Assembly: GCA_020632155.1 (NCBI GenBank)
Contig: JACKGE010000002.1
Coordinates: 21,293 to 85,292, forward strand
DNA length: 64,000 nucleotides
From: Candidatus Nomurabacteria bacterium
GTDB lineage: Bacteria > Patescibacteriota > Minisyncoccia > Phycocordibacterales > UBA918
Reading direction: 5' to 3'
In this document: positions 1 through 64,000 of the stretch, in pieces
Position numbering within the stretch: position 1 is the first letter of the stretch
Layout of the letters: the number at the start of each line of letters is the position of its first letter
The notes under the pieces: model-generated
Told to the model about the DNA's origin: nothing
What the model saw: only the letters and a program-made list of their open reading frames with translations
The model's database searches: none
Translations under genes and position numbers: made by a program

Positions 1-663
1 CCACGTGCTCTTCCAACCGAGCGGAGCTTTCTTCCAAAGGGCAAAATCTGCTGGGTGTCGCTTCTCGGGGTTCACTTCAACGCGCGCACCAGCTTTCATC
101 TTCTCGATATCGACATTACCAAGCACACCGTACTTAGGAAACTTGGCGATATCAAAATACACCCCATCACTGGTCTCGTAGGCGTAGCCTTTCTGCATGA
201 GAGTCTCAACCAACTTTATTTGTTCACGAACGTAGTCGCTGGCACGGGTGTAGTAGGTGGCAGGCAGATTGCCAAAGGCGGCATTGTCCCGCTTGAATGA
301 CTCAATAAACGGTGTGGCAAACTCACGCATAGCGTCCATGGTGATTGGGTAGCCATCACGTTTCATTCCTTTCATCATCTTATCCTCGCCCGCGTCACCG
401 TCGTCAGAGAGGTGTCCAAAATCAGTAAAGTTAATGGTGAGTTTAACGGTGTACCCGTGGTAGAGAAAGAGACGTTGCAAAAGGTCGGGCAGTAGGTAAG
501 CGCGCAAATTGCCAATATGAATATGGTCGTAGACTGTTGGTCCGCAACTGTAGATGGTTACCTGACCTTTCTTAAAGGGTCTGAACACCTCTGCTTTTTT
601 GCTGGCAGAATTATAGAGTTTGATACTTTCGTTGGTAGTAGAAGTGCTAAAAAGGCTAAACAT
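1..663 (-). CDS. cysS: Cysteinyl-tRNA synthetase, N-terminal part; gene continues beyond the window start
   Basis: Manual reverse translation gives MFSLF...CGPTVYDHIHIGNLRAY...KMMKG...; class I HIGH-type motif and CysRS-like N-terminus. ATG at 663-661. Not in the ORF track because it runs off the window edge. Confidence 0.8.
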   Translation of the reverse strand, partial: MFSLFSTSTTNESIKLYNSASKKAEVFRPFKKGQVTIYSCGPTVYDHIHIGNLRAYLLPDLLQRLFLYHGYTVKLTINFTDFGHLSDDGDAGEDKMMKGMKRDGYPITMDAMREFATPFIESFKRDNAAFGNLPATYYTRASDYVREQIKLVETLMQKGYAYETSDGVYFDIAKFPKYGVLGNVDIEKMKAGARVEVNPEKRHPADFALWKKAPLGWKSTW

Positions 664-713
664 GGTGACAGTATACGGGAGAACGAATAAACTTAAAAGG
701 TAAAATCCAGTCA

Positions 714-950
714 CTAAGATGATCCTCACCTCGCCCTAGGGCAGGGGCGAGGCTAACGGATCGACGGGCTTTCAATACAGACTTGATTGAGGCGTAAACC
801 TTTTTGATCCTCACCATTTTCTAGGAAAAAGAAAATGGTTCGCGGATCGACCAAAAATATAGGACCTTTTGATTACTGATCGTTCAATAGTTGGACTAAG
901 TGATCCTCATCTCGCCCTAGGAGAGGGGCGAGACTAACGGATCGACCTAA
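714..950. repeat. Three tandem copies (721-765, 806-851, 902-946) of a ~45-nt motif: GATCCTCAYC / 7-bp stem / TAGG-containing loop / stem complement / CGGATCGAC
   Basis: Read directly from the sequence. Flanks are conserved. The inner 7-bp stem differs between copies (ctcgccc/gggcgag versus cattttc/gaaaatg) but stays complementary in each. Confidence 0.7.
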
Positions 951-981
951 TTCATAGTCGCCGATGGCTCGTTGAATTAGG

Positions 982-1947
982 TCACATCCAGCGCTTGTAC
1001 TTGAAAAACGCAAAAAAGCCAATCGATACCACCAGCATGATCCCAAGAATAATCCAAAAATCGTTTCGGTGACCAAGTATCGGTGTGGTGGTCGTGTTCA
1101 TGCCGAACATTGAAGTGAAAAGGGTGAGCGGGAAGGTAATAAAAGCCATAATGGTAAGTATCTTCATCACCTCGTTTTGTTTGGTCGATAAGAGGGCGTC
1201 GTTAGTGTCACGTAGGTCCTGCAAGGTACTTGAGAGAGCCAGCACCCGGCGAGACACTTGCTCGTACACTTGCTTAATCTCATGCACAGAGCCACTGTAG
1301 GTCTTACCAAACGAATGAACAACATCAGCCTCCAGAGTCTCTAGAACATCTTCGTGAGCGGTAATGCTATGTCGAAACGCAATTAGGCGCCGGCTCACCT
1401 TTGATATCTCAAAGAGCATCTCTTTTTCATTATCTTCAAAGATATTTTCTTCGATATCTTGCATCTTAGTCTCTAAGTAGTCGAGCTTTAGGTGCAGACC
1501 CTTGTAGATGTACAAAAGCATGACAATAAGTAGACGACCACCATTCATTTTAGCGGCAGTACCATTATCAAGAGTACTTAAAACCTCAAACTCTTTGGCA
1601 AAGCGATGTAAGACCTCTATTTCTTCAAAGCGAATGGTAATGAGGTGGCTCTTGGTGGCAATAAACTTAATTTCGTGGGGGTGGTTGATGTCGGTGCGTT
1701 TTACGACCGGAAAATCAAGGGTTATTTTGAACGCATTTTTAAGCGAAGTAGCTTCAGTATGTGGAGTCATACTGGTAAGATCGGTTGTGAATTCAGGTGG
1801 CAGGCTGCACTCAGCTGCGATCTCGCGTATTTCGTCCGGAGTGGGATTAAGGACATCAAGCCATACCACCTGCTTCTGCTTGTAACGTTCTACCATCACT
1901 ATGTATGATAGCATGCTGTTTTTTGGCAACGGCTGGCACGTGTGCAA
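982..1947 (-). CDS. corA: CorA-family Mg2+/Co2+ transporter
   Basis: C-terminal GMN motif (MFGMN) followed by two TM helices, at a CorA-like length. An alternative start at M12 (about 1914) would avoid overlap with the divergent ctpA. Confidence 0.8.
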   Translation of the reverse strand: MHTCQPLPKNSMLSYIVMVERYKQKQVVWLDVLNPTPDEIREIAAECSLPPEFTTDLTSMTPHTEATSLKNAFKITLDFPVVKRTDINHPHEIKFIATKSHLITIRFEEIEVLHRFAKEFEVLSTLDNGTAAKMNGGRLLIVMLLYIYKGLHLKLDYLETKMQDIEENIFEDNEKEMLFEISKVSRRLIAFRHSITAHEDVLETLEADVVHSFGKTYSGSVHEIKQVYEQVSRRVLALSSTLQDLRDTNDALLSTKQNEVMKILTIMAFITFPLTLFTSMFGMNTTTTPILGHRNDFWIILGIMLVVSIGFFAFFKYKRWM

Positions 1948-3290
1948 TAATACGTGTCATGAATACCCATGCTCAGACTGATACAAGGGGAGATAGCACA
2001 CACCCACGAAAGACCGAACGGCGCGGCAACTTGTTACTTGGAGTCGGGTTGGCGTTAGTGTTTGCTTCGGCAGCATTTTTCTCCGGCCTTAGTATCGGTA
2101 GTGGTGTAGCACATACCGATGCTGCTAACGAAGCCAACATCTTTAGTTTTTGGAAGAATGACGCTCCAGCTAGCGAGGTGGACCTTGGTGAATTTTGGCG
2201 CGTGTGGCACCTAATGGACGACAAGTTTGTTTTTTCATCTTCTACAGCTGCAATCTCAGACGAGGACCGCATCTATGGTGCCATCAAGGGTATGGTTGAG
2301 AGCTATGGTGACCCGTACACCGTGTTCCTAGAGCCGCAGGAAGCATCGCAGTTTGAGGAAGATATCTCGGGTAACTTCGGCGGCGTCGGTATGGAAGTTG
2401 GGATGCGTGATGGACTCGTGACGGTGGTAGCGCCACTTCCAGATACTCCGGCTGAAAAAGCAGGTATGGTGGCTGGTGACGTGGTTCTTGAGATCGATGG
2501 AGTGTCTACCGACAGCATGAGTGTTGACGAAGCCGTCGATCGTATCCGCGGTGAAGTTGGTACTGACGTGGTACTGACAATATATCGCGAGGGAGAGTTC
2601 GAATTCAAAGAGATCACTATTACACGTGGCAACATCACTATTCCGACTGTAGAGACTGAGACCGCGGGTGATGTGTTCATCATTAAGCTCTATAGCTTCA
2701 ACGCCATTTCTGAAATGAAGATGCAAGAGGCACTCCGTAGTTATATCCAAAGTGGCAAACATAAGTTAGTCCTTGATCTACGGGGTAATCCGGGAGGATT
2801 CCTTCAGAGCGCCGTAGCTATTGGCAGTTACTTCTTGCCAACCGGTAAAGTTGTCGTTCGCGAACACTTTGGTGGCGATACCGACGATCAGGTGTACCGT
2901 AGCCAAGGAAAAGTGGTTGATGAGTTTAGTCCGGAAAACTTCGTGGTGCTCTTTGATGGGGGCAGTGCCTCTGCTTCCGAGATCTTGGCTGGTGCGCTTA
3001 AGGAGCATGGTGTCGCAACTGCTATCGGTGATACGTCCTTTGGTAAAGGGTCAGTTCAAGAGTTGGTCTCACTTGGAGACGCCTCACTTAAAGTTACGGT
3101 TGCGCGCTGGCTAACTCCTAACGGAAACTCGCTTTCCGATGGTGGTCTAGAGCCGGATATCACCATCAAGCGTACGCCGCAGCAGGTGGTGGCCGGTGAG
3201 GATCCACAGCAGGAAGCCGCACTGCGCTGGCTGTCCGGAAAGCGTGACCTTCAGGAATACTTTGCATCACAGGAAACGGTAGCTGAGTAG
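1905..3290 (+). CDS. ctpA: Carboxyl-terminal processing protease (S41 peptidase) with a PDZ domain
   Basis: PDZ-like GMEVGMRDGLVTVVAPLPDTPAEKAGMVAGDVVLEIDG, then LDLRGNPGG and SASASEILAGAL S41 signatures. The start could instead be at 1959 (MNTHAQ). Confidence 0.8.
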   Translation: MIACCFLATAGTCAIIRVMNTHAQTDTRGDSTHPRKTERRGNLLLGVGLALVFASAAFFSGLSIGSGVAHTDAANEANIFSFWKNDAPASEVDLGEFWRVWHLMDDKFVFSSSTAAISDEDRIYGAIKGMVESYGDPYTVFLEPQEASQFEEDISGNFGGVGMEVGMRDGLVTVVAPLPDTPAEKAGMVAGDVVLEIDGVSTDSMSVDEAVDRIRGEVGTDVVLTIYREGEFEFKEITITRGNITIPTVETETAGDVFIIKLYSFNAISEMKMQEALRSYIQSGKHKLVLDLRGNPGGFLQSAVAIGSYFLPTGKVVVREHFGGDTDDQVYRSQGKVVDEFSPENFVVLFDGGSASASEILAGALKEHGVATAIGDTSFGKGSVQELVSLGDASLKVTVARWLTPNGNSLSDGGLEPDITIKRTPQQVVAGEDPQQEAALRWLSGKRDLQEYFASQETVAE

Positions 3291-3366
3291 TTTAGCCGTA
3301 CCCTAGAATGTGTTATAGTTGCCCCCACAAAAGCTTATTTTCTGTAATTGAACGAAACCAAGTCGT

Positions 3367-3807
3367 ATGAAAGTCATTTTACTCAAAGACGTCGCTAAGA
3401 TTGGAAGGCGCCATGAGGTTGCGGAAGTGCCCGACGGCTACGCGCTTAACATGTTGATTCCAAAAGGGCTTGCAAAGGCGGGAACACCGGAGAATATCAA
3501 AAAGCTGACTTCAGAGAAACAAGTCTCAGATCAGCAACAAGCAGCTGACGATAAAGCGTTTGCTGATGCAGTTTCGTCACTTAAGGTCAGCGGGCTATCA
3601 GTGCGTTTGCCGGCCAATGAGCAAGGCCATCTTTTTGCTGCCCTTAAAGCAGAACAGGTGAAGGCCGCTGCTGCTGATGCTGGCGTCATGTTAGAAATAT
3701 CATGGGTCACTTTTGCAGAGCCAATCAAAGTGACTGGAGAACACAATCTCACGCTAGAGGCTGGTGGGAATAAAGAAGAGGTAACAGTTACCGTTGTAGC
3801 AGCATAA
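3367..3807 (+). CDS. rplI: 50S ribosomal protein L9
   Basis: N-terminus MKVILLKDVAKIGRRHEVAEVPDGYALNMLIPKGLA is typical of L9. Confidence 0.85.
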   Translation: MKVILLKDVAKIGRRHEVAEVPDGYALNMLIPKGLAKAGTPENIKKLTSEKQVSDQQQAADDKAFADAVSSLKVSGLSVRLPANEQGHLFAALKAEQVKAAAADAGVMLEISWVTFAEPIKVTGEHNLTLEAGGNKEEVTVTVVAA

Positions 3808-3811
3808 CACT

Positions 3812-4528
3812 ATGGCTAGTTATCGTTCCATTATCATACTGCTTTTAGTCACTGCCGGTCTTTTTGCTGGTCTTGCGTGGTGGCTTGAAGTGCGTGATAC
3901 CACCCCAGAGCTTCTTCTTACGGACACTACTACTGGTGAGCAAAAGACCTTAGAGGCACCACTTACCCCCGAAGAACACGACGTTATGAATCCAGTAATC
4001 ACTAATGATATGAATCCAACAGCAGTCATCACTACCAACAAAGGCGTTATTGAGCTCGAGCTTTTTGCTGACGTAATGCCGGTCACTACTGGCAACTTTA
4101 TTAAGCTGGCCGAAGAAGGGTATTACGACAACACTAAGTTCCATCGCATTATTGATAACTTCATGATTCAAGGTGGTGATCCAAACACCAAAACTGCCAA
4201 CGAAGCATCGTACGGTACCGGTGGTCCAGGGTACACCATTGAAGACGAGTTTGTGGCCGGAGATGAGCTTTCAAACACACGTGGCACTATTGCTATGGCC
4301 AACACTGGCCAGCCAAACTCAGGCGGTAGTCAGTTCTTTATCAACTTAGTTGATAATACAGGCCTCGACTTTGACAAGCCACCATTTACCTCAAAACATC
4401 CAGTCTTTGGCCGCGTCACCTCTGGCATGGATGTCGTTGATGCCATTGCCAAGGTAGATACGAAAGAGCGTGATATTCCGGTTGAGCCAGTCGTCATTGA
4501 ATCGGTTCGCATTGAAACTAAGGGGTAA
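3812..4528 (+). CDS. Cyclophilin-type peptidyl-prolyl cis-trans isomerase with an N-terminal TM anchor
   Basis: FHRIIDNFMIQGGDP ... SGGSQFFINL cyclophilin motifs; hydrophobic N-terminus. Confidence 0.85.
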   Translation: MASYRSIIILLLVTAGLFAGLAWWLEVRDTTPELLLTDTTTGEQKTLEAPLTPEEHDVMNPVITNDMNPTAVITTNKGVIELELFADVMPVTTGNFIKLAEEGYYDNTKFHRIIDNFMIQGGDPNTKTANEASYGTGGPGYTIEDEFVAGDELSNTRGTIAMANTGQPNSGGSQFFINLVDNTGLDFDKPPFTSKHPVFGRVTSGMDVVDAIAKVDTKERDIPVEPVVIESVRIETKG

Positions 4529-4551
4529 GAAATGGGAGACACCGCACAAAC

Positions 4552-4579
4552 AAAAAACCATCCTAAAGGATGGTTTTTT
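4552..4579. terminator. Bidirectional intrinsic terminator between the convergent PPIase and rpmA
   Basis: aaaaaaccatcc-taaa-ggatggtttttt: a perfect hairpin flanked by A and T runs. Confidence 0.75.
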
Positions 4580-4595
4580 GTTTGTGTTGCTGGAG

Positions 4596-4871
4596 TTAAG
4601 CGAGGACGTCCACGGCTTTTTTGGTCACGGTGCGACCATCAAAACGCTTTTTACGGATCTCTTTGAACATGACCTTGCCGGCCTGTAGGGCAAAGAGGGT
4701 GTGGTCCTTACCGATGCCGACATTCTTGCCTGCTTCGATCTTGGTGCCGCGCTGACGCACAATAACCTCACCAGTGGCAACTGCTTGGCCATCGGCTCGT
4801 TTGACTCCGAGGAATTTTGGCTGCGAATCACGCAGGTTTTTGGCGGTACCGCCAGCTCGTTTGGTTGACAT
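4596..4871 (-). CDS. rpmA: 50S ribosomal protein L27
   Basis: [25 protein letters not shown]... is the canonical L27 N-terminus. Confidence 0.9.
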
Positions 4872-4893
4872 ACGGTATACTGTTTAAAACAAA

Positions 4894-5286
4894 GTGCCCG
4901 TGAGTATACAAGAAGTTCGTGAAAAAATCAATACAATTATGGCTAATGATGCCGTATTCACTGTTTTGCTGCTGTTTATGGTCTCGTTTGCTTCTTTTGG
5001 CCTTGGTAGGGCCTCTCTGGCGCCACTACAGCAGGTTGCAGCACCAGCAGCTTTACCAGCAGTGCAGCAGTTTTCTGGTGCCCTGCCTGAGCCGTCAAGC
5101 AGCACACAAATTGAGGTGGCTACAACAGCGCAGCAATACGTAGCCTCTAAAAATAGTAACAAATACCATTTGCCATGGTGTAGTGGCGCCAAGCGAATAG
5201 CTGAGGAGAATAAGATTTGGTTTTCAACTAAAGAGGAGGCAGAAGCGGCGGGGTATACACCAGCTGCTAACTGCAAAGGCATCTAA
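4894..5286 (+). CDS. Small membrane-anchored protein with a C-terminal Ada-like (metal-binding-like) motif
   Basis: One TM helix (FTVLLLFMVSFASFGL). The C-terminus YHLPWCSGAKRI...WFSTKEEAEAAGYTPAANCKG resembles the Ada N-terminal zinc-binding domain but has only 2 Cys. Preferred over the overlapping minus-strand ORF on composition. Confidence 0.4.
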   Translation: MPVSIQEVREKINTIMANDAVFTVLLLFMVSFASFGLGRASLAPLQQVAAPAALPAVQQFSGALPEPSSSTQIEVATTAQQYVASKNSNKYHLPWCSGAKRIAEENKIWFSTKEEAEAAGYTPAANCKGI

Positions 5287-5406
5287 GGCGAATGCTTGGC
5301 GAACTACTTTGTTGCCCTTCGGTGAAGTGACTGTCACCATAGGTTTACTATGGCTCCAGATCACTTCCCTTGGTCGCCTCGTATTTCATCCAAGCATTCG
5401 CCTTAG
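5284..5406. repeat. 123-bp element bounded by a perfect 17-bp inverted repeat (ctaaggcgaatgcttgg / ccaagcattcgccttag)
   Basis: Direct sequence comparison; the arms sit at 5284-5300 and 5390-5406. The stop codon of the upstream gene lies inside the left arm. Confidence 0.7.
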
Positions 5407-5472
5407 TTAAATTGTATGACAAAGAAAAACAGCAGCCGTTTGCTACTGTTCTTCTTTACAGTATCGCAGTTA

Positions 5473-5895
5473 CTACTCTACCCCTTGCGGTAGGCTTTGA
5501 CAAGCTACACCATCGCCATCGCGGTCAAGACCGTGGCGGTCTGGATTATCGGCCGTATGGCAGGTGTCGTAGACTTCTTGCGCCTCACTCTGGGTAGAGA
5601 AGTCATCACAGTTGTAAACATTCTCCTCACACATGGCGCCGTATATAGCGTTACCGTCTTCGTCACGTTGAATGACCGTATTTTCAAACGACTTTTGTTC
5701 CCATGCTTTACTAAGGTCCACATCAGTATTTGCGGCTTCAAGCCCAAGTGCTATTAAGAGTACTGCACCAATGCCGAGCATCCACATTCTCGTTTTCTCA
5801 AAGAAAAAACCGATAACCGCCACCAGTACCAAGAGTCCAATGATTATGATAAGTCGACTCTTCTTACTCCGGCGCCAATTTGCTACTTCTTTCAT
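5473..5895 (-). CDS. Membrane-anchored protein with a C-terminal Excalibur-like calcium-binding motif
   Basis: N-terminal TM helix; C-terminus [10 protein letters not shown] matches the Excalibur DxDxDGxxCE signature. Confidence 0.5.
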
Positions 5896-6180
5896 ATGGT
5901 CACTATTGTATATAAAAAATGCCCCAGCGCGAAGCGGGGCGGGTGGGGGGAGCTGAGGTCAGACTTAGGTCGACTAAATCTAAGCCGTTGAGGTCCGCTC
6001 TCTTACAAGGCGTTCAAGCAAGCAACGTAGCCGGCGGCGTACGTTCGGTCGCAAACTCAACAAATGAGTCTTGGCCTCCAATCTTTAACTTACCAAGCAC
6101 ACATTTGACTACAGCTCCCCACAGCAACCATAGCAAAAACTTGGACAGAAGAAAAGACTGGCGTATGCTACGATACAACC

Positions 6181-6777
6181 ATGTTAGTTTTAGATATTGA
6201 GGCTTCCGGTACTGAGTACCACAAACATTCCATCGTTTCTATTGGTGCGTTTGACTTTGCTAATCCGGATAATCGTTTTTACGCTGAGTGCAAAATATGG
6301 GATGGGGCGCACATTATGGACGGTGCGCTAGCGGTAAACGGGTTTACCGAAGCTGAAATCACAGACCCGAGTAAAAAGAGCGAAGCGGAGATTGTAACCG
6401 AGTTCTTAGAGTGGAGCCAGCACCTAGCCGACCGCACCATTCTCGGACAGAATCCGTCGTTTGATAGGGACTTTCTTCGGGTAGCGTCTGAACGGGCCGG
6501 CCTTTCGTGGGACTTGGCCTACCGCACTATCGACACTCATAGTCTGTGTTGGATGCATATAGTAAAGCAGGGAGGAGAGCCGCCAATAGATCAGCAGCAC
6601 CGCCGCTCAGCGCTTGATCTTGATGCCGTACTGAACTACTGCGGGATTCCTGAAGAGCCGCAGCCACACAATGCGCTTACCGGCGCCCTTAGTCATGGGG
6701 AAGTAGCGTCACGCCTTCTCTACGATAAAAAACTACTGCCAGAATTTGAGCAGTATCCTATTCCGTGGCTAGGTTAG
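6181..6777 (+). CDS. DEDDh-family 3'-5' exonuclease (DnaQ/RNase T-like)
   Basis: Exo I LVLDIEASG, Exo II FDRDFL, Exo III HNALTGALSHGE. Confidence 0.7.
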   Translation: MLVLDIEASGTEYHKHSIVSIGAFDFANPDNRFYAECKIWDGAHIMDGALAVNGFTEAEITDPSKKSEAEIVTEFLEWSQHLADRTILGQNPSFDRDFLRVASERAGLSWDLAYRTIDTHSLCWMHIVKQGGEPPIDQQHRRSALDLDAVLNYCGIPEEPQPHNALTGALSHGEVASRLLYDKKLLPEFEQYPIPWLG

Positions 6778-7155
6778 TGCAATCACTGCGACCACGAATA
6801 CTAGAAAGAAGCCAGCCGTTAGTACCGCGCCTGCGGCCATGTCTTTGCTCCGGCCGATTTTGTCATGCAGCTCAGGGTGCAGATGGTCGAGTGCTGACTC
6901 AAACGATGTGTTTTGTAGTTCGGTGATAAGAATGAGTGCCCACGCAAGTCCAAGGAACAACAACTCTGTCTGCGTTAGTGGCCAGAACAAAAAGCCGATT
7001 GCGGTGACTACAATACCACCGGCATAAAATTGCCACTGGTAACTAAAATCAGTACATAGTGCAAAGTAGATACCTTTAAAGGCGTACATAAAACGTAAGG
7101 CATGTCTTTTTATCATATCTAAAAGTGTACCACTTGTTTGTAACTCGCGACTCAC
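6769..7155 (-). CDS. dgkA: Diacylglycerol/undecaprenol kinase (DgkA family)
   Basis: About 120 aa with 3 TM helices; ITELQNTSFESALDHLHPELH...SKDMAAGAVL matches DgkA conserved motifs. Confidence 0.75.
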   Translation of the reverse strand: MSRELQTSGTLLDMIKRHALRFMYAFKGIYFALCTDFSYQWQFYAGGIVVTAIGFLFWPLTQTELLFLGLAWALILITELQNTSFESALDHLHPELHDKIGRSKDMAAGAVLTAGFFLVFVVAVIALT

Positions 7156-7182
7156 ACGTCTGTGTGGTGCTAAAATGAGCGC

Positions 7183-7935
7183 ATGGTACGTATATTTGGT
7201 AAAGGAAAAAGTTCTTCAAAAAAAGCTCTTACAAACTCTAAAGGTCCAGTTGAAAATTGTCGGGTCATGACCGATCTTCTCGACCCTGATGGCGACGCTA
7301 TCGAAAGCTGGCGAGTCTTTCGCATTATGTCCGAGTTTGTGACCGGCTTTGAGATGCTCCGCAAACACGGCCTTGCCGCATCTATCTTTGGTAGCGCCCG
7401 CACACAGGTAGGGGACCCATACTACAAAGCGGCTGAGGAACTGGCAGCTAAGCTCGCCAAAAAAGGTTTTTCAGTTATTACTGGCGGCGGTCCGGGTATT
7501 ATGGAAGCGGGTAACGTCGGGGCCTTTAAGGTGGGCGGTAAGTCCATTGGCCTTAACATCAGCTTGCCGATGGAACAAAAGCTCAATCCGTATGTGACCG
7601 AGACCGAACGCTTTGAGTTTTTCTTTTCCCGCAAGGTGATGCTGGCGTTTGCTTCTGAGGTCTATATTTATTTTCCCGGTGGTTTTGGCACCATGGATGA
7701 GTTTTTTGAGATACTCACACTCGTACAAACCAAAAAGATCGAACGTATTCCAATTGTGCTCTACGGCAAAGAGTTTTGGGAGCCACTAGTGAAATGGTTT
7801 GAAAAAGACCTTCTCAAAAAGCATAAGACCATCAGCAAAGAAGACCTTGACCTCTTTAAGGTTGTAGACTCTGTTGAGGAAGCGTACAAATACATTGTGA
7901 AGGTAACAAACGGCAAACCGACTTCACAAGTATAA
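7183..7935 (+). CDS. LOG-family protein (TIGR00730, cytokinin riboside 5'-monophosphate phosphoribohydrolase-like)
   Basis: GGGPGIMEAGNVGA and PGGFGTMDEFFE LOG motifs. The start may be at 7267 (MTDLL). Confidence 0.8.
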   Translation: MVRIFGKGKSSSKKALTNSKGPVENCRVMTDLLDPDGDAIESWRVFRIMSEFVTGFEMLRKHGLAASIFGSARTQVGDPYYKAAEELAAKLAKKGFSVITGGGPGIMEAGNVGAFKVGGKSIGLNISLPMEQKLNPYVTETERFEFFFSRKVMLAFASEVYIYFPGGFGTMDEFFEILTLVQTKKIERIPIVLYGKEFWEPLVKWFEKDLLKKHKTISKEDLDLFKVVDSVEEAYKYIVKVTNGKPTSQV

Positions 7936-7940
7936 GTACC

Positions 7941-8876
7941 ATGCAAAAACCGCTAGAGATCACTGAGAGTTTTGATATAGATTCCATCCCAAACCTTGAT
8001 GTGGTGGTCTTGGCAGCACTTGAGCTACTCCAAACCACTGCCTTGCCAGCGCTGAACATTGATGCGTATAAAAAACCACTTGTCATCGGTAGCGGCAATG
8101 CGCTTCAAACGGGAAAGATACTGTTTTCGAGCACTCCAGCGCGCTTTGCTGATGAATCTACCTACCACGAGGCTTTGGCGCAGTACGATGACATCGACAC
8201 GGTGGTGGTGGTCTCTGCCTCTGGTAGTAAACATGCCAGTGGTATTGCTAAAACGGCCAAAGACAGTGGTAAAGACGTAGTCCTCCTTACCAACAATCCT
8301 GCTGCGCCAGCAGCAGAGTTTGTGGCGGCCGAACACATACATGTCTTTCCGAAGAATCGTGAACCGTACACCTACAACACCTCTACCTACCTCAGTATGA
8401 TTTTTGCAGAAACGGGGGAGAGTCCAGCCACAATCCTGAGCTACATCATGCAATCGGTAGAGCCTCAGGCGCTCCGTAACTTTGCCGACTACCGTTCGTA
8501 TGTATTTATACTGCCGGCTCGTTTTGAGGCTGCTACTGCCATGGTCCGTACCAAGTTTGATGAGCTTTTTGGCCCGTATGTACAAGGGCGCGTGTTCACC
8601 GACGAAGAGATAAAACACGCTAAGACGGTAGTTACCTCAGGTGATGAGCTATTCATTGCTCTCGGCAGCGAAAACAAACACTACGGTGTAGGAAAGAACC
8701 GTATCTGTTTAGAGTTACCGGCGGGGGCTGGTTACGCTACCGTCATTGCTGCCTCATATTATCTCGTTGGCCTTATTCAAAAAGCTCACCCACCATTCTT
8801 TAAAGACAATATCGAGGCTTATACCCAGACTGCCAGCGAAATATTCGGACACGAGATAAAACCAATTGTAGAATAG
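7941..8876 (+). CDS. SIS-domain-like protein (sugar-phosphate isomerase/etherase fold, MurQ/GlmS-like), function unknown
   Basis: VVVSASGSKHASGIAKTAKDSGKDVVLLTNNP resembles the SIS motif (e.g. the MurQ pattern ASGRTP...V.VS.NP). Confidence 0.4.
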   Translation: MQKPLEITESFDIDSIPNLDVVVLAALELLQTTALPALNIDAYKKPLVIGSGNALQTGKILFSSTPARFADESTYHEALAQYDDIDTVVVVSASGSKHASGIAKTAKDSGKDVVLLTNNPAAPAAEFVAAEHIHVFPKNREPYTYNTSTYLSMIFAETGESPATILSYIMQSVEPQALRNFADYRSYVFILPARFEAATAMVRTKFDELFGPYVQGRVFTDEEIKHAKTVVTSGDELFIALGSENKHYGVGKNRICLELPAGAGYATVIAASYYLVGLIQKAHPPFFKDNIEAYTQTASEIFGHEIKPIVE

Positions 8877-8880
8877 AGTT

Positions 8881-9720
8881 ATGACGTACGTACTTTTCGA
8901 TATTGGTGGCACTAAGACACGTGTAGCGGTCTCCAAGGACCTCAAGCAGTTTGCTGAGCCTATTTCGTTTAAAACACCCAAGAAGTTTGAAGAGGGAATA
9001 GACGCTATCGTTGAGGCAGTAAAGAAGATGGAGACAGGCCCTATTACCGCAGCTGCCGGTGGCGTACGCGGTGTTCTCTCTGAGGACCGCAGTGAGATCA
9101 TGGACGACAGCGCGCTCTCAGCGTGGGTAGAAGAGCCACTTAAAGAAAACCTAAAAAAGAAACTAAAAACTGAGGTTTATATCGAGAATGACTCAGCCGT
9201 AGTAGCGCTCGGTGAAGCGCACTTCGGGGCAGGGCAGGGGGCTGACATCATGGTCTACCACACCGTCAGTACCGGTGTTGGTGGCGCTAAAATAGAGCAA
9301 GGCCACATTGATAGTTTTTCTGTTGGGTTTGAGCCGGGGAAGCAGATACTCGACATAGACCGCACCATTCTTGGTGAAGATGTCTTACCGACATTGGAGA
9401 ACCTTGTGTCTGGTACGGCCCTTGAGGCACGTACGGGTGTAAAACCGTACGAGATACCGCAAAGCGATGCTGTTTGGGATCAGCTCGCATACTACTTGGC
9501 CCATGGCCTCCGCAACTCTGTTCTGTACTGGTCACCAGATGTGATTGTACTCGGCGGTTCGATGATAGTCGGCGATCCACGTATTTTGCTGGACGATATC
9601 ATCAAACATACGCAAGCGGTATTAGGGGAAGAGGTGCCGTGTCCGCTACTAAAGGATGCGGAGTTAGGTTCAGTAGGTGGACTCTATGGCGCCATGGCCC
9701 TCCTTGAGCAGCGAACCTAA
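8881..9720 (+). CDS. ROK/BadF-type sugar kinase (glucokinase/N-acetylglucosamine kinase-like)
   Basis: N-terminal LFDIGGTKTRVAV ATP-binding motif of ROK/BadF-type ATPases. Confidence 0.65.
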   Translation: MTYVLFDIGGTKTRVAVSKDLKQFAEPISFKTPKKFEEGIDAIVEAVKKMETGPITAAAGGVRGVLSEDRSEIMDDSALSAWVEEPLKENLKKKLKTEVYIENDSAVVALGEAHFGAGQGADIMVYHTVSTGVGGAKIEQGHIDSFSVGFEPGKQILDIDRTILGEDVLPTLENLVSGTALEARTGVKPYEIPQSDAVWDQLAYYLAHGLRNSVLYWSPDVIVLGGSMIVGDPRILLDDIIKHTQAVLGEEVPCPLLKDAELGSVGGLYGAMALLEQRT

Positions 9721-9747
9721 TATCACTTCATCTGCTTTGTCAGTCTG

Positions 9748-9798
9748 CAAAAAATGAAGCTCGCTGGACTCATTCGTCCCACTCGCTTCATTTTTCTT
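9748..9798 (+). terminator. Intrinsic terminator after the sugar kinase gene
   Basis: 11-bp perfect stem aaaaatgaagc/gcttcattttt followed by a T run. Confidence 0.6.
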
Positions 9799-10067
9799 GC
9801 CTTCCTCACATCTAAAGCAATCTTAGGTTCGCTAAAAATAAAGAGCGACCGAAGTCGCTCTTGAAAAGAAAATCGGGCGCCTCAAGGGACTTCTTCCTTC
9901 TCCTTTTTTAAGGGACGTATACCTTTCGGTGCGGAACGTATATCCATTCGGATACCCGAAGCCAAACTATATCACAAAGAAACAAGATTATCTAACACTG
10001 GCAGAAATGGCAGGGGAGGGTATACTAAGAACTACTGACTATAAGCTACTAACTAATCACTATTTAT

Positions 10068-10841
10068 ATGCCTTGGATACCACTAATTGTTGTAGTTATT
10101 CTCATTCTCTCGTTCTTGCGGGAGGTGAAACAGTATGAGCGGGGAGTTGTCCTCACCATGGGTAAATTCACCGGTATTCGTCAGCCGGGATGGAGTATTG
10201 TGGTGCCGGTCTTTCAACGCATGATGAAGGTGGACCTGCGCGTTAAAGCAGTAGACGTACCGGACCAAAAGGTCATCACGCGTGATAATGTCTCTGCTAG
10301 CATCAATGCCGTTATCTACTACAAGGTATCTGATGCCGCTAAGGCCGTGCTTGAGGTAGAGAACTTCTACTTTGCAGTCTCGCAGCTGGCACAGACCACC
10401 ATGCGTAACATTGTCGGTAGCGCTGAGCTTGATGAAGTGCTGGCTGAGCGCGAAAAGCTCTCACAGAAAATAAAAGAGATTGTGGACGCGGAGACCGACA
10501 ACTGGGGTATCAAGGTGGAGAATGTTGAACTCAAAGATTTCTTCCTTCCAGAAGACATGGAACGCACCATTGCCAAGCAAGCCGAGGCGGAGCGTGAGCG
10601 CCGCGCGGTCATCATCAAGGCAGAAGGGGAGGTGGCAGCAGCGGAAAATATGGCCAAAGCAGCCGGAATCCTCTCTGGTTCAAGCGGCGCCCTTCACCTA
10701 CGTTCCCTTCAGACCCTTAACGACCTTTCTTCTGACCAATCGAACACCGTTATCTTTGCAGTACCGCTTGAAGTCCTGCGCGCATTTGAGCGTTTAGGAG
10801 TTGAAGTGCCAAATAAAAGTCAAAATAACGGCCAACAATAA
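10068..10841 (+). CDS. SPFH/Band 7 (stomatin/prohibitin-like) membrane protein
   Basis: N-terminal TM helix; the QYERGVVLTMGKF...IITRDNV...AVIYYKV SPFH core; coiled-coil C-terminus. Confidence 0.85.
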   Translation: MPWIPLIVVVILILSFLREVKQYERGVVLTMGKFTGIRQPGWSIVVPVFQRMMKVDLRVKAVDVPDQKVITRDNVSASINAVIYYKVSDAAKAVLEVENFYFAVSQLAQTTMRNIVGSAELDEVLAEREKLSQKIKEIVDAETDNWGIKVENVELKDFFLPEDMERTIAKQAEAERERRAVIIKAEGEVAAAENMAKAAGILSGSSGALHLRSLQTLNDLSSDQSNTVIFAVPLEVLRAFERLGVEVPNKSQNNGQQ

Positions 10842-10884
10842 GGCTTTTATAGACTATTGACACATAGAAAATACATGGCATAAG

Positions 10885-10913
10885 TTGACTTTATGCTGGT
10901 TTCGTGCTATACT
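10885..10913 (+). promoter_or_regulatory. Sigma70-like promoter TTGACT-N17-TATACT
   Basis: Near-consensus hexamers with 17-nt spacing, about 95 nt upstream of the 11007 ORF. Confidence 0.5.
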
Positions 10914-11006
10914 TGCTCTGCAAGCGGCGATGTGCCGTTTTTTGTTTGACTAAACGATTTGTCAGACAAATTTGTTAGATAAGACCATTGGCTTATTATA
11001 TCCTCA

Positions 11007-11438
11007 TTGATCTCAGCTGTTCTTGCTGTTTCCGGAGTTGCTACCAGCGTTGATACGCAAGTAGCCTACGGACAGATCACTACACAAGTAGACGAGAAGA
11101 GCGAGATCGCTTCTGCAACCGCAGGTAATACCGAGCTCGCTGTCCGTGAATACTTCAGCGATATTCCGGTAATGATCGAAGTTGCTCGCTGTGAATCGAC
11201 CTTCCGCCACCAGTTGGCTGACGGTTCGATCCTTCAAGGAAAAGTTGACCCTGCTGACACTGGTGTCATGCAGATCAACAAACGCTTCCATGAAGCCGCA
11301 GCCGCTAAGATGGGCCTTAACTTGGATGATCTTTACGACAACATGGCCTACGCCCGTCATCTCTATGAGAAGCAGGGAACACAGCCGTGGAGCGCATCGT
11401 CACCATGTTGGGGTCGTACTCTGGCATACAATAACTAA
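11007..11438 (+). CDS. Secreted lysozyme-like/transglycosylase-domain protein (SLT/Rpf-like); TTG start
   Basis: Signal-like N-terminus; ARCESTFRH...GVMQINKRFH resembles the catalytic Glu plus GLMQ motif of lytic transglycosylase/Rpf domains. Confidence 0.45.
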   Translation: MISAVLAVSGVATSVDTQVAYGQITTQVDEKSEIASATAGNTELAVREYFSDIPVMIEVARCESTFRHQLADGSILQGKVDPADTGVMQINKRFHEAAAAKMGLNLDDLYDNMAYARHLYEKQGTQPWSASSPCWGRTLAYNN

Positions 11439-11441
11439 TAC

Positions 11442-11469
11442 AAAAAACGCCCCTCTGGGGCGTTTTTTG
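11442..11469. terminator. Bidirectional intrinsic terminator
   Basis: aaaaaacgcccc-tct-ggggcgtttttt. Confidence 0.75.
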
Positions 11470-11483
11470 TATATGGCAAGAAA

Positions 11484-11873
11484 CTAGAGTTTCCAGCCTT
11501 CACCCGGCCCGTAAGCGAGGGTATAAAGGAGGCCACCAACGATAGCTAGATTTTTAAGAATACTAATACTATCGGTTGGATTTACATGGCCAAACCAAGT
11601 AGCAGCCAAGGTAAAGACAATCAGGGCCATCGCCGCCTGCTCAGTTCGAATACCGAGCATAAGCGCGCCACCGCCGACAATTTTGACCGCCAAAACGACC
11701 CAGACCATAAGACTGGCAAGGGGTACGCCAGCTGACATAAAATAAGCGGCTGTATTACCGGTGCCGCTCATAATCATGCCAACTGCGGAGTATACGAATA
11801 AAAGACCGATGAGCATACGCCCGACCATGGTGCCGTGGGTTCGCATCATGGCCTTGTGTGATTCGCTAAGCAT
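11484..11873 (-). CDS. DoxX-family membrane protein
   Basis: About 130 aa with 4 TM helices and a DoxX-like layout. Confidence 0.6.
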   Translation of the reverse strand: MLSESHKAMMRTHGTMVGRMLIGLLFVYSAVGMIMSGTGNTAAYFMSAGVPLASLMVWVVLAVKIVGGGALMLGIRTEQAAMALIVFTLAATWFGHVNPTDSISILKNLAIVGGLLYTLAYGPGEGWKL

Positions 11874-11949
11874 AGTGTAGACCTATTGAATAAATCTGGG
11901 AGGATATTCCCGTATAGATTAGTATACCCGCACTCCAAACCTTTACAAT

Positions 11950-12474
11950 ATGCTAATTTGCACATATTCATCTCACAGAGGTTATACTAGGCATATTATG
12001 GCTGATACACAAACAGGGCAGGGGTACTGGATTATGAAAAGCGAACCAAGCTGCTACTCTATTGATGACCTCAAGCGAGACAAAAAGACCATGTGGGATG
12101 GGGTGCGGAACTATCAAGTACGCAATATGATGCGTGACCAGATGCAGGCAGGGGACTTGGCGCTCTTTTACCACTCGAGTACCAAAGAGGTGGGGGTAGT
12201 GGGTGTTATGGAAATAGTGGGGAAGGCGTATCCGGACCCCACTCAGTTTGACCCAAAAAGTGACCACCCAGACCCGACCTCAGACCCAAAGAGCCCACGC
12301 TGGCTGTGTGTTGATGTGGCGTTTAAACAGAAGTTTCCGCAGGTAGTTTCATTAGAGCTGTTAAAAGAAAGCAAACCGTTACAACAGCTACAGATTCTAA
12401 AGCGGGGAAATCGATTATCAGTCACCCCAGTCACCAAAAATGAGTTCGAGTGCATTCTAAAGATGGCAGTATAG
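11950..12474 (+). CDS. EVE (PUA-like) domain protein
   Basis: YWIMKSEPSCYSIDDL...WDGVRNYQVRNMMRDQMQAGDLALFYHS EVE signature. The start is probably at 11998 (MADTQ). Confidence 0.8.
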   Translation: MLICTYSSHRGYTRHIMADTQTGQGYWIMKSEPSCYSIDDLKRDKKTMWDGVRNYQVRNMMRDQMQAGDLALFYHSSTKEVGVVGVMEIVGKAYPDPTQFDPKSDHPDPTSDPKSPRWLCVDVAFKQKFPQVVSLELLKESKPLQQLQILKRGNRLSVTPVTKNEFECILKMAV

Positions 12475-12477
12475 ACT

Positions 12478-13269
12478 ATGAAAATAGGTTTTTTTGATTC
12501 CGGTTTGGGCGGTATCGTCATTATGAAAGCGGTTGCAGCCGCCTTACCGCAGTATGACTATGAGTTTTATGGTGACACCTTAAACCTACCGTTTGGTGAT
12601 AAAACCGAGGAAGAAATATTCAAACTTACTAAAGCCGGCATGGAAGCACTTTTTGCTAAAGATTGTCTTATTAATATTGTGGCATGTAACACCTCATCTG
12701 CAGAATCAATGCGCAAACTCCAAGACACATTCTTGCCAGCCGGGTACCCTGATAGGCGTATTTTGGGAGTCATCATTCCGGCAGTAGAGGAGCTTATCGA
12801 CAAACAAGCCAAGAAGGTTATTTTGCTCGCCACTAAACGTACGATCGAGTCTGGTAAGTATGAACGTGAGCTCAAAAATCGACATCATGAGAAGGTAGAA
12901 CTCTATGGAGTTGCCACGCCGGCCCTTGTGCCACTGATTGAAGCAGGAAATATTGAAACGGCCACAAAAGAAGCAGCAAGAGTACTTTTGGACCTGATGG
13001 CCTCAGTAGGGGAGGTAGATAGTGTGGTTTTGGGATGCACCCACTACACGCTTTTGCGCCCAGCCCTTCAGCAGGCTTTCCCTGAAGTGACATTTGTCTC
13101 ACAAGACGAGTTTGTGCCGCATAAGCTAGAGGCTTACCTTACAGCTCATCCGGAGCATGAACAAAGACTCAGTCGGGGAGGGACGCGAAATATACAACTG
13201 ACTCAAGACAGACAAGATTATGATCAGATCATTGCCGAACTTCTAGGAGGGGTTTATTTACCGCAGTAG
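12478..13269 (+). CDS. murI: Glutamate racemase
   Basis: FDSGLGGIV and VACNTSSA motifs. Confidence 0.9.
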   Translation: MKIGFFDSGLGGIVIMKAVAAALPQYDYEFYGDTLNLPFGDKTEEEIFKLTKAGMEALFAKDCLINIVACNTSSAESMRKLQDTFLPAGYPDRRILGVIIPAVEELIDKQAKKVILLATKRTIESGKYERELKNRHHEKVELYGVATPALVPLIEAGNIETATKEAARVLLDLMASVGEVDSVVLGCTHYTLLRPALQQAFPEVTFVSQDEFVPHKLEAYLTAHPEHEQRLSRGGTRNIQLTQDRQDYDQIIAELLGGVYLPQ

Positions 13270-13288
13270 GGCGCTGTTCCCTAAAATA

Positions 13289-13324
13289 GTATAAGAGTCG
13301 CACCACTAGGGCACTTCCTTATAC
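13289..13324. repeat. Hairpin gtataag...cttatac; its 5' arm gtataagagtcgcac recurs as a direct repeat at 13352-13367
   Basis: Direct inspection of the sequence. Confidence 0.5.
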
Positions 13325-13371
13325 CTAATTCGAGCTAGACGCTCTCATAAGGTATAAGAGTCGCACAATAT

Positions 13372-13420
13372 ATCTTTTGCGAAGTATAAATAATGCATTT
13401 ATTTATACTTCGCAAAAGAT
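13372..13420. repeat. Perfect 22-bp inverted repeat with a 5-nt spacer (atcttttgcgaagtataaataa-tgcat-ttatttatacttcgcaaaagat)
   Basis: I checked every base pair of the arms: 22/22 complementary. Confidence 0.9.
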
Positions 13421-13423
13421 GAC

Positions 13424-13468
13424 GCCATTTCGCGACCCCTAGGCTTAGGGTCGCGAAATGGCTTTTTA
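13424..13468. terminator. Strong terminator-like hairpin with a 15-bp perfect stem (gccatttcgcgaccc / gggtcgcgaaatggc), a cctaggcttag loop and a T run
   Basis: Direct inspection; A and T runs on both sides. Confidence 0.7.
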
Positions 13469-13910
13469 AGACAGTAAATAATGTGTTGCAAACAGAGATA
13501 TTGATATTGTACGATGAGTGCCTGCCAATGCTCACGTCGTACAACGCTCTTTATACAAAACAGTATCTACGGTTGTTTCAGATCACATTTAAATAATTTT
13601 TTTCAGAGTTTATAAACACTGAGTTTGTAAACCTTAAATTTTGACGTCACAGAATCGATTCTAAGGCCTTCGAGTGTAGCTGCGCGATACAGTACTCATG
13701 TCGTTAGGTTTTACTAATGAAGAATTACTTCGCGTGAGTTCGGATTTGATTGCTGACTTAGCTCATCTGAATATCAGACAGTCATTCTTTCTAGCTCGTG
13801 TACATGCTGTACAGGTGGCTAACTTTTTGTTAACACTTTGCTGTGCACGTTGTACTTGAATACTAAAAAGCCTGATCGTTTGATCAAGCGTCGCAAAATA
13901 TTCAGTTTTT

Positions 13911-14110
13911 TGTGTCGTACTGCCAAACTTTTCTTCTTACAGAAACTGTACACCTTGTCGATATTTTACTTCAAGTATTCCTAAAATATCGGGCAAGGTC
14001 TTGTGTCGTGCTCCCAGACTTTTCTTCTTACAGAAACTGTTCAGGTTGTCAGATTTTCTGTTCGCATTGCTCAAGAAAATCTAGGCAACCTCTTGCGAAG
14101 GTCTCCCAGA
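13911..14110. repeat. Tandem ~91-bp units: two good copies (13911-13990, 14002-14080) plus a degenerate third. Each has a ~45-nt conserved segment followed by a 9-10 bp hairpin whose stem sequence differs between copies.
   Basis: Conserved segments tgtgtcgtactgccaaacttttcttcttacagaaactgtacaccttgtc versus tgtgtcgtgctcccagacttttcttcttacagaaactgttcaggttgtc. Following hairpins cgatatttta/taaaatatcg versus agattttct/agaaaatct. Confidence 0.75.
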
Positions 14111-14121
14111 CCTTCTCACCC

Positions 14122-14144
14122 AAAAGCCCGCTGAGCGGGCTTTT
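14122..14144. terminator. Intrinsic terminator hairpin (aaaagcccg-ctga-gcgggctttt), probably for the minus-strand M23 peptidase gene
   Basis: GC stem flanked by A and T runs, about 130 nt downstream of the 14275 stop. Confidence 0.65.
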
Positions 14145-14274
14145 GTGTGGGTAAGTTCCTACGATGCACTGCATCGCACTTACATGATAGCAAAATTTTG
14201 ACTTCTCCCCTGCTCTATCCACGGGTTTATCCCCAGAATCTTAAGCAATAACACATTAATTTATAATGTCAATC

Positions 14275-15576
14275 TTAGCGTGGAGGCAGATAATCAAGTG
14301 GGTTAAGGTACCCCTCGATCGCAGAAAATGGCGAATACGCAGCGCCACAACCAGTAACTGCCTTGAATTCACTAAATTTTTTGACTTGCACTGCTTCACT
14401 TACGTAGAGTGTGTAGTGGAGGTGTGGTCCCGTAGAGTAGCCCGTGTTACCACTGTATGCCACCACGTCCCCAGTGTTTACTTTTTGCCCAGGGCTGACT
14501 GCGATGTGACTAAGGTGCGCAAAAAGAGTCGACAGACCATTTGGGTGGTCTATAAGTATCCATTTACCCCACGAGTAACAACCAGGGACAGCATCAGTGT
14601 TGCCGGTAGCACGAATGGTGCCGGTCAGCGGCGCGTAGACCTTAGTACCAACCGGTGTACCGAGATCTATTCCGTTGTGTTTGCTGCCATTGTACGCGCC
14701 AGAAAGAGCAAACTTTGTATACCCAAAGTATTGTGTGATGACAACGTTATCAAGCGGCCAACGAAAGACAGCTGTACCCGGAGTTGGAATCTTGTTTGGA
14801 TCGAGAATGAATTGAAGTTGTGACTCAATGTCCTGCACTTCCTTGATAAGTTGCTCACGCGCCGCCTTACGCTCAGCGAGCATTGCTTGGTACTCAGCCT
14901 CCTCATTGCGGGTTTCAGTAAGTAATTGATCTTTTTCTGCCTTATTATTCTCAAGTACCGCGTGTTGACCTGAGTACTGTGCCTTAAGGTCAACGAGAGC
15001 GTCACGTTCGTCAGTTTCTTGCTTCTTTTTTCCGCCCAATTCTTCACGTAACGTTTGTAAAGCATCTACTTGCTCCGACATGCTGTTGCGCACTGTCTCT
15101 AAACTATCAACTTCATCCCAGAACTCTGCCAAGTTATCTTTACTGAGCAGTATCTCAACAAACGAATCGTTGTCACTTGAATAGAGACGGCGAAGTATCT
15201 CGCTAATCGCTTGTTCGTTTTTGGCAATACTTCGCTCTGTATTGCTGATCTCAAGTGTTAGTTTGTTGATTTCAAGGTCGGTGCTACTGATCTTATTTTG
15301 CGTGTAATCAATATCCGCTAACACTTTTTTTCGTTCAAGATTAAGACGGTAGATAGCGTCTTGTAGAGTCTTTTTTTCTGCCCCAACTTCACCAAGCGCA
15401 CTCTCAAACTCTTTGATCTCTTGTTCGATCTGGTCTAACCGCTCGTTTTTTTCGTTGATCTGATTTTGTAGTTTGGTTATCTCGGCGCTTTGTGCTGACA
15501 CAAAAGAAGGGCCGACTGTAAGCATCGGAAAAATCAAAAGCCCTAATATAAAAGCCGTGAGACGTTGTACTCTCAT
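14275..15576 (-). CDS. M23-family peptidase with a long N-terminal coiled coil (EnvC/LytM-like murein hydrolase activator)
   Basis: Signal peptide, extended coiled coil, then HNGIDLGTPVGTKVYA ... GNTGYSTGPHLHY M23 motifs. Confidence 0.8.
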   Translation of the reverse strand: MRVQRLTAFILGLLIFPMLTVGPSFVSAQSAEITKLQNQINEKNERLDQIEQEIKEFESALGEVGAEKKTLQDAIYRLNLERKKVLADIDYTQNKISSTDLEINKLTLEISNTERSIAKNEQAISEILRRLYSSDNDSFVEILLSKDNLAEFWDEVDSLETVRNSMSEQVDALQTLREELGGKKKQETDERDALVDLKAQYSGQHAVLENNKAEKDQLLTETRNEEAEYQAMLAERKAAREQLIKEVQDIESQLQFILDPNKIPTPGTAVFRWPLDNVVITQYFGYTKFALSGAYNGSKHNGIDLGTPVGTKVYAPLTGTIRATGNTDAVPGCYSWGKWILIDHPNGLSTLFAHLSHIAVSPGQKVNTGDVVAYSGNTGYSTGPHLHYTLYVSEAVQVKKFSEFKAVTGCGAAYSPFSAIEGYLNPLDYLPPR

Positions 15577-17051
15577 TACCCTGCTATTTTAGCACAGGCT
15601 GTAGCTACTCGTTTTTGCGTTTCCTCCGGTCCGAGGATATAGGCGCACATAAAGGGGTCTGGGGAGCGTTCTTTGCCAGAAAGCGCGACCCGAAGAGGCC
15701 ACAGCACTTCCCCTCTGCCGATTTCCTCAGCATAACCCCAGAGGGCGTTTTTGACTGCTTCTGGACTAGAAAAATCAGTAGTTTCAAGTAGGCCCAGTAC
15801 GTGTTGTAACCGTGACTTAGCTGCGTGTACTGAGTCATCATTTTTCCACTTGAGTAACTCCGGGTCGTATGATGGTTCCTTAAATAACCAATCAAACTCC
15901 CCGGCTGCAAAAAGTTCACGTAGCTCAACTAGATTATGAATACGTTCAATGATTACTGGCACTGCTCGTGCAAGGCGTTCGTCAGAATACTGTGGTGCGG
16001 TTGTAACGGAATCAGGCAGACCCTTGGTCACATAGGCGGTCTGCGCCTCTCTACCGAGTTGTTTTAAGTGTTCACTGTTCATCCAGCGCAACTTTTCTTC
16101 GTTGAAAGCACCACCAGAGCGCTGGATTTTTTCAAGAGAAAAAACACTAGCCAACTCATCCTCAGTAAAGAACAGTTCTTGTTCCCCGCCAGGGTTCCAA
16201 CCGATAAGCGCTAAGAAGTTACAAAGTGCTGATGGCAGATAGCCATCTTTGGCGTAATCAAGGGTGTCTTTTGCCCCGTCTCTCTTACTCAACTTCTTTT
16301 TGCCGTCTGGACCCATTATTGGAGGCAAAGTAGTAAATATAGGATGTTTTATTTCAAGCGCTTCATATAGGCTCAAAAACTTTGGTGTGCTAGATATAAA
16401 CTCATCAGTACGAAATATGTGTGTGACACCCATTTCTAGGTCGTCGATAATATGAGCAAAGTTGTAGGTCGGAAAGCCGTCGGCTTTCATAATGATAAAG
16501 TCATCAAGAGCCTCTTCGCCGGCACTAAGCTGACCACGCACCACGTCGTGCCACGTGTAGCGTTTTAGTTCGGACACTTTAAAGCGTAGTGTAGACTGAC
16601 CGTCCCACGTTTCAAATTCTTTTGGCCGGTGTTCTCGCACTAAAAAAGGACGTCCCTCTGCTTGCGCTTTATCTCGTAGTGCGTCTAGCTCCTCTGCAGA
16701 ACGTGTGTCGGGGTATGCCAATCCTTTTTCTACCAGTCGCTCGGCGTATGATTTGTAGGTCGCTAATCGCTCAGATTGCAAACAGCTGCCGAAATCAGGG
16801 CTTGGTTTGTCGGGTCCGTATTCCCAACTTATTCCAAGCCATGAAAGAGAGCGCATTATCTGCTCGATAGAACCGGCTACCTCCCTTTTCTTGTCGGTAT
16901 CTTCGATGCGTAGAATAAACTGCCCACCATTCTTTTTAGCCCACAAATACGCAAACAGAGCGGTCCGTACACCGCCGATATGTAGAAACCCTGTCGGTGA
17001 CGGGGCAAAACGTGTGACAACTTTATTACTCATGTTCTCTTCCAATGCCAA
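15576..17051 (-). CDS. gltX: Glutamyl-tRNA synthetase
   Basis: FAPSPTGFLHIGGVRTALF (HIGH) and KLSKR (KMSKS) motifs. Confidence 0.9.
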   Translation of the reverse strand: MALEENMSNKVVTRFAPSPTGFLHIGGVRTALFAYLWAKKNGGQFILRIEDTDKKREVAGSIEQIMRSLSWLGISWEYGPDKPSPDFGSCLQSERLATYKSYAERLVEKGLAYPDTRSAEELDALRDKAQAEGRPFLVREHRPKEFETWDGQSTLRFKVSELKRYTWHDVVRGQLSAGEEALDDFIIMKADGFPTYNFAHIIDDLEMGVTHIFRTDEFISSTPKFLSLYEALEIKHPIFTTLPPIMGPDGKKKLSKRDGAKDTLDYAKDGYLPSALCNFLALIGWNPGGEQELFFTEDELASVFSLEKIQRSGGAFNEEKLRWMNSEHLKQLGREAQTAYVTKGLPDSVTTAPQYSDERLARAVPVIIERIHNLVELRELFAAGEFDWLFKEPSYDPELLKWKNDDSVHAAKSRLQHVLGLLETTDFSSPEAVKNALWGYAEEIGRGEVLWPLRVALSGKERSPDPFMCAYILGPEETQKRVATACAKIAG

Positions 17052-18147
17052 TCAATGTATCAGCGAGTGTATAGGCTGCATCAGCAGTTGTAAAGCTGGC
17101 AGCGGCTGTTTTCATGGTCTGCTGACGTTCGCTATCTTCTAATATTTCTAGAATGGCTGCTGCTAGCATATGGTCGGTAAGGTTGTGTTCTTCAATCACC
17201 ATGGCAGCGCCGGTACGAGCATATGAATAGGCATTCTTGCGCTGATCGCGGCTAATATCCTCGGGAATCGGGATCAAGATCGAAGGTTTTTGTTTAAGAG
17301 CGATTTCAAAAATGCTACCGCTCCCAGCTCGCGACACTACAACTGACGCGGCATCAAGTGCAGCGGCCACCTCTGTAGAGGTTAGGCTCGGACGTACGTA
17401 ATAGTTTTCGAGTAGGCTTTGGTCGGTTACTAGAGCTGCTGCTGTTTCAGTCACTTTCTCAAAGTTCGCTTTTCCTGTTTGATGTAAGACAATGTAATTT
17501 GGTAGTAGCTCATCAAGCGCGTTAATAACAAGATCGTTTATGCGCTCTGCTCCGGATGATCCGCCGACAATGAAGACAAGTGGGCGACCTTCAGGAATGC
17601 CCAATGTTTGACGAGGTGCAGGATCGACAGCAAAAAAGACTTTTCGAATCGGCATACCAATAAGGGCAACCTTTTCTGGAGCGAATAGTGGTCCAGCATC
17701 GTCATGTGCGATGCCGATGTATCTTGAAAAGCGAGCAGCAAAGGCGTTGGCTCGTCCTGGTACGGCATCTGATTCATGAATGACAATTGGGATACGCAGG
17801 AGCCAAGCAGCAATTATAACGGGTATGCTGGTGTAACCACCTTTACTCATTACCACATCAGGATACAACCAGAAGAGTTTATAAAAAGCCACAAAGATAC
17901 CACCAATGATCTTGAATTTGTCGGTGAAGTTTCGCCATGAACGGTAGAGACGCTGCTTCCCTGCCGGACAATAAACATGCTCAATATGAAGTCGTTCAAG
18001 CTCTGTTACATCATAGGGATCGGGACCCATGTATAGAACCTCCACATCAATACCAAGAGACTGCCCACGCTCGTACAGCGCTTCCGTTATAGCCATCAGC
18101 GGATAAAAATGACCGCCTGTTCCCCCACCAACAAGTACAACTCTCAT
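17026..18147 (-). CDS. murG: MurG, the lipid II-forming N-acetylglucosaminyltransferase (EC 2.4.1.227)
   Basis: MRVVLVGGGTGGHFYP N-terminal signature, in the mraY-ftsW-murG gene order. Confidence 0.9.
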   Translation of the reverse strand: MRVVLVGGGTGGHFYPLMAITEALYERGQSLGIDVEVLYMGPDPYDVTELERLHIEHVYCPAGKQRLYRSWRNFTDKFKIIGGIFVAFYKLFWLYPDVVMSKGGYTSIPVIIAAWLLRIPIVIHESDAVPGRANAFAARFSRYIGIAHDDAGPLFAPEKVALIGMPIRKVFFAVDPAPRQTLGIPEGRPLVFIVGGSSGAERINDLVINALDELLPNYIVLHQTGKANFEKVTETAAALVTDQSLLENYYVRPSLTSTEVAAALDAASVVVSRAGSGSIFEIALKQKPSILIPIPEDISRDQRKNAYSYARTGAAMVIEEHNLTDHMLAAAILEILEDSERQQTMKTAAASFTTADAAYTLADTLIGIGREHE

Positions 18148-18169
18148 TACTGACTAGTTTAGCATGCTG

Positions 18170-19327
18170 TTACACACGGGTTTTTTGGTATTTAGAGACA
18201 TTGAGGACAATACCAACCGAAGCTAACGTACTAAGAAGTGCCGTACCCCCATGACTGATAAATGGCAACGTTAGTCCGAGCATTGGAGCTAGGGCTACCA
18301 TAGCGTACATATTAAGCATGGCCTGTGTGACAATAAGAGTCACGAACCCAACTGTCAGCAGCATACCGAATTGGTCTTGTGCATGAGTCGCCACCCGATA
18401 CCCTCGAAATGAAAAAGCTGCAAATAGAGCCACCAAAATGAAGCTACCAATAAAGCCAAATTCTTCTGCGTAGACCGCAAAAATAGCGTCACCAATTGGT
18501 TCAGGTAGGTACTCGAACTTTTGGATGCTTTGACCAAAACCACGACCGCTCATACCACCAGAGCCGACTGCAATCAAAGACTGTTGTACTTGATAACTAG
18601 AACCCAAGGGGTCGCTGTTTGGGTCAATAAAGCTGGTAATGCGATCCATGATGTAGGGGCGCATAACCGCAAGAACGGCAATAAGCAAAATGGCTAGTCC
18701 GCCAAGTATGGCAACATCACGCCAGCGACCGCCGCCAGTTATAAACATAGCGGCCGCGGCGCTAGCCATAAGCAGAAAGGTGTCAGTGTCTGGCTGCGCT
18801 AGCATAATGAGACCGACAATACCTACGATGGCAGCAAATGGTAAGGTGCCTTTTAAAAAATCATGAGTATGTTTGCTCATGCCGGAGAGCCAAGTTGCTA
18901 CATAAATAATAAATCCAAGTTTCAAAAATTCAGCTGGTTGAAACGAGAAACCCGCGATCTCGATCCAGCGCTTAGCACCCCCGTGTTCAAAACCAATCGG
19001 TGAAAATACCAATAGCGTCAATACAATGGACGCAAGAAACAAATAGAACGCAAAACGGCGCCAATTACGATAATGAATCTGGCTGGTAATGAACAAGGCT
19101 ACCGTTCCACCCACGATCCCAAACAACACTTGATTAAACGCCACCGAAGAAAAGCTAGCGCCACCACGGGCTAACAACCCAAGCGAGGCGGAAGTAAAGA
19201 TAAAAAACCCCACGATGACCAAAAGCACGGTGATAATAAGCAGAATACGGTCGACGTGTTTCAGCATACTCGTTAGATAAGTGCCAGTAAGATGCCGATA
19301 ATTGCAAACACAAAACCAAGCACCCAA
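18170..19327 (-). CDS. ftsW: SEDS-family lipid II flippase/peptidoglycan polymerase (FtsW/RodA)
   Basis: 10-TM SEDS protein between mraY and murG. The start is probably at 19267 (MLKHVD). Confidence 0.85.
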   Translation of the reverse strand: MGAWFCVCNYRHLTGTYLTSMLKHVDRILLIITVLLVIVGFFIFTSASLGLLARGGASFSSVAFNQVLFGIVGGTVALFITSQIHYRNWRRFAFYLFLASIVLTLLVFSPIGFEHGGAKRWIEIAGFSFQPAEFLKLGFIIYVATWLSGMSKHTHDFLKGTLPFAAIVGIVGLIMLAQPDTDTFLLMASAAAAMFITGGGRWRDVAILGGLAILLIAVLAVMRPYIMDRITSFIDPNSDPLGSSYQVQQSLIAVGSGGMSGRGFGQSIQKFEYLPEPIGDAIFAVYAEEFGFIGSFILVALFAAFSFRGYRVATHAQDQFGMLLTVGFVTLIVTQAMLNMYAMVALAPMLGLTLPFISHGGTALLSTLASVGIVLNVSKYQKTRV

Positions 19328-20343
19328 TACCGCATGGTTACTTTATGTCCTGGCCATCCAAGCGCTTCAAAATGATGATGCAGTGGCGCAATAAGAAGTA
19401 CCTTACGGCCAAAGAACTTTTTACCAAGTATCTGGACCACATTCATAATAACGGTGGCCACCAGTAAGAAACCAACTATAGGCAAAATAGAGACCCCTAT
19501 TCCCTCACCAAGTGCGTCGGTGCTAAACGCCACTACAGTAAGGCTCATGGTGAGAGCCATAATACCGGTCTCAGTCATGTAAAAACGCGCCGGTGGGATG
19601 TTAAACCACAAAAAAGCCAAGATACCACCAACTATGGTCGTACATAGTGCGGCGATGTCGTACTGTTGCTGCAAAAACGCTACGGCACTGTATGATGCAA
19701 AAATGAACATGAAAACGCCGCCGGCAAGACCGTCAATGCCATCAATGACGCTACTCATGTAAACACACATAGCAACAAAAATAAAAAATGGAATGAACCA
19801 GAGGCCGAGCTCTAGCGTGCCAAAGTTGAACAGGCTGACGGCGTGGACCCCAAGCTTTTCGTAGAACCACCACGCAGAGAAAGCGGCCGTTAAGCCAACT
19901 ACCAGAATGCGCTGTGAAAGCGGCAGTCCGCCGGCAAAGTGCTTGCCAGAACCGCGGATAGTGAGAAGGTCATCAAGAAAACCCACCGCGGCACCAATGA
20001 TAAGCGCCAAAAGCGGCAGCCACGTCTGTGATCGACTAAGAAAATTAAGGTTTCCCAGTACGCTGTCCGTAAACAGAACTGATAGTAGCCATAAGGCACC
20101 TGTTGTGAGTAAAATACTGCTCCAAATGACGACACCACCAAGACGAGGAGTATTTGTGTCGGTGTGCTCATGTATCTGGTTGAACAATGGCGTCCCTCCC
20201 CCACCATAACCAGCTACCTTACCGGACTGCTTTTTCCACGCGTGGTGTTTGTATAGATAGTGAGTAACGATAGGGGTAATGGCAATACCAATAAAAAAGG
20301 CTAAAGCGGTTGGCAAAAATACTTTAATTAAAAGTGGTTCCAT
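19273..20343 (-). CDS. mraY: Phospho-N-acetylmuramoyl-pentapeptide transferase
   Basis: MraY-like polytopic protein with the DD..D and HHH motif region (PLHHHFE). Confidence 0.9.
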   Translation of the reverse strand: MEPLLIKVFLPTALAFFIGIAITPIVTHYLYKHHAWKKQSGKVAGYGGGGTPLFNQIHEHTDTNTPRLGGVVIWSSILLTTGALWLLSVLFTDSVLGNLNFLSRSQTWLPLLALIIGAAVGFLDDLLTIRGSGKHFAGGLPLSQRILVVGLTAAFSAWWFYEKLGVHAVSLFNFGTLELGLWFIPFFIFVAMCVYMSSVIDGIDGLAGGVFMFIFASYSAVAFLQQQYDIAALCTTIVGGILAFLWFNIPPARFYMTETGIMALTMSLTVVAFSTDALGEGIGVSILPIVGFLLVATVIMNVVQILGKKFFGRKVLLIAPLHHHFEALGWPGHKVTMRYWVLGFVFAIIGILLALI

Positions 20344-20345
20344 AC

Positions 20346-21431
20346 TTATTGTGAGATTACATTACGAGCGTATTCGCTCAAGTGTACGACATCACTGAAG
20401 CGACCGTTATAGGTCGAGCCAAGTACGACAACAATGACCGGTCGATTAAGGCTGGCATCAAAAGCAATCGCTAAATTACCTCCGGCCAAAGTTGTGTACC
20501 CCGTCTTTGAACCGAGAATGCCAACAATGTCGTCGACAGTCTGGTTGGTATTACGTACCTGATGTACCACTCCGCTTTCACTCGCAAGCTGAGCATCAGT
20601 TTTGTTGGTCACCTCAAGTATGGTCGGCGCATGTTTAAGGATATATTCCACCAAAAAAGCTGTGTCACGAGCAGAACCATATGCTCCGGCTTCTGTCTCT
20701 GAAAGGTCGAGTCCGGTCGGGTTGCGATAGTAGGTTTGAGATAATCCGAGTTCATCAGCTCGGATATTCATTGCTTGCACAAATGTTTCGGTCGGGGCGC
20801 TACTGCTCAGTACAGCGCCAGCGGCGTTAGCAAGAGCAAACGCACCGTCATTAGATGAACTGATAAGCGTAAGGTCGCTCAGGTCCTCAGCATTAAAGGT
20901 TTCCCCGCTTGAAAGGCCACTCTCACCATCTTGGTCAATTGCACTCTCTGGAATAGTGATGGTCGAATTACTGGCCACAATCTCATGCGCGACTAAGGCA
21001 GTCATTAGTTTAGTGAGAGAAGCCAATGGCAGACGCTCATCGGGGTTTTTAGCATACAGGATACGCTGGGTATTCACGTCCCAGACAAAAGCAGCGGTCG
21101 CGGTAATGGTAACGTCATCGTTTGCGCCGCCACGCTGTAGAGCCTCTGGAGCAGTTACTGTTTCTGTGGCAGTGCTAGTGTTTGCCATTTGGTCAGTATC
21201 GGAATCATCTCCCAGAAGCGCTAAAACAGTTGTTACCAGCCCAGAACCAAAGATGACCAACAAAAGCAGTGCCAAGATCATCAGTTGTTGCTTGACTGGA
21301 ACAGTCTTTCGGCTTGGTGAAAGATCGTCTTCAAACAACGTTGACACATTTTCCTCTACAGTTGTTTCTGGTTCTTCATTCATACCGCTAGACCATTGTC
21401 TCTTCAGTTTTGGTACGTTCGTACGCATCAA
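20346..21431 (-). CDS. Serine-type D-Ala-D-Ala carboxypeptidase (S11, PBP5-like) with an N-terminal TM anchor
   Basis: SxxK active-site motif ASLTKLMTA. Confidence 0.75.
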   Translation of the reverse strand: MMRTNVPKLKRQWSSGMNEEPETTVEENVSTLFEDDLSPSRKTVPVKQQLMILALLLLVIFGSGLVTTVLALLGDDSDTDQMANTSTATETVTAPEALQRGGANDDVTITATAAFVWDVNTQRILYAKNPDERLPLASLTKLMTALVAHEIVASNSTITIPESAIDQDGESGLSSGETFNAEDLSDLTLISSSNDGAFALANAAGAVLSSSAPTETFVQAMNIRADELGLSQTYYRNPTGLDLSETEAGAYGSARDTAFLVEYILKHAPTILEVTNKTDAQLASESGVVHQVRNTNQTVDDIVGILGSKTGYTTLAGGNLAIAFDASLNRPVIVVVLGSTYNGRFSDVVHLSEYARNVISQ

Positions 21432-21924
21432 GAGCTGCCATTACTTGGTCAAAGTCCGGAGCCTTGGTGCGCTCAGTAATACCAAGGTGTGCCAACAGAT
21501 CAGTTGTTGGCATAAACTGCACCTGTTTGCTTGCGGTATTTTTTTCTATCAGTCCTCGCACCATCAAACTTCGTAAAATATAGGCTGAGTTAACTCCTCG
21601 AATACGATCAATCTCGGCGCGACTAATTGGGCCACGATACAGCACAATAGCCAGCGTTTCAGCGCCCGCTTTGCCGATATCCCGTTTCATTTCGTCTTTA
21701 CGGATAGCTTCGATGAGCTGGTCTGCCTCTGGTGCAGTTCTAAGGTCCAGTTCAGTATCAGTCATAATGAGGGCCACTCCTCGTCCAGTAAGGGTTTCTG
21801 ACAGCGTTTCGGCCACTTTTTTTAGATCATCTTCGGACACAGAAAAAAGCTTGGCTAAAGCCGTTATTTTCATTGGGGCAGCCTTATAAAAAAGCACTGC
21901 CTCAAGCTGTTGTGGCAATTCCAT
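21388..21924 (-). CDS. scpB: Segregation and condensation protein B
   Basis: ScpB-like winged-helix pair (LEAVLFY...), directly downstream of scpA. Confidence 0.85.
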   Translation of the reverse strand: MELPQQLEAVLFYKAAPMKITALAKLFSVSEDDLKKVAETLSETLTGRGVALIMTDTELDLRTAPEADQLIEAIRKDEMKRDIGKAGAETLAIVLYRGPISRAEIDRIRGVNSAYILRSLMVRGLIEKNTASKQVQFMPTTDLLAHLGITERTKAPDFDQVMAALDAYERTKTEETMV

Positions 21925-21973
21925 GTACGATTATAGTAGCAGAAATATAGGTTTTTTGCTTGTATCAGTGTGT

Positions 21974-22720
21974 TTAGTGGTAGCGGGGTGTTTTAAAGTT
22001 CTCGCGCTCAATTTCGATATCAGCAAAGCGCTGTAGCTGTGCCACCATAATACTTCCCTGTTTGACCGACTCTAGAACTGCTAAAAAACCAACAATAACA
22101 GTGGTGCGTTCTTGTTCAAGACCAATAAGGTCGCTAAAACGCATACGCATTTGATTTTCTATTCGAGTTTGTAGGCGTTCCATCATTTCCTCAAGAGAAA
22201 TGACTTTTTTAACCCGCACTTTTGGTTTTTCTTCACTTTTTGGCAGCGCTTCAAGTACACGACTCATTGCTTCACGCAGTTCTGTGGGGTCACAAAAAAC
22301 ATCAGGTACAAAAAGAGGTTTAGTATCGGAAACATACTGCCGTTCATGTAGTACCGTAGTTCCAAAAAGTGCTTCTATACCACGTGCTGCATCGCGATAA
22401 ATTTGATAGAGCTTGAGCCGTTCTTCAAGGTCTTCAATGACGTCCTCTTCTTCCGGAGTAAGCTCAAAGACCGGCAAGAGCGATTTAGATTTGATAAGAA
22501 GCAGTGTTGCTGCGAGCGCCACGAAATTAGTGGTGTTTGGAAGTGAGAGCTCCTGCATACGCGAAACGTGGCCCATGTACTCGTCGGTCACCTCAGCTAG
22601 AGAGATGTCATTAATGAGTAGTTTGCGCTTTTCCACGAGGTCCAACAAAAGCTCTAGCGGACCTTCAAAGACCGGTGTTTTTATAGCAAAAGAATCTGGT
22701 ATGGTCACCGATTCAGGCAT
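21974..22720 (-). CDS. scpA: Segregation and condensation protein A
   Basis: ScpA/kleisin-like N-terminus (FEGPLELLLDLV). Confidence 0.85.
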   Translation of the reverse strand: MPESVTIPDSFAIKTPVFEGPLELLLDLVEKRKLLINDISLAEVTDEYMGHVSRMQELSLPNTTNFVALAATLLLIKSKSLLPVFELTPEEEDVIEDLEERLKLYQIYRDAARGIEALFGTTVLHERQYVSDTKPLFVPDVFCDPTELREAMSRVLEALPKSEEKPKVRVKKVISLEEMMERLQTRIENQMRMRFSDLIGLEQERTTVIVGFLAVLESVKQGSIMVAQLQRFADIEIERENFKTPRYH

Positions 22721-22737
22721 GGGTAAATGATATCACG

Positions 22738-23367
22738 CTAGGCTGTAAAAAAACCTTCATCAATCATTGCGTTACCAATGACTTTATTAAAGCGATGAAT
22801 GCAAGGAAACCGTTGCGTGTACGGGTCTTTAATCTTGAAATGGTCCTCTATGTTTGCATTATGGAAATGGCAAATATCCTTGCCTTCTTTTCTATATAAA
22901 TGGAAGGTTGGCTCAATACGATCGATTGCCTTAGTAAACTGAGCCTCGATTGTTTTTTGTTCTTCATATTCGTTCAAAAGTTCTGTTGCATACCGCTGCA
23001 TTGACGTGGGTATTCGTGTGATGATTTGTTGAGCAGCGAGTGCCTCGGTTTCTCTATCTGCTTGCGTCTTTAGATAACCAATCTTGTCACCAGTTATAAT
23101 CTCATCAATATCGTGATACTGAATCATTCCATATATTCTATGGATATTGAGTGAATTATTAGGGTCTTCAAGGGGTAAAAAGTAATGAACAAGTACATGC
23201 ATCGCATAGACATGTTCTGCTACACTTTCAGTTTCATGTTTTTCAGTTCTATCAAAATGATACCTAATAACTTTTTTAAGCTTGAAAAGTTCCTGAAGCT
23301 TCTTTGTTTCAGAAGCGACAAACTCATCATCTTCTAGTATTCGTTTTCTAGTTTCTTCGAGGGTCAT
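22738..23367 (-). CDS. HD-domain hydrolase (YfbR-like 5'-deoxynucleotidase family)
   Basis: H...HVYAMHVL ... YHDIDEIITGD HD motif. Confidence 0.6.
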   Translation of the reverse strand: MTLEETRKRILEDDEFVASETKKLQELFKLKKVIRYHFDRTEKHETESVAEHVYAMHVLVHYFLPLEDPNNSLNIHRIYGMIQYHDIDEIITGDKIGYLKTQADRETEALAAQQIITRIPTSMQRYATELLNEYEEQKTIEAQFTKAIDRIEPTFHLYRKEGKDICHFHNANIEDHFKIKDPYTQRFPCIHRFNKVIGNAMIDEGFFTA

Positions 23368-24791
23368 GACTGTTCTAAAAATCGTACTAACAATCGAACC
23401 GGTTCTCCCGTTGAGCCTTTAGTCAATTTATCACTAGGAATCGATTCCATACGCGGTGCGATATCGATATGTGCCCACGGACACTTAGGGGCAAAGAATG
23501 ATAGGAAGGCTGCTCCTTCAATAGTCCCGCCAAAACGCGAGAAATTCGGTTGAATATTAGCCACGTCTGCTCGGGTGTTCTTAAGTGGCGCCTTATACTC
23601 ATCCCAAAGTGGCAGTGGCCATACATAGTCACCACTTTCCTCCCCTATTGCAACTAATATATCCTGCAGCTTCTGGTCGGTGGTCATTATTGCTGATGCT
23701 TGCTGGCCAAGTGCCACTAAAGCGGCGCCAGTAAGCGTTGCCACATCCAAGACTACTTTTGGATCGTACTTTTGCGCGTACGAAAGACCGTCGGCCAGTA
23801 CGAGTCGACCCTCAGCGTCGGTATGCAACACTTCAATTGTTTTGCCGGAATGTGATTTGATGATGTCACCGGCACGCATGGCGCGATCAGAGACAGCGTT
23901 TTCTGCGGCTGGCACCAGAGCCACGATGTTCTTTTTAAGGCCCAATTTGGCAGCACAAACAATACTGGCAATAACTGATGCCCCACCAGACATATCAAGG
24001 TGCATGTCATGCATGGCTCCGGACGGTTTTATATTGAGACCTCCCGTATCGTACGTGATTCCCTTTCCTACCAATATTGTTGGTTGTTTCTTTTTGTCCT
24101 TAGAACTTTTAGTTGGTTTCCCCAGCCCCCAGTACTCCATGACAATAAAGCGCGGCATGTCATTGGCGCCTTTGCCAACTGCCCAAAGTGCATGAAGGCC
24201 TTCTTTTTTGATGGCTTTTTCATCAAGTACCTTGACGGAAACCTTCGTACCTCGAGCCAGCTTTTTAGCGGCTGCTGCCAGCTCTGCCGGAGTCATGTCA
24301 TCACCAGGGGTGTTGGCAATGTCGCGGGCGTGATTTGTGTACGTTCCTACTACTTTGCCTTCGTTGAATGCTTTTTGTTCTGACTTGCTGAGACCACCAC
24401 AAATGAGTATTTCTTTTAACTCGGTTTTCTTTTTCTTGCTTGTTTTATAAGTGTTGAATTCGTATCCAGCCAGCAAAAGGTTTTCTGCTAGTGTTCTGAC
24501 TACCCAATCATCACCCCGTTCTTTAAGTTTTGGAAAAGGTGAATTTTGGAGTTGTATAGCCAAATGTTCGATATGGTGCGCTTTGGCAGCTCCTACAATA
24601 GTACGTACCAACGTAATAAAATGGCGCGGTGTAACTTGGTTCCATCTACCAACCCCTAGTCGATATTCAAGAACACCATCTTTTGTCTCAACTAAGCGGT
24701 GATCGTTACGATCTTTTTCAGTTACGATAAGCCGCACATATTTTTTGGGTACAGCCTTTATATTTTTGTTGGTAACGGTGAGTTTAAGCAT
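23364..24791 (-). CDS. pepA: Leucyl aminopeptidase (M17)
   Basis: NTDAEGRLVLADGLSYA M17 signature. Confidence 0.9.
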   Translation of the reverse strand: MLKLTVTNKNIKAVPKKYVRLIVTEKDRNDHRLVETKDGVLEYRLGVGRWNQVTPRHFITLVRTIVGAAKAHHIEHLAIQLQNSPFPKLKERGDDWVVRTLAENLLLAGYEFNTYKTSKKKKTELKEILICGGLSKSEQKAFNEGKVVGTYTNHARDIANTPGDDMTPAELAAAAKKLARGTKVSVKVLDEKAIKKEGLHALWAVGKGANDMPRFIVMEYWGLGKPTKSSKDKKKQPTILVGKGITYDTGGLNIKPSGAMHDMHLDMSGGASVIASIVCAAKLGLKKNIVALVPAAENAVSDRAMRAGDIIKSHSGKTIEVLHTDAEGRLVLADGLSYAQKYDPKVVLDVATLTGAALVALGQQASAIMTTDQKLQDILVAIGEESGDYVWPLPLWDEYKAPLKNTRADVANIQPNFSRFGGTIEGAAFLSFFAPKCPWAHIDIAPRMESIPSDKLTKGSTGEPVRLLVRFLEQS

Positions 24792-24809
24792 AGGTTTGTA
24801 TTGTATCAG

Positions 24810-24836
24810 AAAGCGCGGGCCGAAGGCCCGCGCTTT
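24810..24836. terminator. Intrinsic terminator after the aspS-like gene
   Basis: aaagcgcgggcc-gaa-ggcccgcgcttt. Confidence 0.75.
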
Positions 24837-24838
24837 GT

Positions 24839-26197
24839 TTACTCTTCGTTTTCAGTTGTATCTGCTTTGGATAATAGCGTATCAATACGGTTGATATCAC
24901 GCGGAAAAAGAGTTGCTTCTTTGACGTTTTGCACCCCACAGAATTTAGCGGTCAAACGCTCAAGACCCATACCCCAGCCTCCGTGTGGTGGAATACCATA
25001 CCGAAAGGCTTGCAGATAAAAGCTAAAGCTCTCTGGATCAAGGCCCTTCGCAGCAGCCTTTTGTTTTAAGGTCTCTAGATCATGTACACGCTGGCCGCCA
25101 GTGGTGATCTCAACTCCTCGGAAGAGGAGGTCAAAGCTTTTAGTGAAGCCGGGGTCGGTTTCATCTTCATACGTGTAGAACGGTCGTTTGCTGACCGGAT
25201 AATGGGTAATGAAAATGAAGTCCGAGCCTAGTTCATTCTTAGCATATTCACAAAGCCAGCGTTCATCTTCAGGCTCGAGATCTGGTTCGCTGGTCTTGTC
25301 TTCTCCGGTACGCTCTTTTATAAGAGCCTGTGCCTCTCGCAGTTTCATGTGAGGGAAAATGTCCCCTTCTGGTAACAGCGGCGCTGATACACCAAGTGTG
25401 TCGAGTTCAGGCTGGTGATGCGTTTTGAGATACTCAGTGATGTATCGCATAAGACCAGTTTCAATACGCATGATATCGAGATGGTCATCGATAAAGCCAA
25501 TTTCAGCGTCGAGTGAAGTATATTCGCTTAAGTGTCTTGTGGTAGCGCTCTTCTCAGCCCGAAAGGCAGTAGCAAACGAAAACACACGCTCAAACACTCC
25601 CACCAGCATTTGTTTATATAGCTGCGGACTGGTGGCCAAAAAAGCCGTGCGGTCTTTGAAGTAGCTAACCTTAAAGACCTCTGCCCCACCCTCAGCATCA
25701 CCACCTACCAATTTTGGCGCCTGAAACTCAGTAAAACCTTCTTGACGCAAGTACTCACCATAACACCGTACAATCGCCGCTTGAATGGTGAAAATGGCCC
25801 GTTCACGAGGGCGACGCAGCGTGAGTGGTCTATTGTCGAGCAGTGTATCAAGAGAGAATTCGTCGTTTAGATCAAATGGCAAGGCTTCGGCTTTGTTCAA
25901 AATGGTGATACCGGTGACCTCAAGTTCAATATCGCCGTTTTGTACCTTATCATTGATCATTTTTTCTGGTCGCTTGTTGACTAGACCAGTCACTTTGACC
26001 GCGGACTCAGCTGATACGCTTTCTGCGACAGCAAGCACTTCAGGCTTCCCAAAAACTACACCTTGTATCTTGCCGGTGCGGTCACGAAAATCAAAAAAGG
26101 CCATTTTACCTTGCAGACGCACGACGTCCGCTACAGCACTGATGCTTACTTCGCTGCCCACATGTTCCTGCAGGTCTTGTATAAGTGTTCGTTTCAT
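24839..26197 (-). CDS. aspS: Class IIb aminoacyl-tRNA synthetase, AspRS (archaeal/eukaryal type) or AsnRS
   Basis: N-terminal OB fold; motif 2 FRAEKSATTRHLSEYTSLDAE; motif 3 GGWGMGLERL...FPR. Asp versus Asn specificity cannot be decided from sequence alone. Confidence 0.7.
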   Translation of the reverse strand: MKRTLIQDLQEHVGSEVSISAVADVVRLQGKMAFFDFRDRTGKIQGVVFGKPEVLAVAESVSAESAVKVTGLVNKRPEKMINDKVQNGDIELEVTGITILNKAEALPFDLNDEFSLDTLLDNRPLTLRRPRERAIFTIQAAIVRCYGEYLRQEGFTEFQAPKLVGGDAEGGAEVFKVSYFKDRTAFLATSPQLYKQMLVGVFERVFSFATAFRAEKSATTRHLSEYTSLDAEIGFIDDHLDIMRIETGLMRYITEYLKTHHQPELDTLGVSAPLLPEGDIFPHMKLREAQALIKERTGEDKTSEPDLEPEDERWLCEYAKNELGSDFIFITHYPVSKRPFYTYEDETDPGFTKSFDLLFRGVEITTGGQRVHDLETLKQKAAAKGLDPESFSFYLQAFRYGIPPHGGWGMGLERLTAKFCGVQNVKEATLFPRDINRIDTLLSKADTTENEE

Positions 26198-26219
26198 ATA
26201 TCTAATTGGAACTGTTTAA

Positions 26220-26588
26220 CTATTGGATTCTTTCAATAACAAACTTTTTGTCATCAGCGTCGTATACGACCCTAATGTCTTTAGTGCAAGTAGACTCAAC
26301 TATAAATGTTAAAGTCGGCACTTCAGTAGAGAGAAACTTTGCTGATACAAAAATCTGATGCCCCTCAACAGAAATTGTCGGCGTGAATTCACTAGGCTCA
26401 CGTTCTGCAATTAGCTCAGCAACAGCCTTAGCAGTCTCCTTCAGGTCTGATGGCATATTTTCAAATGCTCCAGATGTATCTTCAAGTGACATAGGGTTGT
26501 ACAGAAACAGAAACGTCCCTGCATGCATATTATTACTAATACGTACGCAGGGACGATTCATACCAGCATGGTAAGTCCGTGGTGCCAC
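26220..26588 (-). CDS. Hypothetical protein
   Basis: ORF only; no recognisable motif. Confidence 0.35.
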   Translation of the reverse strand: MAPRTYHAGMNRPCVRISNNMHAGTFLFLYNPMSLEDTSGAFENMPSDLKETAKAVAELIAEREPSEFTPTISVEGHQIFVSAKFLSTEVPTLTFIVESTCTKDIRVVYDADDKKFVIERIQ

Positions 26589-26720
26589 CCTACTTCCCTA
26601 TCTGCTTACGAGACAGGCTTATTTAAGGTCACGCTATATCGGGCGTACCCGGAGAGTTCTACTTAGCATAAGCCTTTCTTCCCTCACCTCAGCGGTGTCA
26701 GCCGCTTCGTTGGTATATTC

Positions 26721-27083
26721 TTACTCTACCACTTCTTTTGTAAAAATCAATTCTGCCCAGTTTGAATTCATCATGTTATGTACAACTGAAAATTGAGAAA
26801 GTTGAGTGTCCTCTCTCATATAAGAATGTAAAAATGTACAGATTCTTTCACATAACAGATCACCTTCGTTTGGAGAATACTCATCCTTAAATGTAAGATG
26901 AAGTACCAGCGATGGAGATTCTCCCTCATCCATTTTTTCCCAGTCAGTTGTTTCTTCAAGTAAATCTGCAAAATCACTATTAAAAAGCCACCCTCGTATT
27001 GCAGCCTGTAATTTTAAAACAGGCCCTTGCTCGCGTTTTAATTTTTCTGCGGCAAAATCAATTGGTTTGGGTTCTTTTTCCAT
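26721..27083 (-). CDS. Hypothetical protein
   Basis: ORF only. Confidence 0.35.
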   Translation of the reverse strand: MEKEPKPIDFAAEKLKREQGPVLKLQAAIRGWLFNSDFADLLEETTDWEKMDEGESPSLVLHLTFKDEYSPNEGDLLCERICTFLHSYMREDTQLSQFSVVHNMMNSNWAELIFTKEVVE

Positions 27084-27086
27084 AAA

Positions 27087-28028
27087 CTAGAGTGCAATAC
27101 CGATGGCCTTGCGCACTTTGGTGATAGTCTGGCGTGATATTTCTTGTGCACGTTTCGCACCATCTGCCAAGACCGCCTTGACATCGTCATCACTAATTTG
27201 GGCACGCTTTTCACGCATTGGGGCTACAAACGCGTCGATATCTGAGGCCAACAACTTCTTTAGGTCGCCATAGCGTCCGGTGTGTTCAGTGTAGATGACC
27301 TCCAGTTCTTCTTCAGAGCGCAGTAAAGTATGTATAGCGTACACATTTTCCGGCCGTTCCCCAGCTGAGTCAGTTACGATGCTCATCACTGCCTTTTCTA
27401 TCTCTTCGGTGGTGCCAAAGAGTGGTATGGTGTTCCCTCTACTCTTACTCATTTTCTCGCCATCAGTGCCCGGTACAACGCCTACGCCATCAAGGATCAT
27501 TTCATTCGGTGTCTTTAGCAGTTCACCATAGGCCCGATTGAACTTGCCTACAGCCTCACGAGCATACTCGATATGTTGGCGCTGATCTTCACCCACCGGA
27601 ACCACGTCGGTATCGTAGAGAGCAATGTCAGCGGCCTGTAGCATAGGGTAGGTAAAGAGTCCGGCGTTGGCTTCAAGGCCCTTAGCCACTTTGTCTTTAT
27701 AGGCGTGCGCTTGCATGAGAAATGGTACGGTTACCATACAATCAAATACCCAGCCAAGTTCCATGTGGTCTTGATTGTCAGACTGTCTAAAGATAACCGC
27801 TTTCTTTGGGTCTACACCAACTGCCAAATAATCCTTGACTACATTGATGACGTTTTGCTGCATTTCTTTGGGGTCACGAAGTGAGGTGAGGGCGTGATAA
27901 TCAGCCACCATCAAAAAGCTTTCGTAGTCTTCGTAGATATCAGTAAAAGGCTTTAAGGCACCAAAGTAGTTACCGATATGTAGGGTGCCAGATGACTGGA
28001 GTCCGGTTAGAAGTCGTTTTTTACTCAT
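27087..28028 (-). CDS. trpS: Tryptophanyl-tRNA synthetase
   Basis: GLQSSGTLHIGNYFGAL and KMSKSRGN motifs. Confidence 0.9.
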   Translation of the reverse strand: MSKKRLLTGLQSSGTLHIGNYFGALKPFTDIYEDYESFLMVADYHALTSLRDPKEMQQNVINVVKDYLAVGVDPKKAVIFRQSDNQDHMELGWVFDCMVTVPFLMQAHAYKDKVAKGLEANAGLFTYPMLQAADIALYDTDVVPVGEDQRQHIEYAREAVGKFNRAYGELLKTPNEMILDGVGVVPGTDGEKMSKSRGNTIPLFGTTEEIEKAVMSIVTDSAGERPENVYAIHTLLRSEEELEVIYTEHTGRYGDLKKLLASDIDAFVAPMREKRAQISDDDVKAVLADGAKRAQEISRQTITKVRKAIGIAL

Positions 28029-28066
28029 TGGCTAGAATAGTACCAAAGATAGGTGTTAACTGAAAG

Positions 28067-29725
28067 CTACATTGCCAGCGGCAGTTCAATGGTAAAGGTA
28101 GAGCCCCTGCCCTCTCCTTCTGATGTAGCATAGAGGTCGCCTTTCATGGCCTGCGCCATAGTGCGCGCTACAAAGAGCCCAAGACCGGTACCGGTGACGT
28201 TTACCTCGTTGGCATTATGAGCACGCTCAAACTTATCAAATACGCTATGGAGAGTCTCTTCAGACATACCGATACCGGTGTCAGTAACCTCGACAAATAC
28301 CTTCTTGGTTTTTTTATCATCACGAACACGAACGTCAACAGAACCCTTCGGTGTGTACTTCATGGAGTTATCAATGATATTTTGGATGACCTGTTTGGTT
28401 TTGCCTATATCCGCATTCACTATTCCGCGGCCGTTTAAGTCTGATTTAAACGTAAGCAAAATACCTTTCTTGATACCCTGCGGCCTGAGTTCATCAACTA
28501 CAGACTCTGTGAGATCTTTGAGATTAAAATCCGAGTACTCATACTTCATGTTGCCGGACTGGATACGTGATACGTTGAGGTAGTCTTCTACTGAAAGGGC
28601 CATAAAACGACTCGAGTCAGCAATGTGCTGCAGCACCTCTTGTGCTTTAGGTGACACTTTTCCGTAGGTACCCTCAAGGAGCATTGACGTATAGCCGCGA
28701 ATAGACGTTAGTGGACTACGCAACTGGTGAGAAGCTATAGAGACAAATTCTGACTTCATTTGGTCAAGTTGTTTAAGGCGCTTATTGGCACGCTGCAATT
28801 TTTGCGCCAACGCCTCGATCTCTTGTCGTTGCTGAAATTCTTGTCGCACAGACCTGATAAGCAAAAAGCCAGCTATTGAAGTAAAGCCTAGTGTTATCAG
28901 TGTGATTGGTGTCGCTATCTCTGTGTCAACAAACAACAATGAACAAACTAATGCCCATAACACTGCGACAATCACTTGAGCGCCAGCTATCTGAGCACGA
29001 AAAGCGTTGAAGCGTACAACACTATACGCAATAAGGGCAGCGAAAAGTGGCATGCCAAACAATCCATACTGACTCAGTGTCCACTCGTCAGTAAAGCTGC
29101 TGATGATGTTTCCTGAAGTAAATGACAACAGAAACGTCACTAGGCCGATAGAAAAGTAAGTAGCAGAACGTTTTCGTTCTTGCATCAGCGGTATGTTTCT
29201 AAAGCTTACAGCCAATATCATGCATGTAAACAGCAGGTTCAAAAAGTAGGTATAGTACTTTGCTATAGGCCCTTCAATACTTTCGCAACTTGAAAGCTGA
29301 AGTGCCTCAAGGTTGAGTGTTGTTGGTAGTAGTAGAATGAGTGGCAAAAGTGCCCCCGTAACTATGAGCTGGTATCTTAATGGCGGCTGGTTTCCGTGAA
29401 AGTATATATAAACCAAGAAAAATGCAATTGCGTATACAAGTGGCTCAAGTAAAACCTGCAATGACCACGCAAACATCACCACTGCAGGGTCATTTGTTGC
29501 CCATAGGGCCACATCTAGCAGTGCCCAAACACTAAACAGTACTGCAAAAAATACAAAGAGTCTTGAGAGTAGCGCCTTGGGGTTATTTACAAATATTAGC
29601 AAGCTAACAGCCAAAGCGGAAAAGATCGCAATAAAGTGTGAGTAGTTAATCAACAGCGGTACGTTTGAAGATACGAAGAGAAATGTGGCTGATTCCCAAG
29701 GACAAAAAAGTGGTGACATAGGCAT
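28067..29725 (-). CDS. Sensor histidine kinase with a polytopic (about 8 TM) N-terminal sensor domain
   Basis: HisKA H-box FVSIASHQLRSPLTSIRGY, and HATPase_c N/G boxes (NIIDNSMKYT, DTGIGM, GTGLGL). Confidence 0.85.
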   Translation of the reverse strand: MPMSPLFCPWESATFLFVSSNVPLLINYSHFIAIFSALAVSLLIFVNNPKALLSRLFVFFAVLFSVWALLDVALWATNDPAVVMFAWSLQVLLEPLVYAIAFFLVYIYFHGNQPPLRYQLIVTGALLPLILLLPTTLNLEALQLSSCESIEGPIAKYYTYFLNLLFTCMILAVSFRNIPLMQERKRSATYFSIGLVTFLLSFTSGNIISSFTDEWTLSQYGLFGMPLFAALIAYSVVRFNAFRAQIAGAQVIVAVLWALVCSLLFVDTEIATPITLITLGFTSIAGFLLIRSVRQEFQQRQEIEALAQKLQRANKRLKQLDQMKSEFVSIASHQLRSPLTSIRGYTSMLLEGTYGKVSPKAQEVLQHIADSSRFMALSVEDYLNVSRIQSGNMKYEYSDFNLKDLTESVVDELRPQGIKKGILLTFKSDLNGRGIVNADIGKTKQVIQNIIDNSMKYTPKGSVDVRVRDDKKTKKVFVEVTDTGIGMSEETLHSVFDKFERAHNANEVNVTGTGLGLFVARTMAQAMKGDLYATSEGEGRGSTFTIELPLAM

Positions 29726-29728
29726 GTA

Positions 29729-29875
29729 TTATTCCTCTACCTCGGTTACCTCATCCAAATCATCGATAACTACAAAATCACGAACGACTACCATTTTGTA
29801 ATACGTTGCCGTTATTGACAGTAATATCAAAATAAATACGGTCCAGAGTAATGTGTTGGAATATTTTTCTTCCAT
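29729..29875 (-). CDS. Putative 48-aa small membrane protein immediately upstream of the histidine kinase
   Basis: Manual translation gives MEEKYSNTLLWTVFILILLSITATYYKMVVVRDFVVIDDLDEVTEVEE, with one TM helix; its stop lies 4 nt before the kinase start. Confidence 0.3.
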   Translation of the reverse strand: MEEKYSNTLLWTVFILILLSITATYYKMVVVRDFVVIDDLDEVTEVEE

Positions 29876-29977
29876 ACTGATATGCAGCGATTCTCAATGG
29901 GCTTCTTGTTATTCATGATACAGTATGAAAGTCAAAAAGATTTGTCGTTTGGGGATTTCTAAATAATTATTCTTCAT

Positions 29978-31072
29978 ATGTCTTCAGAAGCAAAAAGTCA
30001 GTTTGGAAAAGTTTGGTCATGTAATGAGTGGGACCCGCTTGAAGAGGTTATTGTCGGTACAGTTAAATATGCCACAGTTCCAAAATGGACCCCTTGGCTA
30101 GCCTCCACTACCCCGTCTCATGCCAAGTGGTTTTTTGAAAAATATGGAGGACAGCCCTTCCCCGAAGAGATGACCGAAAATGCTGAAGTTGAGTTAGATA
30201 ATTTATCTAATGTTCTTACAGAACTTGGTGTCACTGTGCACCGTCCAACACCCTTTGATTTTGGCCAAGAGTATCGAACGCCATGGTGGGACAGCCAAGG
30301 GCTGTATGCAGCTATGCCGCGGGACGTGATGATGGTTGTTGGAGACACGATTGTTGAGGCGCCTATGGCGTGGCGATCGCGTTACTTTGAAATATTTGCT
30401 TTTAGAGACCTTATTGAAAAATACTTTGAGGGTGGCGCTAAGTGGCTTGCGGCACCTAAGTCTTCCATGAGTGATTCTTTTTACCGACGAGATTACGATC
30501 CTGAAAACCCAACTATAGATGGTGTTCGTCAGTTTGTAATCTCGGAACGTGAAGTTTCATTTGATGCTGCTGACTTCACTCGTGTGGGCAAAGACATCTT
30601 TGTACAAAAGTCCAACGTTACAAATACTCTCGGTATTGAGTGGGTGCGACGCCATATTGGCGATGAGTACACCATTCACGAGGTTGAGTTTGGTGATGAA
30701 CATCCCATGCATATCGATACGACCATAGTTCCGCTTGCTCCTGGAAAGTTGATGATAAACCCGTCATGGGTCACTCGTGATCAAATACCAAAAATATTTG
30801 ACTCGTGGGAAATAATTGAAGCTCCAGAGCCGGTACATCCGTATGATAAAGCCCTCTACTTCTCAAGTGATTGGCTCACTATGAACTTTCTCAGTATAGA
30901 TGAACGAAGAATTCTAGTAGAAGAAAATGAAGCGCCTTTGATCGAATTGCTACGAAAACATGGTTTTGAACCAATTCCTATTCCGTTCCGCAATTTTTAT
31001 CCTTTTGGAGGCTCCATACATTGTGCTACTGCCGATATCAGGCGTCGTGGTGAGCTGAAGTCTTATTTCTAA
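29978..31072 (+). CDS. Amidinotransferase, close homologue of L-arginine:glycine amidinotransferase (AGAT/GATM family)
   Basis: Long co-linear similarity to AGAT as I recall it: NEWDPLEEVIVG, GVTV+RP.P.D, GLYAAMPRD, EAPMAWR.R.FE, FDAADF, GIEW+RRH, PMHID (catalytic His) and a C-terminal GGSIHCATADIRRRG (catalytic Cys). Confidence 0.85.
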   Translation: MSSEAKSQFGKVWSCNEWDPLEEVIVGTVKYATVPKWTPWLASTTPSHAKWFFEKYGGQPFPEEMTENAEVELDNLSNVLTELGVTVHRPTPFDFGQEYRTPWWDSQGLYAAMPRDVMMVVGDTIVEAPMAWRSRYFEIFAFRDLIEKYFEGGAKWLAAPKSSMSDSFYRRDYDPENPTIDGVRQFVISEREVSFDAADFTRVGKDIFVQKSNVTNTLGIEWVRRHIGDEYTIHEVEFGDEHPMHIDTTIVPLAPGKLMINPSWVTRDQIPKIFDSWEIIEAPEPVHPYDKALYFSSDWLTMNFLSIDERRILVEENEAPLIELLRKHGFEPIPIPFRNFYPFGGSIHCATADIRRRGELKSYF

Positions 31073-31079
31073 AATAAAC

Positions 31080-32078
31080 TTAACTTGCGATTACTATAGT
31101 ACCAATCACGATTAGTAAAATACCACTAACTTTAAGGTATTTAGCTGTACCTTTAAACGCCTCTTCATAAACAGGAATGCCTGTTTTCGCTAAGACACCA
31201 CCAATCACTAACGTAAACAAAGGGTGAAACGAATTCATCGTACTAACCAGCATAACTGAAGGACCAAACACAAGCGCTAGTTGATTGAAAAAAGCAGATA
31301 TCGCGTACAGACCTTCATTTAGTGTTTGTAACGCAATGATGTGAAACTTAAAGCTACGGACTCGATTCCAAAACTGAGAGCGGTATGGTTTCCACAGTAT
31401 CCATATCACAATGCTAAGTAACGCCATGCCAATTCCATTTCCAAGAAGTGCTGTAGCAAAATTACTGATCTCTGCAGCGTCTTTGAACAAAAAATATCCA
31501 AGGCTTATCAAACTTGAAGCTAAGAACATCAAGCCTACTGTTTTTTTGTCCAGTTGTTTTATTTCAGGTGAATAGTTTAGTAAAAACGCACCACACAAAA
31601 TGAAAAGCGAAGCTACTATGTGTATTGTTGTAGGAAATTCTGCGAATAACACATACCCAAATAAGAGCGCAAAAATTGGTACTGACTGAAAAAGTGGAGT
31701 TACTCGAAGTGCTCCACCACGTTGTAGTGCATAAAAATACGGTATTAGCCAAAGTACTTCAATCATTCCAGCTCCAACAGCGTTCACGAGACTTACTTTA
31801 CTGAAGATTAATGTCACGGAGTCAGTAAGACAAGCGGCCAAATACACGATTAAACTTATAACAAGACCAAAAAAACCCGAGACCAAAAGTAATTGACCAG
31901 GGGCGTCCATATCCAAAGATTCAGTCGTTGAATCAGTTGAAAGTCTTTGTAAAAGCAATTCGTCAATGAATCCAACACAAACGTCACTCAAAGTAGATAG
32001 TAGTGAAAAGATAACCCATGGCAAAGTAAAAAATAGCGTTGTCTTTGCAAACACATCAAGGGCAACAGAAAAATCCAT
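31080..32078 (-). CDS. Polytopic (about 10 TM) membrane protein, DMT/EamA-like transporter
   Basis: Two roughly 5-TM halves; hydrophobic profile and size consistent with DMT-superfamily permeases. Confidence 0.45.
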   Translation of the reverse strand: MDFSVALDVFAKTTLFFTLPWVIFSLLSTLSDVCVGFIDELLLQRLSTDSTTESLDMDAPGQLLLVSGFFGLVISLIVYLAACLTDSVTLIFSKVSLVNAVGAGMIEVLWLIPYFYALQRGGALRVTPLFQSVPIFALLFGYVLFAEFPTTIHIVASLFILCGAFLLNYSPEIKQLDKKTVGLMFLASSLISLGYFLFKDAAEISNFATALLGNGIGMALLSIVIWILWKPYRSQFWNRVRSFKFHIIALQTLNEGLYAISAFFNQLALVFGPSVMLVSTMNSFHPLFTLVIGGVLAKTGIPVYEEAFKGTAKYLKVSGILLIVIGTIVIAS

Positions 32079-32089
32079 GATTGATTATT

Positions 32090-32575
32090 TTATAAGAAAA
32101 ATAGTGTTACCAGTGGTACGAGGAGCCACCAAAAAAAGCTGCTTTCACTACCAAAGATAGATGCTACTGGTGAGCCGGGATCAACGAGGTCTGTTACCGG
32201 CAGTGCGTGGTAACTGTAGATGACTACGAGGATAGTAGCCAGTATTGCATACAAGAATTTCTTACCAAAACCCTCAAAGGCTTTTTCGTCGTATTCTCTT
32301 GGCATCAATCGATTAAACAGTAGATATGACAAAAAAGTAAAAACAATGAATACAATAACCATTAATACCGAAGTAGTCTTTGAGGACCCGCTACCACCGA
32401 CTATGTAGCTATAGTATGGGAACTCAAGTGAGATCAAAAGGGCCAAGTACAATCCCATAATGAGATTTATAAGGGTTTGTCTGCCTTTAATCATTGCCAA
32501 TGAAATAAACAGCAAAAGTACCACAATCACAAACAATGATTCTTGCAAAGCGGATATTAGTGCACTGGCATCCAT
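32090..32575 (-). CDS. Hypothetical 4-TM membrane protein
   Basis: ORF with 4 hydrophobic helices. Confidence 0.35.
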   Translation of the reverse strand: MDASALISALQESLFVIVVLLLFISLAMIKGRQTLINLIMGLYLALLISLEFPYYSYIVGGSGSSKTTSVLMVIVFIVFTFLSYLLFNRLMPREYDEKAFEGFGKKFLYAILATILVVIYSYHALPVTDLVDPGSPVASIFGSESSFFWWLLVPLVTLFFL

Positions 32576-32648
32576 ATGCTTAATTATACGTTTGCATTTT
32601 GAACAGTATCAGTACTGGGTGGATAACTATGTCCTCACGTAGTCTGGC

Positions 32649-33086
32649 TTAGTTCATGTGCTTTAGTGCATAAGCAGCAGCATTCTGAATATGTTTATAT
32701 CGATCATTCATTAACTTAGTGCCGCCGAACCAACGGGTGACACACACAATACAGTTAGTGACATTTTGCTTTTGCATGACGGAGAGAATGACAAGTCCGG
32801 CACCAGTTTCGCCATCATCACTCTTTGTCTCATAAATCGCGCCTTGATGTGATATACGAGCGGCCCACGAATTATGGTCTGCAGTGGCATATTTTTTCTT
32901 TGCTTTAAGTTGTTTTAAGAAACGCTGTATCTCTTCCCTGTTTGTGACGCGGCCAGTACTTACAGAGTAGCGACTTCCTCGGTCCTCAATGATCTGTTCA
33001 AAAAGTAAAAACGGTTCGATCGGTTCTTTGCTGTCACCAAAATCAAATTGCACAGATTGCTTGGGCATATATGCATAGTAAAACAA
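32649..33086 (-). CDS. IMPACT/YigZ-family protein (UPF0029)
   Basis: RGSRYSV...HNSWAARI...DDGETGAG...VCVTRWFGGTKL matches the YigZ N-terminal domain pattern. Confidence 0.7.
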   Translation of the reverse strand: MFYYAYMPKQSVQFDFGDSKEPIEPFLLFEQIIEDRGSRYSVSTGRVTNREEIQRFLKQLKAKKKYATADHNSWAARISHQGAIYETKSDDGETGAGLVILSVMQKQNVTNCIVCVTRWFGGTKLMNDRYKHIQNAAAYALKHMN

Positions 33087-33283
33087 AAGCCTCTTTGCAG
33101 CAGAAGTGCTTATTCACAAGTAGATTTTTTACGCATAGGGTCAAGTTTCTAACTATAATTGTCGTTGCACACCAATTCTAGCAAGAACTTCCTCCCCGGG
33201 CTCGCGGTTCGTCGCAGCAGTAAAAAGCTGCTCCTCACAACGCTCCGCCTCATTTAGCTAAAAACAAAATTGTTTTTTATACG

Positions 33284-34360
33284 CTAAATGCCTTCGTTTT
33301 TAAGTTCCTCTACCAGTTTTTTAGCTTTTCGTGAGAGTTTGGTTGGAATTTCAATACTGATCTTTACTAAGAAGTCACCACGACGGCTTCCGTTAGGAAC
33401 GCCCTTGGAACGAATCCGTAACATTTCACCATGTTTGATGCCGGCGGGTACTTTTATCTCAACTGTTTCGTCGAGTGTTTCTACACTGTACGTACCACCC
33501 AAAAGCGCATCACTTAACTTGATTGGTAGCGTACTTATCAGTGTATCTCCATCACGTTTGATACGATCGTGAGGCTTTACATGTATTTTTATATAGAGGT
33601 CGCCTGGGGTGCCGCCAGTCACCGCTTCACCGCGCCCGCTCATGCGAATTACTTCCCCGTTTTGAATACCAGCGGGGACGTTAATAGCTATCTCCTCTTC
33701 TTCGCGCACAATACCGGTTCCTGCGCAGTGACCACATTTTTCTTTTGGTATTGTGCCGCGACCTTGGCACGCACTACATTCACGTACAGTTGAGAAGCTG
33801 CCCATGACGCTTTGCCGTGTTTCTCGTATTTTGCCGTTTCCGTTACAGGTTGTGCAGGTCACCATGTCAGTGCCGTCTTTTGCACCAGTACCTTTACAGT
33901 GGCTACAAACATTGTTTTTAGTGAGTAAGACCTTACGGCTGGTCCCAAACACTGACTCCTTGAACGAAAGTTCGATATCGATAGAAATGTCGCGACCGCG
34001 CACTTGGCGCCCTCGCCCACCAAAACCACCGAACATGTCGCCAAAGTTCTCAAAGATGTCGTTGAGGTCAAACTCCATTCCCTGTCCGTTAAAACCCTGC
34101 GTGCCGCCCCACGAGAAGCCGCCAAATCCTTTACCACCACCAGCGCCTTGAAATGCGTGTCCGTAGGCATCGTATTCAGCTCGTTTTTTTTCGTCGCCAA
34201 GTACGGCATACGCCTCACTTATTTCTTTGAAACGCGCTTCATCACCGGTTTTTTTATCGGGATGATACTGTGCAGCCAACTTACGAAAGGCTTTTTTGAT
34301 GTCGTCACCGCTGGCGTTTTTTTCAACACCAAGGACTTGGTAGTAATCTTTTTGTGACAT
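33284..34360 (-). CDS. dnaJ: Chaperone DnaJ
   Basis: J-domain with HPD (QYHPDKK), G/F-rich region, and four CxxCxGxG zinc-finger repeats. Confidence 0.9.
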
Positions 34361-34370
34361 GTTGTTCTTG

Positions 34371-36275
34371 TTAGGTGTTGTCGTTCTTAGGTTCGTCGTT
34401 TACTTCTGCGTCCCGTACAGTTGGTTCGTCTGGGTCAGTATTGGTGTTTTTAGTAGTGTCACCGTCTGCTTGAGCAGCTTGCTGCATGATCTCTCCTATC
34501 TTTTGCAGCTCAGTTGATAACTCACTTGTTTTACTCTCAATGATAGCGGTGTCGTCTTTGTCTTTAACTTCCCGTAGCTCTGTCATCTTGGCTTCAATGG
34601 CAGTCTTTGTTTCCGCCGGTACTTTGTCACTGTGGTCTTTAAGTGCTTTCTCTGCAGTGTAGATGAGTTGATCAGCCATATTTCTGGTTTCGATGAGTTT
34701 TTTCTTCTTCTCATCTTCTCCCGCGTGTTCCTCTGCCTCTTTTTGCATACGCTCAATGTCTGTCTCTGACAAACCAGAATTAGCTTCAATACGAATTGAC
34801 TGCTCTTTACCGGTCGACTTATCCTTAGCCATGACGTTTAGAATACCGTTACTGTCCACATCAAACGTCACTTCGATCTGTGGTACACCCCGTGGCGCTG
34901 GCGGAATCCCATCAAGAATGAAGCGCCCCAGTGACTTGTTGTCAGTCGCCATTGGTCGTTCGCCTTGCGTAATGTGTATTTCAGTTGAGGTTTGATTGTC
35001 GGCAGCTGTTGAGAACACCTGTGTCTTCTTGGTAGGAATATGAGTATTCTTTTCAATGAGTTTGGTGGCCACACCGCCCATAGTCTCGATACCAAGTGAA
35101 AGTGGAATCACATCTACTAGCGTGATGTCTTGTACGTCACCTTGGAAGATACCAGCCTGAATAGCGGCACCAAGCGCCACAACTTCGTCAGGGTTTACAG
35201 TTTTGTTTGGTTCTTTACCAAACAGTTCTTTTACCGCGTTTACAATTGCTGGCATGCGAGTCTGACCGCCAACGAGAATAATCTCGTTAATTGAATCTTT
35301 TTTAAGACCAGAAGCTTCAAGAGCACGTTTGGTGATCTCGATTGAGCGGTCGATATACTCAGCAGCTAGTTCTTCTAGTTTGGCGCGGGTCAAAACAACT
35401 TGCATGTGCTTAGGCCCATCGCTGCCGGAAGTAATAAACGGAATGTTTATTTCGGTCTCACCAGAAGATGAAAGTTCCAGCTTGGCCTTTTCAGCTGCCT
35501 CATCAAGACGCTGAAGCGCCAGTGGGTCTTTGCCAAGGTCGATGCCTTCAACTTTTTTAAATTCAGCAATTAGGAATCGCACAATCTCTTGGTCAATGTC
35601 GCGGCCGCCCATGTGAGCGTCGCCATCTGTGGCTTTTACCTCAACCACATCATCACCAACCTCAAGAACGGTAACGTCAAACGTACCGCCACCAAAGTCG
35701 TAGACAACAAGCTGCTCATCTTTCTTTTTATTAAAGCCGTACGCAAGCGCTGCCGCAGTCGGTTCGTTGATGATTCGCTTTACGTCAAGCCCAGCAATTT
35801 TGCCGGCGTCCTGTGTAGCCTTGCGCTGAGCATCATTAAAGTATGCCGGTACTGTGATAACAGCTTCGGTTATTTTTTCGCCCGTCTTGGCTTCGGCATC
35901 AGCTTTTAGCTTTGAGAGAATCATGGCCGAAACTTCCTCCGGACGATAGTCCTTTTCGCCCATGTGCACGATGACACCACCGTCACTACCTGCTTTCACT
36001 TCATACGGGACGATGTCTTTGTCTTTTTGTACCGCAGTCTCGTCAAAATTGTGCCCCATGAACCGCTTAATGCCATAAATGGTGTTTTGTGGATTGGTGA
36101 CCGCCTGTCGTTTGGCAATTTGCCCCACCAGACGTTCTTTAGTTTTTGAGATCGCTACCACTGATGGTGTTGTACGATTTCCCTCAGCATTTTCAATGAT
36201 AGTTGGTTCCCCGCCTTCAATAATAGCCATTGCTGAGTTAGTTGTTCCAAGGTCAATTCCAAGTATTTTTGCCAT
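34371..36275 (-). CDS. dnaK: Chaperone DnaK (Hsp70)
   Basis: [17 protein letters not shown] and [11 protein letters not shown] Hsp70 signatures. Confidence 0.95.
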
Positions 36276-36307
36276 ATCGTAATTTCTTAAATATGAGTAA
36301 CGTAAGT

Positions 36308-36922
36308 TTAATTTTGGTAGGTACCCACAGTAACGCGTGCCGGTCTAAGTAGCGTTGCATAATTGCCTTCAGTGCGCTCATAACCAAGCTGCAGTACGGA
36401 AATGACCATGTGGTCGCTGGCGGCATCAGATACTGGTACGTTTCCCACCGCTTCGTGCTTGTTAGGGTCAAATACCTCTCCGGTTGGATCAAGTTCAGTA
36501 ACCCCAAACCCACTGAGTATAGTTTGCAATTGTCCGTAAATACCTTCTATGCCAGTTCGCCACTCTTGACTTACCGCCTGCCACTTCGCTTCGTCGCTCA
36601 TGGCCATGTGAAAACTGTCACATAGCGGCAGTAATTTAGTGATAAACGCATCAGTGGCCCGCTGTACGTCACGCTCGCGCTCATGCTCGAGGCGTTTTTT
36701 GGCGTTCAAAAAATCGGCTTTTACACGCTGAAGATCTTCGAGCACTTGACTGCGCTGCTCGTTGCATTCCTTTAGTTTGCCGCGCAGATCTTTTAGCTTA
36801 TCTGCCCCAAGTGTTTCAATTGCTTCGATCTCAGGGTCCTCTAGATGATCTTCTCCCGTGAACTCGATCTTTTCTGCCTGCTCGTCACGTTCCTTATCTG
36901 ACATAACGAACGCATTATACAT
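36308..36922 (-). CDS. grpE: Nucleotide exchange factor GrpE
   Basis: GrpE-like coiled coil plus C-terminal beta domain; position upstream of dnaK. Confidence 0.85.
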
Positions 36923-37159
36923 TTTGTTTTTATGTAAGTCAAAAATTAGAAAACATAGTCTTTACTTGAGTATTTTACGTACAAGAGTATTGTCAACTAT
37001 TGAAAAAAGTTGTGTACTAACAACTCCTCTTGTCAGATTGCTACAATGATGGTGCCACTGATGTTTCAGTGGGAATGTGCTGAGAATGCTCTCGTTAGTT
37101 TTCTCGCCAGCCTTGGAACTCTGGTAGACGTGCGCGCAAGCGCACCTCACGCCAGCCTA

Positions 37160-37320
37160 CTTAGGTTCTGTGTTGGACAAGTAGTGAAATGCACATGCAC
37201 CCTCGTGGTACATGGTCCGTGGAGGTTGGGTTCGTTCCTCGAACTTGATCGGACAGCAAAACAGTTTCCGCAACACAGACCAAAAAACTCCCTTCGGGGA
37301 GTTTTTTGGTACGCTGTTTC
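37160..37320 (+). ncRNA. Candidate structured RNA of about 150 nt ending in a strong intrinsic terminator; family unknown and strand assignment tentative
   Basis: Closing stem ggttctgtgttgg / ccgcaacacagacc enclosing several sub-hairpins (e.g. gtgcgc-GCAA-gcgcac just upstream, gttcg-ttcct-cgaac), then aaaaaactccc-ttcg-gggagtttttt at 37282-37307. Confidence 0.3.
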
Positions 37321-37376
37321 AACCTTAAAGGCTGGCGCCCCAAACGATAAAAATGAAGTGCGGAACAAGGCGGACA

Positions 37377-37422
37377 AGAAAAAAGACCCGAGTGGGGCAA
37401 CAGCCCAGGCAGGGTCTTTTTT
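37377..37422. terminator. Intrinsic terminator downstream of rpsI (minus strand); could also terminate plus-strand transcription
   Basis: aaaaaagaccc...gggtctttttt nested GC hairpin flanked by A and T runs. Confidence 0.65.
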
Positions 37423-37451
37423 CGTAGGACAACGCAGTTAAGCATTCATTT

Positions 37452-37859
37452 TTATCGTTTGGACCATTGTGGGCGACGGCGTGCTTTACGAAGTCCAAAC
37501 TTCTTTCGTTCGACTGAACGTGGATCTCGTTTGAGGTAACCAGCTTTCTTAAGGACGCTACGGCGATCAGTTTTTTCTTTTACCAAAGCGCGAGCAATAC
37601 CAAGACGAATAGCTTCAGCTTGAGCAGAAAGACCACCACCGGAGACCTTAGCAGTTACACTGTAATGCTCAATGCCAGCGTCCTCAGTTTCAAGTACACT
37701 ACGCACATCTTTTTGCAGAGCTTCGTGCTCAAAGTAGGTAGCAAGTTCCTTGTCGTTAACTAGGACTGAAGTCTCCTTGGCAGGTACAATGCGAACGCGC
37801 GCCGTTGCAGTCTTGCGTCGTCCAATACCTTCTGTATATGTGTCTTTTTTGGTTGCCAT
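37452..37859 (-). CDS. rpsI: 30S ribosomal protein S9
   Basis: [12 protein letters not shown] ... [16 protein letters not shown]. Confidence 0.9.
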
Positions 37860-37866
37860 ATAAATT

Positions 37867-38229
37867 TTACTCAGTTACTTCAAGATTATGCATCATTGGC
37901 TTCTGCAGCTTGTTCTTTGGTAGCATGCCTTTTACTGTACGCTTGATGACCTCCGCATACCCGCGACGCTTCGCAAGGTGTTCCAGGGTCTCTACTCGAC
38001 GGCCACCTGGGTAACCTGAATATGATTGATAGATATCAGTTTCTTTTCCTTCACGCACATCAAGCTTACTTGCGTTGACGATCTTTACGGTAACATCTGG
38101 ATTTTGATGACGTACAAAATCAGGGGTATTCTTACCCATCAAAAGTGAGGCTGCTTCTGTAGCTACGCGCCCTAGACGCTTTCCCGCAGCATCAATGGTA
38201 TATTCTGTTTTCTGGCTGTCTGTCGTCAT
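37867..38229 (-). CDS. rplM: 50S ribosomal protein L13
   Basis: L13-like sequence in the canonical rplM-rpsI arrangement. Confidence 0.85.
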
Positions 38230-38233
38230 AGAT

Positions 38234-38590
38234 TTAGGCTACAAATTCGATTATAGACTCGTCTCGTCCCGCTTCAGTGCGGCCGGCTTTTACGATGCGA
38301 GTGTATCCCCCACTACGCTCTTGGTACTGTGGAGCTATCTCTTCAAATAACTTTTTGAGTACCAAGGCTTTTGGCTCACCAAGGGCGGTAGCGGCTTGGC
38401 GCCTGGAAGCCAAAGTGTTCTTTTTACCGTACGTAACAAGACGCTCAGCAAGGGGCCGCAACTCCTTAGCTTTGGCGGTAGTCGTCTTGATCTTACCTTT
38501 TGTGATGAGAGCGATAGCAAGCCCACGCAAAAGCGCAGTACGTCCTCGACGTGTGCGTCCCAAAGTTCGTGTTTTGTCAGCGTGTCTCAT
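38234..38590 (-). CDS. rplQ: 50S ribosomal protein L17
   Basis: MRH...KAKELRPLAERLVT...GGYTRI L17 pattern; follows rpoA. Confidence 0.9.
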   Translation of the reverse strand: MRHADKTRTLGRTRRGRTALLRGLAIALITKGKIKTTTAKAKELRPLAERLVTYGKKNTLASRRQAATALGEPKALVLKKLFEEIAPQYQERSGGYTRIVKAGRTEAGRDESIIEFVA

Positions 38591-38597
38591 ATCTCAA

Positions 38598-39560
38598 TTA
38601 TTCAGCTAGATTAACACCAAGGTTAGCTAGCAGATCAGTGATCTCATCAAGACCTTTTGGTCCGATGCCGTCGAGCGCAAGAATATCATCTTTTTTCTTT
38701 CGCACAAGGCCTCCAATGGTGCGGATGCTTGCTTCCTCCAGAGCAGCTAGGGTACGGGCAGAAAGATCAAGAGTCTCAATGCGGGTCTTTAGCACGTCAG
38801 GGTCAACAGCTTCTGTTTTTTCTGTCGCTGCGACTTCAACTTCAGATTCAGCTGGCTGCGTCTCTGGCTCCTTAAAACCTATCACTGCCTTAAGTTGGTG
38901 GATCATAATCTCGATAGCATCCTCGACCGCCTCACGGGGAGTCATGGTGCCGTCTGTCTCAACAAAAAGTCGGAGGCGGTTATAGTCGGTACGATCACCA
39001 ACGCGCATGTTTTCAACCTCGTAGTTAGCGCGGCGGATAGGAGTGAATACCGCATCTAGTGCAATGCTACCAATGTCTACCTTTTCCTTCTGGTGTACTT
39101 CACGTGGTACGTACCCAAGACCACGCTCTACATGCATCTCAATCTCAAGGGCTGTTCCCTTGGCAGTGATTTCAGCGATGCGCTGTTCAGGATTCAAAAT
39201 ATCAACTTGTGATGGAGCCTCAATATCACCAGCGGTAATGACACCAGCACCATTTTTCTTAAGCGTGATGGTCATTGGTTCGTCACCATGTAAGGCCAAG
39301 CGAATACGCTTGATGTTTAGGAGGATGGTAATCACGTCCTCTTTAACACCATCAAGAGCCTCAAACTCGTGTTTAACACCGTTTATCTTTACGTGTGTAA
39401 TGGCAGCACCCGGAAGTGAGGAGAGAATGATGCGGCGGAGTGAATTACCTAAGGTGTGTCCATAACCTGGAAACAGACCATCTATCTCGTAAATACCACG
39501 AAATTCCTCTTCTTTGACGACTCGTGGCTTGCTTGGTAGGGCTACGTTTGTTTCTAACAT
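38598..39560 (-). CDS. rpoA: DNA-directed RNA polymerase alpha subunit
   Basis: Alpha N-terminal domain (GYGHTLGNSLRRILLSS) plus C-terminal domain. Confidence 0.9.
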   Translation of the reverse strand: MLETNVALPSKPRVVKEEEFRGIYEIDGLFPGYGHTLGNSLRRIILSSLPGAAITHVKINGVKHEFEALDGVKEDVITILLNIKRIRLALHGDEPMTITLKKNGAGVITAGDIEAPSQVDILNPEQRIAEITAKGTALEIEMHVERGLGYVPREVHQKEKVDIGSIALDAVFTPIRRANYEVENMRVGDRTDYNRLRLFVETDGTMTPREAVEDAIEIMIHQLKAVIGFKEPETQPAESEVEVAATEKTEAVDPDVLKTRIETLDLSARTLAALEEASIRTIGGLVRKKKDDILALDGIGPKGLDEITDLLANLGVNLAE

Positions 39561-39594
39561 ACTTGGTGCTTAGTTCTATTAAGGTCGTTAACTA

Positions 39595-40209
39595 CTATCG
39601 ACTGTAGTATTCCAGTACTTGCTCAGGGTCAAACAGTGTTTCAGACGGTTCGTAGGAAGGCGTACCAGTCACTGAACCGGACATTTTCTTGATATCAAAA
39701 GTGAGCCAGCCCGGAACACCGGCGGCTTCATAACTTTCAGCCAAATTGCTAAAGAGGAGGCTAGACTTACTACCTTCGCGCACAGATATAACATCACCTT
39801 TGCGTACTTGGTGTGATGGAATAGTAAACTTTTTACCATTTACCGTAACGTGGCCATGAGATACCATCTGACGGGCCATTTGTCGTGTTTTTGCAAGGCC
39901 TAATCGATAGACTGTGTTATCAAGACGCATTTCAAGAAGCTTGATGAGATGAGAGATCGGCTGATCGCTCTTTTCGGTAGACAGATCAATGTATTTTCGT
40001 AGCTGCTTTTCAGAAATGCCATACGTAAATCGCATCTTTTGCTTTTCAATGAGCTGGCGTTTGAAGTCGCTCATTGCACCCGGACGACGGTTGGTGCGAC
40101 GACCGCCACGCGCCTCAGAAAGTGCAAACTTTTGTGTTTGTGTCTTTTCGAAGATTGGGGCTCCCAGTCGTTTAGCGATTTTGAATTTTGGACCTATTTT
40201 CATACGCAA
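39595..40209 (-). CDS. rpsD: 30S ribosomal protein S4
   Basis: S4 N-terminus (GPKFKIAKRLG), S4 RNA-binding domain. Confidence 0.9.
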   Translation of the reverse strand: MRMKIGPKFKIAKRLGAPIFEKTQTQKFALSEARGGRRTNRRPGAMSDFKRQLIEKQKMRFTYGISEKQLRKYIDLSTEKSDQPISHLIKLLEMRLDNTVYRLGLAKTRQMARQMVSHGHVTVNGKKFTIPSHQVRKGDVISVREGSKSSLLFSNLAESYEAAGVPGWLTFDIKKMSGSVTGTPSYEPSETLFDPEQVLEYYSR

Positions 40210-40217
40210 ATAATTGA

Positions 40218-40649
40218 TTACACACGACGTGCCTTAGGTGGACGCGGACCATTATGTGGTACCGGAGTCATGTCTGATATTCTAGTCACAGCAATACCCT
40301 TTCCAGCAAATGCACGAAGTGCAGACTCCCGTCCAGCGCCTACACCACGAATGACAACCTCAGCGTCTTTCATTCCCATTTGCTGAGCTTTTTCGCCGAT
40401 GATCTCGCCTACCTTTGCGGCTGCAAACGGAGTGCTTTTGCGTGAACCCTTAAAGCCAAGAGCGCCGCTAGAGGCAGCGATCAGGCTATTACCTTTGGTG
40501 TCGCACAGCGTGACGATAGTGTTATTGAAAGTCGCCAAGATGTTGAGTTTACCACTTGCTACTTTCTTTTTCGGGATACGATTAAGAGCTCTGGATGTAC
40601 CAGCTACGTCTGAACCGCCTCCCTTTTTGATGATTCGTTTCTTACCCAT
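40218..40649 (-). CDS. rpsK: 30S ribosomal protein S11
   Basis: Canonical S11 core (GFKGSRKSTPFAAA...). Confidence 0.9.
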   Translation of the reverse strand: MGKKRIIKKGGGSDVAGTSRALNRIPKKKVASGKLNILATFNNTIVTLCDTKGNSLIAASSGALGFKGSRKSTPFAAAKVGEIIGEKAQQMGMKDAEVVIRGVGAGRESALRAFAGKGIAVTRISDMTPVPHNGPRPPKARRV

Positions 40650-40684
40650 AGATCAATACGAATAAATAATAACTGTGCAAACTT

Positions 40685-41074
40685 TTAAGTCTTCTCAAGC
40701 TTACGACGACCGCTACCCATAGTCTTTTTAGCTCCCTTGAGGGTGCGAGCGTTGGTCTTGGTGCGCTGGCCACGCAGTGGTAAACGTTTAGCATGACGAC
40801 TGCCGCGATAGCTTTGAATGTCTTTGAGTCGCTTGATATCACTCGCGATCGAGCGCTTTAGCTCTCCCTCGATAGTGAACGCTTCAACCTTTTCGCGCAC
40901 AGCGTTTTCCTGATCGGTCGAAAGGTCTTCTGGCTTGCTGTCAGCAGCGATCTTGAGTTCAGACAACAGTGCCTTAGAGCGAGAAAGGCCAATACCATAT
41001 ACAGCCGTAAGACCGTACGCAAGTTGCTTGTTGTCTGGAATGTTGATACCTGAGATTCTCATATGGTGATACAA
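40685..41074 (-). CDS. rpsM: 30S ribosomal protein S13
   Basis: MRISGINIPDNKQLAYGLTAVYGIG. The start is probably at 41062. Confidence 0.9.
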   Translation of the reverse strand: MYHHMRISGINIPDNKQLAYGLTAVYGIGLSRSKALLSELKIAADSKPEDLSTDQENAVREKVEAFTIEGELKRSIASDIKRLKDIQSYRGSRHAKRLPLRGQRTKTNARTLKGAKKTMGSGRRKLEKT

Positions 41075-41077
41075 AAC

Positions 41078-41194
41078 TTATCCTTGTCGCTGCTTATGAC
41101 GAGGTTTTTTCTTGTTGATAACATACACCTTGCCTCGTCGGCGAACGATAATGTCATCAGCGCTGCGCTTTTTGATCGATGATCGGACTTTCAT
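41078..41194 (-). CDS. rpmJ: 50S ribosomal protein L36 (38 aa); below the length cutoff of the ORF track
   Basis: Manual translation gives [38 protein letters not shown]; canonical L36 between infA and rpsM. Confidence 0.85.
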
Positions 41195-41211
41195 AGCTTA
41201 GGTTCAAGGTT

Positions 41212-41270
41212 TTAGGTTTCAGGTTTTAGGACGTTGCAAAAAGCTCCGATACCTAAAACCTACAACCTAA
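41212..41270. promoter_or_regulatory. Imperfect 19-bp stem-loop (ttaggtttcaggttttagg ... cctaaaacctacaacctaa) in the infA-rpmJ intercistronic region
   Basis: 17 of 19 positions complementary; 21-nt loop; built from repeated GGTTTTAGG units. Confidence 0.5.
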
Positions 41271-41280
41271 TTACCCACTT

Positions 41281-41496
41281 TTATAAACGTTTGGTGATGC
41301 GACCTTTACCTCCGTAAGGGTCTGGAACAATAGCAACCTTATCACCAACCAAAACTCGAATACGAAACTTCCGCATCTTGCCCGCTAAATAGGCAAGCGT
41401 CATTTCGTTGGTGTCGTCAAGCACTACTTTAAAGAGCGCATTAGGCAGCGCCTCCTCCACTGTTCCGTAGACGAGGTTTTCTTTTTGTTCTGTCAT
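41281..41496 (-). CDS. infA: Translation initiation factor IF-1
   Basis: [28 protein letters not shown]...GKMRK S1-like IF-1. Start trimmed to the internal Met relative to the track ORF 41281-41517. Confidence 0.85.
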
Positions 41497-41559
41497 CAAA
41501 CGCGCAGAGTGTAACAAAGACTTACAAAAGCGTCAAGTCTTTAAAGACTAATAAATCAC

Positions 41560-42882
41560 CTATTCCCCTAGACTTTCCACAATTTTTATCTGGTCGAGGC
41601 TATCCGGATAAGACCGTTTCCAAAACGGCTTAATTTTTGCTTCCGCCCGCTCAATTGCAGGATACCCGCTTAAAATGGTGGTCAAAGCTGTTTTTGGAGC
41701 GCCCATAAGGTCAGTTTTGAGCTTCCCTTCGTCATAGGTCCACACAATTTGTGGCTTTCCTACAAGTTTAAAGTCAAACTGATCAACATTACCAAGGTCA
41801 GTTGTGCTACTGGTAGCGCTCGCGTAGGCAAAGGTAATAGCCCCAAGGTCTTGTATTCGCACTGGCTTTTGCTCGTACCCTGGTATAGTCGCCGCTGCGA
41901 TATAGGCAGCAAACTCATCTTCGCCAAAGATAGGTATCTGGAGCAAGGCTTTTTCTTTGATTGTCACTAGATTGTCCCCGTACTCAACTGCTGGCAGAGA
42001 CTCAAACGTAAAGGTGGTAGCATCAGGAAAGACCACAAATCCAGCTGGTTTTTCACCATCAACGCGCGACAAGAGAGCGTCTCGTAGCTCATTGTGCAGT
42101 GCCTGTTTGGCGGTTTCGAGCTCAGCGTCATCAATAATGAATTTTGGACCATTAAAGCCGCCTGTGAATGGTACAGTATTTTTGGCGTACAACTTCTCAT
42201 ACAACTCGGTAAAGCCGTTTTCTTTATACCCCGGTATGGTGAATGTAGTTGGTGCAAGATTGTATTCCTCACCCGGTTCGTCGGCAAATACCTCAGCCCG
42301 AATAGTACCGGCGATAAGTTCTCCCTCGGCATTTTTGTGGGCGCCTGGCACTACAACTGACTCGGTTATTCGAAATACTTTTCCGTCAGAAGACGCGAAG
42401 CGGGTATTTTTGATCAGTCGTTCAGTGTTTGCAGTTTCGTTATATATTTCTATTTCACCAGTGGCTTGCTCAGTCACTTCTTCTTCGCCAGTAGCGCTCA
42501 CTTGCCGCTCACCATCGGCTTCCAAGACCATCAGCTCATACGAAAGTTCGCCAACTTGCGGCGTGCGGTACGCAGTAAATGTAGCATTGAGATTAGGTTC
42601 GCGGTGCTTTGGGTACACGGTCACTTCAGCGCCGCGTAGTAGGAAACTCGCTCCAAACACTGCTACTACAAACAACAACACTGCCACAATGATCGTCCAA
42701 AAACTACGGCGTTTTTTTTCAGTGCCGTTTTCAATGGTCAATCGAACAGTGCCATCATCATCTTCTGTTACGGGACGTTTTTCAGGTGCCGATTCTACGT
42801 TCATTTCTCGCTGACTGGGTCTTGAACGCTTTCGTCCACCACCGGCAGGTCGAATGTCTTGCAGGTTCCATTTCTTTTCCAT
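41560..42882 (-). CDS. Hypothetical bitopic membrane protein: cytoplasmic basic N-terminus, one TM helix, large extracytoplasmic domain
   Basis: Single TM helix (WTIIVAVLLFVVAVFGASFLL) around residues 80-100; no recognisable motif. Confidence 0.4.
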   Translation of the reverse strand: MEKKWNLQDIRPAGGGRKRSRPSQREMNVESAPEKRPVTEDDDGTVRLTIENGTEKKRRSFWTIIVAVLLFVVAVFGASFLLRGAEVTVYPKHREPNLNATFTAYRTPQVGELSYELMVLEADGERQVSATGEEEVTEQATGEIEIYNETANTERLIKNTRFASSDGKVFRITESVVVPGAHKNAEGELIAGTIRAEVFADEPGEEYNLAPTTFTIPGYKENGFTELYEKLYAKNTVPFTGGFNGPKFIIDDAELETAKQALHNELRDALLSRVDGEKPAGFVVFPDATTFTFESLPAVEYGDNLVTIKEKALLQIPIFGEDEFAAYIAAATIPGYEQKPVRIQDLGAITFAYASATSSTTDLGNVDQFDFKLVGKPQIVWTYDEGKLKTDLMGAPKTALTTILSGYPAIERAEAKIKPFWKRSYPDSLDQIKIVESLGE

Positions 42883-42913
42883 AAAGTATGTCTATAAAGT
42901 ATACCGCTCAGTT

Positions 42914-44107
42914 TCATTCTAAACGAGCAGAAATGAGATTCTTGTGGAAAACATAGGCCGAAAGCAGGATTGCGGTGTCATTTGGACTATCTGTCGAAAA
43001 GAATTTTGAGGTCACAAAGTGGACCGTATGCTGTGATGAAGTGGCTTTTGTGGCCGCTTCTTTAAGAATCGTGGCAAAAAAGTTCTCAGTCAAAGCGTCT
43101 GTATGAAGGAAGATTGTTTTAGGAATCGCCAGTGTATCGCCGGTTTGTTTCATCAAAGCCTCCACTTTGCTTGCATAACTAGCAAGAATACTTTGCAGCT
43201 CTTCCGCTTTAGCAGCACTTAATGTTTTTGTAAGATCAGTACCGTTACTGCGCATATACCCCCACGCTTCATTATTGGAGACTTTGGTGAGTTCAGATAT
43301 TTCGCGAGCAATAGAATTGGCGCCAAAAGCGATATGGCTGGTGTGCATAAGAACACCCCCACGCACAATACCGATCTCAGTGGCTTCATTAGTAATGTCA
43401 ATTAAGCATATCTCTGAGGTGTCGGGTTTAAGGGCATCCATGCCTTTGTAAAAGCTGTACATAAAAGTACTCATAGACAACGTGGCGGTTGGCACCACTT
43501 TCTCTTGATTTTCCTTAAGACTTTCTATTAGTTGTTTATTGGCCACACCCTTTATTTGTGATAGAGAAAGCTTCCGCACTTCTTTATCGATTGGGTCAGA
43601 AATAACATAACCGTTAGCGGTCACGTTTGATATTTCTTCGACAATGGTCTCAAGTTCAAATAATTCAGTAATGTCAGTCTCAGCAAGTTCTGTTTTTGCT
43701 TTTTCCTTGGCTTTACTAAGGAGTTCAGTCAAAAGCTCTTTGCTTACCACAAAAGGATTTTCCTCGCTCACGGCCACCGTGCTGTTGATAGTGTACGCCC
43801 ACGGAGCACTGATCGAACAAAACATAGTGGTGAGCTTTGCTTGAGGATCATGGTCGCGAAGCGCTGCAAGACCCTTGCTGCCAAGCTCAAGAAATACGTT
43901 TAAAAGGGCTGTGTTAATAAGCTTTATACTGTTCTTTTGATCAAAAAAACTCCCAGAAGTGATGCGCTCACGGTGAGACCAAAGAATCGTCGGCAGTTCC
44001 ACAAGTGGGTCTGACGCAACAACAGCCACTCCGACGCTGCCGGAGCCGATATCTATTACCACCCCGTAGCGAGTATCAGGATTAGTCCGTAAAAACGAAA
44101 AGAGCAT
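42914..44107 (-). CDS. Actin-like ATPase superfamily protein (PilM/FtsA/Ppx-GppA-like)
   Basis: N-terminal phosphate-1 motif VVIDIGSGSVGVAVV and a later DIT/GG-like region; length about 400 aa. Confidence 0.4.
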   Translation of the reverse strand: MLFSFLRTNPDTRYGVVIDIGSGSVGVAVVASDPLVELPTILWSHRERITSGSFFDQKNSIKLINTALLNVFLELGSKGLAALRDHDPQAKLTTMFCSISAPWAYTINSTVAVSEENPFVVSKELLTELLSKAKEKAKTELAETDITELFELETIVEEISNVTANGYVISDPIDKEVRKLSLSQIKGVANKQLIESLKENQEKVVPTATLSMSTFMYSFYKGMDALKPDTSEICLIDITNEATEIGIVRGGVLMHTSHIAFGANSIAREISELTKVSNNEAWGYMRSNGTDLTKTLSAAKAEELQSILASYASKVEALMKQTGDTLAIPKTIFLHTDALTENFFATILKEAATKATSSQHTVHFVTSKFFSTDSPNDTAILLSAYVFHKNLISARLE

Positions 44108-44164
44108 GTACGAACATTATAACGTGCACATACTCTCTTGGCTCAAATAGCGTGGATATGTCGG

Positions 44165-46033
44165 CTATTCAAGCACTGCTTTAATGCGGCGTACACCAGC
44201 AGATGATGCTTCTTCTTTGGTGATGCGGTACGTGCCGGTGATGTTTTCAAGCTTTTCTACATGCGGACCACCACACAGCTCCCTTGAAAAGACTGTGCCG
44301 TCATTTCCGGTCATGGTGTATACCTTCACTTCATCAGGGTAGCGATCCCAGAAACTAGCTTCGATAGTTTTGTCCGATTGGGCAACATCTTTTGGCATCA
44401 TTTCAATAGTGACTTCCCCACCAGTTTTTATGGCACTGTTAACAAATTCCTCAACTTTGTCGAGCACGTCACGCTCAACTTTGCTGTCGTGCGTAAAATC
44501 AAATCGCAGGCGCTCACCAGTGATGTTACTACCAGCTTGGTGAACATGCTCACCAAGGTATTTTCGCAGACCAGCCAACGTAAGGTGGGTGGCAGTGTGG
44601 TACTGAACGACTTTATCGGAATGGTCAGCAAGGCCGCCTTTAAACTTTTGCTCTGCTCCCGCTCTAGACTCAGCGCGGTGTGCTTCCATTTCTGTGTCAA
44701 ACTCCTCTCGATCAATTGACAAACTTTTTTCTGCAGCCAGTTCCTCTGTAAGCTCGTATGGGAAGCCATAGGTGGTGAAGAGGACAAAGGCATCATGGCC
44801 ACTAATGGTTTCAGTGTTCGCTACCTTTTCAAACTCGCGCATGCCTTTTTCTAGCGTCTTACGAAACTGTTCTTCTTCTTTGGCTATAGCATCGATAATC
44901 TCAGTTTGCTTTTCAGATAAATTCACATAGTGAGTTTGGTAGGTCCCGATTACGCTAGTGGCCAAGTTCTTGAGTTCACCAGCTGGAATGCCGAGCACAT
45001 CAGCAAAACGTACAGATCGACGTAGTAAACGCCGTACAAAGTAACCTTGCTCGGTGTTGCTTGGATGTACGCCGTCGCCGATCATGAACACGGCTCCGCG
45101 TATATGGTCGGTTATAACGCGAAATGCCTCCAGATTATCCGCGTACTTTTTTCCAGACAAGTCCTCAATCTGTGACACCACGTTCCATAAAAGGTCTATT
45201 TTAAATACGTCACCGTCGTTATTAGTGGCGGCCGCAATGCGTTCTAGACCACCACCAAAGTCTACATTCTGAGCCGGTAGTCGCTCAAATCCTTGTTCGG
45301 TCTTTAAGTACTCCATAAAAACGGAGTTACCAATTTCTAGAAAGCGCCCGCAATCACAGTTGGGGTGGCAGTGTTCTCCCCACTTTGAATCGTGCTCAGT
45401 ACCAAAGTCGTAAAAGACTTCCGAATCAGGCCCACCAATTTCACCGATGGGCATTTTTTCCGGTTTTCCGGCTCGGCTCCACCAGTTCTTGCTGGCATCG
45501 TAGTAAAAGATGCGCTCTCCTTCTTTCATTCCACGTTCGTAGCCTTCAGCTTCGCTACCCATTTCACCGACTTCATGTGAGAGACCGCGAGCCTTGAATA
45601 GTTCTTGCCAGATAACTACAGATTCCGTGTCGCGCGGCACGTTGTTGGCCTCGTCTCCCTGAAAAACTGTTACGTAGATGCGCTTTGGGTCAAGTCCTAC
45701 TTCGTCTACTAAGAATGAATAAAACCAAGGCAACTGCTCTTTCTTGAAATAATCACCCAAAGACCAATTACCAAGCATTTCAAAAAAGGTGGTATGCCGG
45801 TTGTCCCCTACTTCTTCTATATCCTCTGCTCGAAAACACTTTTGTGAGTCGGCAAGACGAACGCCTTTTGGGTGTTTTTCGCCCATTAAGTATGGCACCA
45901 ATGGTTGCATACCACTGCCGGTAAACAGTGTGGTTGGGTCGTTCTCCGGCACTAGGGCAGAACTCGGAATCACCGCATGGCCATTTTTGGCCATAAAATC
46001 AAGATATTTTTGTCGAATTTCGTTTCCGGACAT
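44165..46033 (-). CDS. alaS: Alanyl-tRNA synthetase, short form with catalytic and editing domains but no C-Ala domain
   Basis: AlaRS N-terminus (FTGSGMQP, ...W.LGDYFK). Editing HxxxH (HTATHL) and CxxxH (CGGPHV) motifs near the C-terminus. 622 aa versus the typical ~870. Confidence 0.9.
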   Translation of the reverse strand: MSGNEIRQKYLDFMAKNGHAVIPSSALVPENDPTTLFTGSGMQPLVPYLMGEKHPKGVRLADSQKCFRAEDIEEVGDNRHTTFFEMLGNWSLGDYFKKEQLPWFYSFLVDEVGLDPKRIYVTVFQGDEANNVPRDTESVVIWQELFKARGLSHEVGEMGSEAEGYERGMKEGERIFYYDASKNWWSRAGKPEKMPIGEIGGPDSEVFYDFGTEHDSKWGEHCHPNCDCGRFLEIGNSVFMEYLKTEQGFERLPAQNVDFGGGLERIAAATNNDGDVFKIDLLWNVVSQIEDLSGKKYADNLEAFRVITDHIRGAVFMIGDGVHPSNTEQGYFVRRLLRRSVRFADVLGIPAGELKNLATSVIGTYQTHYVNLSEKQTEIIDAIAKEEEQFRKTLEKGMREFEKVANTETISGHDAFVLFTTYGFPYELTEELAAEKSLSIDREEFDTEMEAHRAESRAGAEQKFKGGLADHSDKVVQYHTATHLTLAGLRKYLGEHVHQAGSNITGERLRFDFTHDSKVERDVLDKVEEFVNSAIKTGGEVTIEMMPKDVAQSDKTIEASFWDRYPDEVKVYTMTGNDGTVFSRELCGGPHVEKLENITGTYRITKEEASSAGVRRIKAVLE

Positions 46034-46091
46034 GACAAAGATTACAATTAAGTGCTACAAATATAACAGATTTTCTTTGTTTTGCGAGAAA

Positions 46092-47912
46092 TTACTTTTT
46101 AGTAAGCTTCTGAAACAAGTCGATATCGTCTTCAAGAATTTTGAGACCTTCTAAGAAAGTTTCATTTTTACTCATATCAATCCCAATCTTGTTAAAAATT
46201 GTCTCTACATTTGCCGACTCACCCAAAGTAAAGAATGTATCTACTTCCTTTCGATACGAATGATCTTGATGATACCGTTTACGCATAATACTACTGCCTA
46301 TTTCACCAAATGAATACGAATACTGGTAGAAATTGCTGCGATAGTGTACTTTCGTGAATACGGACAATCCATCATCGCGATTCATTTTAATTGCCGGACC
46401 GGCATACTCACCCAGATGTTTGCTAAGTGCGGTAGCCATATCTTGCCAGCTCATACCACCGGCTCGCCGAATAGTTTCGTGCATCTCAAGTTCAAATTTA
46501 AATCGAGAAATACACATGACCATTGTCATTAACCGATCAGCGATGGAGCTGTGCAAAAATGCAAGTTGATCATTTCCAGTTAGATTTGCAATAAGGTGTT
46601 CCGCTAGCAGTGACTCAAAGAAAGTACTGGCAGTTTCTGCCGTTAAAATTGAATGTCCTTCATAGTGAGCTGGTTGCTCCTTGCTCCTATATGCATGTAT
46701 GGCATGACCCATTTCATGAGCTATTGTTCGCAACGAATCAATTGAGTCGTTTTGGTTAAGTAGTATAAGAGTTGGTTTATCAATGCCAGAACTGCAAAAA
46801 GCACCACTACCTTTACCTTTTTTTGGCCAGACATCAATTTGGCTGCTTTCCAGCATCCCATCCAGTATTTTTCCGTACTTTGGGTCGAATCCATAGTACA
46901 CATCACGTACGATTGAAATGGCAGTCTTGAAATCAATAGTCGGGGCTTTTCCAATGGGTTCATTACGGTCTATATACGTGAGGTCTGTACCAAGTAACTT
47001 CTTTTTTAGTTTGAAAAATCGGTTTGATAGTTCGTACCCTTTAGTTTCAATTACTGAAACCAGCCGTTCAAGGGTCTCGTCGCTACTGTCATAGGCGCGC
47101 GTGGTTGCAGAGTAGGGTTTTTTGTATCCACGCAGTTCGTCGTTTGCTTTTTTATCAAGGACAAGGGCGACTAGCTCATTTTCAGCAAACTCTGCTATTT
47201 CTTCCACTACGGGAACAATTTTTTTCCACATCTGATGTCGTTCTTTCCTCGGCAAATTCTCAACCTGCATCATGGCTCCATTCAGTGGTAGCTCCTTGCC
47301 CTTCCACGTAATAGTTCGTTTATTTTGTATTTTTTCTGTAGCAATCATCCACAAACCGCGCGAGGTTTGTGCTTTTAAATTTAATATTTTTTCCTCTGGC
47401 TCAGTCAGCATATATTGTGCATTTTCAAATACACCCTGCAGGTAAAAATGAAGGTTTTTGATTGACGAGTCAGACAACAGTTGCTTCTGTAACGACTTAG
47501 GTAACGTAGCTAGTTCAACATCAAAAAAGATCAGCATGTTTGCAGTTTTCGTCAATCGTTCCTCAATCTTGTTCAGCATTCTCTCTGCTTTTTGATCTTG
47601 CGAATCAAGAACGGTACGGTATGACAAATAGTACGCAACGCGATCACCAGGTAAATGCAAAAGTTTTAGATATTGCCGAACTGCTTTTATAACTGCAGGC
47701 TTAGACTTTTTCCACTGGCCATCATTGTGATTTTGTACAAATTTTTTAATCGCTTGCTCAGTTTTTTTAAGATCTTTTTCAATTTGAAGATCCGCTTCTG
47801 AGTTATAAAAAAAATTACTGAGATCCCACGTCTCTTTGATCTTACCTAACCTCGGTAGCTGATTTACCGGAGTGTATTTAAAAGCGGCTTTCTTTGGTTT
47901 TTTTGACATCAA
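46092..47912 (-). CDS. pepF: Oligoendopeptidase F (M3B)
   Basis: HEMGHAIH zinc-binding HExxH in an M3 context. Confidence 0.85.
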   Translation of the reverse strand: MMSKKPKKAAFKYTPVNQLPRLGKIKETWDLSNFFYNSEADLQIEKDLKKTEQAIKKFVQNHNDGQWKKSKPAVIKAVRQYLKLLHLPGDRVAYYLSYRTVLDSQDQKAERMLNKIEERLTKTANMLIFFDVELATLPKSLQKQLLSDSSIKNLHFYLQGVFENAQYMLTEPEEKILNLKAQTSRGLWMIATEKIQNKRTITWKGKELPLNGAMMQVENLPRKERHQMWKKIVPVVEEIAEFAENELVALVLDKKANDELRGYKKPYSATTRAYDSSDETLERLVSVIETKGYELSNRFFKLKKKLLGTDLTYIDRNEPIGKAPTIDFKTAISIVRDVYYGFDPKYGKILDGMLESSQIDVWPKKGKGSGAFCSSGIDKPTLILLNQNDSIDSLRTIAHEMGHAIHAYRSKEQPAHYEGHSILTAETASTFFESLLAEHLIANLTGNDQLAFLHSSIADRLMTMVMCISRFKFELEMHETIRRAGGMSWQDMATALSKHLGEYAGPAIKMNRDDGLSVFTKVHYRSNFYQYSYSFGEIGSSIMRKRYHQDHSYRKEVDTFFTLGESANVETIFNKIGIDMSKNETFLEGLKILEDDIDLFQKLTKK

Positions 47913-48474
47913 GGATGAAGTTCTTATATTCCGTATAAACGTGATTGAATTCGCTTAGTATAGCGTTTTTAAGGCGACTGTTTAAGACGTTGCTAATGTC
48001 TTGGTACATAAGTGCTCGTTCGTCGAGTTTGCCGCCGAAATCATTGAGATACCGCGCGTGGTCGTCGTAGTATTCTTCCACAATGCAACGCATATTGTGA
48101 ATCTTATCAGCAGCCGCTACCACTAAAGATTCCATTGGCGCTTTTTTGAGCTGCTTCGCGTAGGCTTTTTTTCGGTCCGTCCACGAGTACTGCTTTTCAG
48201 ACGTGTCTTGTGGTTCACTTACCGCTCGCACAAGTTCCAAAACGTGCCCGCCAAAGTCTTCTTGCAGCTCTTCCTCGGTGTAGTCGGTGTCCTCTAACGT
48301 GTCATGAAGTAAGGCCGTAATAATGGTGTCCTCGTCGTCAGTGTAGTCACTTACAATCATGGCAACTGCATACAGGTGTGTAACGTATGGCAGCGGAGCT
48401 GAGCCTTTACGAAGCTGGTCTTTATGTAGTATAGAAGCGGCACGGACTGCTTGTTCAATTCGGTAGGTGTACAT
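47878..48474 (-). CDS. HD-domain (p)ppGpp hydrolase-like protein (RelA/SpoT hydrolase domain only; small alarmone hydrolase)
   Basis: H...HDTLEDT HD signature with RelA/SpoT-type spacing (ALLHDTLEDT). Confidence 0.65.
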   Translation of the reverse strand: MYTYRIEQAVRAASILHKDQLRKGSAPLPYVTHLYAVAMIVSDYTDDEDTIITALLHDTLEDTDYTEEELQEDFGGHVLELVRAVSEPQDTSEKQYSWTDRKKAYAKQLKKAPMESLVVAAADKIHNMRCIVEEYYDDHARYLNDFGGKLDERALMYQDISNVLNSRLKNAILSEFNHVYTEYKNFILDVKKTKESRF

Positions 48475-48483
48475 AATTACAAC

Positions 48484-48900
48484 TTACGCAGCTTTACGGT
48501 GCTCTTCTTGTTTCCGTTGTCGCTCTTCCGCCAGTCGAATATTATCCAGCTCTTGCTGCCTGCTTTGTATTTGAGAGCGCAAAGCATCAACGCGATTTGT
48601 GGCCGTCCTTATTACGCTATTGGTACGAGATATCTTATTTTTGTATTCTGTTTCAAAACGCCTTTCCTCCAGCTCATATTTTTTTTGTAACTGCTGTCGT
48701 TCAATATTAAGTTTTTGTATTTCTGCATCAATTTGCTCAGTCTTTTGGGAAAGTCCAGAACGAAGCTGGTCACTTTCGTTGTGGTAACTGTCTTGCACTT
48801 TACGTAACAACTCATCAGCTTGGCGGCGAGTTTCTTCGGCCTTTTCAAGGTCACGCTGGAGAATGCGTAATTTATTATCATTATCACTTGTTGCGTACAT
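48484..48900 (-). CDS. Hypothetical coiled-coil protein
   Basis: Highly charged heptad-repeat sequence throughout. Confidence 0.4.
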   Translation of the reverse strand: MYATSDNDNKLRILQRDLEKAEETRRQADELLRKVQDSYHNESDQLRSGLSQKTEQIDAEIQKLNIERQQLQKKYELEERRFETEYKNKISRTNSVIRTATNRVDALRSQIQSRQQELDNIRLAEERQRKQEEHRKAA

Positions 48901-49153
48901 GAAAAATATAACCTTCGGCTAGTAATAACTTTTGTTTTGCCAGTATACCACCTCGGTTGTAGCCACCCAGCCCTCCGTCGCTGCGTATAACACGGTGGCA
49001 CGGCACGTCAGGATCATAATTGGCAGCCATGATGCTAGCGACAGCGCGGGCGGCTTTTGGATTACCGGCTTTTATAGCCACCTCCTTATAGGTCATTACT
49101 GAGCCCTTTGGAATCCGGCGCACTACCGCTCTAACTTTTTCGGTAAAGGTCAT
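48884..49153 (-). CDS. MGMT-family protein: 6-O-methylguanine-DNA methyltransferase DNA-binding/active-site domain only
   Basis: PCHRVIRSDGGLGGY signature with the Cys retained. About 90 aa counted from the internal Met; the track ORF 48884-49240 includes a probable 5' over-extension. Confidence 0.6.
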   Translation of the reverse strand: MTFTEKVRAVVRRIPKGSVMTYKEVAIKAGNPKAARAVASIMAANYDPDVPCHRVIRSDGGLGGYNRGGILAKQKLLLAEGYIFHVRNK

Positions 49154-49157
49154 AGGC

Positions 49158-49943
49158 TTACTTTTTGAGTTTATTGTGTAAGTGTAAGAGTTTTTTGCCA
49201 GCCGCTTCGCGGTACGAACAGTACTCACACAGTTCACCACTCGCCGGAATGCCTTCGGTCTCTAGTGTTGTTTTTATCTCGCTCAGTGCTGTTTCTATCC
49301 AACTGACGTCAGTCTCTACCGGCACGAGCGTGGTTTCAAAGATAAGTTTGTCATCAAAGGCATCAAGGTCCTTATCAGCGTTGGCGTAGACTAAATATCC
49401 AGTAGTTGCTACCGTAAAGCCGTTTTGCTCAAGGAGCCAGCGGTATACCCCGAGCTGCCGTGTGTACTGAATTTCCCATGGACTATCGCCAAGCGCTTCA
49501 ATACGCTCAGCTTTTGAGGTCGACTTATAATCAATGATGATAAGAGTTCCGTCGGGTTGTACCCAAATATCGTCTACTGCGCCAGAGACAGTAAGTCCGG
49601 TTGCTTCGTGTGTGTGTTCTATGCCTGCAAAGTTGTCACGCCACACATCTAACTCTGTGTGCGTAAACGGCACTGCGTCGATCTGGTACTTTTCCATGAT
49701 CGGATGTCTTGTTCCCGCTTTTCGGTGAATATCAAATTCCTTCTTAAACAGTTCATCGACAGCGATATTTAGATTGAATGACGGAAAACTTGGCCGTTTA
49801 GTTCCCAGTTTGTTGTCTAAATAAAAACAGCGTGGACACTCAAAAAAGAGGTCGATTTTAGAACGAGACAGGCGCCACTTCGCACCGCCATAGTTCCACT
49901 CACTACTGCGGTCGGGATTATAGCGCTTTTGAAACGTTGCCAT
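49158..49943 (-). CDS. PD-(D/E)xK nuclease, RecB/Cas4-like domain with four cysteines
   Basis: GAVDDIWV...IIDYKS nuclease motifs; N-terminal CPRCFYL (Cas4/AddB-like CPR motif) and C-terminal CEYC. Confidence 0.65.
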   Translation of the reverse strand: MATFQKRYNPDRSSEWNYGGAKWRLSRSKIDLFFECPRCFYLDNKLGTKRPSFPSFNLNIAVDELFKKEFDIHRKAGTRHPIMEKYQIDAVPFTHTELDVWRDNFAGIEHTHEATGLTVSGAVDDIWVQPDGTLIIIDYKSTSKAERIEALGDSPWEIQYTRQLGVYRWLLEQNGFTVATTGYLVYANADKDLDAFDDKLIFETTLVPVETDVSWIETALSEIKTTLETEGIPASGELCEYCSYREAAGKKLLHLHNKLKK

Positions 49944-50010
49944 ACGTGTAGCAGTATACCATGCACAAAAAAAGCCCTAATCGGGCCTTTTTCGTTTTAA
50001 ACAAGTACGC

Positions 50011-50565
50011 TTATTCAGCTGTAAAAGTTTCAAATGTTCCCTCTATCTGTGAGTCCGTAGCAAGGTCAAACTTTCGGTCCCCATTCTCGGTAAAGAAGAC
50101 CACTGCGTACTGTCGTCCAGTCACTGTTGGCGCCAGTAGTTCTACTGACTCAGGAATGAGACCCTGTGACTTGCTATACCGCGCAGCACCAAGAATATTG
50201 CCAAGTGCTCCGTCTGAGTAAGAACGTACTGCGATCCAGCCGTCTTCGGTTGGGAAGGTTGCGCTGTCAATGGTTACACTACGACCAGCAGTTTGATCGG
50301 AAACACCGATCTTACCGTCACCCACCACCATTTCTGGTGCCGTATCGCTGGCTGTGTCAGACTTCATACTATCTGACGAGTCTTTAGTATTTGAATCATC
50401 ACTTGTGTGGTCAGTCATCTCCGAGTCAGTATCAGTACTGTCTTCGTGAGCGGGTGAATCAGCCGGAGTTCCGGAAAAGATCCACACTAGTAAACCACCG
50501 ATCAAGAGACCAGCCACGAATGCGACTACGGTCTTCTGACTCTCTTGTTGTTCTTGTTCTGACAT
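50011..50565 (-). CDS. Membrane-anchored protein with an acidic Ser/Thr/Asp-rich linker and a C-terminal globular domain
   Basis: N-terminal TM helix; DSTDTDSEMTDHTSDDSNTKDSSDS low-complexity region. Confidence 0.4.
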   Translation of the reverse strand: MSEQEQQESQKTVVAFVAGLLIGGLLVWIFSGTPADSPAHEDSTDTDSEMTDHTSDDSNTKDSSDSMKSDTASDTAPEMVVGDGKIGVSDQTAGRSVTIDSATFPTEDGWIAVRSYSDGALGNILGAARYSKSQGLIPESVELLAPTVTGRQYAVVFFTENGDRKFDLATDSQIEGTFETFTAE

Positions 50566-50621
50566 ATCTAAATACAGAATTGCGCTAAATTGTGACTAAT
50601 ATACTGCCTAGTATAGCAAGT

Positions 50622-51449
50622 CTACGAGCCCCCACACAGTTGACGAGCCTCGGAAAGTACTGCCTCGGTCTTACGCTGTGAAAGATGTAGATGTCGCAAT
50701 ATTTGGGGCCGTTCAAGGAGATCGCGGCACACAATCACACTACGCTTTAATAAAGCCGCTTTTTGGGCACTAGAGAGTGACTGAATGACCGTAATTGGGT
50801 ACAATCCAGCCGCTTCAATACGGTCTTGCAGGTTATTGGTGCGCGGATAATCCCAGCCCAAAAGCTGCAATCCGACACAAGTAGCGTACTTTTCAGCGGT
50901 TGAGGTGAATTTTGTATTAGTGACCACCAAAAAGTCTATAATGCCACAAGTGTCATCTTTACACACAGCTTTATTTTCAAGATCGAGTTTGCGGGCGTAC
51001 GAGTACATAACCACTTGTAAGTCAGACTTGATACCTGGGCGGGCATGAAACTTGGCTTCCGCGATAAACGTATGGTCAGGTCGGTACGCAGCCACATCAA
51101 GTTCATGAATCGCACATTTCCCCTTTAGGGTTAGGCGGGTTCGTGTTTTATAGCCCTCAATCTCAAACAACCGTGCCAAAAAATCTTCAAACGGAAAACC
51201 AGTTGGCCCAAGACCAAACAGAGCGCGCCGCAGTGAGTACTTGGCGGCGGTTGGTGATTCACTACTGCGCAAAAGTTCAAACGCCCGCGCATAGATAACC
51301 TGTGTGGTCATGCCATCAAACAGCTCGTCTTCTACCTGTTTGACGATATGCTCAACCTCATCTCGGTTAGCACCGGCTTTCTTGAGAGAGTTTCGTAATT
51401 TGTTTGGTCTAAAGGCTTCAGTCGTTCCGTCAGCTTTCGTAATTTTCAT
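50622..51449 (-). CDS. ATP-cone domain fused to a restriction-endonuclease-like (Mrr-cat/PD-(D/E)xK) domain
   Basis: N-terminus MKITKADGTTEAFRPNKLRNSL... is ATP-cone-like. Central FEDFLARLFEIEGYKT...ELDVAAYRPDHTFIAEAKF has a D...E.K layout typical of Mrr-cat. Confidence 0.5.
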   Translation of the reverse strand: MKITKADGTTEAFRPNKLRNSLKKAGANRDEVEHIVKQVEDELFDGMTTQVIYARAFELLRSSESPTAAKYSLRRALFGLGPTGFPFEDFLARLFEIEGYKTRTRLTLKGKCAIHELDVAAYRPDHTFIAEAKFHARPGIKSDLQVVMYSYARKLDLENKAVCKDDTCGIIDFLVVTNTKFTSTAEKYATCVGLQLLGWDYPRTNNLQDRIEAAGLYPITVIQSLSSAQKAALLKRSVIVCRDLLERPQILRHLHLSQRKTEAVLSEARQLCGGS

Positions 51450-51472
51450 GGTCGGCTATGGTGTTATGGCTA

Positions 51473-52540
51473 TTACGCAATGATACCACCTCCAAGACAT
51501 TGATCTCCTTGATAAAACACAGCTGACTGCCCACTAACAGGTTGTTCTGCAGTGTTAGGTAGACTAACAGTAGATTCAGGCGTGCCAATGGTTACCTGTG
51601 CTCGGTGGGGTTTTTGTCGATACCTTGTCTGTACCTCAAGAGTGTTTGCTGTCGGCATATTTGGTATCCAATTACAGTCTGTCAAATGAATATCTTTGTC
51701 GACCACCGCTGCAGTAGGCGCTGTTTTGCTCACAATCAAGGTGTTTTTTTGTACATCTTTTTTGACTACGAAGTAAGGTGTACGCGCGTTGTCAGTGCTG
51801 CTGATCGTAAAGCCATGGCGCTGACCAATGGTATACACCAAAGCCCCCTTGTGGACCCCAATGTGTTTGCCGCTCGTGTCATACACCAGCCCTTCTTTGA
51901 GCTCCGTAAAATGTGACAAAAACTCAGGGATATCGATATGTCCCAAAAAACAAACACCCTGACTGTCTTTTTTTTGAGCAACTGGCAACTTCGCACGCTC
52001 GGCTTCTTTTCGAATAGTGGCTTTATTACTCTCCCCTACTGGAAGCAGGGTTTTGGACAGCTGTGTTTGCGTCAGTGTCCACAAAAAGTAACTTTGATCT
52101 TTTTCGGTGTCATTACCGCGCCAGAGCTGGTAACCAGCATTCGTGGTTCGTTTTTGTGCGTAGTGACCAGTTGCAATGTAGTCGGCGCCGTGCTGAGTCG
52201 CAAATTCAAGGAAACGACCAAACTTCACGTATTGGTTACACATCACGTCCGGATTAGGTGTTCTGCCGGCCAGATATTCCGCAATAAAGTGATCAGCAAC
52301 ATCTTGTTTATATGCTGTTTCGGCGTCACAGGTCAAAAACGGTATCTGTAGGTGAGCTGCTACTCGCATCGCATCTAGGCGCTCTTGTTCCCAGTTGCAC
52401 TGTACAAAATCAGGCTGCCAAACTTTAATAAAGACTCCGACTACCTCATATCCCGCTTGTAAGAGACGTAAAGCAGCGACCGAGGAGTCGACCCCGCCTG
52501 AAAGGCCTACAAATACGCGTTTTTGAGTGCTCCGTTTCAT
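51473..52540 (-). CDS. mnmA: tRNA-specific 2-thiouridylase
   Basis: PP-loop VGLSGGVDSSVAA and a MnmA-like C-terminus. Confidence 0.9.
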   Translation of the reverse strand: MKRSTQKRVFVGLSGGVDSSVAALRLLQAGYEVVGVFIKVWQPDFVQCNWEQERLDAMRVAAHLQIPFLTCDAETAYKQDVADHFIAEYLAGRTPNPDVMCNQYVKFGRFLEFATQHGADYIATGHYAQKRTTNAGYQLWRGNDTEKDQSYFLWTLTQTQLSKTLLPVGESNKATIRKEAERAKLPVAQKKDSQGVCFLGHIDIPEFLSHFTELKEGLVYDTSGKHIGVHKGALVYTIGQRHGFTISSTDNARTPYFVVKKDVQKNTLIVSKTAPTAAVVDKDIHLTDCNWIPNMPTANTLEVQTRYRQKPHRAQVTIGTPESTVSLPNTAEQPVSGQSAVFYQGDQCLGGGIIA

Positions 52541-52560
52541 AGCATGGAGCCTACCATGGC

Positions 52561-53538
52561 TTACTTTAGATAGCGAGCGATGTTGGCATTGTGTTCATGT
52601 AGCGTCTCTGCGTAGTAAAAGTTACCGTCCGTGCCGGTGATGTAGAACAAATATGGCGAAGGCTCGGGAAATAAAACCGCCTCAATTGCCGTCAGGCCAG
52701 GGTTTCCGATCGGCGTTGGTGGTAACCCTTTGTACAAGTACGTATTGTACGGACTGTCTATTTTAAGATCCTCGGGTGTCAATTCTTTAAGAGGTTTTTC
52801 AAGCACATACTCCATCGAGGCATCAACTTGGAGCGGCATACCAAGATTCATGCGAGACAGTAGGATGCCAGCGACCATGCGCATTGACTCAGGGCTATTC
52901 GCTTCACGCTCTACAATTGAGGCTAATGTAATGAGACCTTCTTCGGTTAGGTAATGCGTCGTAAGTTCGGTGCGCAAAGTCGCAGTTTTTTGTTGATAGG
53001 CTTCACGCAAAAGCACAATGAGTTCATCGGCGGTGTAGCTTTCAGGCACGAAGTACGTATCCGGAAATAAAAACCCCTCGTAACCACGTGCTTGTTCGTA
53101 GAAATATTCTGCATCAAAGTCAGGTAATTCCTCTGAGGCTAGCAGAGCGTACTCACGCACTGAATACCCTTCCGGAAACGTGAGCGAGACCAATTCCGCT
53201 TGTGGTACATCGTGTGACAAACGGTTCGCAACCTCAAACACATTCATTGGCTCAGAAAAGGCATATGCTCCTGCCTTAATGTCAGACGGATCGTGCAAGA
53301 AAACAAGTACCATATAAAGAATGGTGCCGCTTCGTACAACATGTGCAGTTTGTGCAGCGTCAGCTATGGCTGAGGCGGAAGAACCGGAAGTAATGTCAAA
53401 GCTTTGATCTGTTGGAAAGGACCGCGGCGCACTAGTAAAGTACGCAAAAATTAGTACCACTCCTAGCAATACCAAAAACAAACTTACAGCAACTAATTGC
53501 CATTTTTTACGCGGTGGTTTTTCTACTTCAGGGGGCAT
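52561..53538 (-). CDS. mltG: Endolytic murein transglycosylase MltG (YceG family)
   Basis: N-terminal TM helix and YceG-like domain (LTFPEGYSVREYA...). Confidence 0.8.
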   Translation of the reverse strand: MPPEVEKPPRKKWQLVAVSLFLVLLGVVLIFAYFTSAPRSFPTDQSFDITSGSSASAIADAAQTAHVVRSGTILYMVLVFLHDPSDIKAGAYAFSEPMNVFEVANRLSHDVPQAELVSLTFPEGYSVREYALLASEELPDFDAEYFYEQARGYEGFLFPDTYFVPESYTADELIVLLREAYQQKTATLRTELTTHYLTEEGLITLASIVEREANSPESMRMVAGILLSRMNLGMPLQVDASMEYVLEKPLKELTPEDLKIDSPYNTYLYKGLPPTPIGNPGLTAIEAVLFPEPSPYLFYITGTDGNFYYAETLHEHNANIARYLK

Positions 53539-53541
53539 ACA

Positions 53542-54942
53542 CTACAAAGGTAATTCTCCAGTTGGTAGATTCGCTGGCGCTTCGCCACGGGTTGAACCGA
53601 CACGTGTGAGCGTTGGTGTCTGAGCTACCTGACCCGGTAAGTGAAACATGGTGGCGAGCTCCTCGACAGTAAATATTCTTGGGGAGTCGATACCGCATTT
53701 TGGAAAATACTTGCGCATTTTGTACTCTTTGAGTTCTTGTTTTCTGAGTGCATTTAAAGCTTTGACCTTACCGCCAGGAATAATGTCTTTGTAGTCAAAA
53801 TCCGTACGCCAACGAACACCAATGGCGTTTCTTGTATTGACGTCATATTGACTGAAAGAACGAATGATAGGATTGATGAGGTCACTGTTAAATCCCCCTT
53901 GATGATTTATGTACACCCACCGAATCGCACCTTTGTAGGCATATTTATCGGCATTACGTTCCAACGTCATGATGGTATCGCGCTCACCTGAAGTCAAGCG
54001 AGCCATTTCTTCTGTTTCTCCAGCTGCAAGTGGAGTGCGTTTTTCAGGGTCACGGTTCATTAATTTATTTATGTACTTAAACAGGTCATCCGACCAATTT
54101 GGACCTTCACCTAAGAGTAGCTGTCCATTCTTGAAACTATCACGTCGAAATGACTTGATGAGTATTTGCATGTATATACGCTCGTGCTGTTTGATACTAC
54201 CAAACACCTCCAGCATTGGTGTCATAGGGTCAAGCTTCTCCTCTTCTTTAGGTAGTTTATCAAGCCCATAGTCGATATATGTCTTAATTGGTAAAAAGCC
54301 GTCTTTCTTTTTACCCATGTGAACTGAAAAAACAGTTGTTTTACTGGGATCAAAACTAATTGGTACTTCACCTGCGTAATCTACTGGCTCTTCTATGATC
54401 TCCACTCCGGGGTACTGTGCGTACATATTGGCTTCAAATGCATCCCGTGTCTTTTTGGTCGGAACATTTACATAGAATCGTACTTCCCCGCCGATGGAAA
54501 CAATCTCTAATGAAAAGTCTAACGGTCTTTTTCCATCAAGATAGGTTTGCATCAAGTTATCAGGATTGGCGACATTATGTATTTGTGCCAGAACAAACTC
54601 CATCGCTTCAGGCGATTTAAACACCTCTTGCGGTGGAATAATACGCAATGTAGTACGACCTTGATTAGCCCAAAACTTTTTCCCCACTGCTTCGTCCCAC
54701 TTGCTAAAAAAAACTAAAAATAAGACTACCGGTAGCCAGATTGGTAGTAAAAAGATAAAAAACGAAAACGCATCAGCTGCAGATACACCAAAAAGAAAAA
54801 AGCCAAGTAAAATCAAAAAGAGATCAATGATGATCATCATTGGCCCGTAGTCCATGTCATTGTCGTCCATCCATGAAAAAACAGACGCTAAGATTGGTAC
54901 TTCCATTGTCAGTCTATTGTACAACACAAAACCAGCTGACAC
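53542..54942 (-). CDS. Hypothetical membrane protein (2-3 N-terminal TM helices plus a large soluble domain)
   Basis: ORF with hydrophobic N-terminus; no motif recognised. Confidence 0.4.
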   Translation of the reverse strand: MSAGFVLYNRLTMEVPILASVFSWMDDNDMDYGPMMIIIDLFLILLGFFLFGVSAADAFSFFIFLLPIWLPVVLFLVFFSKWDEAVGKKFWANQGRTTLRIIPPQEVFKSPEAMEFVLAQIHNVANPDNLMQTYLDGKRPLDFSLEIVSIGGEVRFYVNVPTKKTRDAFEANMYAQYPGVEIIEEPVDYAGEVPISFDPSKTTVFSVHMGKKKDGFLPIKTYIDYGLDKLPKEEEKLDPMTPMLEVFGSIKQHERIYMQILIKSFRRDSFKNGQLLLGEGPNWSDDLFKYINKLMNRDPEKRTPLAAGETEEMARLTSGERDTIMTLERNADKYAYKGAIRWVYINHQGGFNSDLINPIIRSFSQYDVNTRNAIGVRWRTDFDYKDIIPGGKVKALNALRKQELKEYKMRKYFPKCGIDSPRIFTVEELATMFHLPGQVAQTPTLTRVGSTRGEAPANLPTGELPL

Positions 54943-54976
54943 GTTTGTGTCAGCTGGTTTCTCTGGAAAAGTTTAC

Positions 54977-56008
54977 TTACTCAACGAGCATGTATGAACC
55001 GTTGGAAAGCCGTTTGAAAATGTTGGTGTCTTGTAGGTTGACCACAATAGTGTTGTCTTTGACGTAGCGCTCTTTACGAACCTTGTCGATAATTTCTTCA
55101 CGGGTAAGCGGGCCGTTCTTTTCAAGAATTTCGCGCAAGACATCTTTTACGACACCAGCAGAGTATCCCCATTCAGAAAGTGCGTAAAGACCGCGGCCAA
55201 CCAGTACAAAGCGCTCATCCTTAATGAGTTCGTTGTGGGTTGTGGCGGTGTGTGCTTTTTTGCCAAAAAGCTCGTTAATAGCCCCTGCTACTTCTCGGAA
55301 GTGCATTGGAGAGCCGTGGCGCTTTACTGCCAAGTACGCATAATCGCGAATGCCTTTAACGCGAACATTTGGGCTTTCGGCATGACCCCACTCACCAAGT
55401 GGATTATTAGTGATCTCTTTAGAAATAGTAAGCCAGCGCTTTAGTATCTGCTCATCGTATTTGTCAGCAATATCAATAAGTTGATCTCGGAAGCGAGCTA
55501 GGACTTCTTCTTCGGAAATAAGCTCGTCAGCAGCGAGGGACTGGTATACGTTCTTAAGGGCCTTTTCCACCGTCTCCGCTATTTTCTTTTCTGTGTACCA
55601 GCGATGTGCGTAGGCATTGTTTTCTTTGTTACGGTAAAACGGACTACCAAGGACTAGCAGGAAGTAAATGTGATTGCGGGTTGCTTGATCTTTCGTCAAG
55701 CTATCAAGCAGTTCATGTTCAGCGATAAGCCCACCGCCAAGTGAGACAATGGCTTCCTGAAGCTCGTCAAAGACGGATTGAAACTCGCTGTATACATCTG
55801 ACTTTTGAATAGACTGAATGCCGTAGTTCTCGATTTGACGCACTCGCTCACGTGTAATGCCGTAGGTCTGGCCAATGGCCTCTAGTGTATACGTCTCAGT
55901 TTCTTTACCAAGCCCGTAGCGCTTTTCAAGCACATCACGAGCACGCTCAGGAAGAGCGGCCAGTAGTTTTTTGGTTACTTGTTTTGGTTTAAACGTAATC
56001 ATAATCAA
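54977..56008 (-). CDS. Protein with an N-terminal sigma-70 region-4-like HTH followed by a ~250-aa domain of unknown function
   Basis: LPERARDVLEKRYGL...TLEAIGQTYGITRERVRQIENYGIQSI matches sigma70 region 4.2; regions 2 and 3 are absent. Confidence 0.5.
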   Translation of the reverse strand: MIMITFKPKQVTKKLLAALPERARDVLEKRYGLGKETETYTLEAIGQTYGITRERVRQIENYGIQSIQKSDVYSEFQSVFDELQEAIVSLGGGLIAEHELLDSLTKDQATRNHIYFLLVLGSPFYRNKENNAYAHRWYTEKKIAETVEKALKNVYQSLAADELISEEEVLARFRDQLIDIADKYDEQILKRWLTISKEITNNPLGEWGHAESPNVRVKGIRDYAYLAVKRHGSPMHFREVAGAINELFGKKAHTATTHNELIKDERFVLVGRGLYALSEWGYSAGVVKDVLREILEKNGPLTREEIIDKVRKERYVKDNTIVVNLQDTNIFKRLSNGSYMLVE

Positions 56009-56102
56009 TCTGGTTGTCCTAAAAGGGTGGCTTTTTTAAGCCGTATAATTATTGTGACGCCTATTTTTACCATGGCTGTTGACACAAGTCAACACTCCCA
56101 CT

Positions 56103-58877
56103 CTAATCACTGGTGATGATGTTAAGAATGCGGCCCGGTACGTAAATGACTTTTCCAATGTTTTTATCAACTAAATACTTTTGGATGGAAGATTGTCCCT
56201 TGGCAGCAAGCAGCGCCTCTTCTTCACTAACATCAGGGGCAAGTTCGATAGCGCCACGCATTTTGCCATTTACTTGAACACCAATGGTGACCACGTCATC
56301 AATGGCCAGACTCGGGTCAGCAACTGGGAACTCTTCTAAGTGGACTGAGTTTGTCTTTCCTGCTTCGTGCCACAGTTCTTCAGTAAGGTGGGGCGCAAAC
56401 GGGGCGAGTGACTTAAGGAACATCTCGTAACTTTTTTTTGCAAGACCTTGTTTTTCTACTAAGTTCACAAACTGCATCATGGCACTAATCGCGGTATTGA
56501 ACTTGTACAGCCGTATGTCTGTGCGTAGTTTAAGAATGGTTTTATGTAGAGCTTTAGTTACTTCACTGTTTTCTGTTTCAACAAAATGTTCATGAAGGCC
56601 GTTAACACGCTCTAAAAAGCGACGAATGCCGGCAATGCCACCCATGTCCCACGGGTAGTTAGCCACCTCGCCGTACGGACCCATAAACGCAAGGTACATT
56701 TTTACGCTATCGGCACCCACTCTACTCACCTGCTCATCAGGATCAATGACGTTGCCTTTACTTTTACTCATCTTGTTTCCGTCTGGCCCTAGGATGAGTC
56801 CGCGATTGATACGCTTCGCGTATGGCTCATCGTCAACAACAAGACCAAGGTCAAACAGTGCTTTCTGCCAAAATCGAGAGTACAACAGGTGCATGGTTGT
56901 GTGTTCTGCTCCGCCAAAGTAGATGTCGATCGGCATCCATTTTTTTTGCTGCTCAAGTGCAGACAGTGCGTCAGTGTTCTCGTTATCAATGTAGCGCAAA
57001 AAATACCACGATGAGTCTACAAACGTATCGAGTGTCTCCACTTCTGGTGTCCAGCCAGCACCGAATAACTTTTCAGTACGCTCTTTTAGTTCTTTGCTTT
57101 TAGCCAGCGGAGCTTCTCCGGTTGGCTTAAAATCAACATCACTTGGCAACGTCCACGGCAGGTGTTCTTTTGGCACAGCGTGCGGCTTCCCTTCTGGATC
57201 GTAAACGATTGGAATCGGCACACCCCAGTACCGTTGTCGTCCTACCGACCAGTCGCGTAAGCGGTACGTGCTCGTCATACGGCCACCGACTTTTTTCACA
57301 ATAGCCTCTTTGGCATCTTCTGAGCTCATGCCGTCAAATTCTTCGGAGTTGTGTAATACACCGAGATCTGTATTAAAAGCCTTCTTTCCATGTAACGCCT
57401 CAAGGAGAACTCGAAGAGAGTCTGCCAAGTTATCTCTTTCAAGTAATTCTTCAATTGTTAATTCGAGAACAGCCTCACCTTCGTGCAATACGTAGTTACT
57501 TTGAATATCACTAAAATGCGTCGCTGAGATATAGCAGTCTGACTTTACTGAAGGATATGTATATGAACCGACGGCATCATATCCACGCAAATCAATCTCA
57601 AGTTCTTCGTTAATCTCTCTGACTACTGCACTTAGGACATCCTCGTCATTCTCAATTGCACCACCAAAAAGACCGATCTTCCCAGAATTTGTTTTTGCAT
57701 CTAAGTCTCGTAACTGCCAGAGAAATGTTCCAGGCTTGTCTTTTACTTCAAGTAACGCACCTGAGTGTGTAATTTTCTGAGGAGCAACAACTGACTTGAT
57801 CGCAATTCCGTATTTTTGTGCAAACGTAAAGTCTCGTTCATCGTGCGCTGGAACTGCCATAATGGCGCCAGTGCCATAAGACGCAAGTACATAGTCAGCA
57901 ATAAATACTGGTATTTCTTCATTGTTGGCTGGATTTGTAGCTGTGATACCTTCAAGCCGTACACCTGTTTTCTCCTTAGTGGCATCAAGTCGGTCTTGTT
58001 CGTTTTTTTGTGTACTTAGTACGATATATCGTACTACTTCGTCCCAGTTTTGTATCTGTTTCTTGTTCTTTTCCAAAAGTGGGTGCTCTGGCGCTAAGAC
58101 CATATAGGTAGCGCCAAATAGTGTGTCTGGACGCGTGGTAAAGACTGTCACGTTGTCACCAGTTGATAGTTTGAAGTCGATCTCAGCTCCTTTAGAGCGG
58201 CCGATCCACCTCCGCTGTGCTTCTTTGATGTGTTCTGGCCAATCAACCTTTTCGAGATCGTCTACCAAACGATCAGCGTAATTAGTGATACGGAGCATCC
58301 ACTGCGGCATTTCTTTTTTCTCAATAACGTCACCACTCCGTTCACAGGTACCGTCAGCCAAAACTTGTTCATTAGCAATAACGGTGTTACACCCTGGGCA
58401 CCAGTTGACTATACCTTTGCCACGAAACGCTATATCGTTTTCAAAAAACTGCGTAAACATCCACTGTGTCCATTTATAGTAGTCTTCATCGGTAGAACTC
58501 GTAGTTTTGTCCCACGAAAAGGCATTGCCCATGCTCTTAAGTTGGTTCTTCATGTGAGCAATATTGCTCTCGGTCCACGTCCGTGGGTCAGTATCGCGCT
58601 TAATGGCCGCATTTTCGGCTGGTAGACCGAATGCATCAAAACCCATTGGATACAAAACTTGTTTTCCTTGCATGCGCTGAAAACGTACATAAATATCAGG
58701 CACGGCAAAAGCGTGCCAGTGGCCAATATGGAGGTTTCCTGAAGGATATGGCCACTCCACCAGTACGTACTCTTTTTCTTTGTTTGTATCACGCTGTCCT
58801 ACTTCGTAGAGCTTTTGTTCCTCCCAAAGTTGTTGCCATTTCTGCTCAATAGCGGCAGCGTCGAACTTTTTATGCAT
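56103..58877 (-). CDS. leuS: Leucyl-tRNA synthetase
   Basis: PYPSGNLHIGHWHAF (HIGH) and KMSKSKGN motifs; 924 aa. Confidence 0.95.
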   Translation of the reverse strand: MHKKFDAAAIEQKWQQLWEEQKLYEVGQRDTNKEKEYVLVEWPYPSGNLHIGHWHAFAVPDIYVRFQRMQGKQVLYPMGFDAFGLPAENAAIKRDTDPRTWTESNIAHMKNQLKSMGNAFSWDKTTSSTDEDYYKWTQWMFTQFFENDIAFRGKGIVNWCPGCNTVIANEQVLADGTCERSGDVIEKKEMPQWMLRITNYADRLVDDLEKVDWPEHIKEAQRRWIGRSKGAEIDFKLSTGDNVTVFTTRPDTLFGATYMVLAPEHPLLEKNKKQIQNWDEVVRYIVLSTQKNEQDRLDATKEKTGVRLEGITATNPANNEEIPVFIADYVLASYGTGAIMAVPAHDERDFTFAQKYGIAIKSVVAPQKITHSGALLEVKDKPGTFLWQLRDLDAKTNSGKIGLFGGAIENDEDVLSAVVREINEELEIDLRGYDAVGSYTYPSVKSDCYISATHFSDIQSNYVLHEGEAVLELTIEELLERDNLADSLRVLLEALHGKKAFNTDLGVLHNSEEFDGMSSEDAKEAIVKKVGGRMTSTYRLRDWSVGRQRYWGVPIPIVYDPEGKPHAVPKEHLPWTLPSDVDFKPTGEAPLAKSKELKERTEKLFGAGWTPEVETLDTFVDSSWYFLRYIDNENTDALSALEQQKKWMPIDIYFGGAEHTTMHLLYSRFWQKALFDLGLVVDDEPYAKRINRGLILGPDGNKMSKSKGNVIDPDEQVSRVGADSVKMYLAFMGPYGEVANYPWDMGGIAGIRRFLERVNGLHEHFVETENSEVTKALHKTILKLRTDIRLYKFNTAISAMMQFVNLVEKQGLAKKSYEMFLKSLAPFAPHLTEELWHEAGKTNSVHLEEFPVADPSLAIDDVVTIGVQVNGKMRGAIELAPDVSEEEALLAAKGQSSIQKYLVDKNIGKVIYVPGRILNIITSD

Positions 58878-58941
58878 ATACGTACCTCCGTGTTTTAGCT
58901 AGTAACACAAAGGCCATTATGCCGTTAACAGCGAATATGTC

Positions 58942-58968
58942 AAAGGCAGACCGTGTGGTCTGCCTTTT
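58942..58968. terminator. Intrinsic terminator hairpin (aaaggcagacc-gtgt-ggtctgcctttt)
   Basis: Perfect 10-bp stem flanked by A and T runs, between the 58972 gene end and the leuS start. Confidence 0.7.
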
Positions 58969-58971
58969 GCG

Positions 58972-59901
58972 CTAATCAATTAATGTAGGTTTAAGTTCTT
59001 GATCAAGGATAATCGTGCGCTCAAAGCATTTTGTACCAGCATCATGTTCCCAGTCTTGATTTTGGTAGTAACGGATATCAGTTGCCACTGGTCGAGCGTA
59101 CGAATACTGGTCGTACTCTGGTGTTGGCGCGCCAAACTCGGCGCATAGTTCGTATGTGGTATCACCAGTGACTTTGTACTCGTACGCAGCCCTTCCTTCT
59201 GGCGCTACTGGTACCTTTGCACCGTTTTGATACACAGATTTAAGGTCGCTTGGTAACTCACTTTGTGTTGCGTAGTACTCTTCGATACGCCACTGCATAT
59301 CTTGGAGGTCATTAATCTGATTTTGATCTATTGATTGCTCACGTACGAGACTCGGAGCGTCGATTTGATAGTAGCCGTAGACTATCGCAGCAATGACCAC
59401 AACAGCGGCAATAGCTCCACATTGAATAGACATCTTTTCGCGGGTATTCCAGAAGCCAATCGCGTCACGGCGATAGTACTCAAATGCAGCACCCACTACG
59501 ATGAACATCGATACAGCTTTGAGCAGAAATCGAGTGGTAAGTTCGCCGTTTAGAAACGCCATAATAACAGCCACCAGATCACCGAGCATCACCAAACCTC
59601 CAACAAGGAGTGCTGCGTAGACTAACCACTTAGTAAGCGTGTGATACAGACCTGACTCATGACGACGTGCCACATTAACTTTGCGAGTTAATAAGAGGTA
59701 CGTAGGGAAAAACACTAGCAAACTGGCTATGGCGTAGCGAATACCTTCTTGCGCATTACTATATTCCCAACTAGCCGCAGCGGCATCAGGAAATACGAGG
59801 TTGATAATGCCGAAGAGTAGGACCAGTAAACTACTGATAGAGACAATAAGTGCAATAAGAGCCCCAAGCTGGAGCGCCATGTTTTTGGGTGTATGTTCCA
59901 T
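58972..59901 (-). CDS. Hypothetical polytopic membrane protein
   Basis: Several TM helices; no motif recognised. Confidence 0.4.
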   Translation of the reverse strand: MEHTPKNMALQLGALIALIVSISSLLVLLFGIINLVFPDAAAASWEYSNAQEGIRYAIASLLVFFPTYLLLTRKVNVARRHESGLYHTLTKWLVYAALLVGGLVMLGDLVAVIMAFLNGELTTRFLLKAVSMFIVVGAAFEYYRRDAIGFWNTREKMSIQCGAIAAVVVIAAIVYGYYQIDAPSLVREQSIDQNQINDLQDMQWRIEEYYATQSELPSDLKSVYQNGAKVPVAPEGRAAYEYKVTGDTTYELCAEFGAPTPEYDQYSYARPVATDIRYYQNQDWEHDAGTKCFERTIILDQELKPTLID

Positions 59902-59945
59902 ATGTTGTATTATACATCTAATATCAACTTATAGTTACACGGTAG

Positions 59946-60215
59946 ATGAAAGCTGAAGATATCAAAAAAGCACCAAAATTGTTTGCTGAAAACATAAAAC
60001 TTGGCTATACGCCTGAGTATTTTGTCATGGGTATCAGCTCTGGCAATCAAGCCCAGATATATACCCTAACCCCTGCTCATGCTAAACGACTTAAACAGTA
60101 TTTAGAGCACGAGCTTAAAGATTTTGAAGCCAAACATGGTGAGATAACCGCTGAATGGAATCCGAATGTAGTTAGTCCGGTACAGAGGGCAAATCCACCG
60201 AGCGAAGGTAGCTAG
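59946..60215 (+). CDS. Small hypothetical protein (89 aa)
   Basis: ORF with a plausible amphipathic composition; its last 24 nt are duplicated about 200 bp downstream. Confidence 0.4.
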   Translation: MKAEDIKKAPKLFAENIKLGYTPEYFVMGISSGNQAQIYTLTPAHAKRLKQYLEHELKDFEAKHGEITAEWNPNVVSPVQRANPPSEGS

Positions 60216-60451
60216 AGTTTGTTATCTAAAATGAATTAGCATTTTGGATTTACAAATCTCTACTTCGCGAATGGATTTGCCAGACGGAGCCGGTATACAA
60301 GACAAGTGAAGCGAGGGCTTGTCGGCGAGTCTGGGGAGGAAGTTCTTAGAAAAATTGGAGTTTACGAACAATTTTACTTAGAAACTTGACCCCTAATCCA
60401 CCAAGCGAAGGAAGCTAGACACAACAATGGCCCCGAAGGGCCGAATGTAAC

Positions 60452-60577
60452 TCACTGTACAGCTGCGGTTACGGAAGTGGTGTCGCGTGACATGTTTTCG
60501 TGTCTTTCGTACGACACCCAAACCCAATACAGCATAAAAAAAGAAATGCAGATCACGAAGCGCAGTGAATCGTTCAT
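60452..60577 (-). CDS. Putative 41-aa hydrophobic peptide with a strong SD (GGGAGGA)
   Basis: Manual translation gives MNDSLRFVICISFFMLYWVWVSYERHENMSRDTTSVTAAVQ. SD 6 nt upstream; followed by the ggccccgaagggcc hairpin. Confidence 0.35.
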   Translation of the reverse strand: MNDSLRFVICISFFMLYWVWVSYERHENMSRDTTSVTAAVQ

Positions 60578-60641
60578 GTTCGTATCCTCCCTACTTTCAC
60601 ATTACTCTTTATAATCAGCTACGCGAGATGCTTCTGTGTAT

Positions 60642-60672
60642 AAAAACCGCCCGGCGCACAGAGCGCCGGGCG
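60642..60672 (-). terminator. Intrinsic terminator after the 38-aa micro-ORF
   Basis: cgcccggcgc-tctgt-gcgccgggcg followed by a T run on the minus strand. Confidence 0.7.
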
Positions 60673-60712
60673 TTGGTCTGTCATCCCTTGACCTGACTTA
60701 CTCCCGTAAGGG

Positions 60713-60829
60713 CTAAAGGATAACGAGGCGCATTGTTGCGATCCAGACTTCTTCTGCCGCCGGTGCCAGCCACAGAACCGTAATCAGTACCACGAGTCCT
60801 GCAAAAAACCACTTGAGGGTATTTTTCAT
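60713..60829 (-). CDS. Putative 38-aa small membrane protein, 15 nt downstream of the ychF stop, with an AGGAGG SD
   Basis: Manual translation gives MKNTLKWFFAGLVVLITVLWLAPAAEEVWIATMRLVIL; one TM helix. Confidence 0.4.
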   Translation of the reverse strand: MKNTLKWFFAGLVVLITVLWLAPAAEEVWIATMRLVIL

Positions 60830-60844
60830 TGCCTTGTCCTCCTG

Positions 60845-61945
60845 CTAAGAATGCATGAATTCAATGACGTCACCATCGGCAACGATATATTCTTTCCCCT
60901 CTGTTCGAAGCTTACCTTGTTCTCGTGCTTTGGCAAGTGAACCGGCAGCCACCAGATCAGCAAACGCAACCACTTGGGCGCGGATGTACTTGTCTTTAAA
61001 GTCGGTATGAATCGCAGCCCCTGCTTCTGGCCCAGTGCTGGCGGCCGCAATTGTCCACGCGCGCGTCTCTTTCTCGCCCGTTGTAAAGTAGGAAATAAGC
61101 CCGAGGCGGTGGTAACAGGCACGTATCAAAGATTCTATACCACTGTCTTGTGCTCCATACTCTCGTCTAAACTCAGTTTTTTCAGCTTCTTCTAGGTCTT
61201 TAAGCTCGTGCTCCATACCGGCATCTACAACAACGTACTCTGCGCCTGTGTTTTCAAAAAACTCCGTTAGCTCTTGCCAGCGTGGGTCATTTTGCTCATC
61301 AAGGTTAAAGGCCCCGTTCTTACGATTGCAAACATATAGAAATGGCTTCATGGTCAGCAAATGTAAACCTTTAATGATAGCTTTTTGCTCTTTATCAAGC
61401 TCAAAGCTGTTAGCCAACTGCCCTGCTTCTAGGTGCTTTAGGAGTGGCTCCAGTATGGCCTTCTCAGTTAGTGCAGTTTTCTCGCTACGCTTCACCTCAC
61501 GTTCGATGTTGCCAAGACGCTTTGCAACCGTTTCTGCGTCTGCCATGATGAGCTCAAGGTTAATAACCTCGATATCGCTTAGTGGATCAACGACGCCGGA
61601 GACATGGTGCACATCCTCGTCTTCAAATATACGCACCACTTCCGCCACCATATTAACCTCGCGTATGTTAGAAAGAAATTTATTGCCGAGCCCCTCACCG
61701 GCAGAGGCTCCTTTTACCAGTCCGGCAATATCAACAAATTCCACAATTGCGGGAATGGTTTCTTGGCTGCCAGAAATATCACTCAGTGTTTTGAGTCGAT
61801 TGTCAGGCACAGCCACCACACCCACGGATGGGTCGATGGTGCAAAAGGGGTAGTTTTCCGCTGGCACACTACTGCGAGTAAGTGCATTGAAAAGCGTTGA
61901 TTTACCAACGTTGGGGAGTCCTACGATACCGACACTTAAACTCAT
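60845..61945 (-). CDS. ychF: Ribosome-binding ATPase YchF (Obg-like ATPase)
   Basis: G1 GLPNVGKSTLFNALT, G3/G4 motifs, C-terminal TGS domain. Confidence 0.9.
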   Translation of the reverse strand: MSLSVGIVGLPNVGKSTLFNALTRSSVPAENYPFCTIDPSVGVVAVPDNRLKTLSDISGSQETIPAIVEFVDIAGLVKGASAGEGLGNKFLSNIREVNMVAEVVRIFEDEDVHHVSGVVDPLSDIEVINLELIMADAETVAKRLGNIEREVKRSEKTALTEKAILEPLLKHLEAGQLANSFELDKEQKAIIKGLHLLTMKPFLYVCNRKNGAFNLDEQNDPRWQELTEFFENTGAEYVVVDAGMEHELKDLEEAEKTEFRREYGAQDSGIESLIRACYHRLGLISYFTTGEKETRAWTIAAASTGPEAGAAIHTDFKDKYIRAQVVAFADLVAAGSLAKAREQGKLRTEGKEYIVADGDVIEFMHS

Positions 61946-61987
61946 GGGGAGTAGCTTAACAGATTTACAGATTTATAAAAGAAAATT

Positions 61988-62017
61988 GCCGGAGTCACGC
62001 GGCAAGGTGACTCCGGC
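61988..62017. terminator. Terminator-like hairpin (gccggagtcac-gcggcaag-gtgactccggc) downstream of the 62132 gene
   Basis: 11-bp perfect GC-rich stem; sits inside a larger nested stem cgcggcttcag/ctgaagcgcg. Confidence 0.55.
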
Positions 62018-62131
62018 GCGCTTCAGCGTCCCAACGAGGGAGTGGGACGTCCGGAATTGAACTTGTTCATACAAACTGAAGCCGCGCTAATATAGCACAC
62101 AAAAAACGCTTTTCAATAGAGACTGTGCACA

Positions 62132-62710
62132 CTAATAAGCCTTGCGTCCTAAGGCCTCGACTTCCGCGAGCCATTTGTCACGAAGTTTGTCATCGACACG
62201 TTCGCAGGGGCCGTAGGCGGTGACTTTAGTGCGAAGACCGGCAAACTCTAAGATACCGTACTGGATCTCGTTGGTATAGTCACCAAACTGCCACCACGTC
62301 TTAAACGGAGAATGGGTGCCGGCGACAACGATAACACGAGCGGTCTTCCCTTTCAGGCGTTGAATGAGTTTTTTTGTCTCCTTGTCAAAGTTAAACGCAA
62401 ACCCTGGAATCCAAAACCGATCAAACAGACCTTTAAGCAAGGCAGGCATGGTATTCCACCAGTTTGGGTACACAATGACCACATGGTCAGCCACGCGGAT
62501 ACTCTCTTGCATGGCCAATAGATCTGGCTCTAACGGTTGAATTTCCTTGTAGCCCTTATGTAAAATTGGGTCAAACTGTAGTTCGCCCAGATTGTAACGA
62601 GTCACTTCGTGCCCGGCTTCAGTAGCGCCGCGGACATAGGCATCTGCAAGACTACCGGAATACGTTTCCTTGTCGGGATTACCAAGAATAAGTACTATTT
62701 TCTTTGTCAT
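62132..62710 (-). CDS. Flavodoxin-like fold NAD(P)H dehydrogenase (quinone)/FMN reductase family
   Basis: MTKKIVLILGNPDKETYSGSLADAY...VIVYPNWWNTMPALLKG matches the Flavodoxin_2 (NQO1/KefF/YrkL-like) pattern. Confidence 0.7.
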   Translation of the reverse strand: MTKKIVLILGNPDKETYSGSLADAYVRGATEAGHEVTRYNLGELQFDPILHKGYKEIQPLEPDLLAMQESIRVADHVVIVYPNWWNTMPALLKGLFDRFWIPGFAFNFDKETKKLIQRLKGKTARVIVVAGTHSPFKTWWQFGDYTNEIQYGILEFAGLRTKVTAYGPCERVDDKLRDKWLAEVEALGRKAY

Positions 62711-62773
62711 TAAACTCAGTATACGATACAGCCCACACCTTTGGTGTGGGCTGTATGTTGATAGAAAGCAGGT

Positions 62774-63088
62774 CTACCTTCGTATGCTACCGTTGGGATT
62801 AAACCTTCCGGCCGTACCGCCCTGCATAGCAGCTAACTTTTGCTGCATTTGTGGGCTCATGATCTTCATGATCTCAGCCTGATATTTAGGTAGCACCTTC
62901 ATTCCGGCCGCCATTTGGTTGTTTCCGTTCTTTTTCAGTTCTTCTTGCATCTCCTTCGCAATCTTTTCAAATAGTTTTGGGTCTTTTTCCACCAACTCCA
63001 TAATCATTTGTTGTTGATCCGCCGGCACATTTTTTAGCTGTTTTTCAATAAGTTTTTTAACAGCAAAATTCTTTATTTTTCCAAACAT
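62774..63088 (-). CDS. Hypothetical Gln/Lys-rich small protein
   Basis: ORF only. Confidence 0.3.
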   Translation of the reverse strand: MFGKIKNFAVKKLIEKQLKNVPADQQQMIMELVEKDPKLFEKIAKEMQEELKKNGNNQMAAGMKVLPKYQAEIMKIMSPQMQQKLAAMQGGTAGRFNPNGSIRR

Positions 63089-63188
63089 AGGCGTCTATTG
63101 TAACAAGTTTAGTGGGTGCAGCAAGAAGTATGGTGTAATAGCGTCTAAGTCTTGACAAATCACAATTTTATAGCAATTATAGTCGTCT

Positions 63189-64000
63189 ATGTTACATACG
63201 TTATATCGCTGGTACGGCAAGCGCACCGTACTTATTGTGGGAGGGCTAGTAGCGGCTCTTATTGTTTTTGGGATTTTTTATAAATTTGCGTCTGAAAAAG
63301 CACCAGATAGTGAAGAAGCTGTCGTTCCAATTGTAAAAGTAGCACCAGCTGCTGCTGCTGGTCTGTCAGATAAAGCTTCTTTTGTGGGTACAGTGCGATC
63401 GGTCAGCGAAGCTGATATAAAAGCCGAGGTAGGAGGACGCGTTACATCTGTGCCAGTAGAGCTCGGCCAAAAAGTAACCGTCGGTGCTGTTATTGCTACT
63501 CTTGAGAATTCTGCTCAGCAAGCTGCTGTACTCCAAGCTGAGGGTGCCTACGAGGCAGCGGTGGCAGCGGCTGCGCAAAGTGATATTAGTGGTAGTCAGG
63601 CACAGATCAGCCTTAAAGCTAGTCAAGACAGCCTCATTGCCACCTTAAAGGGCGCCTACTCTTCTAGTCAAAACATTCTTTATAGCGATATTGATGTGTA
63701 CTTTACTAACCCCAATGAAGGTATCATTGGGTTGAAAAATATTTCTGGAGGCTCCTCAATTAATCCTGCCCGAGAAACACTACGTACTACTTTGCCGGCA
63801 TGGAAGAATGAAGTTGATTCGCTCAATGCAAACAGCGATCTTTTTGCTGCTACTGATTTGGCTTTACTGCGTATTGACGACATCACAGTGATTGTTAACT
63901 TTTTTATCACTAAGCTTAATAACCCTGAAACGACAAACCTTACTGAAGCTGAGCGTACTGCTGCCCTGTCTTCTTTTATTAGCACTCGCTCAAGCCTAGA
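63189..64000 (+). CDS. HlyD/membrane-fusion-protein family periplasmic adaptor (efflux/secretion); 3' end truncated by the window
   Basis: Manual translation gives MLHTLYRWYGKRTVLIVGGLVAALIVFG...IVKVAPAAAAGLSDKASFVGTVRSVSEADIKAEVGGRVTSVPVELGQKV: TM anchor plus lipoyl-like and coiled-coil segments. Upstream promoter TTGACA-N17-AATTAT. Confidence 0.55.
   Translation, partial: MLHTLYRWYGKRTVLIVGGLVAALIVFGIFYKFASEKAPDSEEAVVPIVKVAPAAAAGLSDKASFVGTVRSVSEADIKAEVGGRVTSVPVELGQKVTVGAVIATLENSAQQAAVLQAEGAYEAAVAAAAQSDISGSQAQISLKASQDSLIATLKGAYSSSQNILYSDIDVYFTNPNEGIIGLKNISGGSSINPARETLRTTLPAWKNEVDSLNANSDLFAATDLALLRIDDITVIVNFFITKLNNPETTNLTEAERTAALSSFISTRSSL

Follow-up and report, generated by a model that had tools for sequence, protein, structure and literature searches.

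Introduction

CPR bacteria (Patescibacteria) have small, tightly packed genomes in which repeats, mobile DNA and non-coding RNAs are hardly known, and the spacer between corA and cysS in a Candidatus Nomurabacteria contig raises the question of what three closely spaced hairpins are doing there. The stretch of DNA that was analysed, hereafter the window, is 64,000 nt long. A preliminary description of it had seen in the hairpins tandem units of about 45 nt, placed in the 5' region of cysS and the 3' region of corA, whose stems change in sequence while remaining complementary, and had read this as selection on structure rather than simple duplication. For this window the main message is negative, in that the hairpins are not a cysS control element; they belong to a new, uncatalogued family (not in Rfam) of what looks like a familiar kind of repeat, set in Kaiserbacteria-like CPR bacteria. 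Such elements could serve as markers for strain typing and genome dynamics in uncultured bacteria, and could point to an enzyme or RNA-binding protein that handles them. They also hold a caution for automated motif screens, as compensated stems in palindromic DNA repeats do not by themselves prove RNA function.

The corA-cysS Spacer and Its Neighborhood

Both flanking genes lie on the minus strand, so the mRNA is the reverse complement of the sequence in which the hairpins were first described. The upstream gene in the direction of transcription is corA (982-1896, minus strand; stop codon TGA at 982-984), whose product is 100% identical to P0001, a CorA family protein of Candidatus Kaiserbacteria (Pfam PF01544), the next relative being 68% identical. 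The 5' part of cysS occupies positions 1-662 of the minus strand, with its start codon at 660-662, and the gene then leaves the window; Pfam PF01406 was found on the same gene in the assemblies L157-L160. Bases 663-719 are the native cysS leader, homologous to the 46-nt corA-cysS spacer of the relative L153.

The genes of the window are all core genes, for aminoacyl-tRNA synthetases, ribosomal proteins, RpoA, DnaK/DnaJ/GrpE, cell-wall functions, and ScpAB. Genes for transposases, integrases, Y1/HUH proteins, Cas proteins and Nop-domain proteins were absent from the 64 kb, and no tRNA genes or Rfam families were found above threshold anywhere in the window. The GC skew at the locus gave a weak hint on the direction of replication.

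Three Two-Stem Hairpin Units

The three units, each about 45 nt long and all on the minus strand, lie at 720-766, 805-852 and 901-947, and their flanks are exactly common to all. Read on the plus strand, as in the preliminary description, they open with TGATCCTCAYC, close with CGGATCGAC and have a loop that starts with TAGG; in these features, and in the sequences of the inner stems, sequence and folds agreed with what had been described. The combination of GATCCTCAYC with CGGATCGAC occurs three times and is found nowhere else in the window, and the looser pattern GATCC-N20-50-GGATC was observed three times against an expectation of 0.59, a count reached in 1 of 100 shuffles. Each unit folds into an outer 5-bp stem, an asymmetric internal loop, an inner stem of 8-10 bp and a loop of 7-8 nt.

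Copy 1 (720-766) reads GATCCTCACC...CGGATCGAC at 721-765, with its outer stem at 721-725/758-762 and a GC-type inner stem at 729-736/745-752, and scored 70 bits with the covariance model R3. Copy 3 (901-947), which reads GATCCTCATC...CGGATCGAC at 902-946, is of the same type (outer stem 902-906/939-943, inner stem 910-917/926-933, loop 918-925) and scored 72 bits with this model (E about 1e-14). The inner stem of both is (Y)CTCGCCC/GGGCGAG(R), and the two differ by one compensated pair, C-G vs T-A. Copy 2 (805-852; sequence frame 806-851) has its outer stem at 806-810/844-848 and an AT-type inner stem, CCATTTTC/GAAAATGG, at 814-821/831-838; its internal loop is GCGAA where the other copies have GTTAG, and it scored 64.5 bits.

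Fold z-scores of the units against shuffles ranged from -2.6 to -4.3 on the plus strand and from -3.8 to -5.2 on the minus strand, and the whole corA-cysS spacer had z-scores of -5.5 (RNA parameters) and -5.8 (DNA parameters). A head-to-tail tandem layout was not borne out, the start-to-start spacing being 85 and 96 nt with intervening stretches of 39 and 50 nt. A region of 450 nt is identical across four independent assemblies from different samples (L157-L160), which indicates that the array is real and not an assembly artefact.

A Second Module and the Bipartite Element

The units of about 45 nt are present as described, but each accounts for just half of what is repeated, namely the second module (B) of a bipartite repeat, A+B, about 85-90 nt long, whose first module, hairpin A, the preliminary description had missed. 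The sole complete hairpin A in the window lies at 944-983 on the minus strand, where it precedes copy 3 of B in the direction of transcription and immediately abuts it. Its stem (973-983/944-954) reads GACCTAATTCA/TGAATTAGGTC and its loop (955-972) ACGAGCCATCGGCGACTA, and the stem opens with two bases, G and A, that belong to the corA stop codon (982-984). With the covariance model R2 this hairpin scored 38.2 bits (E about 1e-7 to 1e-6, depending on the search), and with filters off it was the sole match below E = 0.1 in the 64 kb; it can be aligned with 14 other distinct copies.

On the mRNA strand the consensus of A is GACCUAAnnnA - AYGAGC(N3)GCGAYUA - UnnnUUAGGUC, and AYGAGC-GNA-GCGAYUA stands in its loop. 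In module B the 5-bp outer stem, GAUCC/GGAUC, leads through the internal loop GUUAG/UGA to an inner stem of variable sequence, whose loop is rich in pyrimidines and ends in CCUA.

The other two copies of B in the window are preceded by less. Before copy 2 lies the 3' half of A only (849-862, minus strand; sense reading CTATATTTTTGGTC), which by direct reading of the sequences agrees in 13 of 14 bases with CTATATTTTAGGTC in the L125 copy, so that copy 2 is a 5'-truncated A+B element. Before copy 1 there is a weak hairpin (767-800, minus strand) in which TCAAT at 772-776 pairs with ATTGA at 786-790. From folds and visual comparison with the 3' arms of A, this may be a degenerate A module without the conserved loop, a weak assignment that model R2 did not support. 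With copy 3 complete, copy 2 truncated in A, and copy 1 possibly decayed in A, the array consists of three A+B elements in different states of preservation. Models R2 and R3, run with filters off, found no locus beyond the array in the 64 kb, and it is the only A+B locus in about 74 kb of this genome (the window plus 10 kb of L157).

Distribution Among Related Genomes

The search of related genomes that the preliminary description had called for showed that the units recur, and so does the covariation of their stems. A metagenome scan for the flanks and the TAGG loop gave 10 matches, among them five true relatives, with B beside ssb, dnaB and other genes; hairpin A stands directly before B in all five, as it does before copy 3 of the window. 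With model R2, 15 distinct A copies were found in about 210 kb of related loci. The B modules that follow them come in three variants, GAUCC..GGAUC, GUUCC..GGAAC and GUCC..GGAC, and in the variants with GUUCC/GGAAC or GUCC/GGAC outer stems, which occur in other genomes, there is a 3' CU bulge. All A+B copies are intergenic, with each module a hairpin, and in other Paceibacteria they occupy the ssb-rpsR and dnaB-recR spacers, sites at efp/a sigma-factor gene and at rpsF/VanY, and further sites, at a density of 2-3 copies per 12-20 kb in the relatives.

The same spacer may be filled in one genome and empty in another. The corA-cysS spacer is 319 nt long in the window vs 46 nt without the element in the nearest relative, L153, where it corresponds by homology to the final stretch of the spacer in the window and where the gene order, corA-cysS-dnaB-recR, is the same as in the window genome; in L154 an additional gene lies between corA and cysS. 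At dnaB-recR, L128 and L154 carry the element; in L153 and in the genome of the window this spacer is empty. Among genomes with an SSB 79-89% identical to the query SSB of L125, the ssb-rpsR spacer holds A+B in the sense orientation in L121/L172-175 and in L125/L193 (L193 is the same organism as L125, with an SSB 100% identical over the aligned 84%) and in the antisense orientation in L179; it holds other sequence in L176 and is empty (21-33 nt) in L161-L170, L171 and L182. These differences between filled and empty sites may reflect losses of the element as well as gains.

The location in the cysS 5' and corA 3' region was thus correctly described but carries no gene specificity, as the element also occupies ssb-rpsR and dnaB-recR and is missing from L153. 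This bears on the idea that the hairpins are a leader specific to cysS, either a T-box-like riboswitch or a tRNA-Cys mimic bound by CysRS for autoregulation. The position upstream of cysS invites that idea, and the loop of copy 1 has UGC on the mRNA strand; however, UGC is absent from copies 2 and 3, A+B also lies beside unrelated genes, the spacer of the closest relative does without it, and there is no match to the T-box or any other leader family, all of which makes a cysS-specific leader very improbable. The preliminary description had already noted the mismatch to T-box architecture, and a search of both strands of 500-1100 with the T-box covariance model (stem I, specifier loop, antiterminator) gave no match at E up to 10.

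Where A+B is present it sits close against the genes. The end of A is 0-2 nt from an ORF boundary in at least eight of nine contexts: its stem includes the stop codon at corA, ssb and dnaB (twice), and at efp, rpsF and rpsR the complement of the start codon directly adjoins A. Part of this placement can be put down to very short spacers tolerating insertions, but the start-codon cases cannot. Filled sites end in TGA, TAG or TAA, with the stop codon at the base of stem A; of the three empty ssb-rpsR sites examined, two end in TAA and one in TAG. At least seven of the nine copies with clear context are co-oriented with their flanking genes, and two intact copies, in the ssb-rpsR spacer of L179 and at 1167-1200 of L123, are antisense to both neighbors. 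At least three to four genomes (L171, L176 and L121/L172, the latter perhaps one organism) share the position of the rpsF/VanY copy, with conserved loops and compensated stems. In streamlined genomes, a copy conserved in position argues for some function.

The start-codon contexts bring up another reading, in which the complement of module A would serve as a portable promoter followed by a brief AU-rich leader. On that strand the conserved half of the loop reads (T/C/A)ATA(A/G)T, similar to a -10 hexamer; this sequence stands 23 nt upstream of the ATG of efp (L161, L179) and rpsF (L172) and 26 nt from that of rpsR (L179), and the efp, rpsF and rpsR contexts leave no other room for a promoter beside the gene. 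Since the hairpin has a fixed size, however, the constant spacing comes about automatically; a -35 element is not visible, and in the window, at ssb and at dnaB the hexamer would fire antisense into the upstream gene. As the window hexamer, CATAGT, also matches the consensus at only four of six positions, we regard a promoter role as improbable.

When filled and empty ssb-rpsR and corA-cysS spacers were compared for target-site duplication, their sequence divergence obscured the 3' boundary. Neither terminal inverted repeats nor target duplications were definable for the A+B element, and between its first 13 nt and the reverse complement of its last 13 nt only five positions match.

Lineages Within the Array

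The preliminary description had set its reading against simple duplication, and this holds for part of the array. Copy 2 is only 65% identical to either neighbor; it is 90% identical to the B module of L125 and 79-81% identical to copies in L121, L123 and L128, and by these identities appears to belong to another lineage. The 89% identity between copies 1 and 3 suggests a local duplication. Local duplication is seen directly in L193, where the ssb-rpsR spacer contains A, B, 36 nt and a second B that arose by a perfect direct tandem duplication of 77 nt. Together, the identities within the array and the L193 duplication indicate that arrays grow by local duplication and, apparently, by the arrival of a second lineage at an occupied site. 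The 3.6 copies seen at the end of contig L125 are an apparent assembly loop.

The sequences of the B inner stem fall into two kinds, and the switch between CAUUUUC and CUCGCCC is wholesale, with no intermediates among the copies compared. Conserved flanks and loop with variable arms give the units a superficial likeness to TIGR units, which have a fixed 36-nt period, two 9-12-nt spacers without covariation, and an adjacent Nop-domain Tas gene, and which are common in CPR bacteria (PMC12045711). As in TIGR arrays, conserved edges and middle enclose variable segments; unlike in TIGR arrays, the variable segments are perfectly complementary to each other, the period is irregular (85-96 nt), one and the same "spacer" is met again in four other genomes, units also occur singly, and there is no Tas gene, with neither Nop nor Cas genes in the 64 kb. 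A small guide-RNA array of the TIGR-Tas or CRISPR type therefore deserves almost no weight here. That the array is not a CRISPR array had been recognised from the variable middles of the units; CRISPR arrays have near-identical repeats between unique spacers of similar length and usually cas genes nearby, but these units are 65-89% identical, cas genes are absent, and the Rfam family CRISPR-DR57 gave only E = 5.2.

Covariation, Folding Strand and the Level of Pairing

The claim that complementarity is kept while the sequence changes was upheld for both modules. Across the 15 distinct copies of hairpin A, both partners change in 10 of 11 pairs, and the share of paired cells is 85%, compared with 31-46% in slid registers; none of 500 shuffles matched its covariation score. 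For the GAUCC form of hairpin B (seven distinct copies), both partners change in six of eight inner-stem pairs, and each of the 91 pair cells is Watson-Crick, G.U being absent. The 165 pair cells of hairpin A hold 139 Watson-Crick pairs and one G.U on the folding strand, along with four A.C/C.A cells, which are would-be G.U pairs on the other strand; with both kinds so rare, these counts do not discriminate the RNA strand.

The strand is given by the apex of A. There, G-A-G-C and G-C-G-A enclose the loop with two Watson-Crick pairs, which covary (G-C to A-U and C-G to U-A), above a tandem G.A/A.G, and the positions that flank the apical G.A pairs co-vary as U:U, C:C or G:C; nine copies have a second tandem G.A within the stem. 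These tandem G.A/A.G motifs are confined to the strand that reads from A to B, as the complement would give T.C/C.T mismatches, and the strand that folds is therefore the A-to-B one (minus in the window).

Whether the folded molecule is RNA or DNA decides how far the "selection on structure" of the preliminary description can be taken: structural constraint is clear, whereas selection at the level of RNA is not established, given the near-absence of G.U. As a functional structured RNA, A+B would be read from A to B in operon mRNAs or 5' leaders and could act by binding a protein, by offering RNase a processing site, or by stabilising the upstream cistron; frequent gain and loss of a useful module would then account for its patchy distribution. 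Much is consistent with this. Both helices covary strongly, beyond all 500 shuffles; single-stranded nucleotides are conserved, and the strand-specific G.A motifs are reminiscent of protein sites of the k-turn or loop-E type; the orientation of most copies agrees with that of the neighboring genes; the rpsF/VanY copy is kept with compensated stems in at least three to four genomes; and compact genomes retain little spare DNA. Against it stand the single G.U among 256 pair cells on the proposed RNA strand, the two intact copies antisense to both neighbors, close relatives with the same spacers and no element, the lack of any Rfam match, and the wholesale swap of the B inner stem. On balance we consider a functional RNA a serious but distinctly less probable alternative to a DNA-level repeat.

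The near-absence of G.U fits better with pairing at the DNA level, or with correction of palindromes by template switching, than with an evolving RNA helix. Template-switch correction of palindromes could contribute to the maintenance of DNA pairing. The loop sequence points the same way: GCGNAGC is an extraordinarily stable DNA mini-hairpin motif (PMC13037366, PMC3201870), a structural motif and not a genetic element, and the apex of hairpin A matches it exactly in eight of 15 copies (GC-GNA-GC with a GTA or GCA triloop), with a GNA triloop (GUA/GCA) in 12 of 15. By analogy this suggests folding as DNA, short of proof. The single-stranded DNA hairpin form has precedent in REP/RAYT systems and at the ends of IS200/IS605 elements (PMC3116915, PMC6006769).

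Comparison With Known Elements

The covariance-model search proposed in the preliminary description was carried out against Rfam for the window and four related loci, and no family matched; a weak match to HgcC (18.5 bits, E = 0.06) was dismissed. A k-turn in the internal loop of B was rejected because GUUAG, after a 3-nt bulge, yields A.A and G.G pairs, and hammerhead and other small ribozymes were rejected as both a three-way junction and an Rfam match are absent. Readings as a retron, a diversity-generating retroelement (DGR) or an attC site were dropped for want of their defining partners. Integron attC sites have paired R''/R' boxes (RYYYAAC ... GTTRRRY) at the ends of the folded site and lie behind cassette genes; the units here have one GTTAG(Y)C each, unpaired in the internal loop, and their neighbors are core genes.

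Searches for further copies gave only chance matches to the A and B patterns in IMG/VR viral contigs and no BLAST match to phages and plasmids. Among the matches listed for GATCCTCAYC-N18-36-CGGATCGAC in genome contigs, there were high-GC chance matches, none of them folding like the unit, and spurious ORFs that might read through the element yielded no candidates. In the literature searched on repeats and RNA motifs of Patescibacteria the element is undescribed, the relevant work being limited to TIGR-Tas.

The closest parallels are families of short intergenic repeats. Like A+B, the REP/BIME/REPIN elements associated with RAYT are short extragenic hairpin repeats in operon spacers, often placed after a stop codon, clustered in places, and better conserved in structure than in sequence; the form in which they are handled is believed to be a single-stranded DNA hairpin (PMC3116915, PMC3337134). 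Unlike them, A+B consists of two dissimilar hairpins with conserved loops, appears at low density in the roughly 74 kb of this genome that were covered, and was found without a RAYT, a conserved 5' GTAG-type tetranucleotide, or inverted REP doublets. BOX of Streptococcus pneumoniae is a modular repeat, boxA-boxB(n)-boxC, thought to be moved by an IS-type transposase through its terminal repeats. A+B is likewise modular, intergenic and non-coding with stable secondary structure, and varies in the tandem number of B (three here, two in L193, one elsewhere), but its sequence is unrelated, its phylum is another, and neither a conserved C module nor terminal repeats were seen. MITEs (Correia, ERIC, RUP) are defined by terminal inverted repeats and target-site duplications; they are co-transcribed with their neighbors and can carry promoter-like or processing signals. 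The size range, about 90-135 nt, and the variable presence among strains or species are shared with A+B, the ends of which are not inverted copies of each other. The preliminary description had named a match to a known REP or MITE family lacking structural constraint as the finding that would speak against its reading; the dispersed and variable occurrence of A+B comes close to this, but structural constraint is clearly present.

A Model for the A+B Element

The reading that we favor, at roughly even confidence, is that the A+B copies of Paceibacteria form a new repeat family, intergenic, interspersed and structure-bearing, of the REP/BIME, BOX and MITE kind. In such a model the element would enter short spacers of housekeeping operons, then be duplicated locally, and then decay. 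Pairing might be maintained at the DNA level, for instance because a single-stranded hairpin is recognised by a putative trans-acting HUH/Y1-like enzyme, possibly assisted by template-switch correction of the palindromes, and the element would have no specific role in the control of cysS. Several observations run counter to this reading: no mobilising enzyme was found, no terminal repeats are definable, and there is one locus in about 74 kb; the sense bias of most copies is as expected of an RNA element; and conserved single-stranded motifs with G.A pairs are also typical of protein-binding RNAs. As for a mobilising enzyme, no Y1 transposase was found in the window or in 480 kb of related loci, save at L182/L183. 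The Y1_Tnp gene of the relative L182 is flanked by REP-like hairpins that differ in sequence from A+B, and the L182 locus is without an A+B copy.

A bolder possibility, which we think rather unlikely, is that A+B is the recognition module of a new hairpin-guided single-stranded DNA mobility system, or else represents a new class of protein-bound structured RNA at ORF boundaries in streamlined genomes. Were it a mobility system, module A, with its GC-GNA-GC apex and tandem G.A, would be the enzyme handle and B a swappable hairpin; under either version, the mechanism would involve the near-constant position of the A end, 0-2 nt from a stop or start codon.

Under the repeat family reading, a likely side effect would be that the corA-cysS co-transcript gains about 270 nt that fold very stably, which could alter the processing or stability of the two halves of the mRNA. 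An intrinsic terminator, a GC-rich hairpin with a U tract behind it, was also considered and rejected; nothing terminator-like was found in 663-981, and no unit is followed by a T run. Canonical terminators are used elsewhere in such genomes, for example after rpsR in L121.

Tandem duplication and possible rearrangement of the repeat in relatives

The dispersed two-hairpin intergenic repeat (hairpin A followed by hairpin B) also occurs in the ssb-rpsR spacer of a related organism represented by two assemblies, where the B unit has been duplicated in tandem. A 77-nt repeat stands in 3.6 perfect copies at the end of contig L125 (7115-7395). The organism's other assembly (L193, 6390-6550) carries only about 1.6 copies, and the rpsR leader follows. 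An assembly loop probably accounts for the longer run in L125; the B unit has nevertheless genuinely been duplicated. At another locus (L123, 225-420) a tiny basic ORF (ATGGCAAAAGG...) has its start present twice, once on either side of an A+B' element; a stop codon within the A loop truncates the first copy. The arrangement resembles the scar of a duplication or insertion.

In L182 (20200-20444) a different hairpin, CTCCGAAGGGGAACCCTTCGTA, occurs as two direct copies ahead of a Y1_Tnp (IS200/RAYT-like) gene of 220 aa, and L183 has the same arrangement (14056-14194); this shows that these bacteria do possess REP/RAYT-type systems. The A+B element was absent from the 20-kb L182 locus that carries the gene.

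A free-standing HNH endonuclease gene (103 aa; L171 5932-6243, minus strand) is missing from the otherwise syntenic L161. In the relative L154 (13447-14874 and 11038-11502), dnaB was called as two ORFs (335 and 136 aa), and corA and cysS are separated by a Ham1-family gene on the opposite strand.

Sequence composition and RNA genes of the window

The tetranucleotide CTAG is under-represented across the whole window: base composition predicts about 246 occurrences and 119 were observed. All B loops nonetheless contain it. Seven GATC sites fall within positions 700-990.

Neither tRNA genes nor Rfam families at the gathering threshold were detected in the 64 kb. A weak full-length match to the archaeal RNA HgcC (887-1013, minus strand; E = 0.06, score 18.5 bits where the threshold is 50) spans hairpin A and the third B copy, and we judged this match to be a chance resemblance.

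Near positions 12000-16000 the sign of GC skew flips and gene orientation changes from mostly plus to all minus; a terminus or origin of replication may lie here. Within it, 13270-14274 has no ORFs of 100 aa or longer and contains palindromes that are very AT-rich (weak matches to the covariance model built for hairpin A at 13385-13407, GC 0.09).

The window encodes at least seven aminoacyl-tRNA synthetases (Cys, Glu/Gln, Asp/Asn/Lys-type, Trp/Tyr-type, Ala and Leu), and the leucyl-tRNA synthetase ORF (56103-58877, minus strand) includes a NUDIX-domain match at residues 378-459, beside the editing domain.

Follow-up and report, generated by a model that had tools for sequence, protein, structure and literature searches.

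The gap of about 1 kb between the convergent murI and M23 peptidase genes (positions 13270-14274 of the window, the whole 64,000-nt stretch of DNA that was analyzed) is very probably the replication-terminus region of a Patescibacteria chromosome, with a 28-bp dif site as its core and its remaining parts secondary. This dif-like site at 13358-13385, the organizing feature of the gap, had been missed by the original prediction, whose list of repeats and hairpins we found to be present in the sequence throughout; its three candidate interpretations (a cluster of small RNAs, a plasmid- or phage-derived origin, and a decayed mobile element) were partly supported.

The map of open reading frames and Pfam bore out the convergence of murI (Asp_Glu_race) and the M23 gene on the gap, in which G+C is 0.37-0.41 throughout versus 0.46-0.55 in the flanking genes. 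The claim that the gap has no convincing open reading frame also stood, as the frames of 53, 69 and 80 aa had no Pfam match and the 91-nt period of the tandem units is not a multiple of 3. Searches for tRNA and tmRNA genes found none, a promoter scan of the gap scored no higher than in shuffled sequences, and Rfam at the gathering threshold matched neither the window nor any of 11 related loci, while a sensitive Rfam scan of the gap returned only sub-threshold hairpin look-alikes. The features of the gap, in order of position, are as follows.

13289-13303, plus strand: half-site, an upstream duplicate of the left flank and left arm of the dif-like site, GTATAAGA-GTCGCAC
13318-13358: imperfect inverted repeat (18 nt, 83% complementary) between the half-site copies, a predicted fold
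13358-13385, plus strand: dif-like 28-mer with an 11-6-11 layout, GAGTCGCACAA-TATATC-TTTTGCGAAGT (left arm GAGTCGCACAA at 13358-13368, center TATATC at 13369-13374, right arm TTTTGCGAAGT at 13375-13385)
13372-13420: 22-bp perfect hairpin, in which the first half of A' pairs with the dif-like site's right half
13409-13436, minus strand: A', inverted dif-like pseudo-site with a 10-nt center, GTCGCGAAA-tggcgtcatc-TTTTGCGAA
13424-13467: 15-bp perfect hairpin, A' paired with A'' (arms 13424-13438 and 13448-13462), then TTTTT
13451-13473, plus strand: A'', direct partial copy with a short center and a degenerate right arm, GTCGCGAAA-TGGC-TTTTTAAGAC
13474-13869, minus strand: AT-rich stretch, probable remnant of a Glucosamine_iso/6-phosphogluconolactonase-family gene
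13642-13692, minus strand: recognizable relic TLEGLRIDS, with the palindrome AGAATCGATTCT at 13651-13662
13870-13889, minus strand: terminator-like hairpin GCTTGATCAAACGATCAGGC, then TTTTT
13890-13916, minus strand: degenerate inverted pseudo-site from the arm scan, with a perfect right arm TTTTGCGAC and a 9-nt center
~13910-14000 and ~14001-14091, plus strand: 91-nt tandem units, followed by a degenerate third that runs into the terminator, to 14117
14120-14179, minus strand: candidate small RNA of ~60 nt, with a 5' hairpin, single-stranded GUAGGAACUUACC (14162-14150) and a terminator hairpin (14123-14145)
14185-14193, minus strand: extended -10 element TGCTATCAT, predicted promoter of the small RNA
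14227-14235, plus strand: DnaA-box-like 9-mer TTATCCCCA with one mismatch, upstream of the small-RNA promoter

The dif-like site and the probable replication terminus

Nearly all open reading frames of at least 150 aa lie on the plus strand between 1905 and 13269 and on the minus strand between 14275 and 62710, and the cumulative GC skew peaks at 12-14 kb of the window. Because the gene strand flips and the cumulative skew peaks at the gap, we read it as a terminus and not an origin. The same layout accompanies the motif elsewhere: in 31 loci oriented by it, left-hand genes point toward the site in 25 and right-hand genes in 29, and GC skew is higher to the left of the motif than to the right in all 31, with polarity always the same.

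The site itself occurs once in the 64-kb window. Around an asymmetric 6-bp center, its arms pair at 8 of the 9 core positions, and a core of 23-24 nt is identical in 10 syntenic relatives, some with just 40% M23 identity. In a larger metagenome set, the 24-nt core has one exact copy per contig in more than 120 contigs, some of 345-637 kb; the invariance of the 24-mer in that set is partly by construction, since the scan demanded exact matches. Flank logos from 124 distinct contexts showed that information stops 3 nt outside the core, the extension of 2-3 nt being palindromic. That the 24-mer might begin a longer structured RNA, as its 5' end, was rejected because conservation ends 3 nt outside it. 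The right arm in the window is one base off the common form (GCGAA, not GCGAC).

The criteria for dif described in PMC2731167 are a skew peak, a non-coding position, low GC, and a hexanucleotide flanked by inverted repeats, each of which was found here; the site lies between genes both in the window and in its syntenic relatives, with a G+C of 11/28 (0.39). Most of its palindromy falls in the outer positions of the arms, and its inner palindrome has four pairs where the test of Kono et al. asks for more than four.

Compared with the XerCD/dif systems of E. coli, Bacillus and most bacteria, the site has the same 28-bp length, 11-bp arms and asymmetric 6-bp center, and likewise is single-copy (in the window and in each contig with an exact match), non-coding, low in GC, of fixed polarity, and located at a GC-skew maximum and a strand switch. 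In register, 18 of its 28 positions are identical to E. coli dif (by hand count, with the sequence from PMC2731167), the left-arm core CGCACAA is the same as in Shewanella dif (PMC2731167), and the left arm as a whole is close to proteobacterial XerC arms. By contrast, the right arm TTTTGCGAC is nearly a mirror of the left and not the conserved XerD arm TTATGTTAAAT, which it matches at 7 of 11 positions; palindromy, unlike that of E. coli dif, is strongest at the outer positions; and the window has no linked xer gene, none for an Xer recombinase having been found anywhere in its 64 kb, nor could such a gene be linked to this genome.

If the site works as XerCD/dif does, each arm would be bound by an Xer-type tyrosine recombinase, strand exchange across the 6-bp center would resolve chromosome dimers at division, and directional loading of the kind known for FtsK would lie behind the fixed polarity. 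We infer by this analogy that the 28-mer is used by Xer recombinases for dimer resolution. Sites of the dif type are well established; for the Patescibacteria version, a search on the motif and on dif/Xer in Patescibacteria gave nothing relevant in the searchable literature.

Copies of the site and the large hairpins

As DNA, the stretch 13280-13480 folds with a z of -11.1 relative to shuffles, and within it the site is surrounded by partial copies of itself. The 15-nt direct repeat GTATAAGAGTCGCAC lies at 13289-13303 and 13352-13366, 63 nt apart (two matches were seen in 0 of 100 shuffles), and its upstream copy, the half-site, is the 5' arm of a GTATAAG...CTTATAC hairpin; the earlier report that this arm recurs 63 nt on thus describes an exact repeat. 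Mobile elements in relatives sit on the left-arm side, the same side as the half-site duplicate.

The 22-bp perfect inverted repeat with a 5-nt spacer was found just as predicted (arms 13372-13393 and 13399-13420), and the 15-bp perfect stem followed by TTTTT is likewise real, with a loop of 9 nt instead of the 11 nt originally given. Both perfect hairpins arise because A' and A'' are copies of one palindromic site. Of 111 loci, about 10 have the arrangement of A' on the right-arm side, and hardly any have it on the left; longer centers such as its own are typical of phage dif-like sites (PMC3025954). Endings of the A'' type, ...CTTTT(T)AAGAC or CTTTTCGAC, also occur in four other loci. In the history that we propose, the left half-site would have been duplicated over 63 nt on the side that prophages of relatives use for integration, A' would be an inverted copy with an expanded center, and A'' a degenerate direct copy. 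The 15-bp hairpin with its T run (13424-13467) looks, from its sequence, like the intrinsic terminator of the murI operon, which it would end; the prediction tool gives a terminator-like call for the minus strand too.

A probable gene remnant, tandem units and a candidate minus-strand small RNA

The AT-rich stretch that follows is probably a decayed 6-phosphogluconolactonase-family gene, chromosomal rather than mobile. Seven relatives have an intact gene on the same strand at the equivalent place, between the dif-like site and the small RNA, and the relic block is conserved in L003, L135 and others; the match of the window relic to the family is weak when taken alone (tblastn, 53% over 17 aa, E = 0.19). 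The suggestion of a decayed mobile element was partly right: the hairpins are copies of a site that phages use in relatives, while the AT-rich part looks like the relic of a chromosomal gene.

Beyond it, the two tandem units and degenerate third of the original prediction are present, with unit hairpins of ~17 bp and not the 9-10 bp reported. Each unit comprises a conserved segment of ~45 nt and then its hairpin, which has a single bulge and a single G-T. Counted from ~13901/13910, the units repeat at intervals of 91 and 92 nt; units 1 and 2 share 88% identity over a 50-nt segment, and the degenerate third stands at 74%. Tandem Repeats Finder did not call the units, because they are too divergent as wholes. 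The reported stems that differ between units while remaining complementary were confirmed, with ~8 of 17 stem positions differing yet paired, and simple duplication and drift do not account for these compensated differences.

The differing but paired stems favor reading the hairpins and tandem units as a cluster of small-RNA genes or one long structured RNA, along with strong predicted folding of 13890-14160 (z = -7.7 on the plus strand and -5.1 on the minus strand, versus shuffles), the G-T in each unit stem, which suits the plus strand better, and terminator-like ends on both strands. We consider this reading unlikely. A comparison of 13470-14117 with 148 other loci (blastn and tblastx) returned matches to just two blocks, that of the palindrome and that of the small RNA; the units were absent from the closest relative and from all 148 loci, and the unit core had no match in viral and metagenome collections, so that the search for the unit elsewhere, proposed with the original prediction, found it in no relative, locus or collection covered. 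There is, moreover, no Rfam match and no convincing promoter, copying of a palindromic DNA site accounts for the large perfect hairpins, and only the separate minus-strand small RNA is conserved. The units are probably not a conserved RNA, and would instead be a lineage-specific tandem duplication of a spacer-plus-hairpin module beside the terminator. Integron attC-like units were also considered and rejected, no R/L boxes being visible by eye.

What did emerge from the small-RNA candidate is a single minus-strand element at 14120-14179, the tandem units being conserved nowhere searched. The final terminator hairpin of the original prediction is real (14123-14145) and ends this element, which is kept in 13 loci downstream of M23. 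In the alignment, 89% of cells are paired versus 27-49% in slid controls, eight pairs show changes on both sides, and an invariant G-U suits the minus strand only. Of the Rfam and structure checks proposed earlier, the first gave no match for the element and the second showed covariation in the orthologous loci. In most aligned loci a TGnTAT(T/C)AT motif keeps a constant distance from the conserved RNA. The upstream DnaA-box-like 9-mer is perfect in the same position of four loci (TGTGGATAA when read on the RNA strand), most of the rest having one mismatch. Within the window there were no convincing targets for the seed, and a literature search for the 13-mer gave nothing relevant in the searchable literature. 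With its promoter-like element, terminator and covariation, 14120-14179 is predicted to be a conserved small-RNA gene; alternatively, it may belong to the M23 mRNA as a conserved 3'-UTR element. Like trans-acting small RNAs with a single-stranded seed, it combines an extended -10 of its own with a 5' hairpin that covaries, a 13-mer that is invariant and unpaired, and a terminator; unlike them, it matches no described family, and no target for it was found in the window.

Mobile elements, related systems and wider meaning

In relatives, an inovirus-like element with a Zot-like ATPase abuts the left arm in at least four distinct versions, which have common sequence on the element side and are unrelated across the site; junctions were seen in five loci, one in each, and no integrase was found in the inovirus-like elements at the site. 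In four loci, the distance from the site to a tyrosine recombinase gene is 300-650 bp. The gap of the window has no mobile-element genes, only pseudo-sites. That the 28-mer is the attB of mobile elements bringing their own integrase, and not an Xer/dif site, seems to us highly unlikely: mobile or viral genes do adjoin the 28-mer in IMG/VR contigs, some of which carry a tyrosine recombinase, but most of the 133 loci have neither a recombinase nor mobile genes nearby, lineages down to 40% M23 identity keep the site empty, at the terminus and in a fixed polarity, and inovirus-like elements without an integrase are what is expected if the host Xer is borrowed.

Still smaller is the chance that the 28-mer is some other terminus-specific protein-binding site, such as a Ter/RTP-like fork trap or a condensin-unloading or macrodomain site. 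Its terminus position and palindromic arms would fit, and the nearby half-sites recall the XerD-only sites that exist in Bacillus. Fork traps and macrodomain sites, however, occur in multiple copies and both orientations, as opposed to one copy and one polarity here, and the asymmetric 6-bp center and prophage junctions suit a recombination site. A plasmid- or phage-derived origin or iteron region, as originally suggested from the repeats, hairpins and AT-richness and with weak DnaA-box-like motifs near 14227, has next to no probability, as the genes converge and the skew turns from plus to minus (the reverse of an origin), DnaA boxes number 13 against 15 expected with none perfect, and no replication gene is nearby. 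An origin would have divergent genes, a skew minimum and a DnaA-box cluster; the checks of GC skew and DnaA boxes that had been proposed instead returned a skew maximum and no enrichment.

Two other kinds of known system resemble parts of what we found around the dif-like site. As in XerS/difSL and XerH/difH, a XerC/D-type recombinase gene occupies the equivalent gap of eight relatives, and in four loci the variant site TTCGCACAA-TATATG-TAAAACGAAC lies just upstream of the recombinase gene, an arrangement similar to the gene-plus-site modules described in PMC2731167; in contrast, no recombinase gene adjoins the site in the window or in most dif-bearing loci. Xer-exploiting elements (CTXphi, VGJphi, TLCphi and the gonococcal island) share the integrase-less, filamentous-phage-like elements set against the site and the pseudo-sites with longer centers and degenerate arms beside the true one (PMC3025954), whereas the window has pseudo-sites and a half-site duplication without element genes.

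It is doubtful that the terminus is an organized regulatory hub in which the triplet of dif, A' and A'', the small RNA and the tandem hairpins are functional together. Were it so, the triplet of dif, inverted copy and partial copy would act as a functional accessory structure, perhaps a folded single strand or a cruciform, that controls Xer recombination or gives single-stranded phages a landing pad; through the small RNA, with DnaA-box-like repeats ahead of it, replication status would be coupled to gene regulation; and the co-varying tandem hairpins would belong to the same system.

If our preferred reading of the gap as a terminus with a dif core is true, a phylum-wide invariant terminus marker would help to orient and check fragmentary CPR genome bins, to locate the terminus without skew analysis, and to find prophages that integrate by borrowing the host recombinase. 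In scans of this kind, a hairpin-packed gap between convergent genes is best tested first as a terminus/dif region. The small RNA, undescribed as far as our searches show, is among the few candidate regulatory RNAs of the phylum. The site suggests that these minimal episymbiotic bacteria retain a classical chromosome-dimer resolution site, and some lineages may have swapped it for a site-plus-recombinase module.

A replication terminus with a dif-like site

Across the 64-kb window, long ORFs are nearly all on the plus strand from 1905 to 13269 and nearly all on the minus strand from 14275 to 62710, and GC skew is positive to the left of the non-coding gap at 13270-14274 and negative to its right, with a cumulative maximum at 12-14 kb. 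Because the genes converge and the skew goes from positive to negative, the gap is a replication terminus rather than an origin; the origin or iteron-like region first considered is rejected on these grounds, with DnaA boxes showing no enrichment in the window. All repeats and hairpins listed in the original prediction were found in the gap, its flanks converge as described, and no ORF is convincing, the small ORFs having no family match. Rfam, tRNA and tandem-repeat tools returned no match to the gap. Predicted folding lies far outside shuffled controls, with z = -11.1 for 13280-13480 and z = -7.7 for 13890-14160.

Features of the gap and its flanks (window coordinates)
12478-13269, plus strand: murI (Asp_Glu_race), left neighbour
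13289-13303: upstream copy of 15-nt direct repeat GTATAAGAGTCGCAC (two copies, 63 nt apart)
13358-13385, plus strand: dif-like 28-mer (the site)
13360-13383: conserved core GTCGCACAATATATCTTTTGCGA(C)
13372-13393 / 13399-13420: perfect 22-bp inverted repeat
13409-13436: A', inverted copy of the site, centre 10 nt versus 6
13424-13438 / 13448-13462: perfect 15-bp inverted repeat, then TTTTT
13451-13473: A'', direct partial copy of the site, ending CTTTTTAAGAC
13890-13916: further inverted copy (putative pseudo-site), perfect right arm, preceding the tandem units
14120-14193, minus strand: candidate small RNA and promoter (also L003 1219-1288, L146 8674-8747 and 10 other loci)
near 14123-14145: terminator hairpin
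14275-15576, minus strand: M23 peptidase, right neighbour

In a blastn comparison of the gap with relatives, a single short piece was kept even in loci with about 40% M23 identity. Its core, identical or one base off in ten syntenic loci and constant in orientation to M23, has inverted arms (GTCGCACAA and TTTTGCGAC) flanking an asymmetric 6-nt centre, TATATC. Exact matches, as the scan required, occur in at least 120 public-metagenome contigs, with one copy per contig even in those of 345, 583 and 637 kb, and also in four IMG/VR contigs. Across 124 distinct flanking contexts, information was limited to three positions per side (W-R-Y and R-Y-W, extending the palindrome) before reaching background, so the element is 28-30 bp long with an 11-6-11 layout, and the core as the end of a longer RNA is ruled out.

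In the 31 loci with 2.5 kb or more to either side of the motif, each oriented by it, genes were directed to the motif on its left in 25 and on its right in 29, and GC skew was higher on the left than on the right in all 31. The site is at the skew peak, non-coding and poor in G+C, and its inverted repeats flank a hexanucleotide; these are the published criteria for dif sites (PMC2731167). By our own count, 18 of 28 positions are common in register with E. coli dif, and the left arm shares its core, CGCACAA, with Shewanella dif. The site agrees with the dif class in architecture, position, polarity, non-coding context and composition, and by analogy the region appears to work like an XerCD/dif terminus. 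No recombinase gene was found within the 64-kb window; XerCD genes are usually not beside dif. We found no paper on the site or on dif in Patescibacteria, and the site would therefore be, as far as found in the literature, a dif of a previously unreported Patescibacteria form. The sole other dif-like match in the window (55130-55153, TTCGCGCAA-gacatc-TTTTACGAC), which agrees at 15 of 18 arm positions around a 6-nt centre, is within a long minus-strand ORF and probably arose by chance.

Hairpins, a probable gene remnant and tandem units

The 22-bp perfect hairpin is the right half of the site paired with A', and the 15-bp hairpin is A' paired with A''; these copies pair with their neighbours because the site itself is nearly palindromic. 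The 15-bp hairpin with its right-arm-derived T run is predicted to be the intrinsic terminator of the murI operon. Of 111 loci, about 10 have the triplet of site, A' and A'' on the right-arm side; a left-side placement is almost never seen. Since dif-like phage attachment sites typically have longer centres and degenerate arms (PMC3025954), we read A' and A'' as putative dif-derived pseudo-sites, which may have originated as scars or landing structures of Xer-exploiting elements and been co-opted as a terminator.

The closest loci encoding the M23 peptidase all belong to Patescibacteria (CPR) genome bins, labelled Paceibacterota, Saccharibacteria, Kaiserbacteria and Minisyncoccia, and keep the gene order murG-gltX-M23 ... 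murI/EVE/DoxX/SPFH, with between one and three genes separating M23 from the site. The genes in this interval vary, with 6-phosphogluconate-dehydrogenase-like, S49 peptidase and FemAB-family genes among them, which suggests that gene gain and loss are concentrated at the terminus in this clade.

Intervals and blocks in related loci (L numbers denote loci or contigs compared with the window)
L011 2600-3565; L015 7496-8416; L012 7303-8217; L019 and L021 7301-8377: varying genes between M23 and dif
Window 13642-13668; L003 1587-1606; L007 7749-7764; L009 4101-4116; L010 7816-7831; L135 3830-3849: kept palindrome block

In L146, the order is dif, a 257-aa gene of the Glucosamine_iso/6-phosphogluconolactonase family, the candidate small RNA and M23. 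In six loci, 46-76 nt separate the right arm from the 3′ end of a gene of this family; the distance in a seventh, L081, is 389 nt. A dozen loci have a 14-nt palindrome, TAGAATCGATTCTA, at a distance of 190-335 nt from the right arm; in intact genes it is coding and reads ..IDSRAS... On the minus strand of window block 13642-13692, TLEGLRIDS is still legible, with no open frame there and a protein match that is weak when taken alone (E = 0.19). Because strand and distance from the site agree, 13474-13869 is most likely a decayed gene. A 53-aa ORF on the plus strand (13698-13859), which the Logan annotation of identical sequence lists as a gene, is opposite in strand to this presumed remnant, has no family match, is not kept in L003 and is probably spurious. 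The palindrome (T/C)AGAATCGATTCTA and its flanks are kept in several relatives that have lost the surrounding 6-phosphogluconolactonase-family gene; conservation that persists in such loci is not accounted for by neutral decay, and the palindrome, lying within the former gene, may be bound by a protein.

Two 91-nt tandem units, 88% identical over a common 50-nt segment, and a degenerate third were present as predicted; their hairpin stems do differ and still pair, at about 17 bp rather than the 9-10 bp first given. Searches for the units elsewhere gave no match in L003 (the closest full relative), in the other 148 loci, or in viral and metagenome collections. Each is built of a spacer, a hairpin and T(C/T)TTG(T/C)G, the third unit's hairpin being the conserved terminator, and the units look like a local tandem duplication of a terminator module. 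Duplication and drift do not suffice to explain the compensated stem differences, which could reflect arm-to-arm templated repair of quasi-palindromes or selection for the hairpin.

Mobile elements and recombinases at the site

Contigs L027 and L029 are homologous on the left-arm side and unrelated on the other; the common DNA carries a small filamentous-phage-like gene set including a Zot-like assembly ATPase, in which no integrase was found. Its homologues are some 500 nt away from the motif and without exception on the left-arm side (L027/L038/L112, L029, L049, L090); the element directly adjoins the left arm in at least four distinct versions, with one junction seen per element. CPR bacteria have been reported as hosts of inoviruses (PMC6813254), and integrase-less filamentous phages integrating at dif are classical Xer-exploiting elements (PMC6744903 and others); the elements here are candidates for Xer-exploiting prophages in this group. 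The upstream repeat at 13289-13303 duplicates the site's left flank and left arm, on the same side of the site as the prophages in relatives.

Elements and variant sites in related loci
L027 272-5168: inovirus-like element (Zot-like ATPase, 512-aa and 91-aa proteins)
L028 504-9109: tailed-phage contig (terminase, portal, capsid), site 300 nt from the contig end
L026 3338-8575: left-arm side, with tyrosine recombinase, S49 peptidase, PD-(D/E)XK nuclease and HerA helicase
L007 ~7990-8017; L016 ~8870-8897; L022 ~1860-1886; L023 ~8090-8116: variant site

The L026 contig looks mobile, and in L026, L040, L056 and L071 the motif and a tyrosine recombinase gene are no more than a few hundred bp apart. 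Mobile elements and recombinases next to the site are independent support for the dif reading. Relatives lacking the canonical site (L007, L016, L022, L023) have an XerC/D-type recombinase gene in the corresponding gap, with a variant site, TTCGCACAA-TATATG-TAAAACGAAC, just upstream of it and an inverted left half-site 420-630 bp off. This looks like a module of site and recombinase that took the place of the canonical right arm. A second recombinase group is found in L009, L010 and L014.

A conserved putative RNA element beside the M23 gene

Alignment of the DNA downstream of M23 in 13 loci, read on the M23 strand, revealed an extended -10 element, TGnTAT(T/C)AT, followed by a conserved candidate RNA element of about 60 nt. 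In the latter, a hairpin whose stem shows compensatory changes precedes the invariant 13-mer GUAGGAACUUACC, after which comes a second, GC-rich hairpin, the terminator in the window. The covariance model of the element matches these relatives only, on the M23 strand only, and one G-U pair that never varies would read as C-A, a mismatch, on the opposite strand. In an alignment fitted to the model, and so biased towards structure, pairing holds in 89% of cells, and both sides have changed in 8 pairs; with slid partners, 27-49% of cells pair. No Rfam family matches the element, the 13-mer is not in the searchable literature, and no target was found in the window. The element may stand alone as a small RNA, or it may be a conserved 3′-UTR element of the M23 mRNA. 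The suspected cluster of small RNAs thus survives in part: its final terminator belongs to this element, and an RNA role for the tandem units is possible but unsupported.

The Logan contig SRR12358675_295595 (L001), an independent assembly of the same organism that is 100% identical over the overlap, ends at 14178, inside the element just past the terminator; the break may reflect strain variation or a repeat there. In most relatives, one to three 9-mers resembling a DnaA box lie between the M23 stop codon and the promoter, which is odd at a terminus; the 9-mer is a perfect TGTGGATAA on the RNA strand in L004, L015, L016 and L081, and the window's copy (14227-14235) has one mismatch.

The terminus reading itself would not surprise a specialist. 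The value lies in a small RNA without earlier description in Rfam or the searchable literature, a variant site-plus-recombinase module in some relatives, candidate Xer-exploiting inoviruses of CPR bacteria, and a phylum-wide marker site for Patescibacteria.

Follow-up and report, generated by a model that had tools for sequence, protein, structure and literature searches.

The described amidinotransferases that most resemble the enzyme examined here are human L-arginine:glycine amidinotransferase (AGAT), HsvA of Erwinia amylovora and Pseudomonas syringae, SxtG of the saxitoxin pathway, whose gene is part of a toxin gene cluster, and StrB1, the scyllo-inosamine-4-phosphate amidinotransferase. 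AGAT-type enzymes operate by a reversible ping-pong mechanism, and all characterised members of the family known to us (AGAT, StrB1) act on small molecules via a narrow channel. In AGAT, Arg322 is said to bind the substrate carboxylate, and the R322E variant is reportedly inactive. The preferred substrate of HsvA is spermidine (PMC6187163), and the acidic pocket of SxtG accepts cationic amines (PMC12371840).

The window that we analysed, that is, the whole 64-kb stretch of Candidatus Nomurabacteria DNA, contains an uncharacterised new member of this known family, located among the following features:

28067 to 29725, minus strand: histidine kinase of 552 aa, its N-terminal domain having 7-8 TM segments (HisKA, 2.7e-15; HATPase_c, 2.3e-25)
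29729 to 29875, minus strand: micro-protein of 48 aa with a single TM, an acidic tail and the motif V-x-R-D-F-x-V, its gene immediately preceding that of the kinase
29876 to 29977: intergenic region flanked by the divergently oriented micro-protein/kinase operon and amidinotransferase gene, with two invariant blocks
29978 to 31072, plus strand: AGAT/SxtG/HsvA-type amidinotransferase of 364 aa, intact ORF
31080 to 32078, minus strand: EamA/DMT-type permease of 332 aa (PF00892, 1.1e-8, 35.9 bits against a cut-off of 28.2)
32090 to 32575, minus strand: membrane protein of 161 aa, encoded ahead of EamA in the same direction and confined to type-A loci
32583 to 32612, minus strand: promoter-like site CTGATA-18-TATAAT ahead of the genes for the 161-aa protein and EamA (consensus scan, 10 of 12 matches)

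Family assignment and active site

A phmmer search against the PDB retrieved, over residues 12 to 364, SxtG as the best-scoring solved relative (PDB 6U1R; E = 5e-106, 48% identity), followed by human AGAT (PDB 1JDW; E = 5e-104, 46%), HsvA (PDB 5WPI; E = 7e-104, 48%) and StrB1 (PDB 1BWD; E = 2e-69, 39%). The end-to-end alignment with vertebrate AGAT that the first-pass annotation had proposed was borne out, with residues 12 to 363 aligning to positions 66 to 421 of the human enzyme (E = 5e-104), and the three catalytic residues that it had pointed to were all in place, namely, the Asp in FDAADF (D196, AGAT D254), the His in PMHID (H245, AGAT H303) and the C-terminal Cys in GGSIHCAT (C349, AGAT C407). 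The PMHID motif also holds D247 (AGAT D305), which together with D116 (AGAT D170) makes up the pair of guanidino-binding Asp residues. The columns matching AGAT D170, D254, H303, D305, S355 and C407 are kept in 20 of the 20 members of the CPR (Patescibacteria) clade described below.

The solved-structure matches and the intact catalytic residues support the proposed AGAT-type assignment against that of an arginine deiminase (ADI) or DDAH. The latter identity was considered and rejected: the DDAH-type NCBIfam models matched with only 16.7 and 22.7 bits against cut-offs of 300 to 340, and no ADI or DDAH chain occurred among the PDB matches at E <= 1e-3. The recommended check against PF02274, a model named ADI (arginine deiminase) in the Pfam copy used, gave a match below threshold (E = 0.024, 14.1 bits against a cut-off of 22.8) that covers only the C-terminal 55 aa. 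This score shows that the model misses the AGAT branch, not that the protein is of another kind, and the homology is argued from the solved structures and not from Pfam. In the JGI annotation, the homologues of relatives carry the label "glycine amidinotransferase."

Judged by its sequence, the ORF is a genuine AGAT/SxtG/HsvA-type family member, and its product is very probably an active arginine-dependent amidinotransferase. By analogy with the family, L-arginine would bind, Cys349, aided by His245 and Asp196, would take the amidino group and ornithine would leave; a primary amine would then enter the same pocket and depart as a guanidino compound.

The acceptor pocket

The CPR enzyme shares with AGAT the Cys-His-Asp centre, the two guanidino-binding Asp residues, Ser355, Met302 and the 300-loop. 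It differs from AGAT in having neither a mitochondrial presequence nor a GAMT partner in the window and, in particular, in three positions that constitute the clade signature: Arg322 is replaced by Trp (W264) and Lys356 by Asp (D298), each in 20 of 20 clade members, and Asn300 is replaced by His (H242). Trp is also found at the AGAT-322 position of HsvA, whose INPSW segment aligns with INKGW around W264 and which likewise has Met at position 302. However, HsvA features Asn in place of Asp298 and Ala in place of His242, and its ATP-grasp partners HsvB and HsvC have no counterpart at the window locus or in the type-A relatives. SxtG resembles the CPR enzyme in presenting an aromatic Phe at position 322 and an acidic Glu at position 356; it differs in the toxin-cluster setting of its gene and in grouping with proteobacterial and myxobacterial sequences (one of them, L038, at 64%) instead of with the CPR clade. 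StrB1 belongs to the same fold family and has the same catalytic residues, but StrB1 and the StrB1-like group do not contain the 300-loop sequence and keep Arg322, which is found in AGAT, in the related sequence L031, in StrB1 and in 56 of 56 StrB1-like sequences.

Since the R322W and K356D replacements would make the pocket less positive than that of AGAT, a cationic di- or polyamine-like amine is our tentative guess for the acceptor, in preference to glycine, which we regard as rather unlikely. The retention of Met302 and of the 300-loop counts against the cationic-amine guess and leaves room for glycine; moreover, HsvA and SxtG take L-arginine as the donor in spite of the replacement of Arg322, so that this residue is not a clean marker of the acceptor. 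Guanidinoacetate and homoarginine, which the first-pass annotation had put forward as products, are conceivable but not favoured, given the Trp at the Arg322 position in all 20 sequences.

Clade, synteny and the question of an island

The amidinotransferase sequences of about 20 species-level Patescibacteria genomes form a monophyletic clade with 100/100 support in trees that are neighbour-joining only and leave out CyrA and AmtA. Identity is 63 to 84% within the clade versus 50% for the best outsider, and the subclades agree with the gene-order types described below. The clade forms a branch of its own instead of falling within AGAT, and it clearly lies outside the large StrB1-like group of Alphaproteobacteria and Streptomyces (100/100). 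Its placement as sister to (HsvA, (AGAT, L031)) obtained only 65/100 by neighbour joining, while the groupings with AGAT alone and with HsvA alone obtained 2/100 and 16/100, respectively.

In the type-A relatives, an amidinotransferase 73 to 84% identical to that of the window occurs at the same site and in the same gene order, as part of the recurring synteny TrpRS-HK-p48-AT-EamA-m161-Impact-DnaJ-DnaK-GrpE (AT, amidinotransferase; HK, histidine kinase). The identity of the homologues to the window amidinotransferase rises and falls with the identities of TrpRS, HK and DnaJ (rho 0.68 to 0.78), and the amidinotransferase is the best-conserved gene of the locus, at 84%, followed by TrpRS (81%), HK (68%), DnaJ (65%) and EamA (52%). 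Sites devoid of the amidinotransferase were found only in more distant lineages; in two of them (L152 and L161), the HK-EamA gap measures 27 to 59 bp and the genomes nest among carriers in the TrpRS tree.

The first-pass annotation had read the amidinotransferase, the permease and the membrane protein as an AT-rich, horizontally acquired module, set apart by its strand. The minus-strand run around the amidinotransferase is real and, at about 50 kb (14275 to 63985), even longer than the 45 kb first estimated; the amidinotransferase is not its only plus-strand gene, as a second ORF (37010 to 37441, plus strand; 131 aa) was accepted by the gene caller (L001), although it matched no family and relatives do not have it. 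Of the low GC content ascribed to all three genes, only that of EamA held in full (GC 38.2% and GC3 30.9%, both -2.3 SD with respect to the window genes, whose means are 46.4 ± 3.5 and 44.4 ± 5.9). The gene of the 161-aa protein is low in total GC only (39.7%, with a normal GC3 of 42%), and that of the amidinotransferase (GC 44.3%, GC3 37.8%) deviates by no more than 1.1 SD from the window genes and is unremarkable. Genes of equally low GC are scattered elsewhere within the window; the GC content of the amidinotransferase equals the local one in seven hosts, from 38% to 50%, and the composition of EamA is atypical in some lineages only. No tRNA genes were found in the 64-kb window, no integrase, transposase or other mobility genes or domains among the neighbours of the amidinotransferase, and no flanking direct repeats at its locus other than short imperfect ones.

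As regards the two neighbours, the expected membrane topologies were recovered. The permease scored above threshold for PF00892 (one repeat), with about 10 hydrophobic segments in a crude hydropathy scan, and matched no NCBIfam equivalog; its orthologues are 49 to 52% identical in type-A relatives and 24 to 29% in the other gene orders. The 161-aa protein, for which no Pfam or NCBIfam family was found, shows four hydrophobic segments; its counterparts in type-A relatives are 50 to 59% identical. The promoter-like site upstream of this gene pair is weak evidence, because the region holds fewer such sites than shuffled sequence. The amidinotransferase does not form a module with these two genes: it is convergent with EamA, at a distance of 7 bp, and EamA has a trio of its own (see below).

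A recent three-gene island that makes and exports guanidinoacetate or homoarginine thus appears unlikely. It would accord with the full-length 46% identity to human AGAT and the intact catalytic centre, with the retained Met302 and 300-loop, with the JGI annotation of the relatives, with the low GC of EamA and with a true GAMT homologue that stands between EamA and the kinase in a related contig (L143) and shows that guanidinoacetate-type chemistry is not foreign to these organisms. Against it stand the synteny, the monophyletic and congruent clade, the host-tracking GC and the lack of mobility signatures, as well as the missing operon, the wide occurrence of EamA's trio in contigs devoid of the amidinotransferase, the Trp and Asp in place of Arg322 and Lys356 in 20 of 20 clade members, and the fact that neither the window nor any of the amidinotransferase loci holds a GAMT homologue. 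The amidinotransferase is vertically conserved and of genome-typical composition, which is the outcome that had been set beforehand as speaking against an island. We therefore regard the gene as, in all likelihood, ancient and vertically inherited: it would have entered, or already stood in, the ancestor of a Paceibacteria-type CPR subgroup (Nomurabacteria, Kaiserbacteria and relatives) and would thereafter have been passed down under strong constraint, with losses in some lines.

The EamA/micro-protein/histidine kinase trio

In every lineage, the amidinotransferase sits within a CPR trio far more widespread than itself, composed of an EamA permease, a micro-protein with one TM segment and a histidine kinase with 7-8 of them; this fixed arrangement distinguishes the CPR gene from EamA/DMT permeases (PF00892) in general. 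We know of no earlier description of the trio, our literature search having been aimed at the amidinotransferase. The 48-aa micro-protein, which has one hydrophobic segment, is called in independent assemblies, and its homologues p67 and p150 stand ahead of either the kinase or the amidinotransferase where the gene order differs, as well as in amidinotransferase-free loci. Wherever the flank of a CPR locus is long enough, the kinase adjoins the amidinotransferase; no CheY-like regulator was found in the 64-kb window. Many CPR contigs contain the trio and no amidinotransferase. In particular, a metagenome scan, which used an EamA subfamily only 24 to 29% identical to that of the window, found the N-terminal domain of the kinase next to EamA in 45 of 80 loci, all 80 without the amidinotransferase, and only seven EamA loci lacked the domain despite at least 4.7 kb of downstream sequence.

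Whichever of the three gene orders is considered, the amidinotransferase lies between or beside members of the trio. In order A, that of the window, EamA, p48 and HK run in one direction and the amidinotransferase lies antisense between EamA and p48; in order B, p67, the amidinotransferase, MT and HK follow one another on the same strand, and the amidinotransferase gene is translationally coupled to the micro-protein gene; in order C, HK is divergent from an amidinotransferase-EamA pair. A further locus (L029) presents EamA, p67, the amidinotransferase and HK, all in the same direction. In the divergent intergenic region of type-A loci, block 1 (ATGATACAGTA) includes an extended -10-like element, TGATACAGT, at 29916 to 29924, and block 2 (TGGGGATT) lies at 29950 to 29957, with 26 nt between both blocks. 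Both are invariant in the seven aligned loci, and the remaining intergenic DNA is not conserved; an Rfam scan of 29876 to 29977 returned no match.

It is possible to hypothesize that these genes are neighbours for historical reasons only, a soluble metabolic enzyme having landed once by a conserved EamA/kinase locus, with a permease and a kinase that would be unconnected to what it uses or makes. One insertion would suffice for a clade of single origin (100/100) and, with local inversions, could yield a constant adjacency to the trio without a functional link; the trio is common without the amidinotransferase, the enzyme gene lies on the strand opposite to its neighbours in the window, and the whole block from DnaJ to TrpRS is syntenic across these genomes, small genomes rearranging little. 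However, the adjacency has outlived at least two rearrangements relative to the micro-protein, the kinase and EamA, and the order-B translational coupling, the two invariant intergenic blocks and the occurrence of other amine-metabolism enzymes in the same slot in relatives also speak against mere proximity, which we hold to be the less plausible option, albeit one to be taken seriously. To a functional link between the amidinotransferase and the trio, taken by itself, we give roughly even chances.

The enzymes located around the trio in relatives comprise PvlArgDC, agmatinase, AdoMetDC, MetK, a deoxyhypusine-synthase homologue, the GAMT homologue (1e-47) and a PRMT-like methyltransferase, together with SET-domain, GNAT and LPG-synthase-C-like proteins, and a GARS-like ATP-grasp protein lies near EamA in seven loci without the amidinotransferase; this arginine/polyamine/SAM theme is a tally from phylogenetically related loci rather than an enrichment over a baseline. 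Beside the amidinotransferase itself such genes are rare (only AdoMetDC in L026 and SET in L012), and the 64-kb window contains no polyamine genes. The SET, PRMT, GNAT, deoxyhypusine-synthase and LPG-synthase-C-like proteins have characterised relatives that target basic side chains or the head groups of lipids, and their presence might hint at a macromolecular acceptor, namely, an amine on the envelope or on a protein, such as an amino-lipid or a lysine side chain, which would become homoarginine. This option seems highly improbable, since the characterised family members all use small molecules and a narrow channel, the pocket-closing 300-loop of AGAT is retained, and no candidate substrate was identified.

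The occurrence of arginine, polyamine and SAM enzymes at the same neighbourhood leads us to interpret the trio as a unit that would transport and sense cationic amines derived from arginine, of which the amidinotransferase would be the enzyme partner in its lineage, with EamA carrying its substrate or product. The permease that adjoins the amidinotransferase could also serve in the reverse direction, importing a guanidino compound from which the enzyme would re-amidinate ornithine to arginine, as would suit an auxotroph that lacks an arginine pathway. The reversible ping-pong mechanism makes this conceivable, and the strong constraint in spite of minimal biosynthesis (84% identity where DnaJ has 65%) would fit; but there is no obvious reason for ornithine to be easier to obtain than arginine, no genes for ornithine production turned up nearby, and we consider such a salvage role very doubtful.

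Implications

Taken as a whole, an ancient, vertically inherited amidinotransferase that acts as a partner of the trio, with a cationic amine as the best guess for its acceptor, is the explanation that we deem reasonably probable. A more far-reaching version, in which the trio would be a hub for arginine-derived cationic amines into which lineages plug different enzymes, be it arginine decarboxylase/agmatinase, AdoMetDC with a deoxyhypusine-synthase-like enzyme, a GAMT homologue, a PRMT-like methyltransferase or the amidinotransferase, the latter having a new acceptor specificity through its invariant Trp264/Asp298 pocket and an amidinated di- or polyamine being exchanged by these ultra-small, host-dependent cells with the surroundings or with hosts, is speculative and, on present sequence data, improbable. 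A parallel for such an exchange is offered by HsvA, which makes the amidinospermidine core of phevamine, a suppressor of plant immunity.

At this locus, a strand switch and a mildly lower GC content did not mark a horizontally acquired island. CPR/Patescibacteria have few biosynthetic genes, yet this enzyme is kept at 63 to 84% identity throughout a whole subgroup, above DnaJ and the kinase, and is therefore probably important to its hosts. If its acceptor were polyamine-like, guanidino-amine metabolism would gain a new branch, and this in organisms about whose interaction chemistry hardly anything is known. More broadly, the conserved trio with its interchangeable arginine, polyamine and SAM enzymes may offer a testable locus for the sensing and movement of small cationic metabolites.

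The amidinotransferase locus

In agreement with most of what the first-pass annotation had observed, the gene at 29978-31072 is an intact open reading frame (ORF) adjoined by an EamA permease gene. The window comes from the genome of a Candidatus Nomurabacteria member (Patescibacteria/CPR); the product matches at 100% identity an NCBI protein bearing that name, and the locus has been assembled independently in three data sets. The amidinotransferase (AT) and its neighbors are arranged as follows:

28067-29725, minus strand: histidine kinase, 552 amino acids (aa), with a 7-8-transmembrane (TM) N-terminal domain; upstream of AT, opposite strand
29729-29875, minus strand: p48, single-TM protein of 48 aa; upstream of AT, opposite strand
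29978-31072, plus strand: AT, 364 aa
31080-32078, minus strand: EamA permease; downstream, convergent with AT across a 7-bp gap
32090-32575, minus strand: m161, membrane protein of 161 aa; downstream of AT

The tryptophanyl-tRNA synthetase (TrpRS) gene lies further along past the kinase, on the upstream side of AT and on the opposite strand, while the genes for an Impact/YigZ homologue, DnaJ, DnaK, GrpE and ribosomal proteins lie further downstream. The run of minus-strand genes starts at 14275 and reaches the window's end, and AT had been described as its only plus-strand gene; its strand is as described, but a second plus-strand ORF is present at 37010-37441, with no family match and not found in relatives. 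This ORF is contained in the GrpE-rpsI gap of about 530 bp (36923-37451), which is missing in one relative (L007) and holds other small ORFs in another (L004). In the whole 64 kb, we found no tRNA gene, no Rfam family at the gathering threshold, and no CheY-like response regulator alongside the histidine kinase.

In the divergent intergenic region between AT and the micro-protein gene, two blocks, ATGATACAGTA (29916-29924) and TGGGGATT (29950-29957), stand 26-27 nt apart and are invariant in seven loci with the gene order of the window, the rest of the intergenic DNA being unconserved. A riboswitch in the AT 5' region was rejected because the Rfam search of this region and of the blocks gave no family at the gathering level, with only noise at E <= 10; a role of TGGGGATT as ribosome-binding site was rejected as well, its distance to the start codon varying from 6 to 36 nt. 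The conservation of the blocks suggests a putative regulatory arrangement common to AT and the micro-protein/kinase operon.

Family membership and catalytic residues

The PDB sequence search with the AT protein returned SxtG of the saxitoxin pathway (5e-106), human L-arginine:glycine amidinotransferase (AGAT; 5e-104), the polyamine enzyme HsvA (7e-104) and StrB1 (2e-69), each match spanning the whole length of the protein, and no arginine deiminase or DDAH chain was among the matches. No Pfam-A family reached threshold, PF02274 (now named ADI), which had been proposed for verification, scoring 14 bits over the last 55 residues only; similarly, the NCBIfam search gave no family at threshold and only weak DDAH models, far under the cutoff. 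The family assignment is therefore based on the solved structures.

Furthermore, the four solved enzymes were aligned together with 81 members of the family, the AGAT numbering being verified against the sequence. The C407/H303/D254 triad, the guanidino-binding residues D170 and D305, and S355 of AGAT are kept in all 20 CPR sequences; the equivalents in the AT of the window are C349, H245, D196, D116, D247 and S297. A working amidinotransferase is thus predicted from the conserved residues, and every sequence feature testable here places AT in the AGAT-type amidinotransferase family, as initially proposed, rather than an arginine deiminase or DDAH. Databases name it "amidinotransferase" or "glycine amidinotransferase." Our literature search found no paper tying amidinotransferases to Patescibacteria, CPR, Parcubacteria, Nomurabacteria, Kaiserbacteria or Paceibacteria, and the CPR papers that it turned up concern arginine deiminase and graspetides. 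The AlphaFold2 model of AT, built on a 16-sequence clade alignment, had a mean pLDDT of 62.6, with active-site segments below 50, and this poor confidence made it unsuitable for analyzing the pocket or for searching by fold.

Descent of the amidinotransferase

The GTDB scan, with one genome per species, identified 224 relatives of AT. About 20 CPR genomes (Kaiserbacteria, Paceibacteria/Paceibacterota, Minisyncoccia and Parcubacteria) share it at 63-84% identity; below this set there is a sharp gap, the best outsider, a Caulobacterales MAG, being at 50% and a large StrB1-like group at 36-40%. Four MAGs labelled Saccharibacteria (L018, L021, L027 and L037) and one labelled Bacillota (L022) share the Paceibacteria-type gene order, so these submitter labels look wrong.

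Neighbor joining unites the CPR sequences in a single clade (100/100) nested in the "long" group of AGAT, SxtG and HsvA (100/100); the position of the clade as sister to (HsvA, (AGAT, L031)), L031 being a further locus, has weak support (65/100). The AT subclades match three gene orders, and identity to the AT of the window correlates with that of the adjacent genes (Spearman, 0.77 for TrpRS, 0.78 for the kinase and 0.68 for DnaJ). AT is the best conserved gene of the locus: in the closest relative it shares 84% identity, whereas TrpRS reaches 81%, the kinase 68%, DnaJ 65% and EamA 52%.

AT, EamA and m161 had all been described as richer in A+T than the flanking housekeeping genes. This is true of EamA, which alone is clearly low (GC, 38.2%; GC3, 30.9%), and of m161 for total GC only, but not of AT, whose GC of 44.3% and GC3 of 37.8% are unremarkable against the 46.4±3.5 and 44.4±5.9 of the 67 window genes, and whose GC equals the local GC across hosts spanning 38% to 50%. 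At the AT locus, neither mobility genes nor a tRNA gene nor meaningful direct or inverted flanking repeats were found. The monophyletic clade, the GC tracking that of the host, the identity correlated with that of the neighbors and the lack of mobility signs speak for vertical descent rather than a recent island and contradict the earlier reading of horizontal acquisition. On two contigs, L152 and L161, TrpRS, kinase and EamA occur without AT in gene order C (see below), the kinase-EamA gap being 27-59 bp, and both are placed among the carriers in the TrpRS tree, which points to an old gain of AT followed by losses.

The lowest-GC genes of the window lie elsewhere. In particular, the gene at 26721-27083 on the minus strand (120 aa, no family; GC, 35.8%; GC3, 25.6%) is absent from relatives, and the HD/YfbR-like gene at 22738-23367 on the minus strand has a GC of 37.0%; in two relatives, the stretch that in the window encodes the HD protein and a peptidase M17 is taken up by a peptidase M29. 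Both genes are more plausible recent gains than AT. The gene at 46092-47912 on the minus strand (606 aa; GC, 39.6%; GC3, 37.1%) is also low amid an otherwise typical stretch.

Gene orders and the EamA/micro-protein/kinase trio

Wherever the flanking sequence of a CPR locus is long enough, AT is adjoined by the same kinase family and usually also by a homologue of p48, with an N-terminal TM segment, a V-x-R-D-F-x-V motif and an acidic tail. The gene orders (HK, histidine kinase; p67, single-TM micro-protein; arrowheads give the strand) are as follows:

Order A (window): TrpRS< HK< p48< AT> <EamA <m161
Order B: p208> p67> AT> PRMT-like methyltransferase> HK>
Order C: HK< AT> EamA>
One further locus, L029: EamA> p67> AT> HK>

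The methyltransferase of order B (281 aa), whose closest solved relatives are the eukaryotic PRMTs (PRMT6, 1.7e-13; CARM1; PRMT1), directly precedes the kinase in L010 (9164-10009, plus strand), L013, L026 and L028. Its role as an AT-specific partner in a creatine-like pathway was rejected, since it adjoins the kinase also in L140 and L155, where AT is absent.

Following more distant kinase homologues brought up loci (L095 and L096) that lack AT yet contain EamA, micro-protein and kinase. A protein search with the kinase N-terminal domain gave 16 matches and missed known homologues; a metagenome scan with the EamA subfamily of the L095/L096-type loci as the query returned 80 loci. AT is present in none of these 80, while the kinase-specific N-terminal domain lies next to EamA in 45, and the kinase is missing in only 7 loci having at least 4.7 kb downstream. 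The commonest order is EamA> micro-protein> kinase>, and the minus strand of the window shows exactly this order with AT, in antisense, placed between EamA and the micro-protein. Since the EamA of the window shares only 24-29% identity with the scanned subfamily, orthology is probable, not proven.

The conserved CPR trio of EamA permease, 1-TM micro-protein and 7-8-TM histidine kinase, at 28067-32078 in the window, is found in at least 45 of the 80 metagenome loci, and various genes accompany it in relatives.

Encoded between or beside EamA and kinase:
Pyruvoyl arginine decarboxylase: 4 loci (Pfam, 8e-27)
Arginase/agmatinase-family enzyme (Pfam, 1e-50)
AdoMetDC: 7 loci, including the AT locus L026
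SAM synthetase: 5 loci
True guanidinoacetate N-methyltransferase (GAMT) homologue: L143, 1695-2420, plus strand, between the two genes (1e-47 to rat and human GAMT)
PRMT-like methyltransferase
GNAT proteins
GARS-like ATP-grasp enzyme

Further genes between or beside the same two:
Deoxyhypusine-synthase-family enzyme: 3 loci; also matches the NCBIfam 1,9-bis(guanidino)-5-aza-nonane synthase model
Small SET-domain proteins (PF00856, 1e-15): L012, 7391-7894, minus strand, right beside AT; L130, 1206-1766, plus strand; 4 other loci
LPG-synthase-C-like protein (PF09924, 2.8e-24): L095, 3593-4513, plus strand, and others, 16-17 loci in all; stand-alone homologues of the lysyl-phosphatidylglycerol synthase C-terminal domain, commonly directly upstream of EamA
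Family of 254-331 aa adjoining EamA: L148, 98-955, plus strand, and 10 other loci (e.g., L160, L165, L158, L135 and L108); zero Pfam, NCBIfam or PDB matches

None of these neighbors has a homologue within the 64-kb window. An AGAT-plus-GAMT creatine pathway was rejected, the GAMT homologue occurring only in L143, a short metagenome contig (4.1 kb) with no amidinotransferase visible on it, and neither in the window nor in any AT locus. By inspection of loci many of which are related, arginine-derived amines and SAM chemistry emerge as the recurring theme of the neighborhood.

Acceptor specificity

By homology with the known enzymes, arginine would pass its amidino group to Cys349, ornithine would then leave, and an amine would take the amidino group from Cys349. 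The acceptor is glycine for AGAT, spermidine for HsvA and an amino-ketone for SxtG, and since the overall identity of AT is nearly equal to the three (46%, 48% and 48%, respectively), homology alone cannot decide among them.

In the alignment, the CPR clade features two invariant replacements, Trp264 at the position of AGAT Arg322, which we take to be a contact of the substrate carboxylate, and Asp298 at that of Lys356, together with His242 at that of Asn300 in 18 of 20 sequences. Compared to AGAT, the pocket has thus lost two positive charges and gained a negative one. At the 322 position HsvA has Trp, as in the CPR clade, whereas SxtG has Phe; at the 356 position the residue is Glu in SxtG and Asn in HsvA. 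The literature on AGAT "Arg322" yielded a clinical variant only and nothing on ligand binding. HsvA and SxtG keep arginine as the donor despite having no Arg at this position, so Trp264 represents a lead rather than a test for the acceptor. Because the Arg322 position is occupied by Trp, AT is not demonstrably an arginine:glycine enzyme. HsvA has one pocket feature in common with AT, but its ATP-grasp partners are missing beside AT.

HsvA prefers spermidine (PMC6187163), and the acidic pocket of SxtG accepts cationic amines (PMC12371840). From the pocket signature, these acceptors and the neighborhood theme, it is possible to hypothesize, tentatively and as our best guess, that the acceptor may be a cationic di- or polyamine-like amine; glycine ranks not far below it. 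If the cationic-amine guess holds, EamA would carry the substrate or the product.

AT is an uncharacterised member of an already known enzyme family, and the more original lead is the EamA/micro-protein/kinase trio with its interchangeable enzymes.
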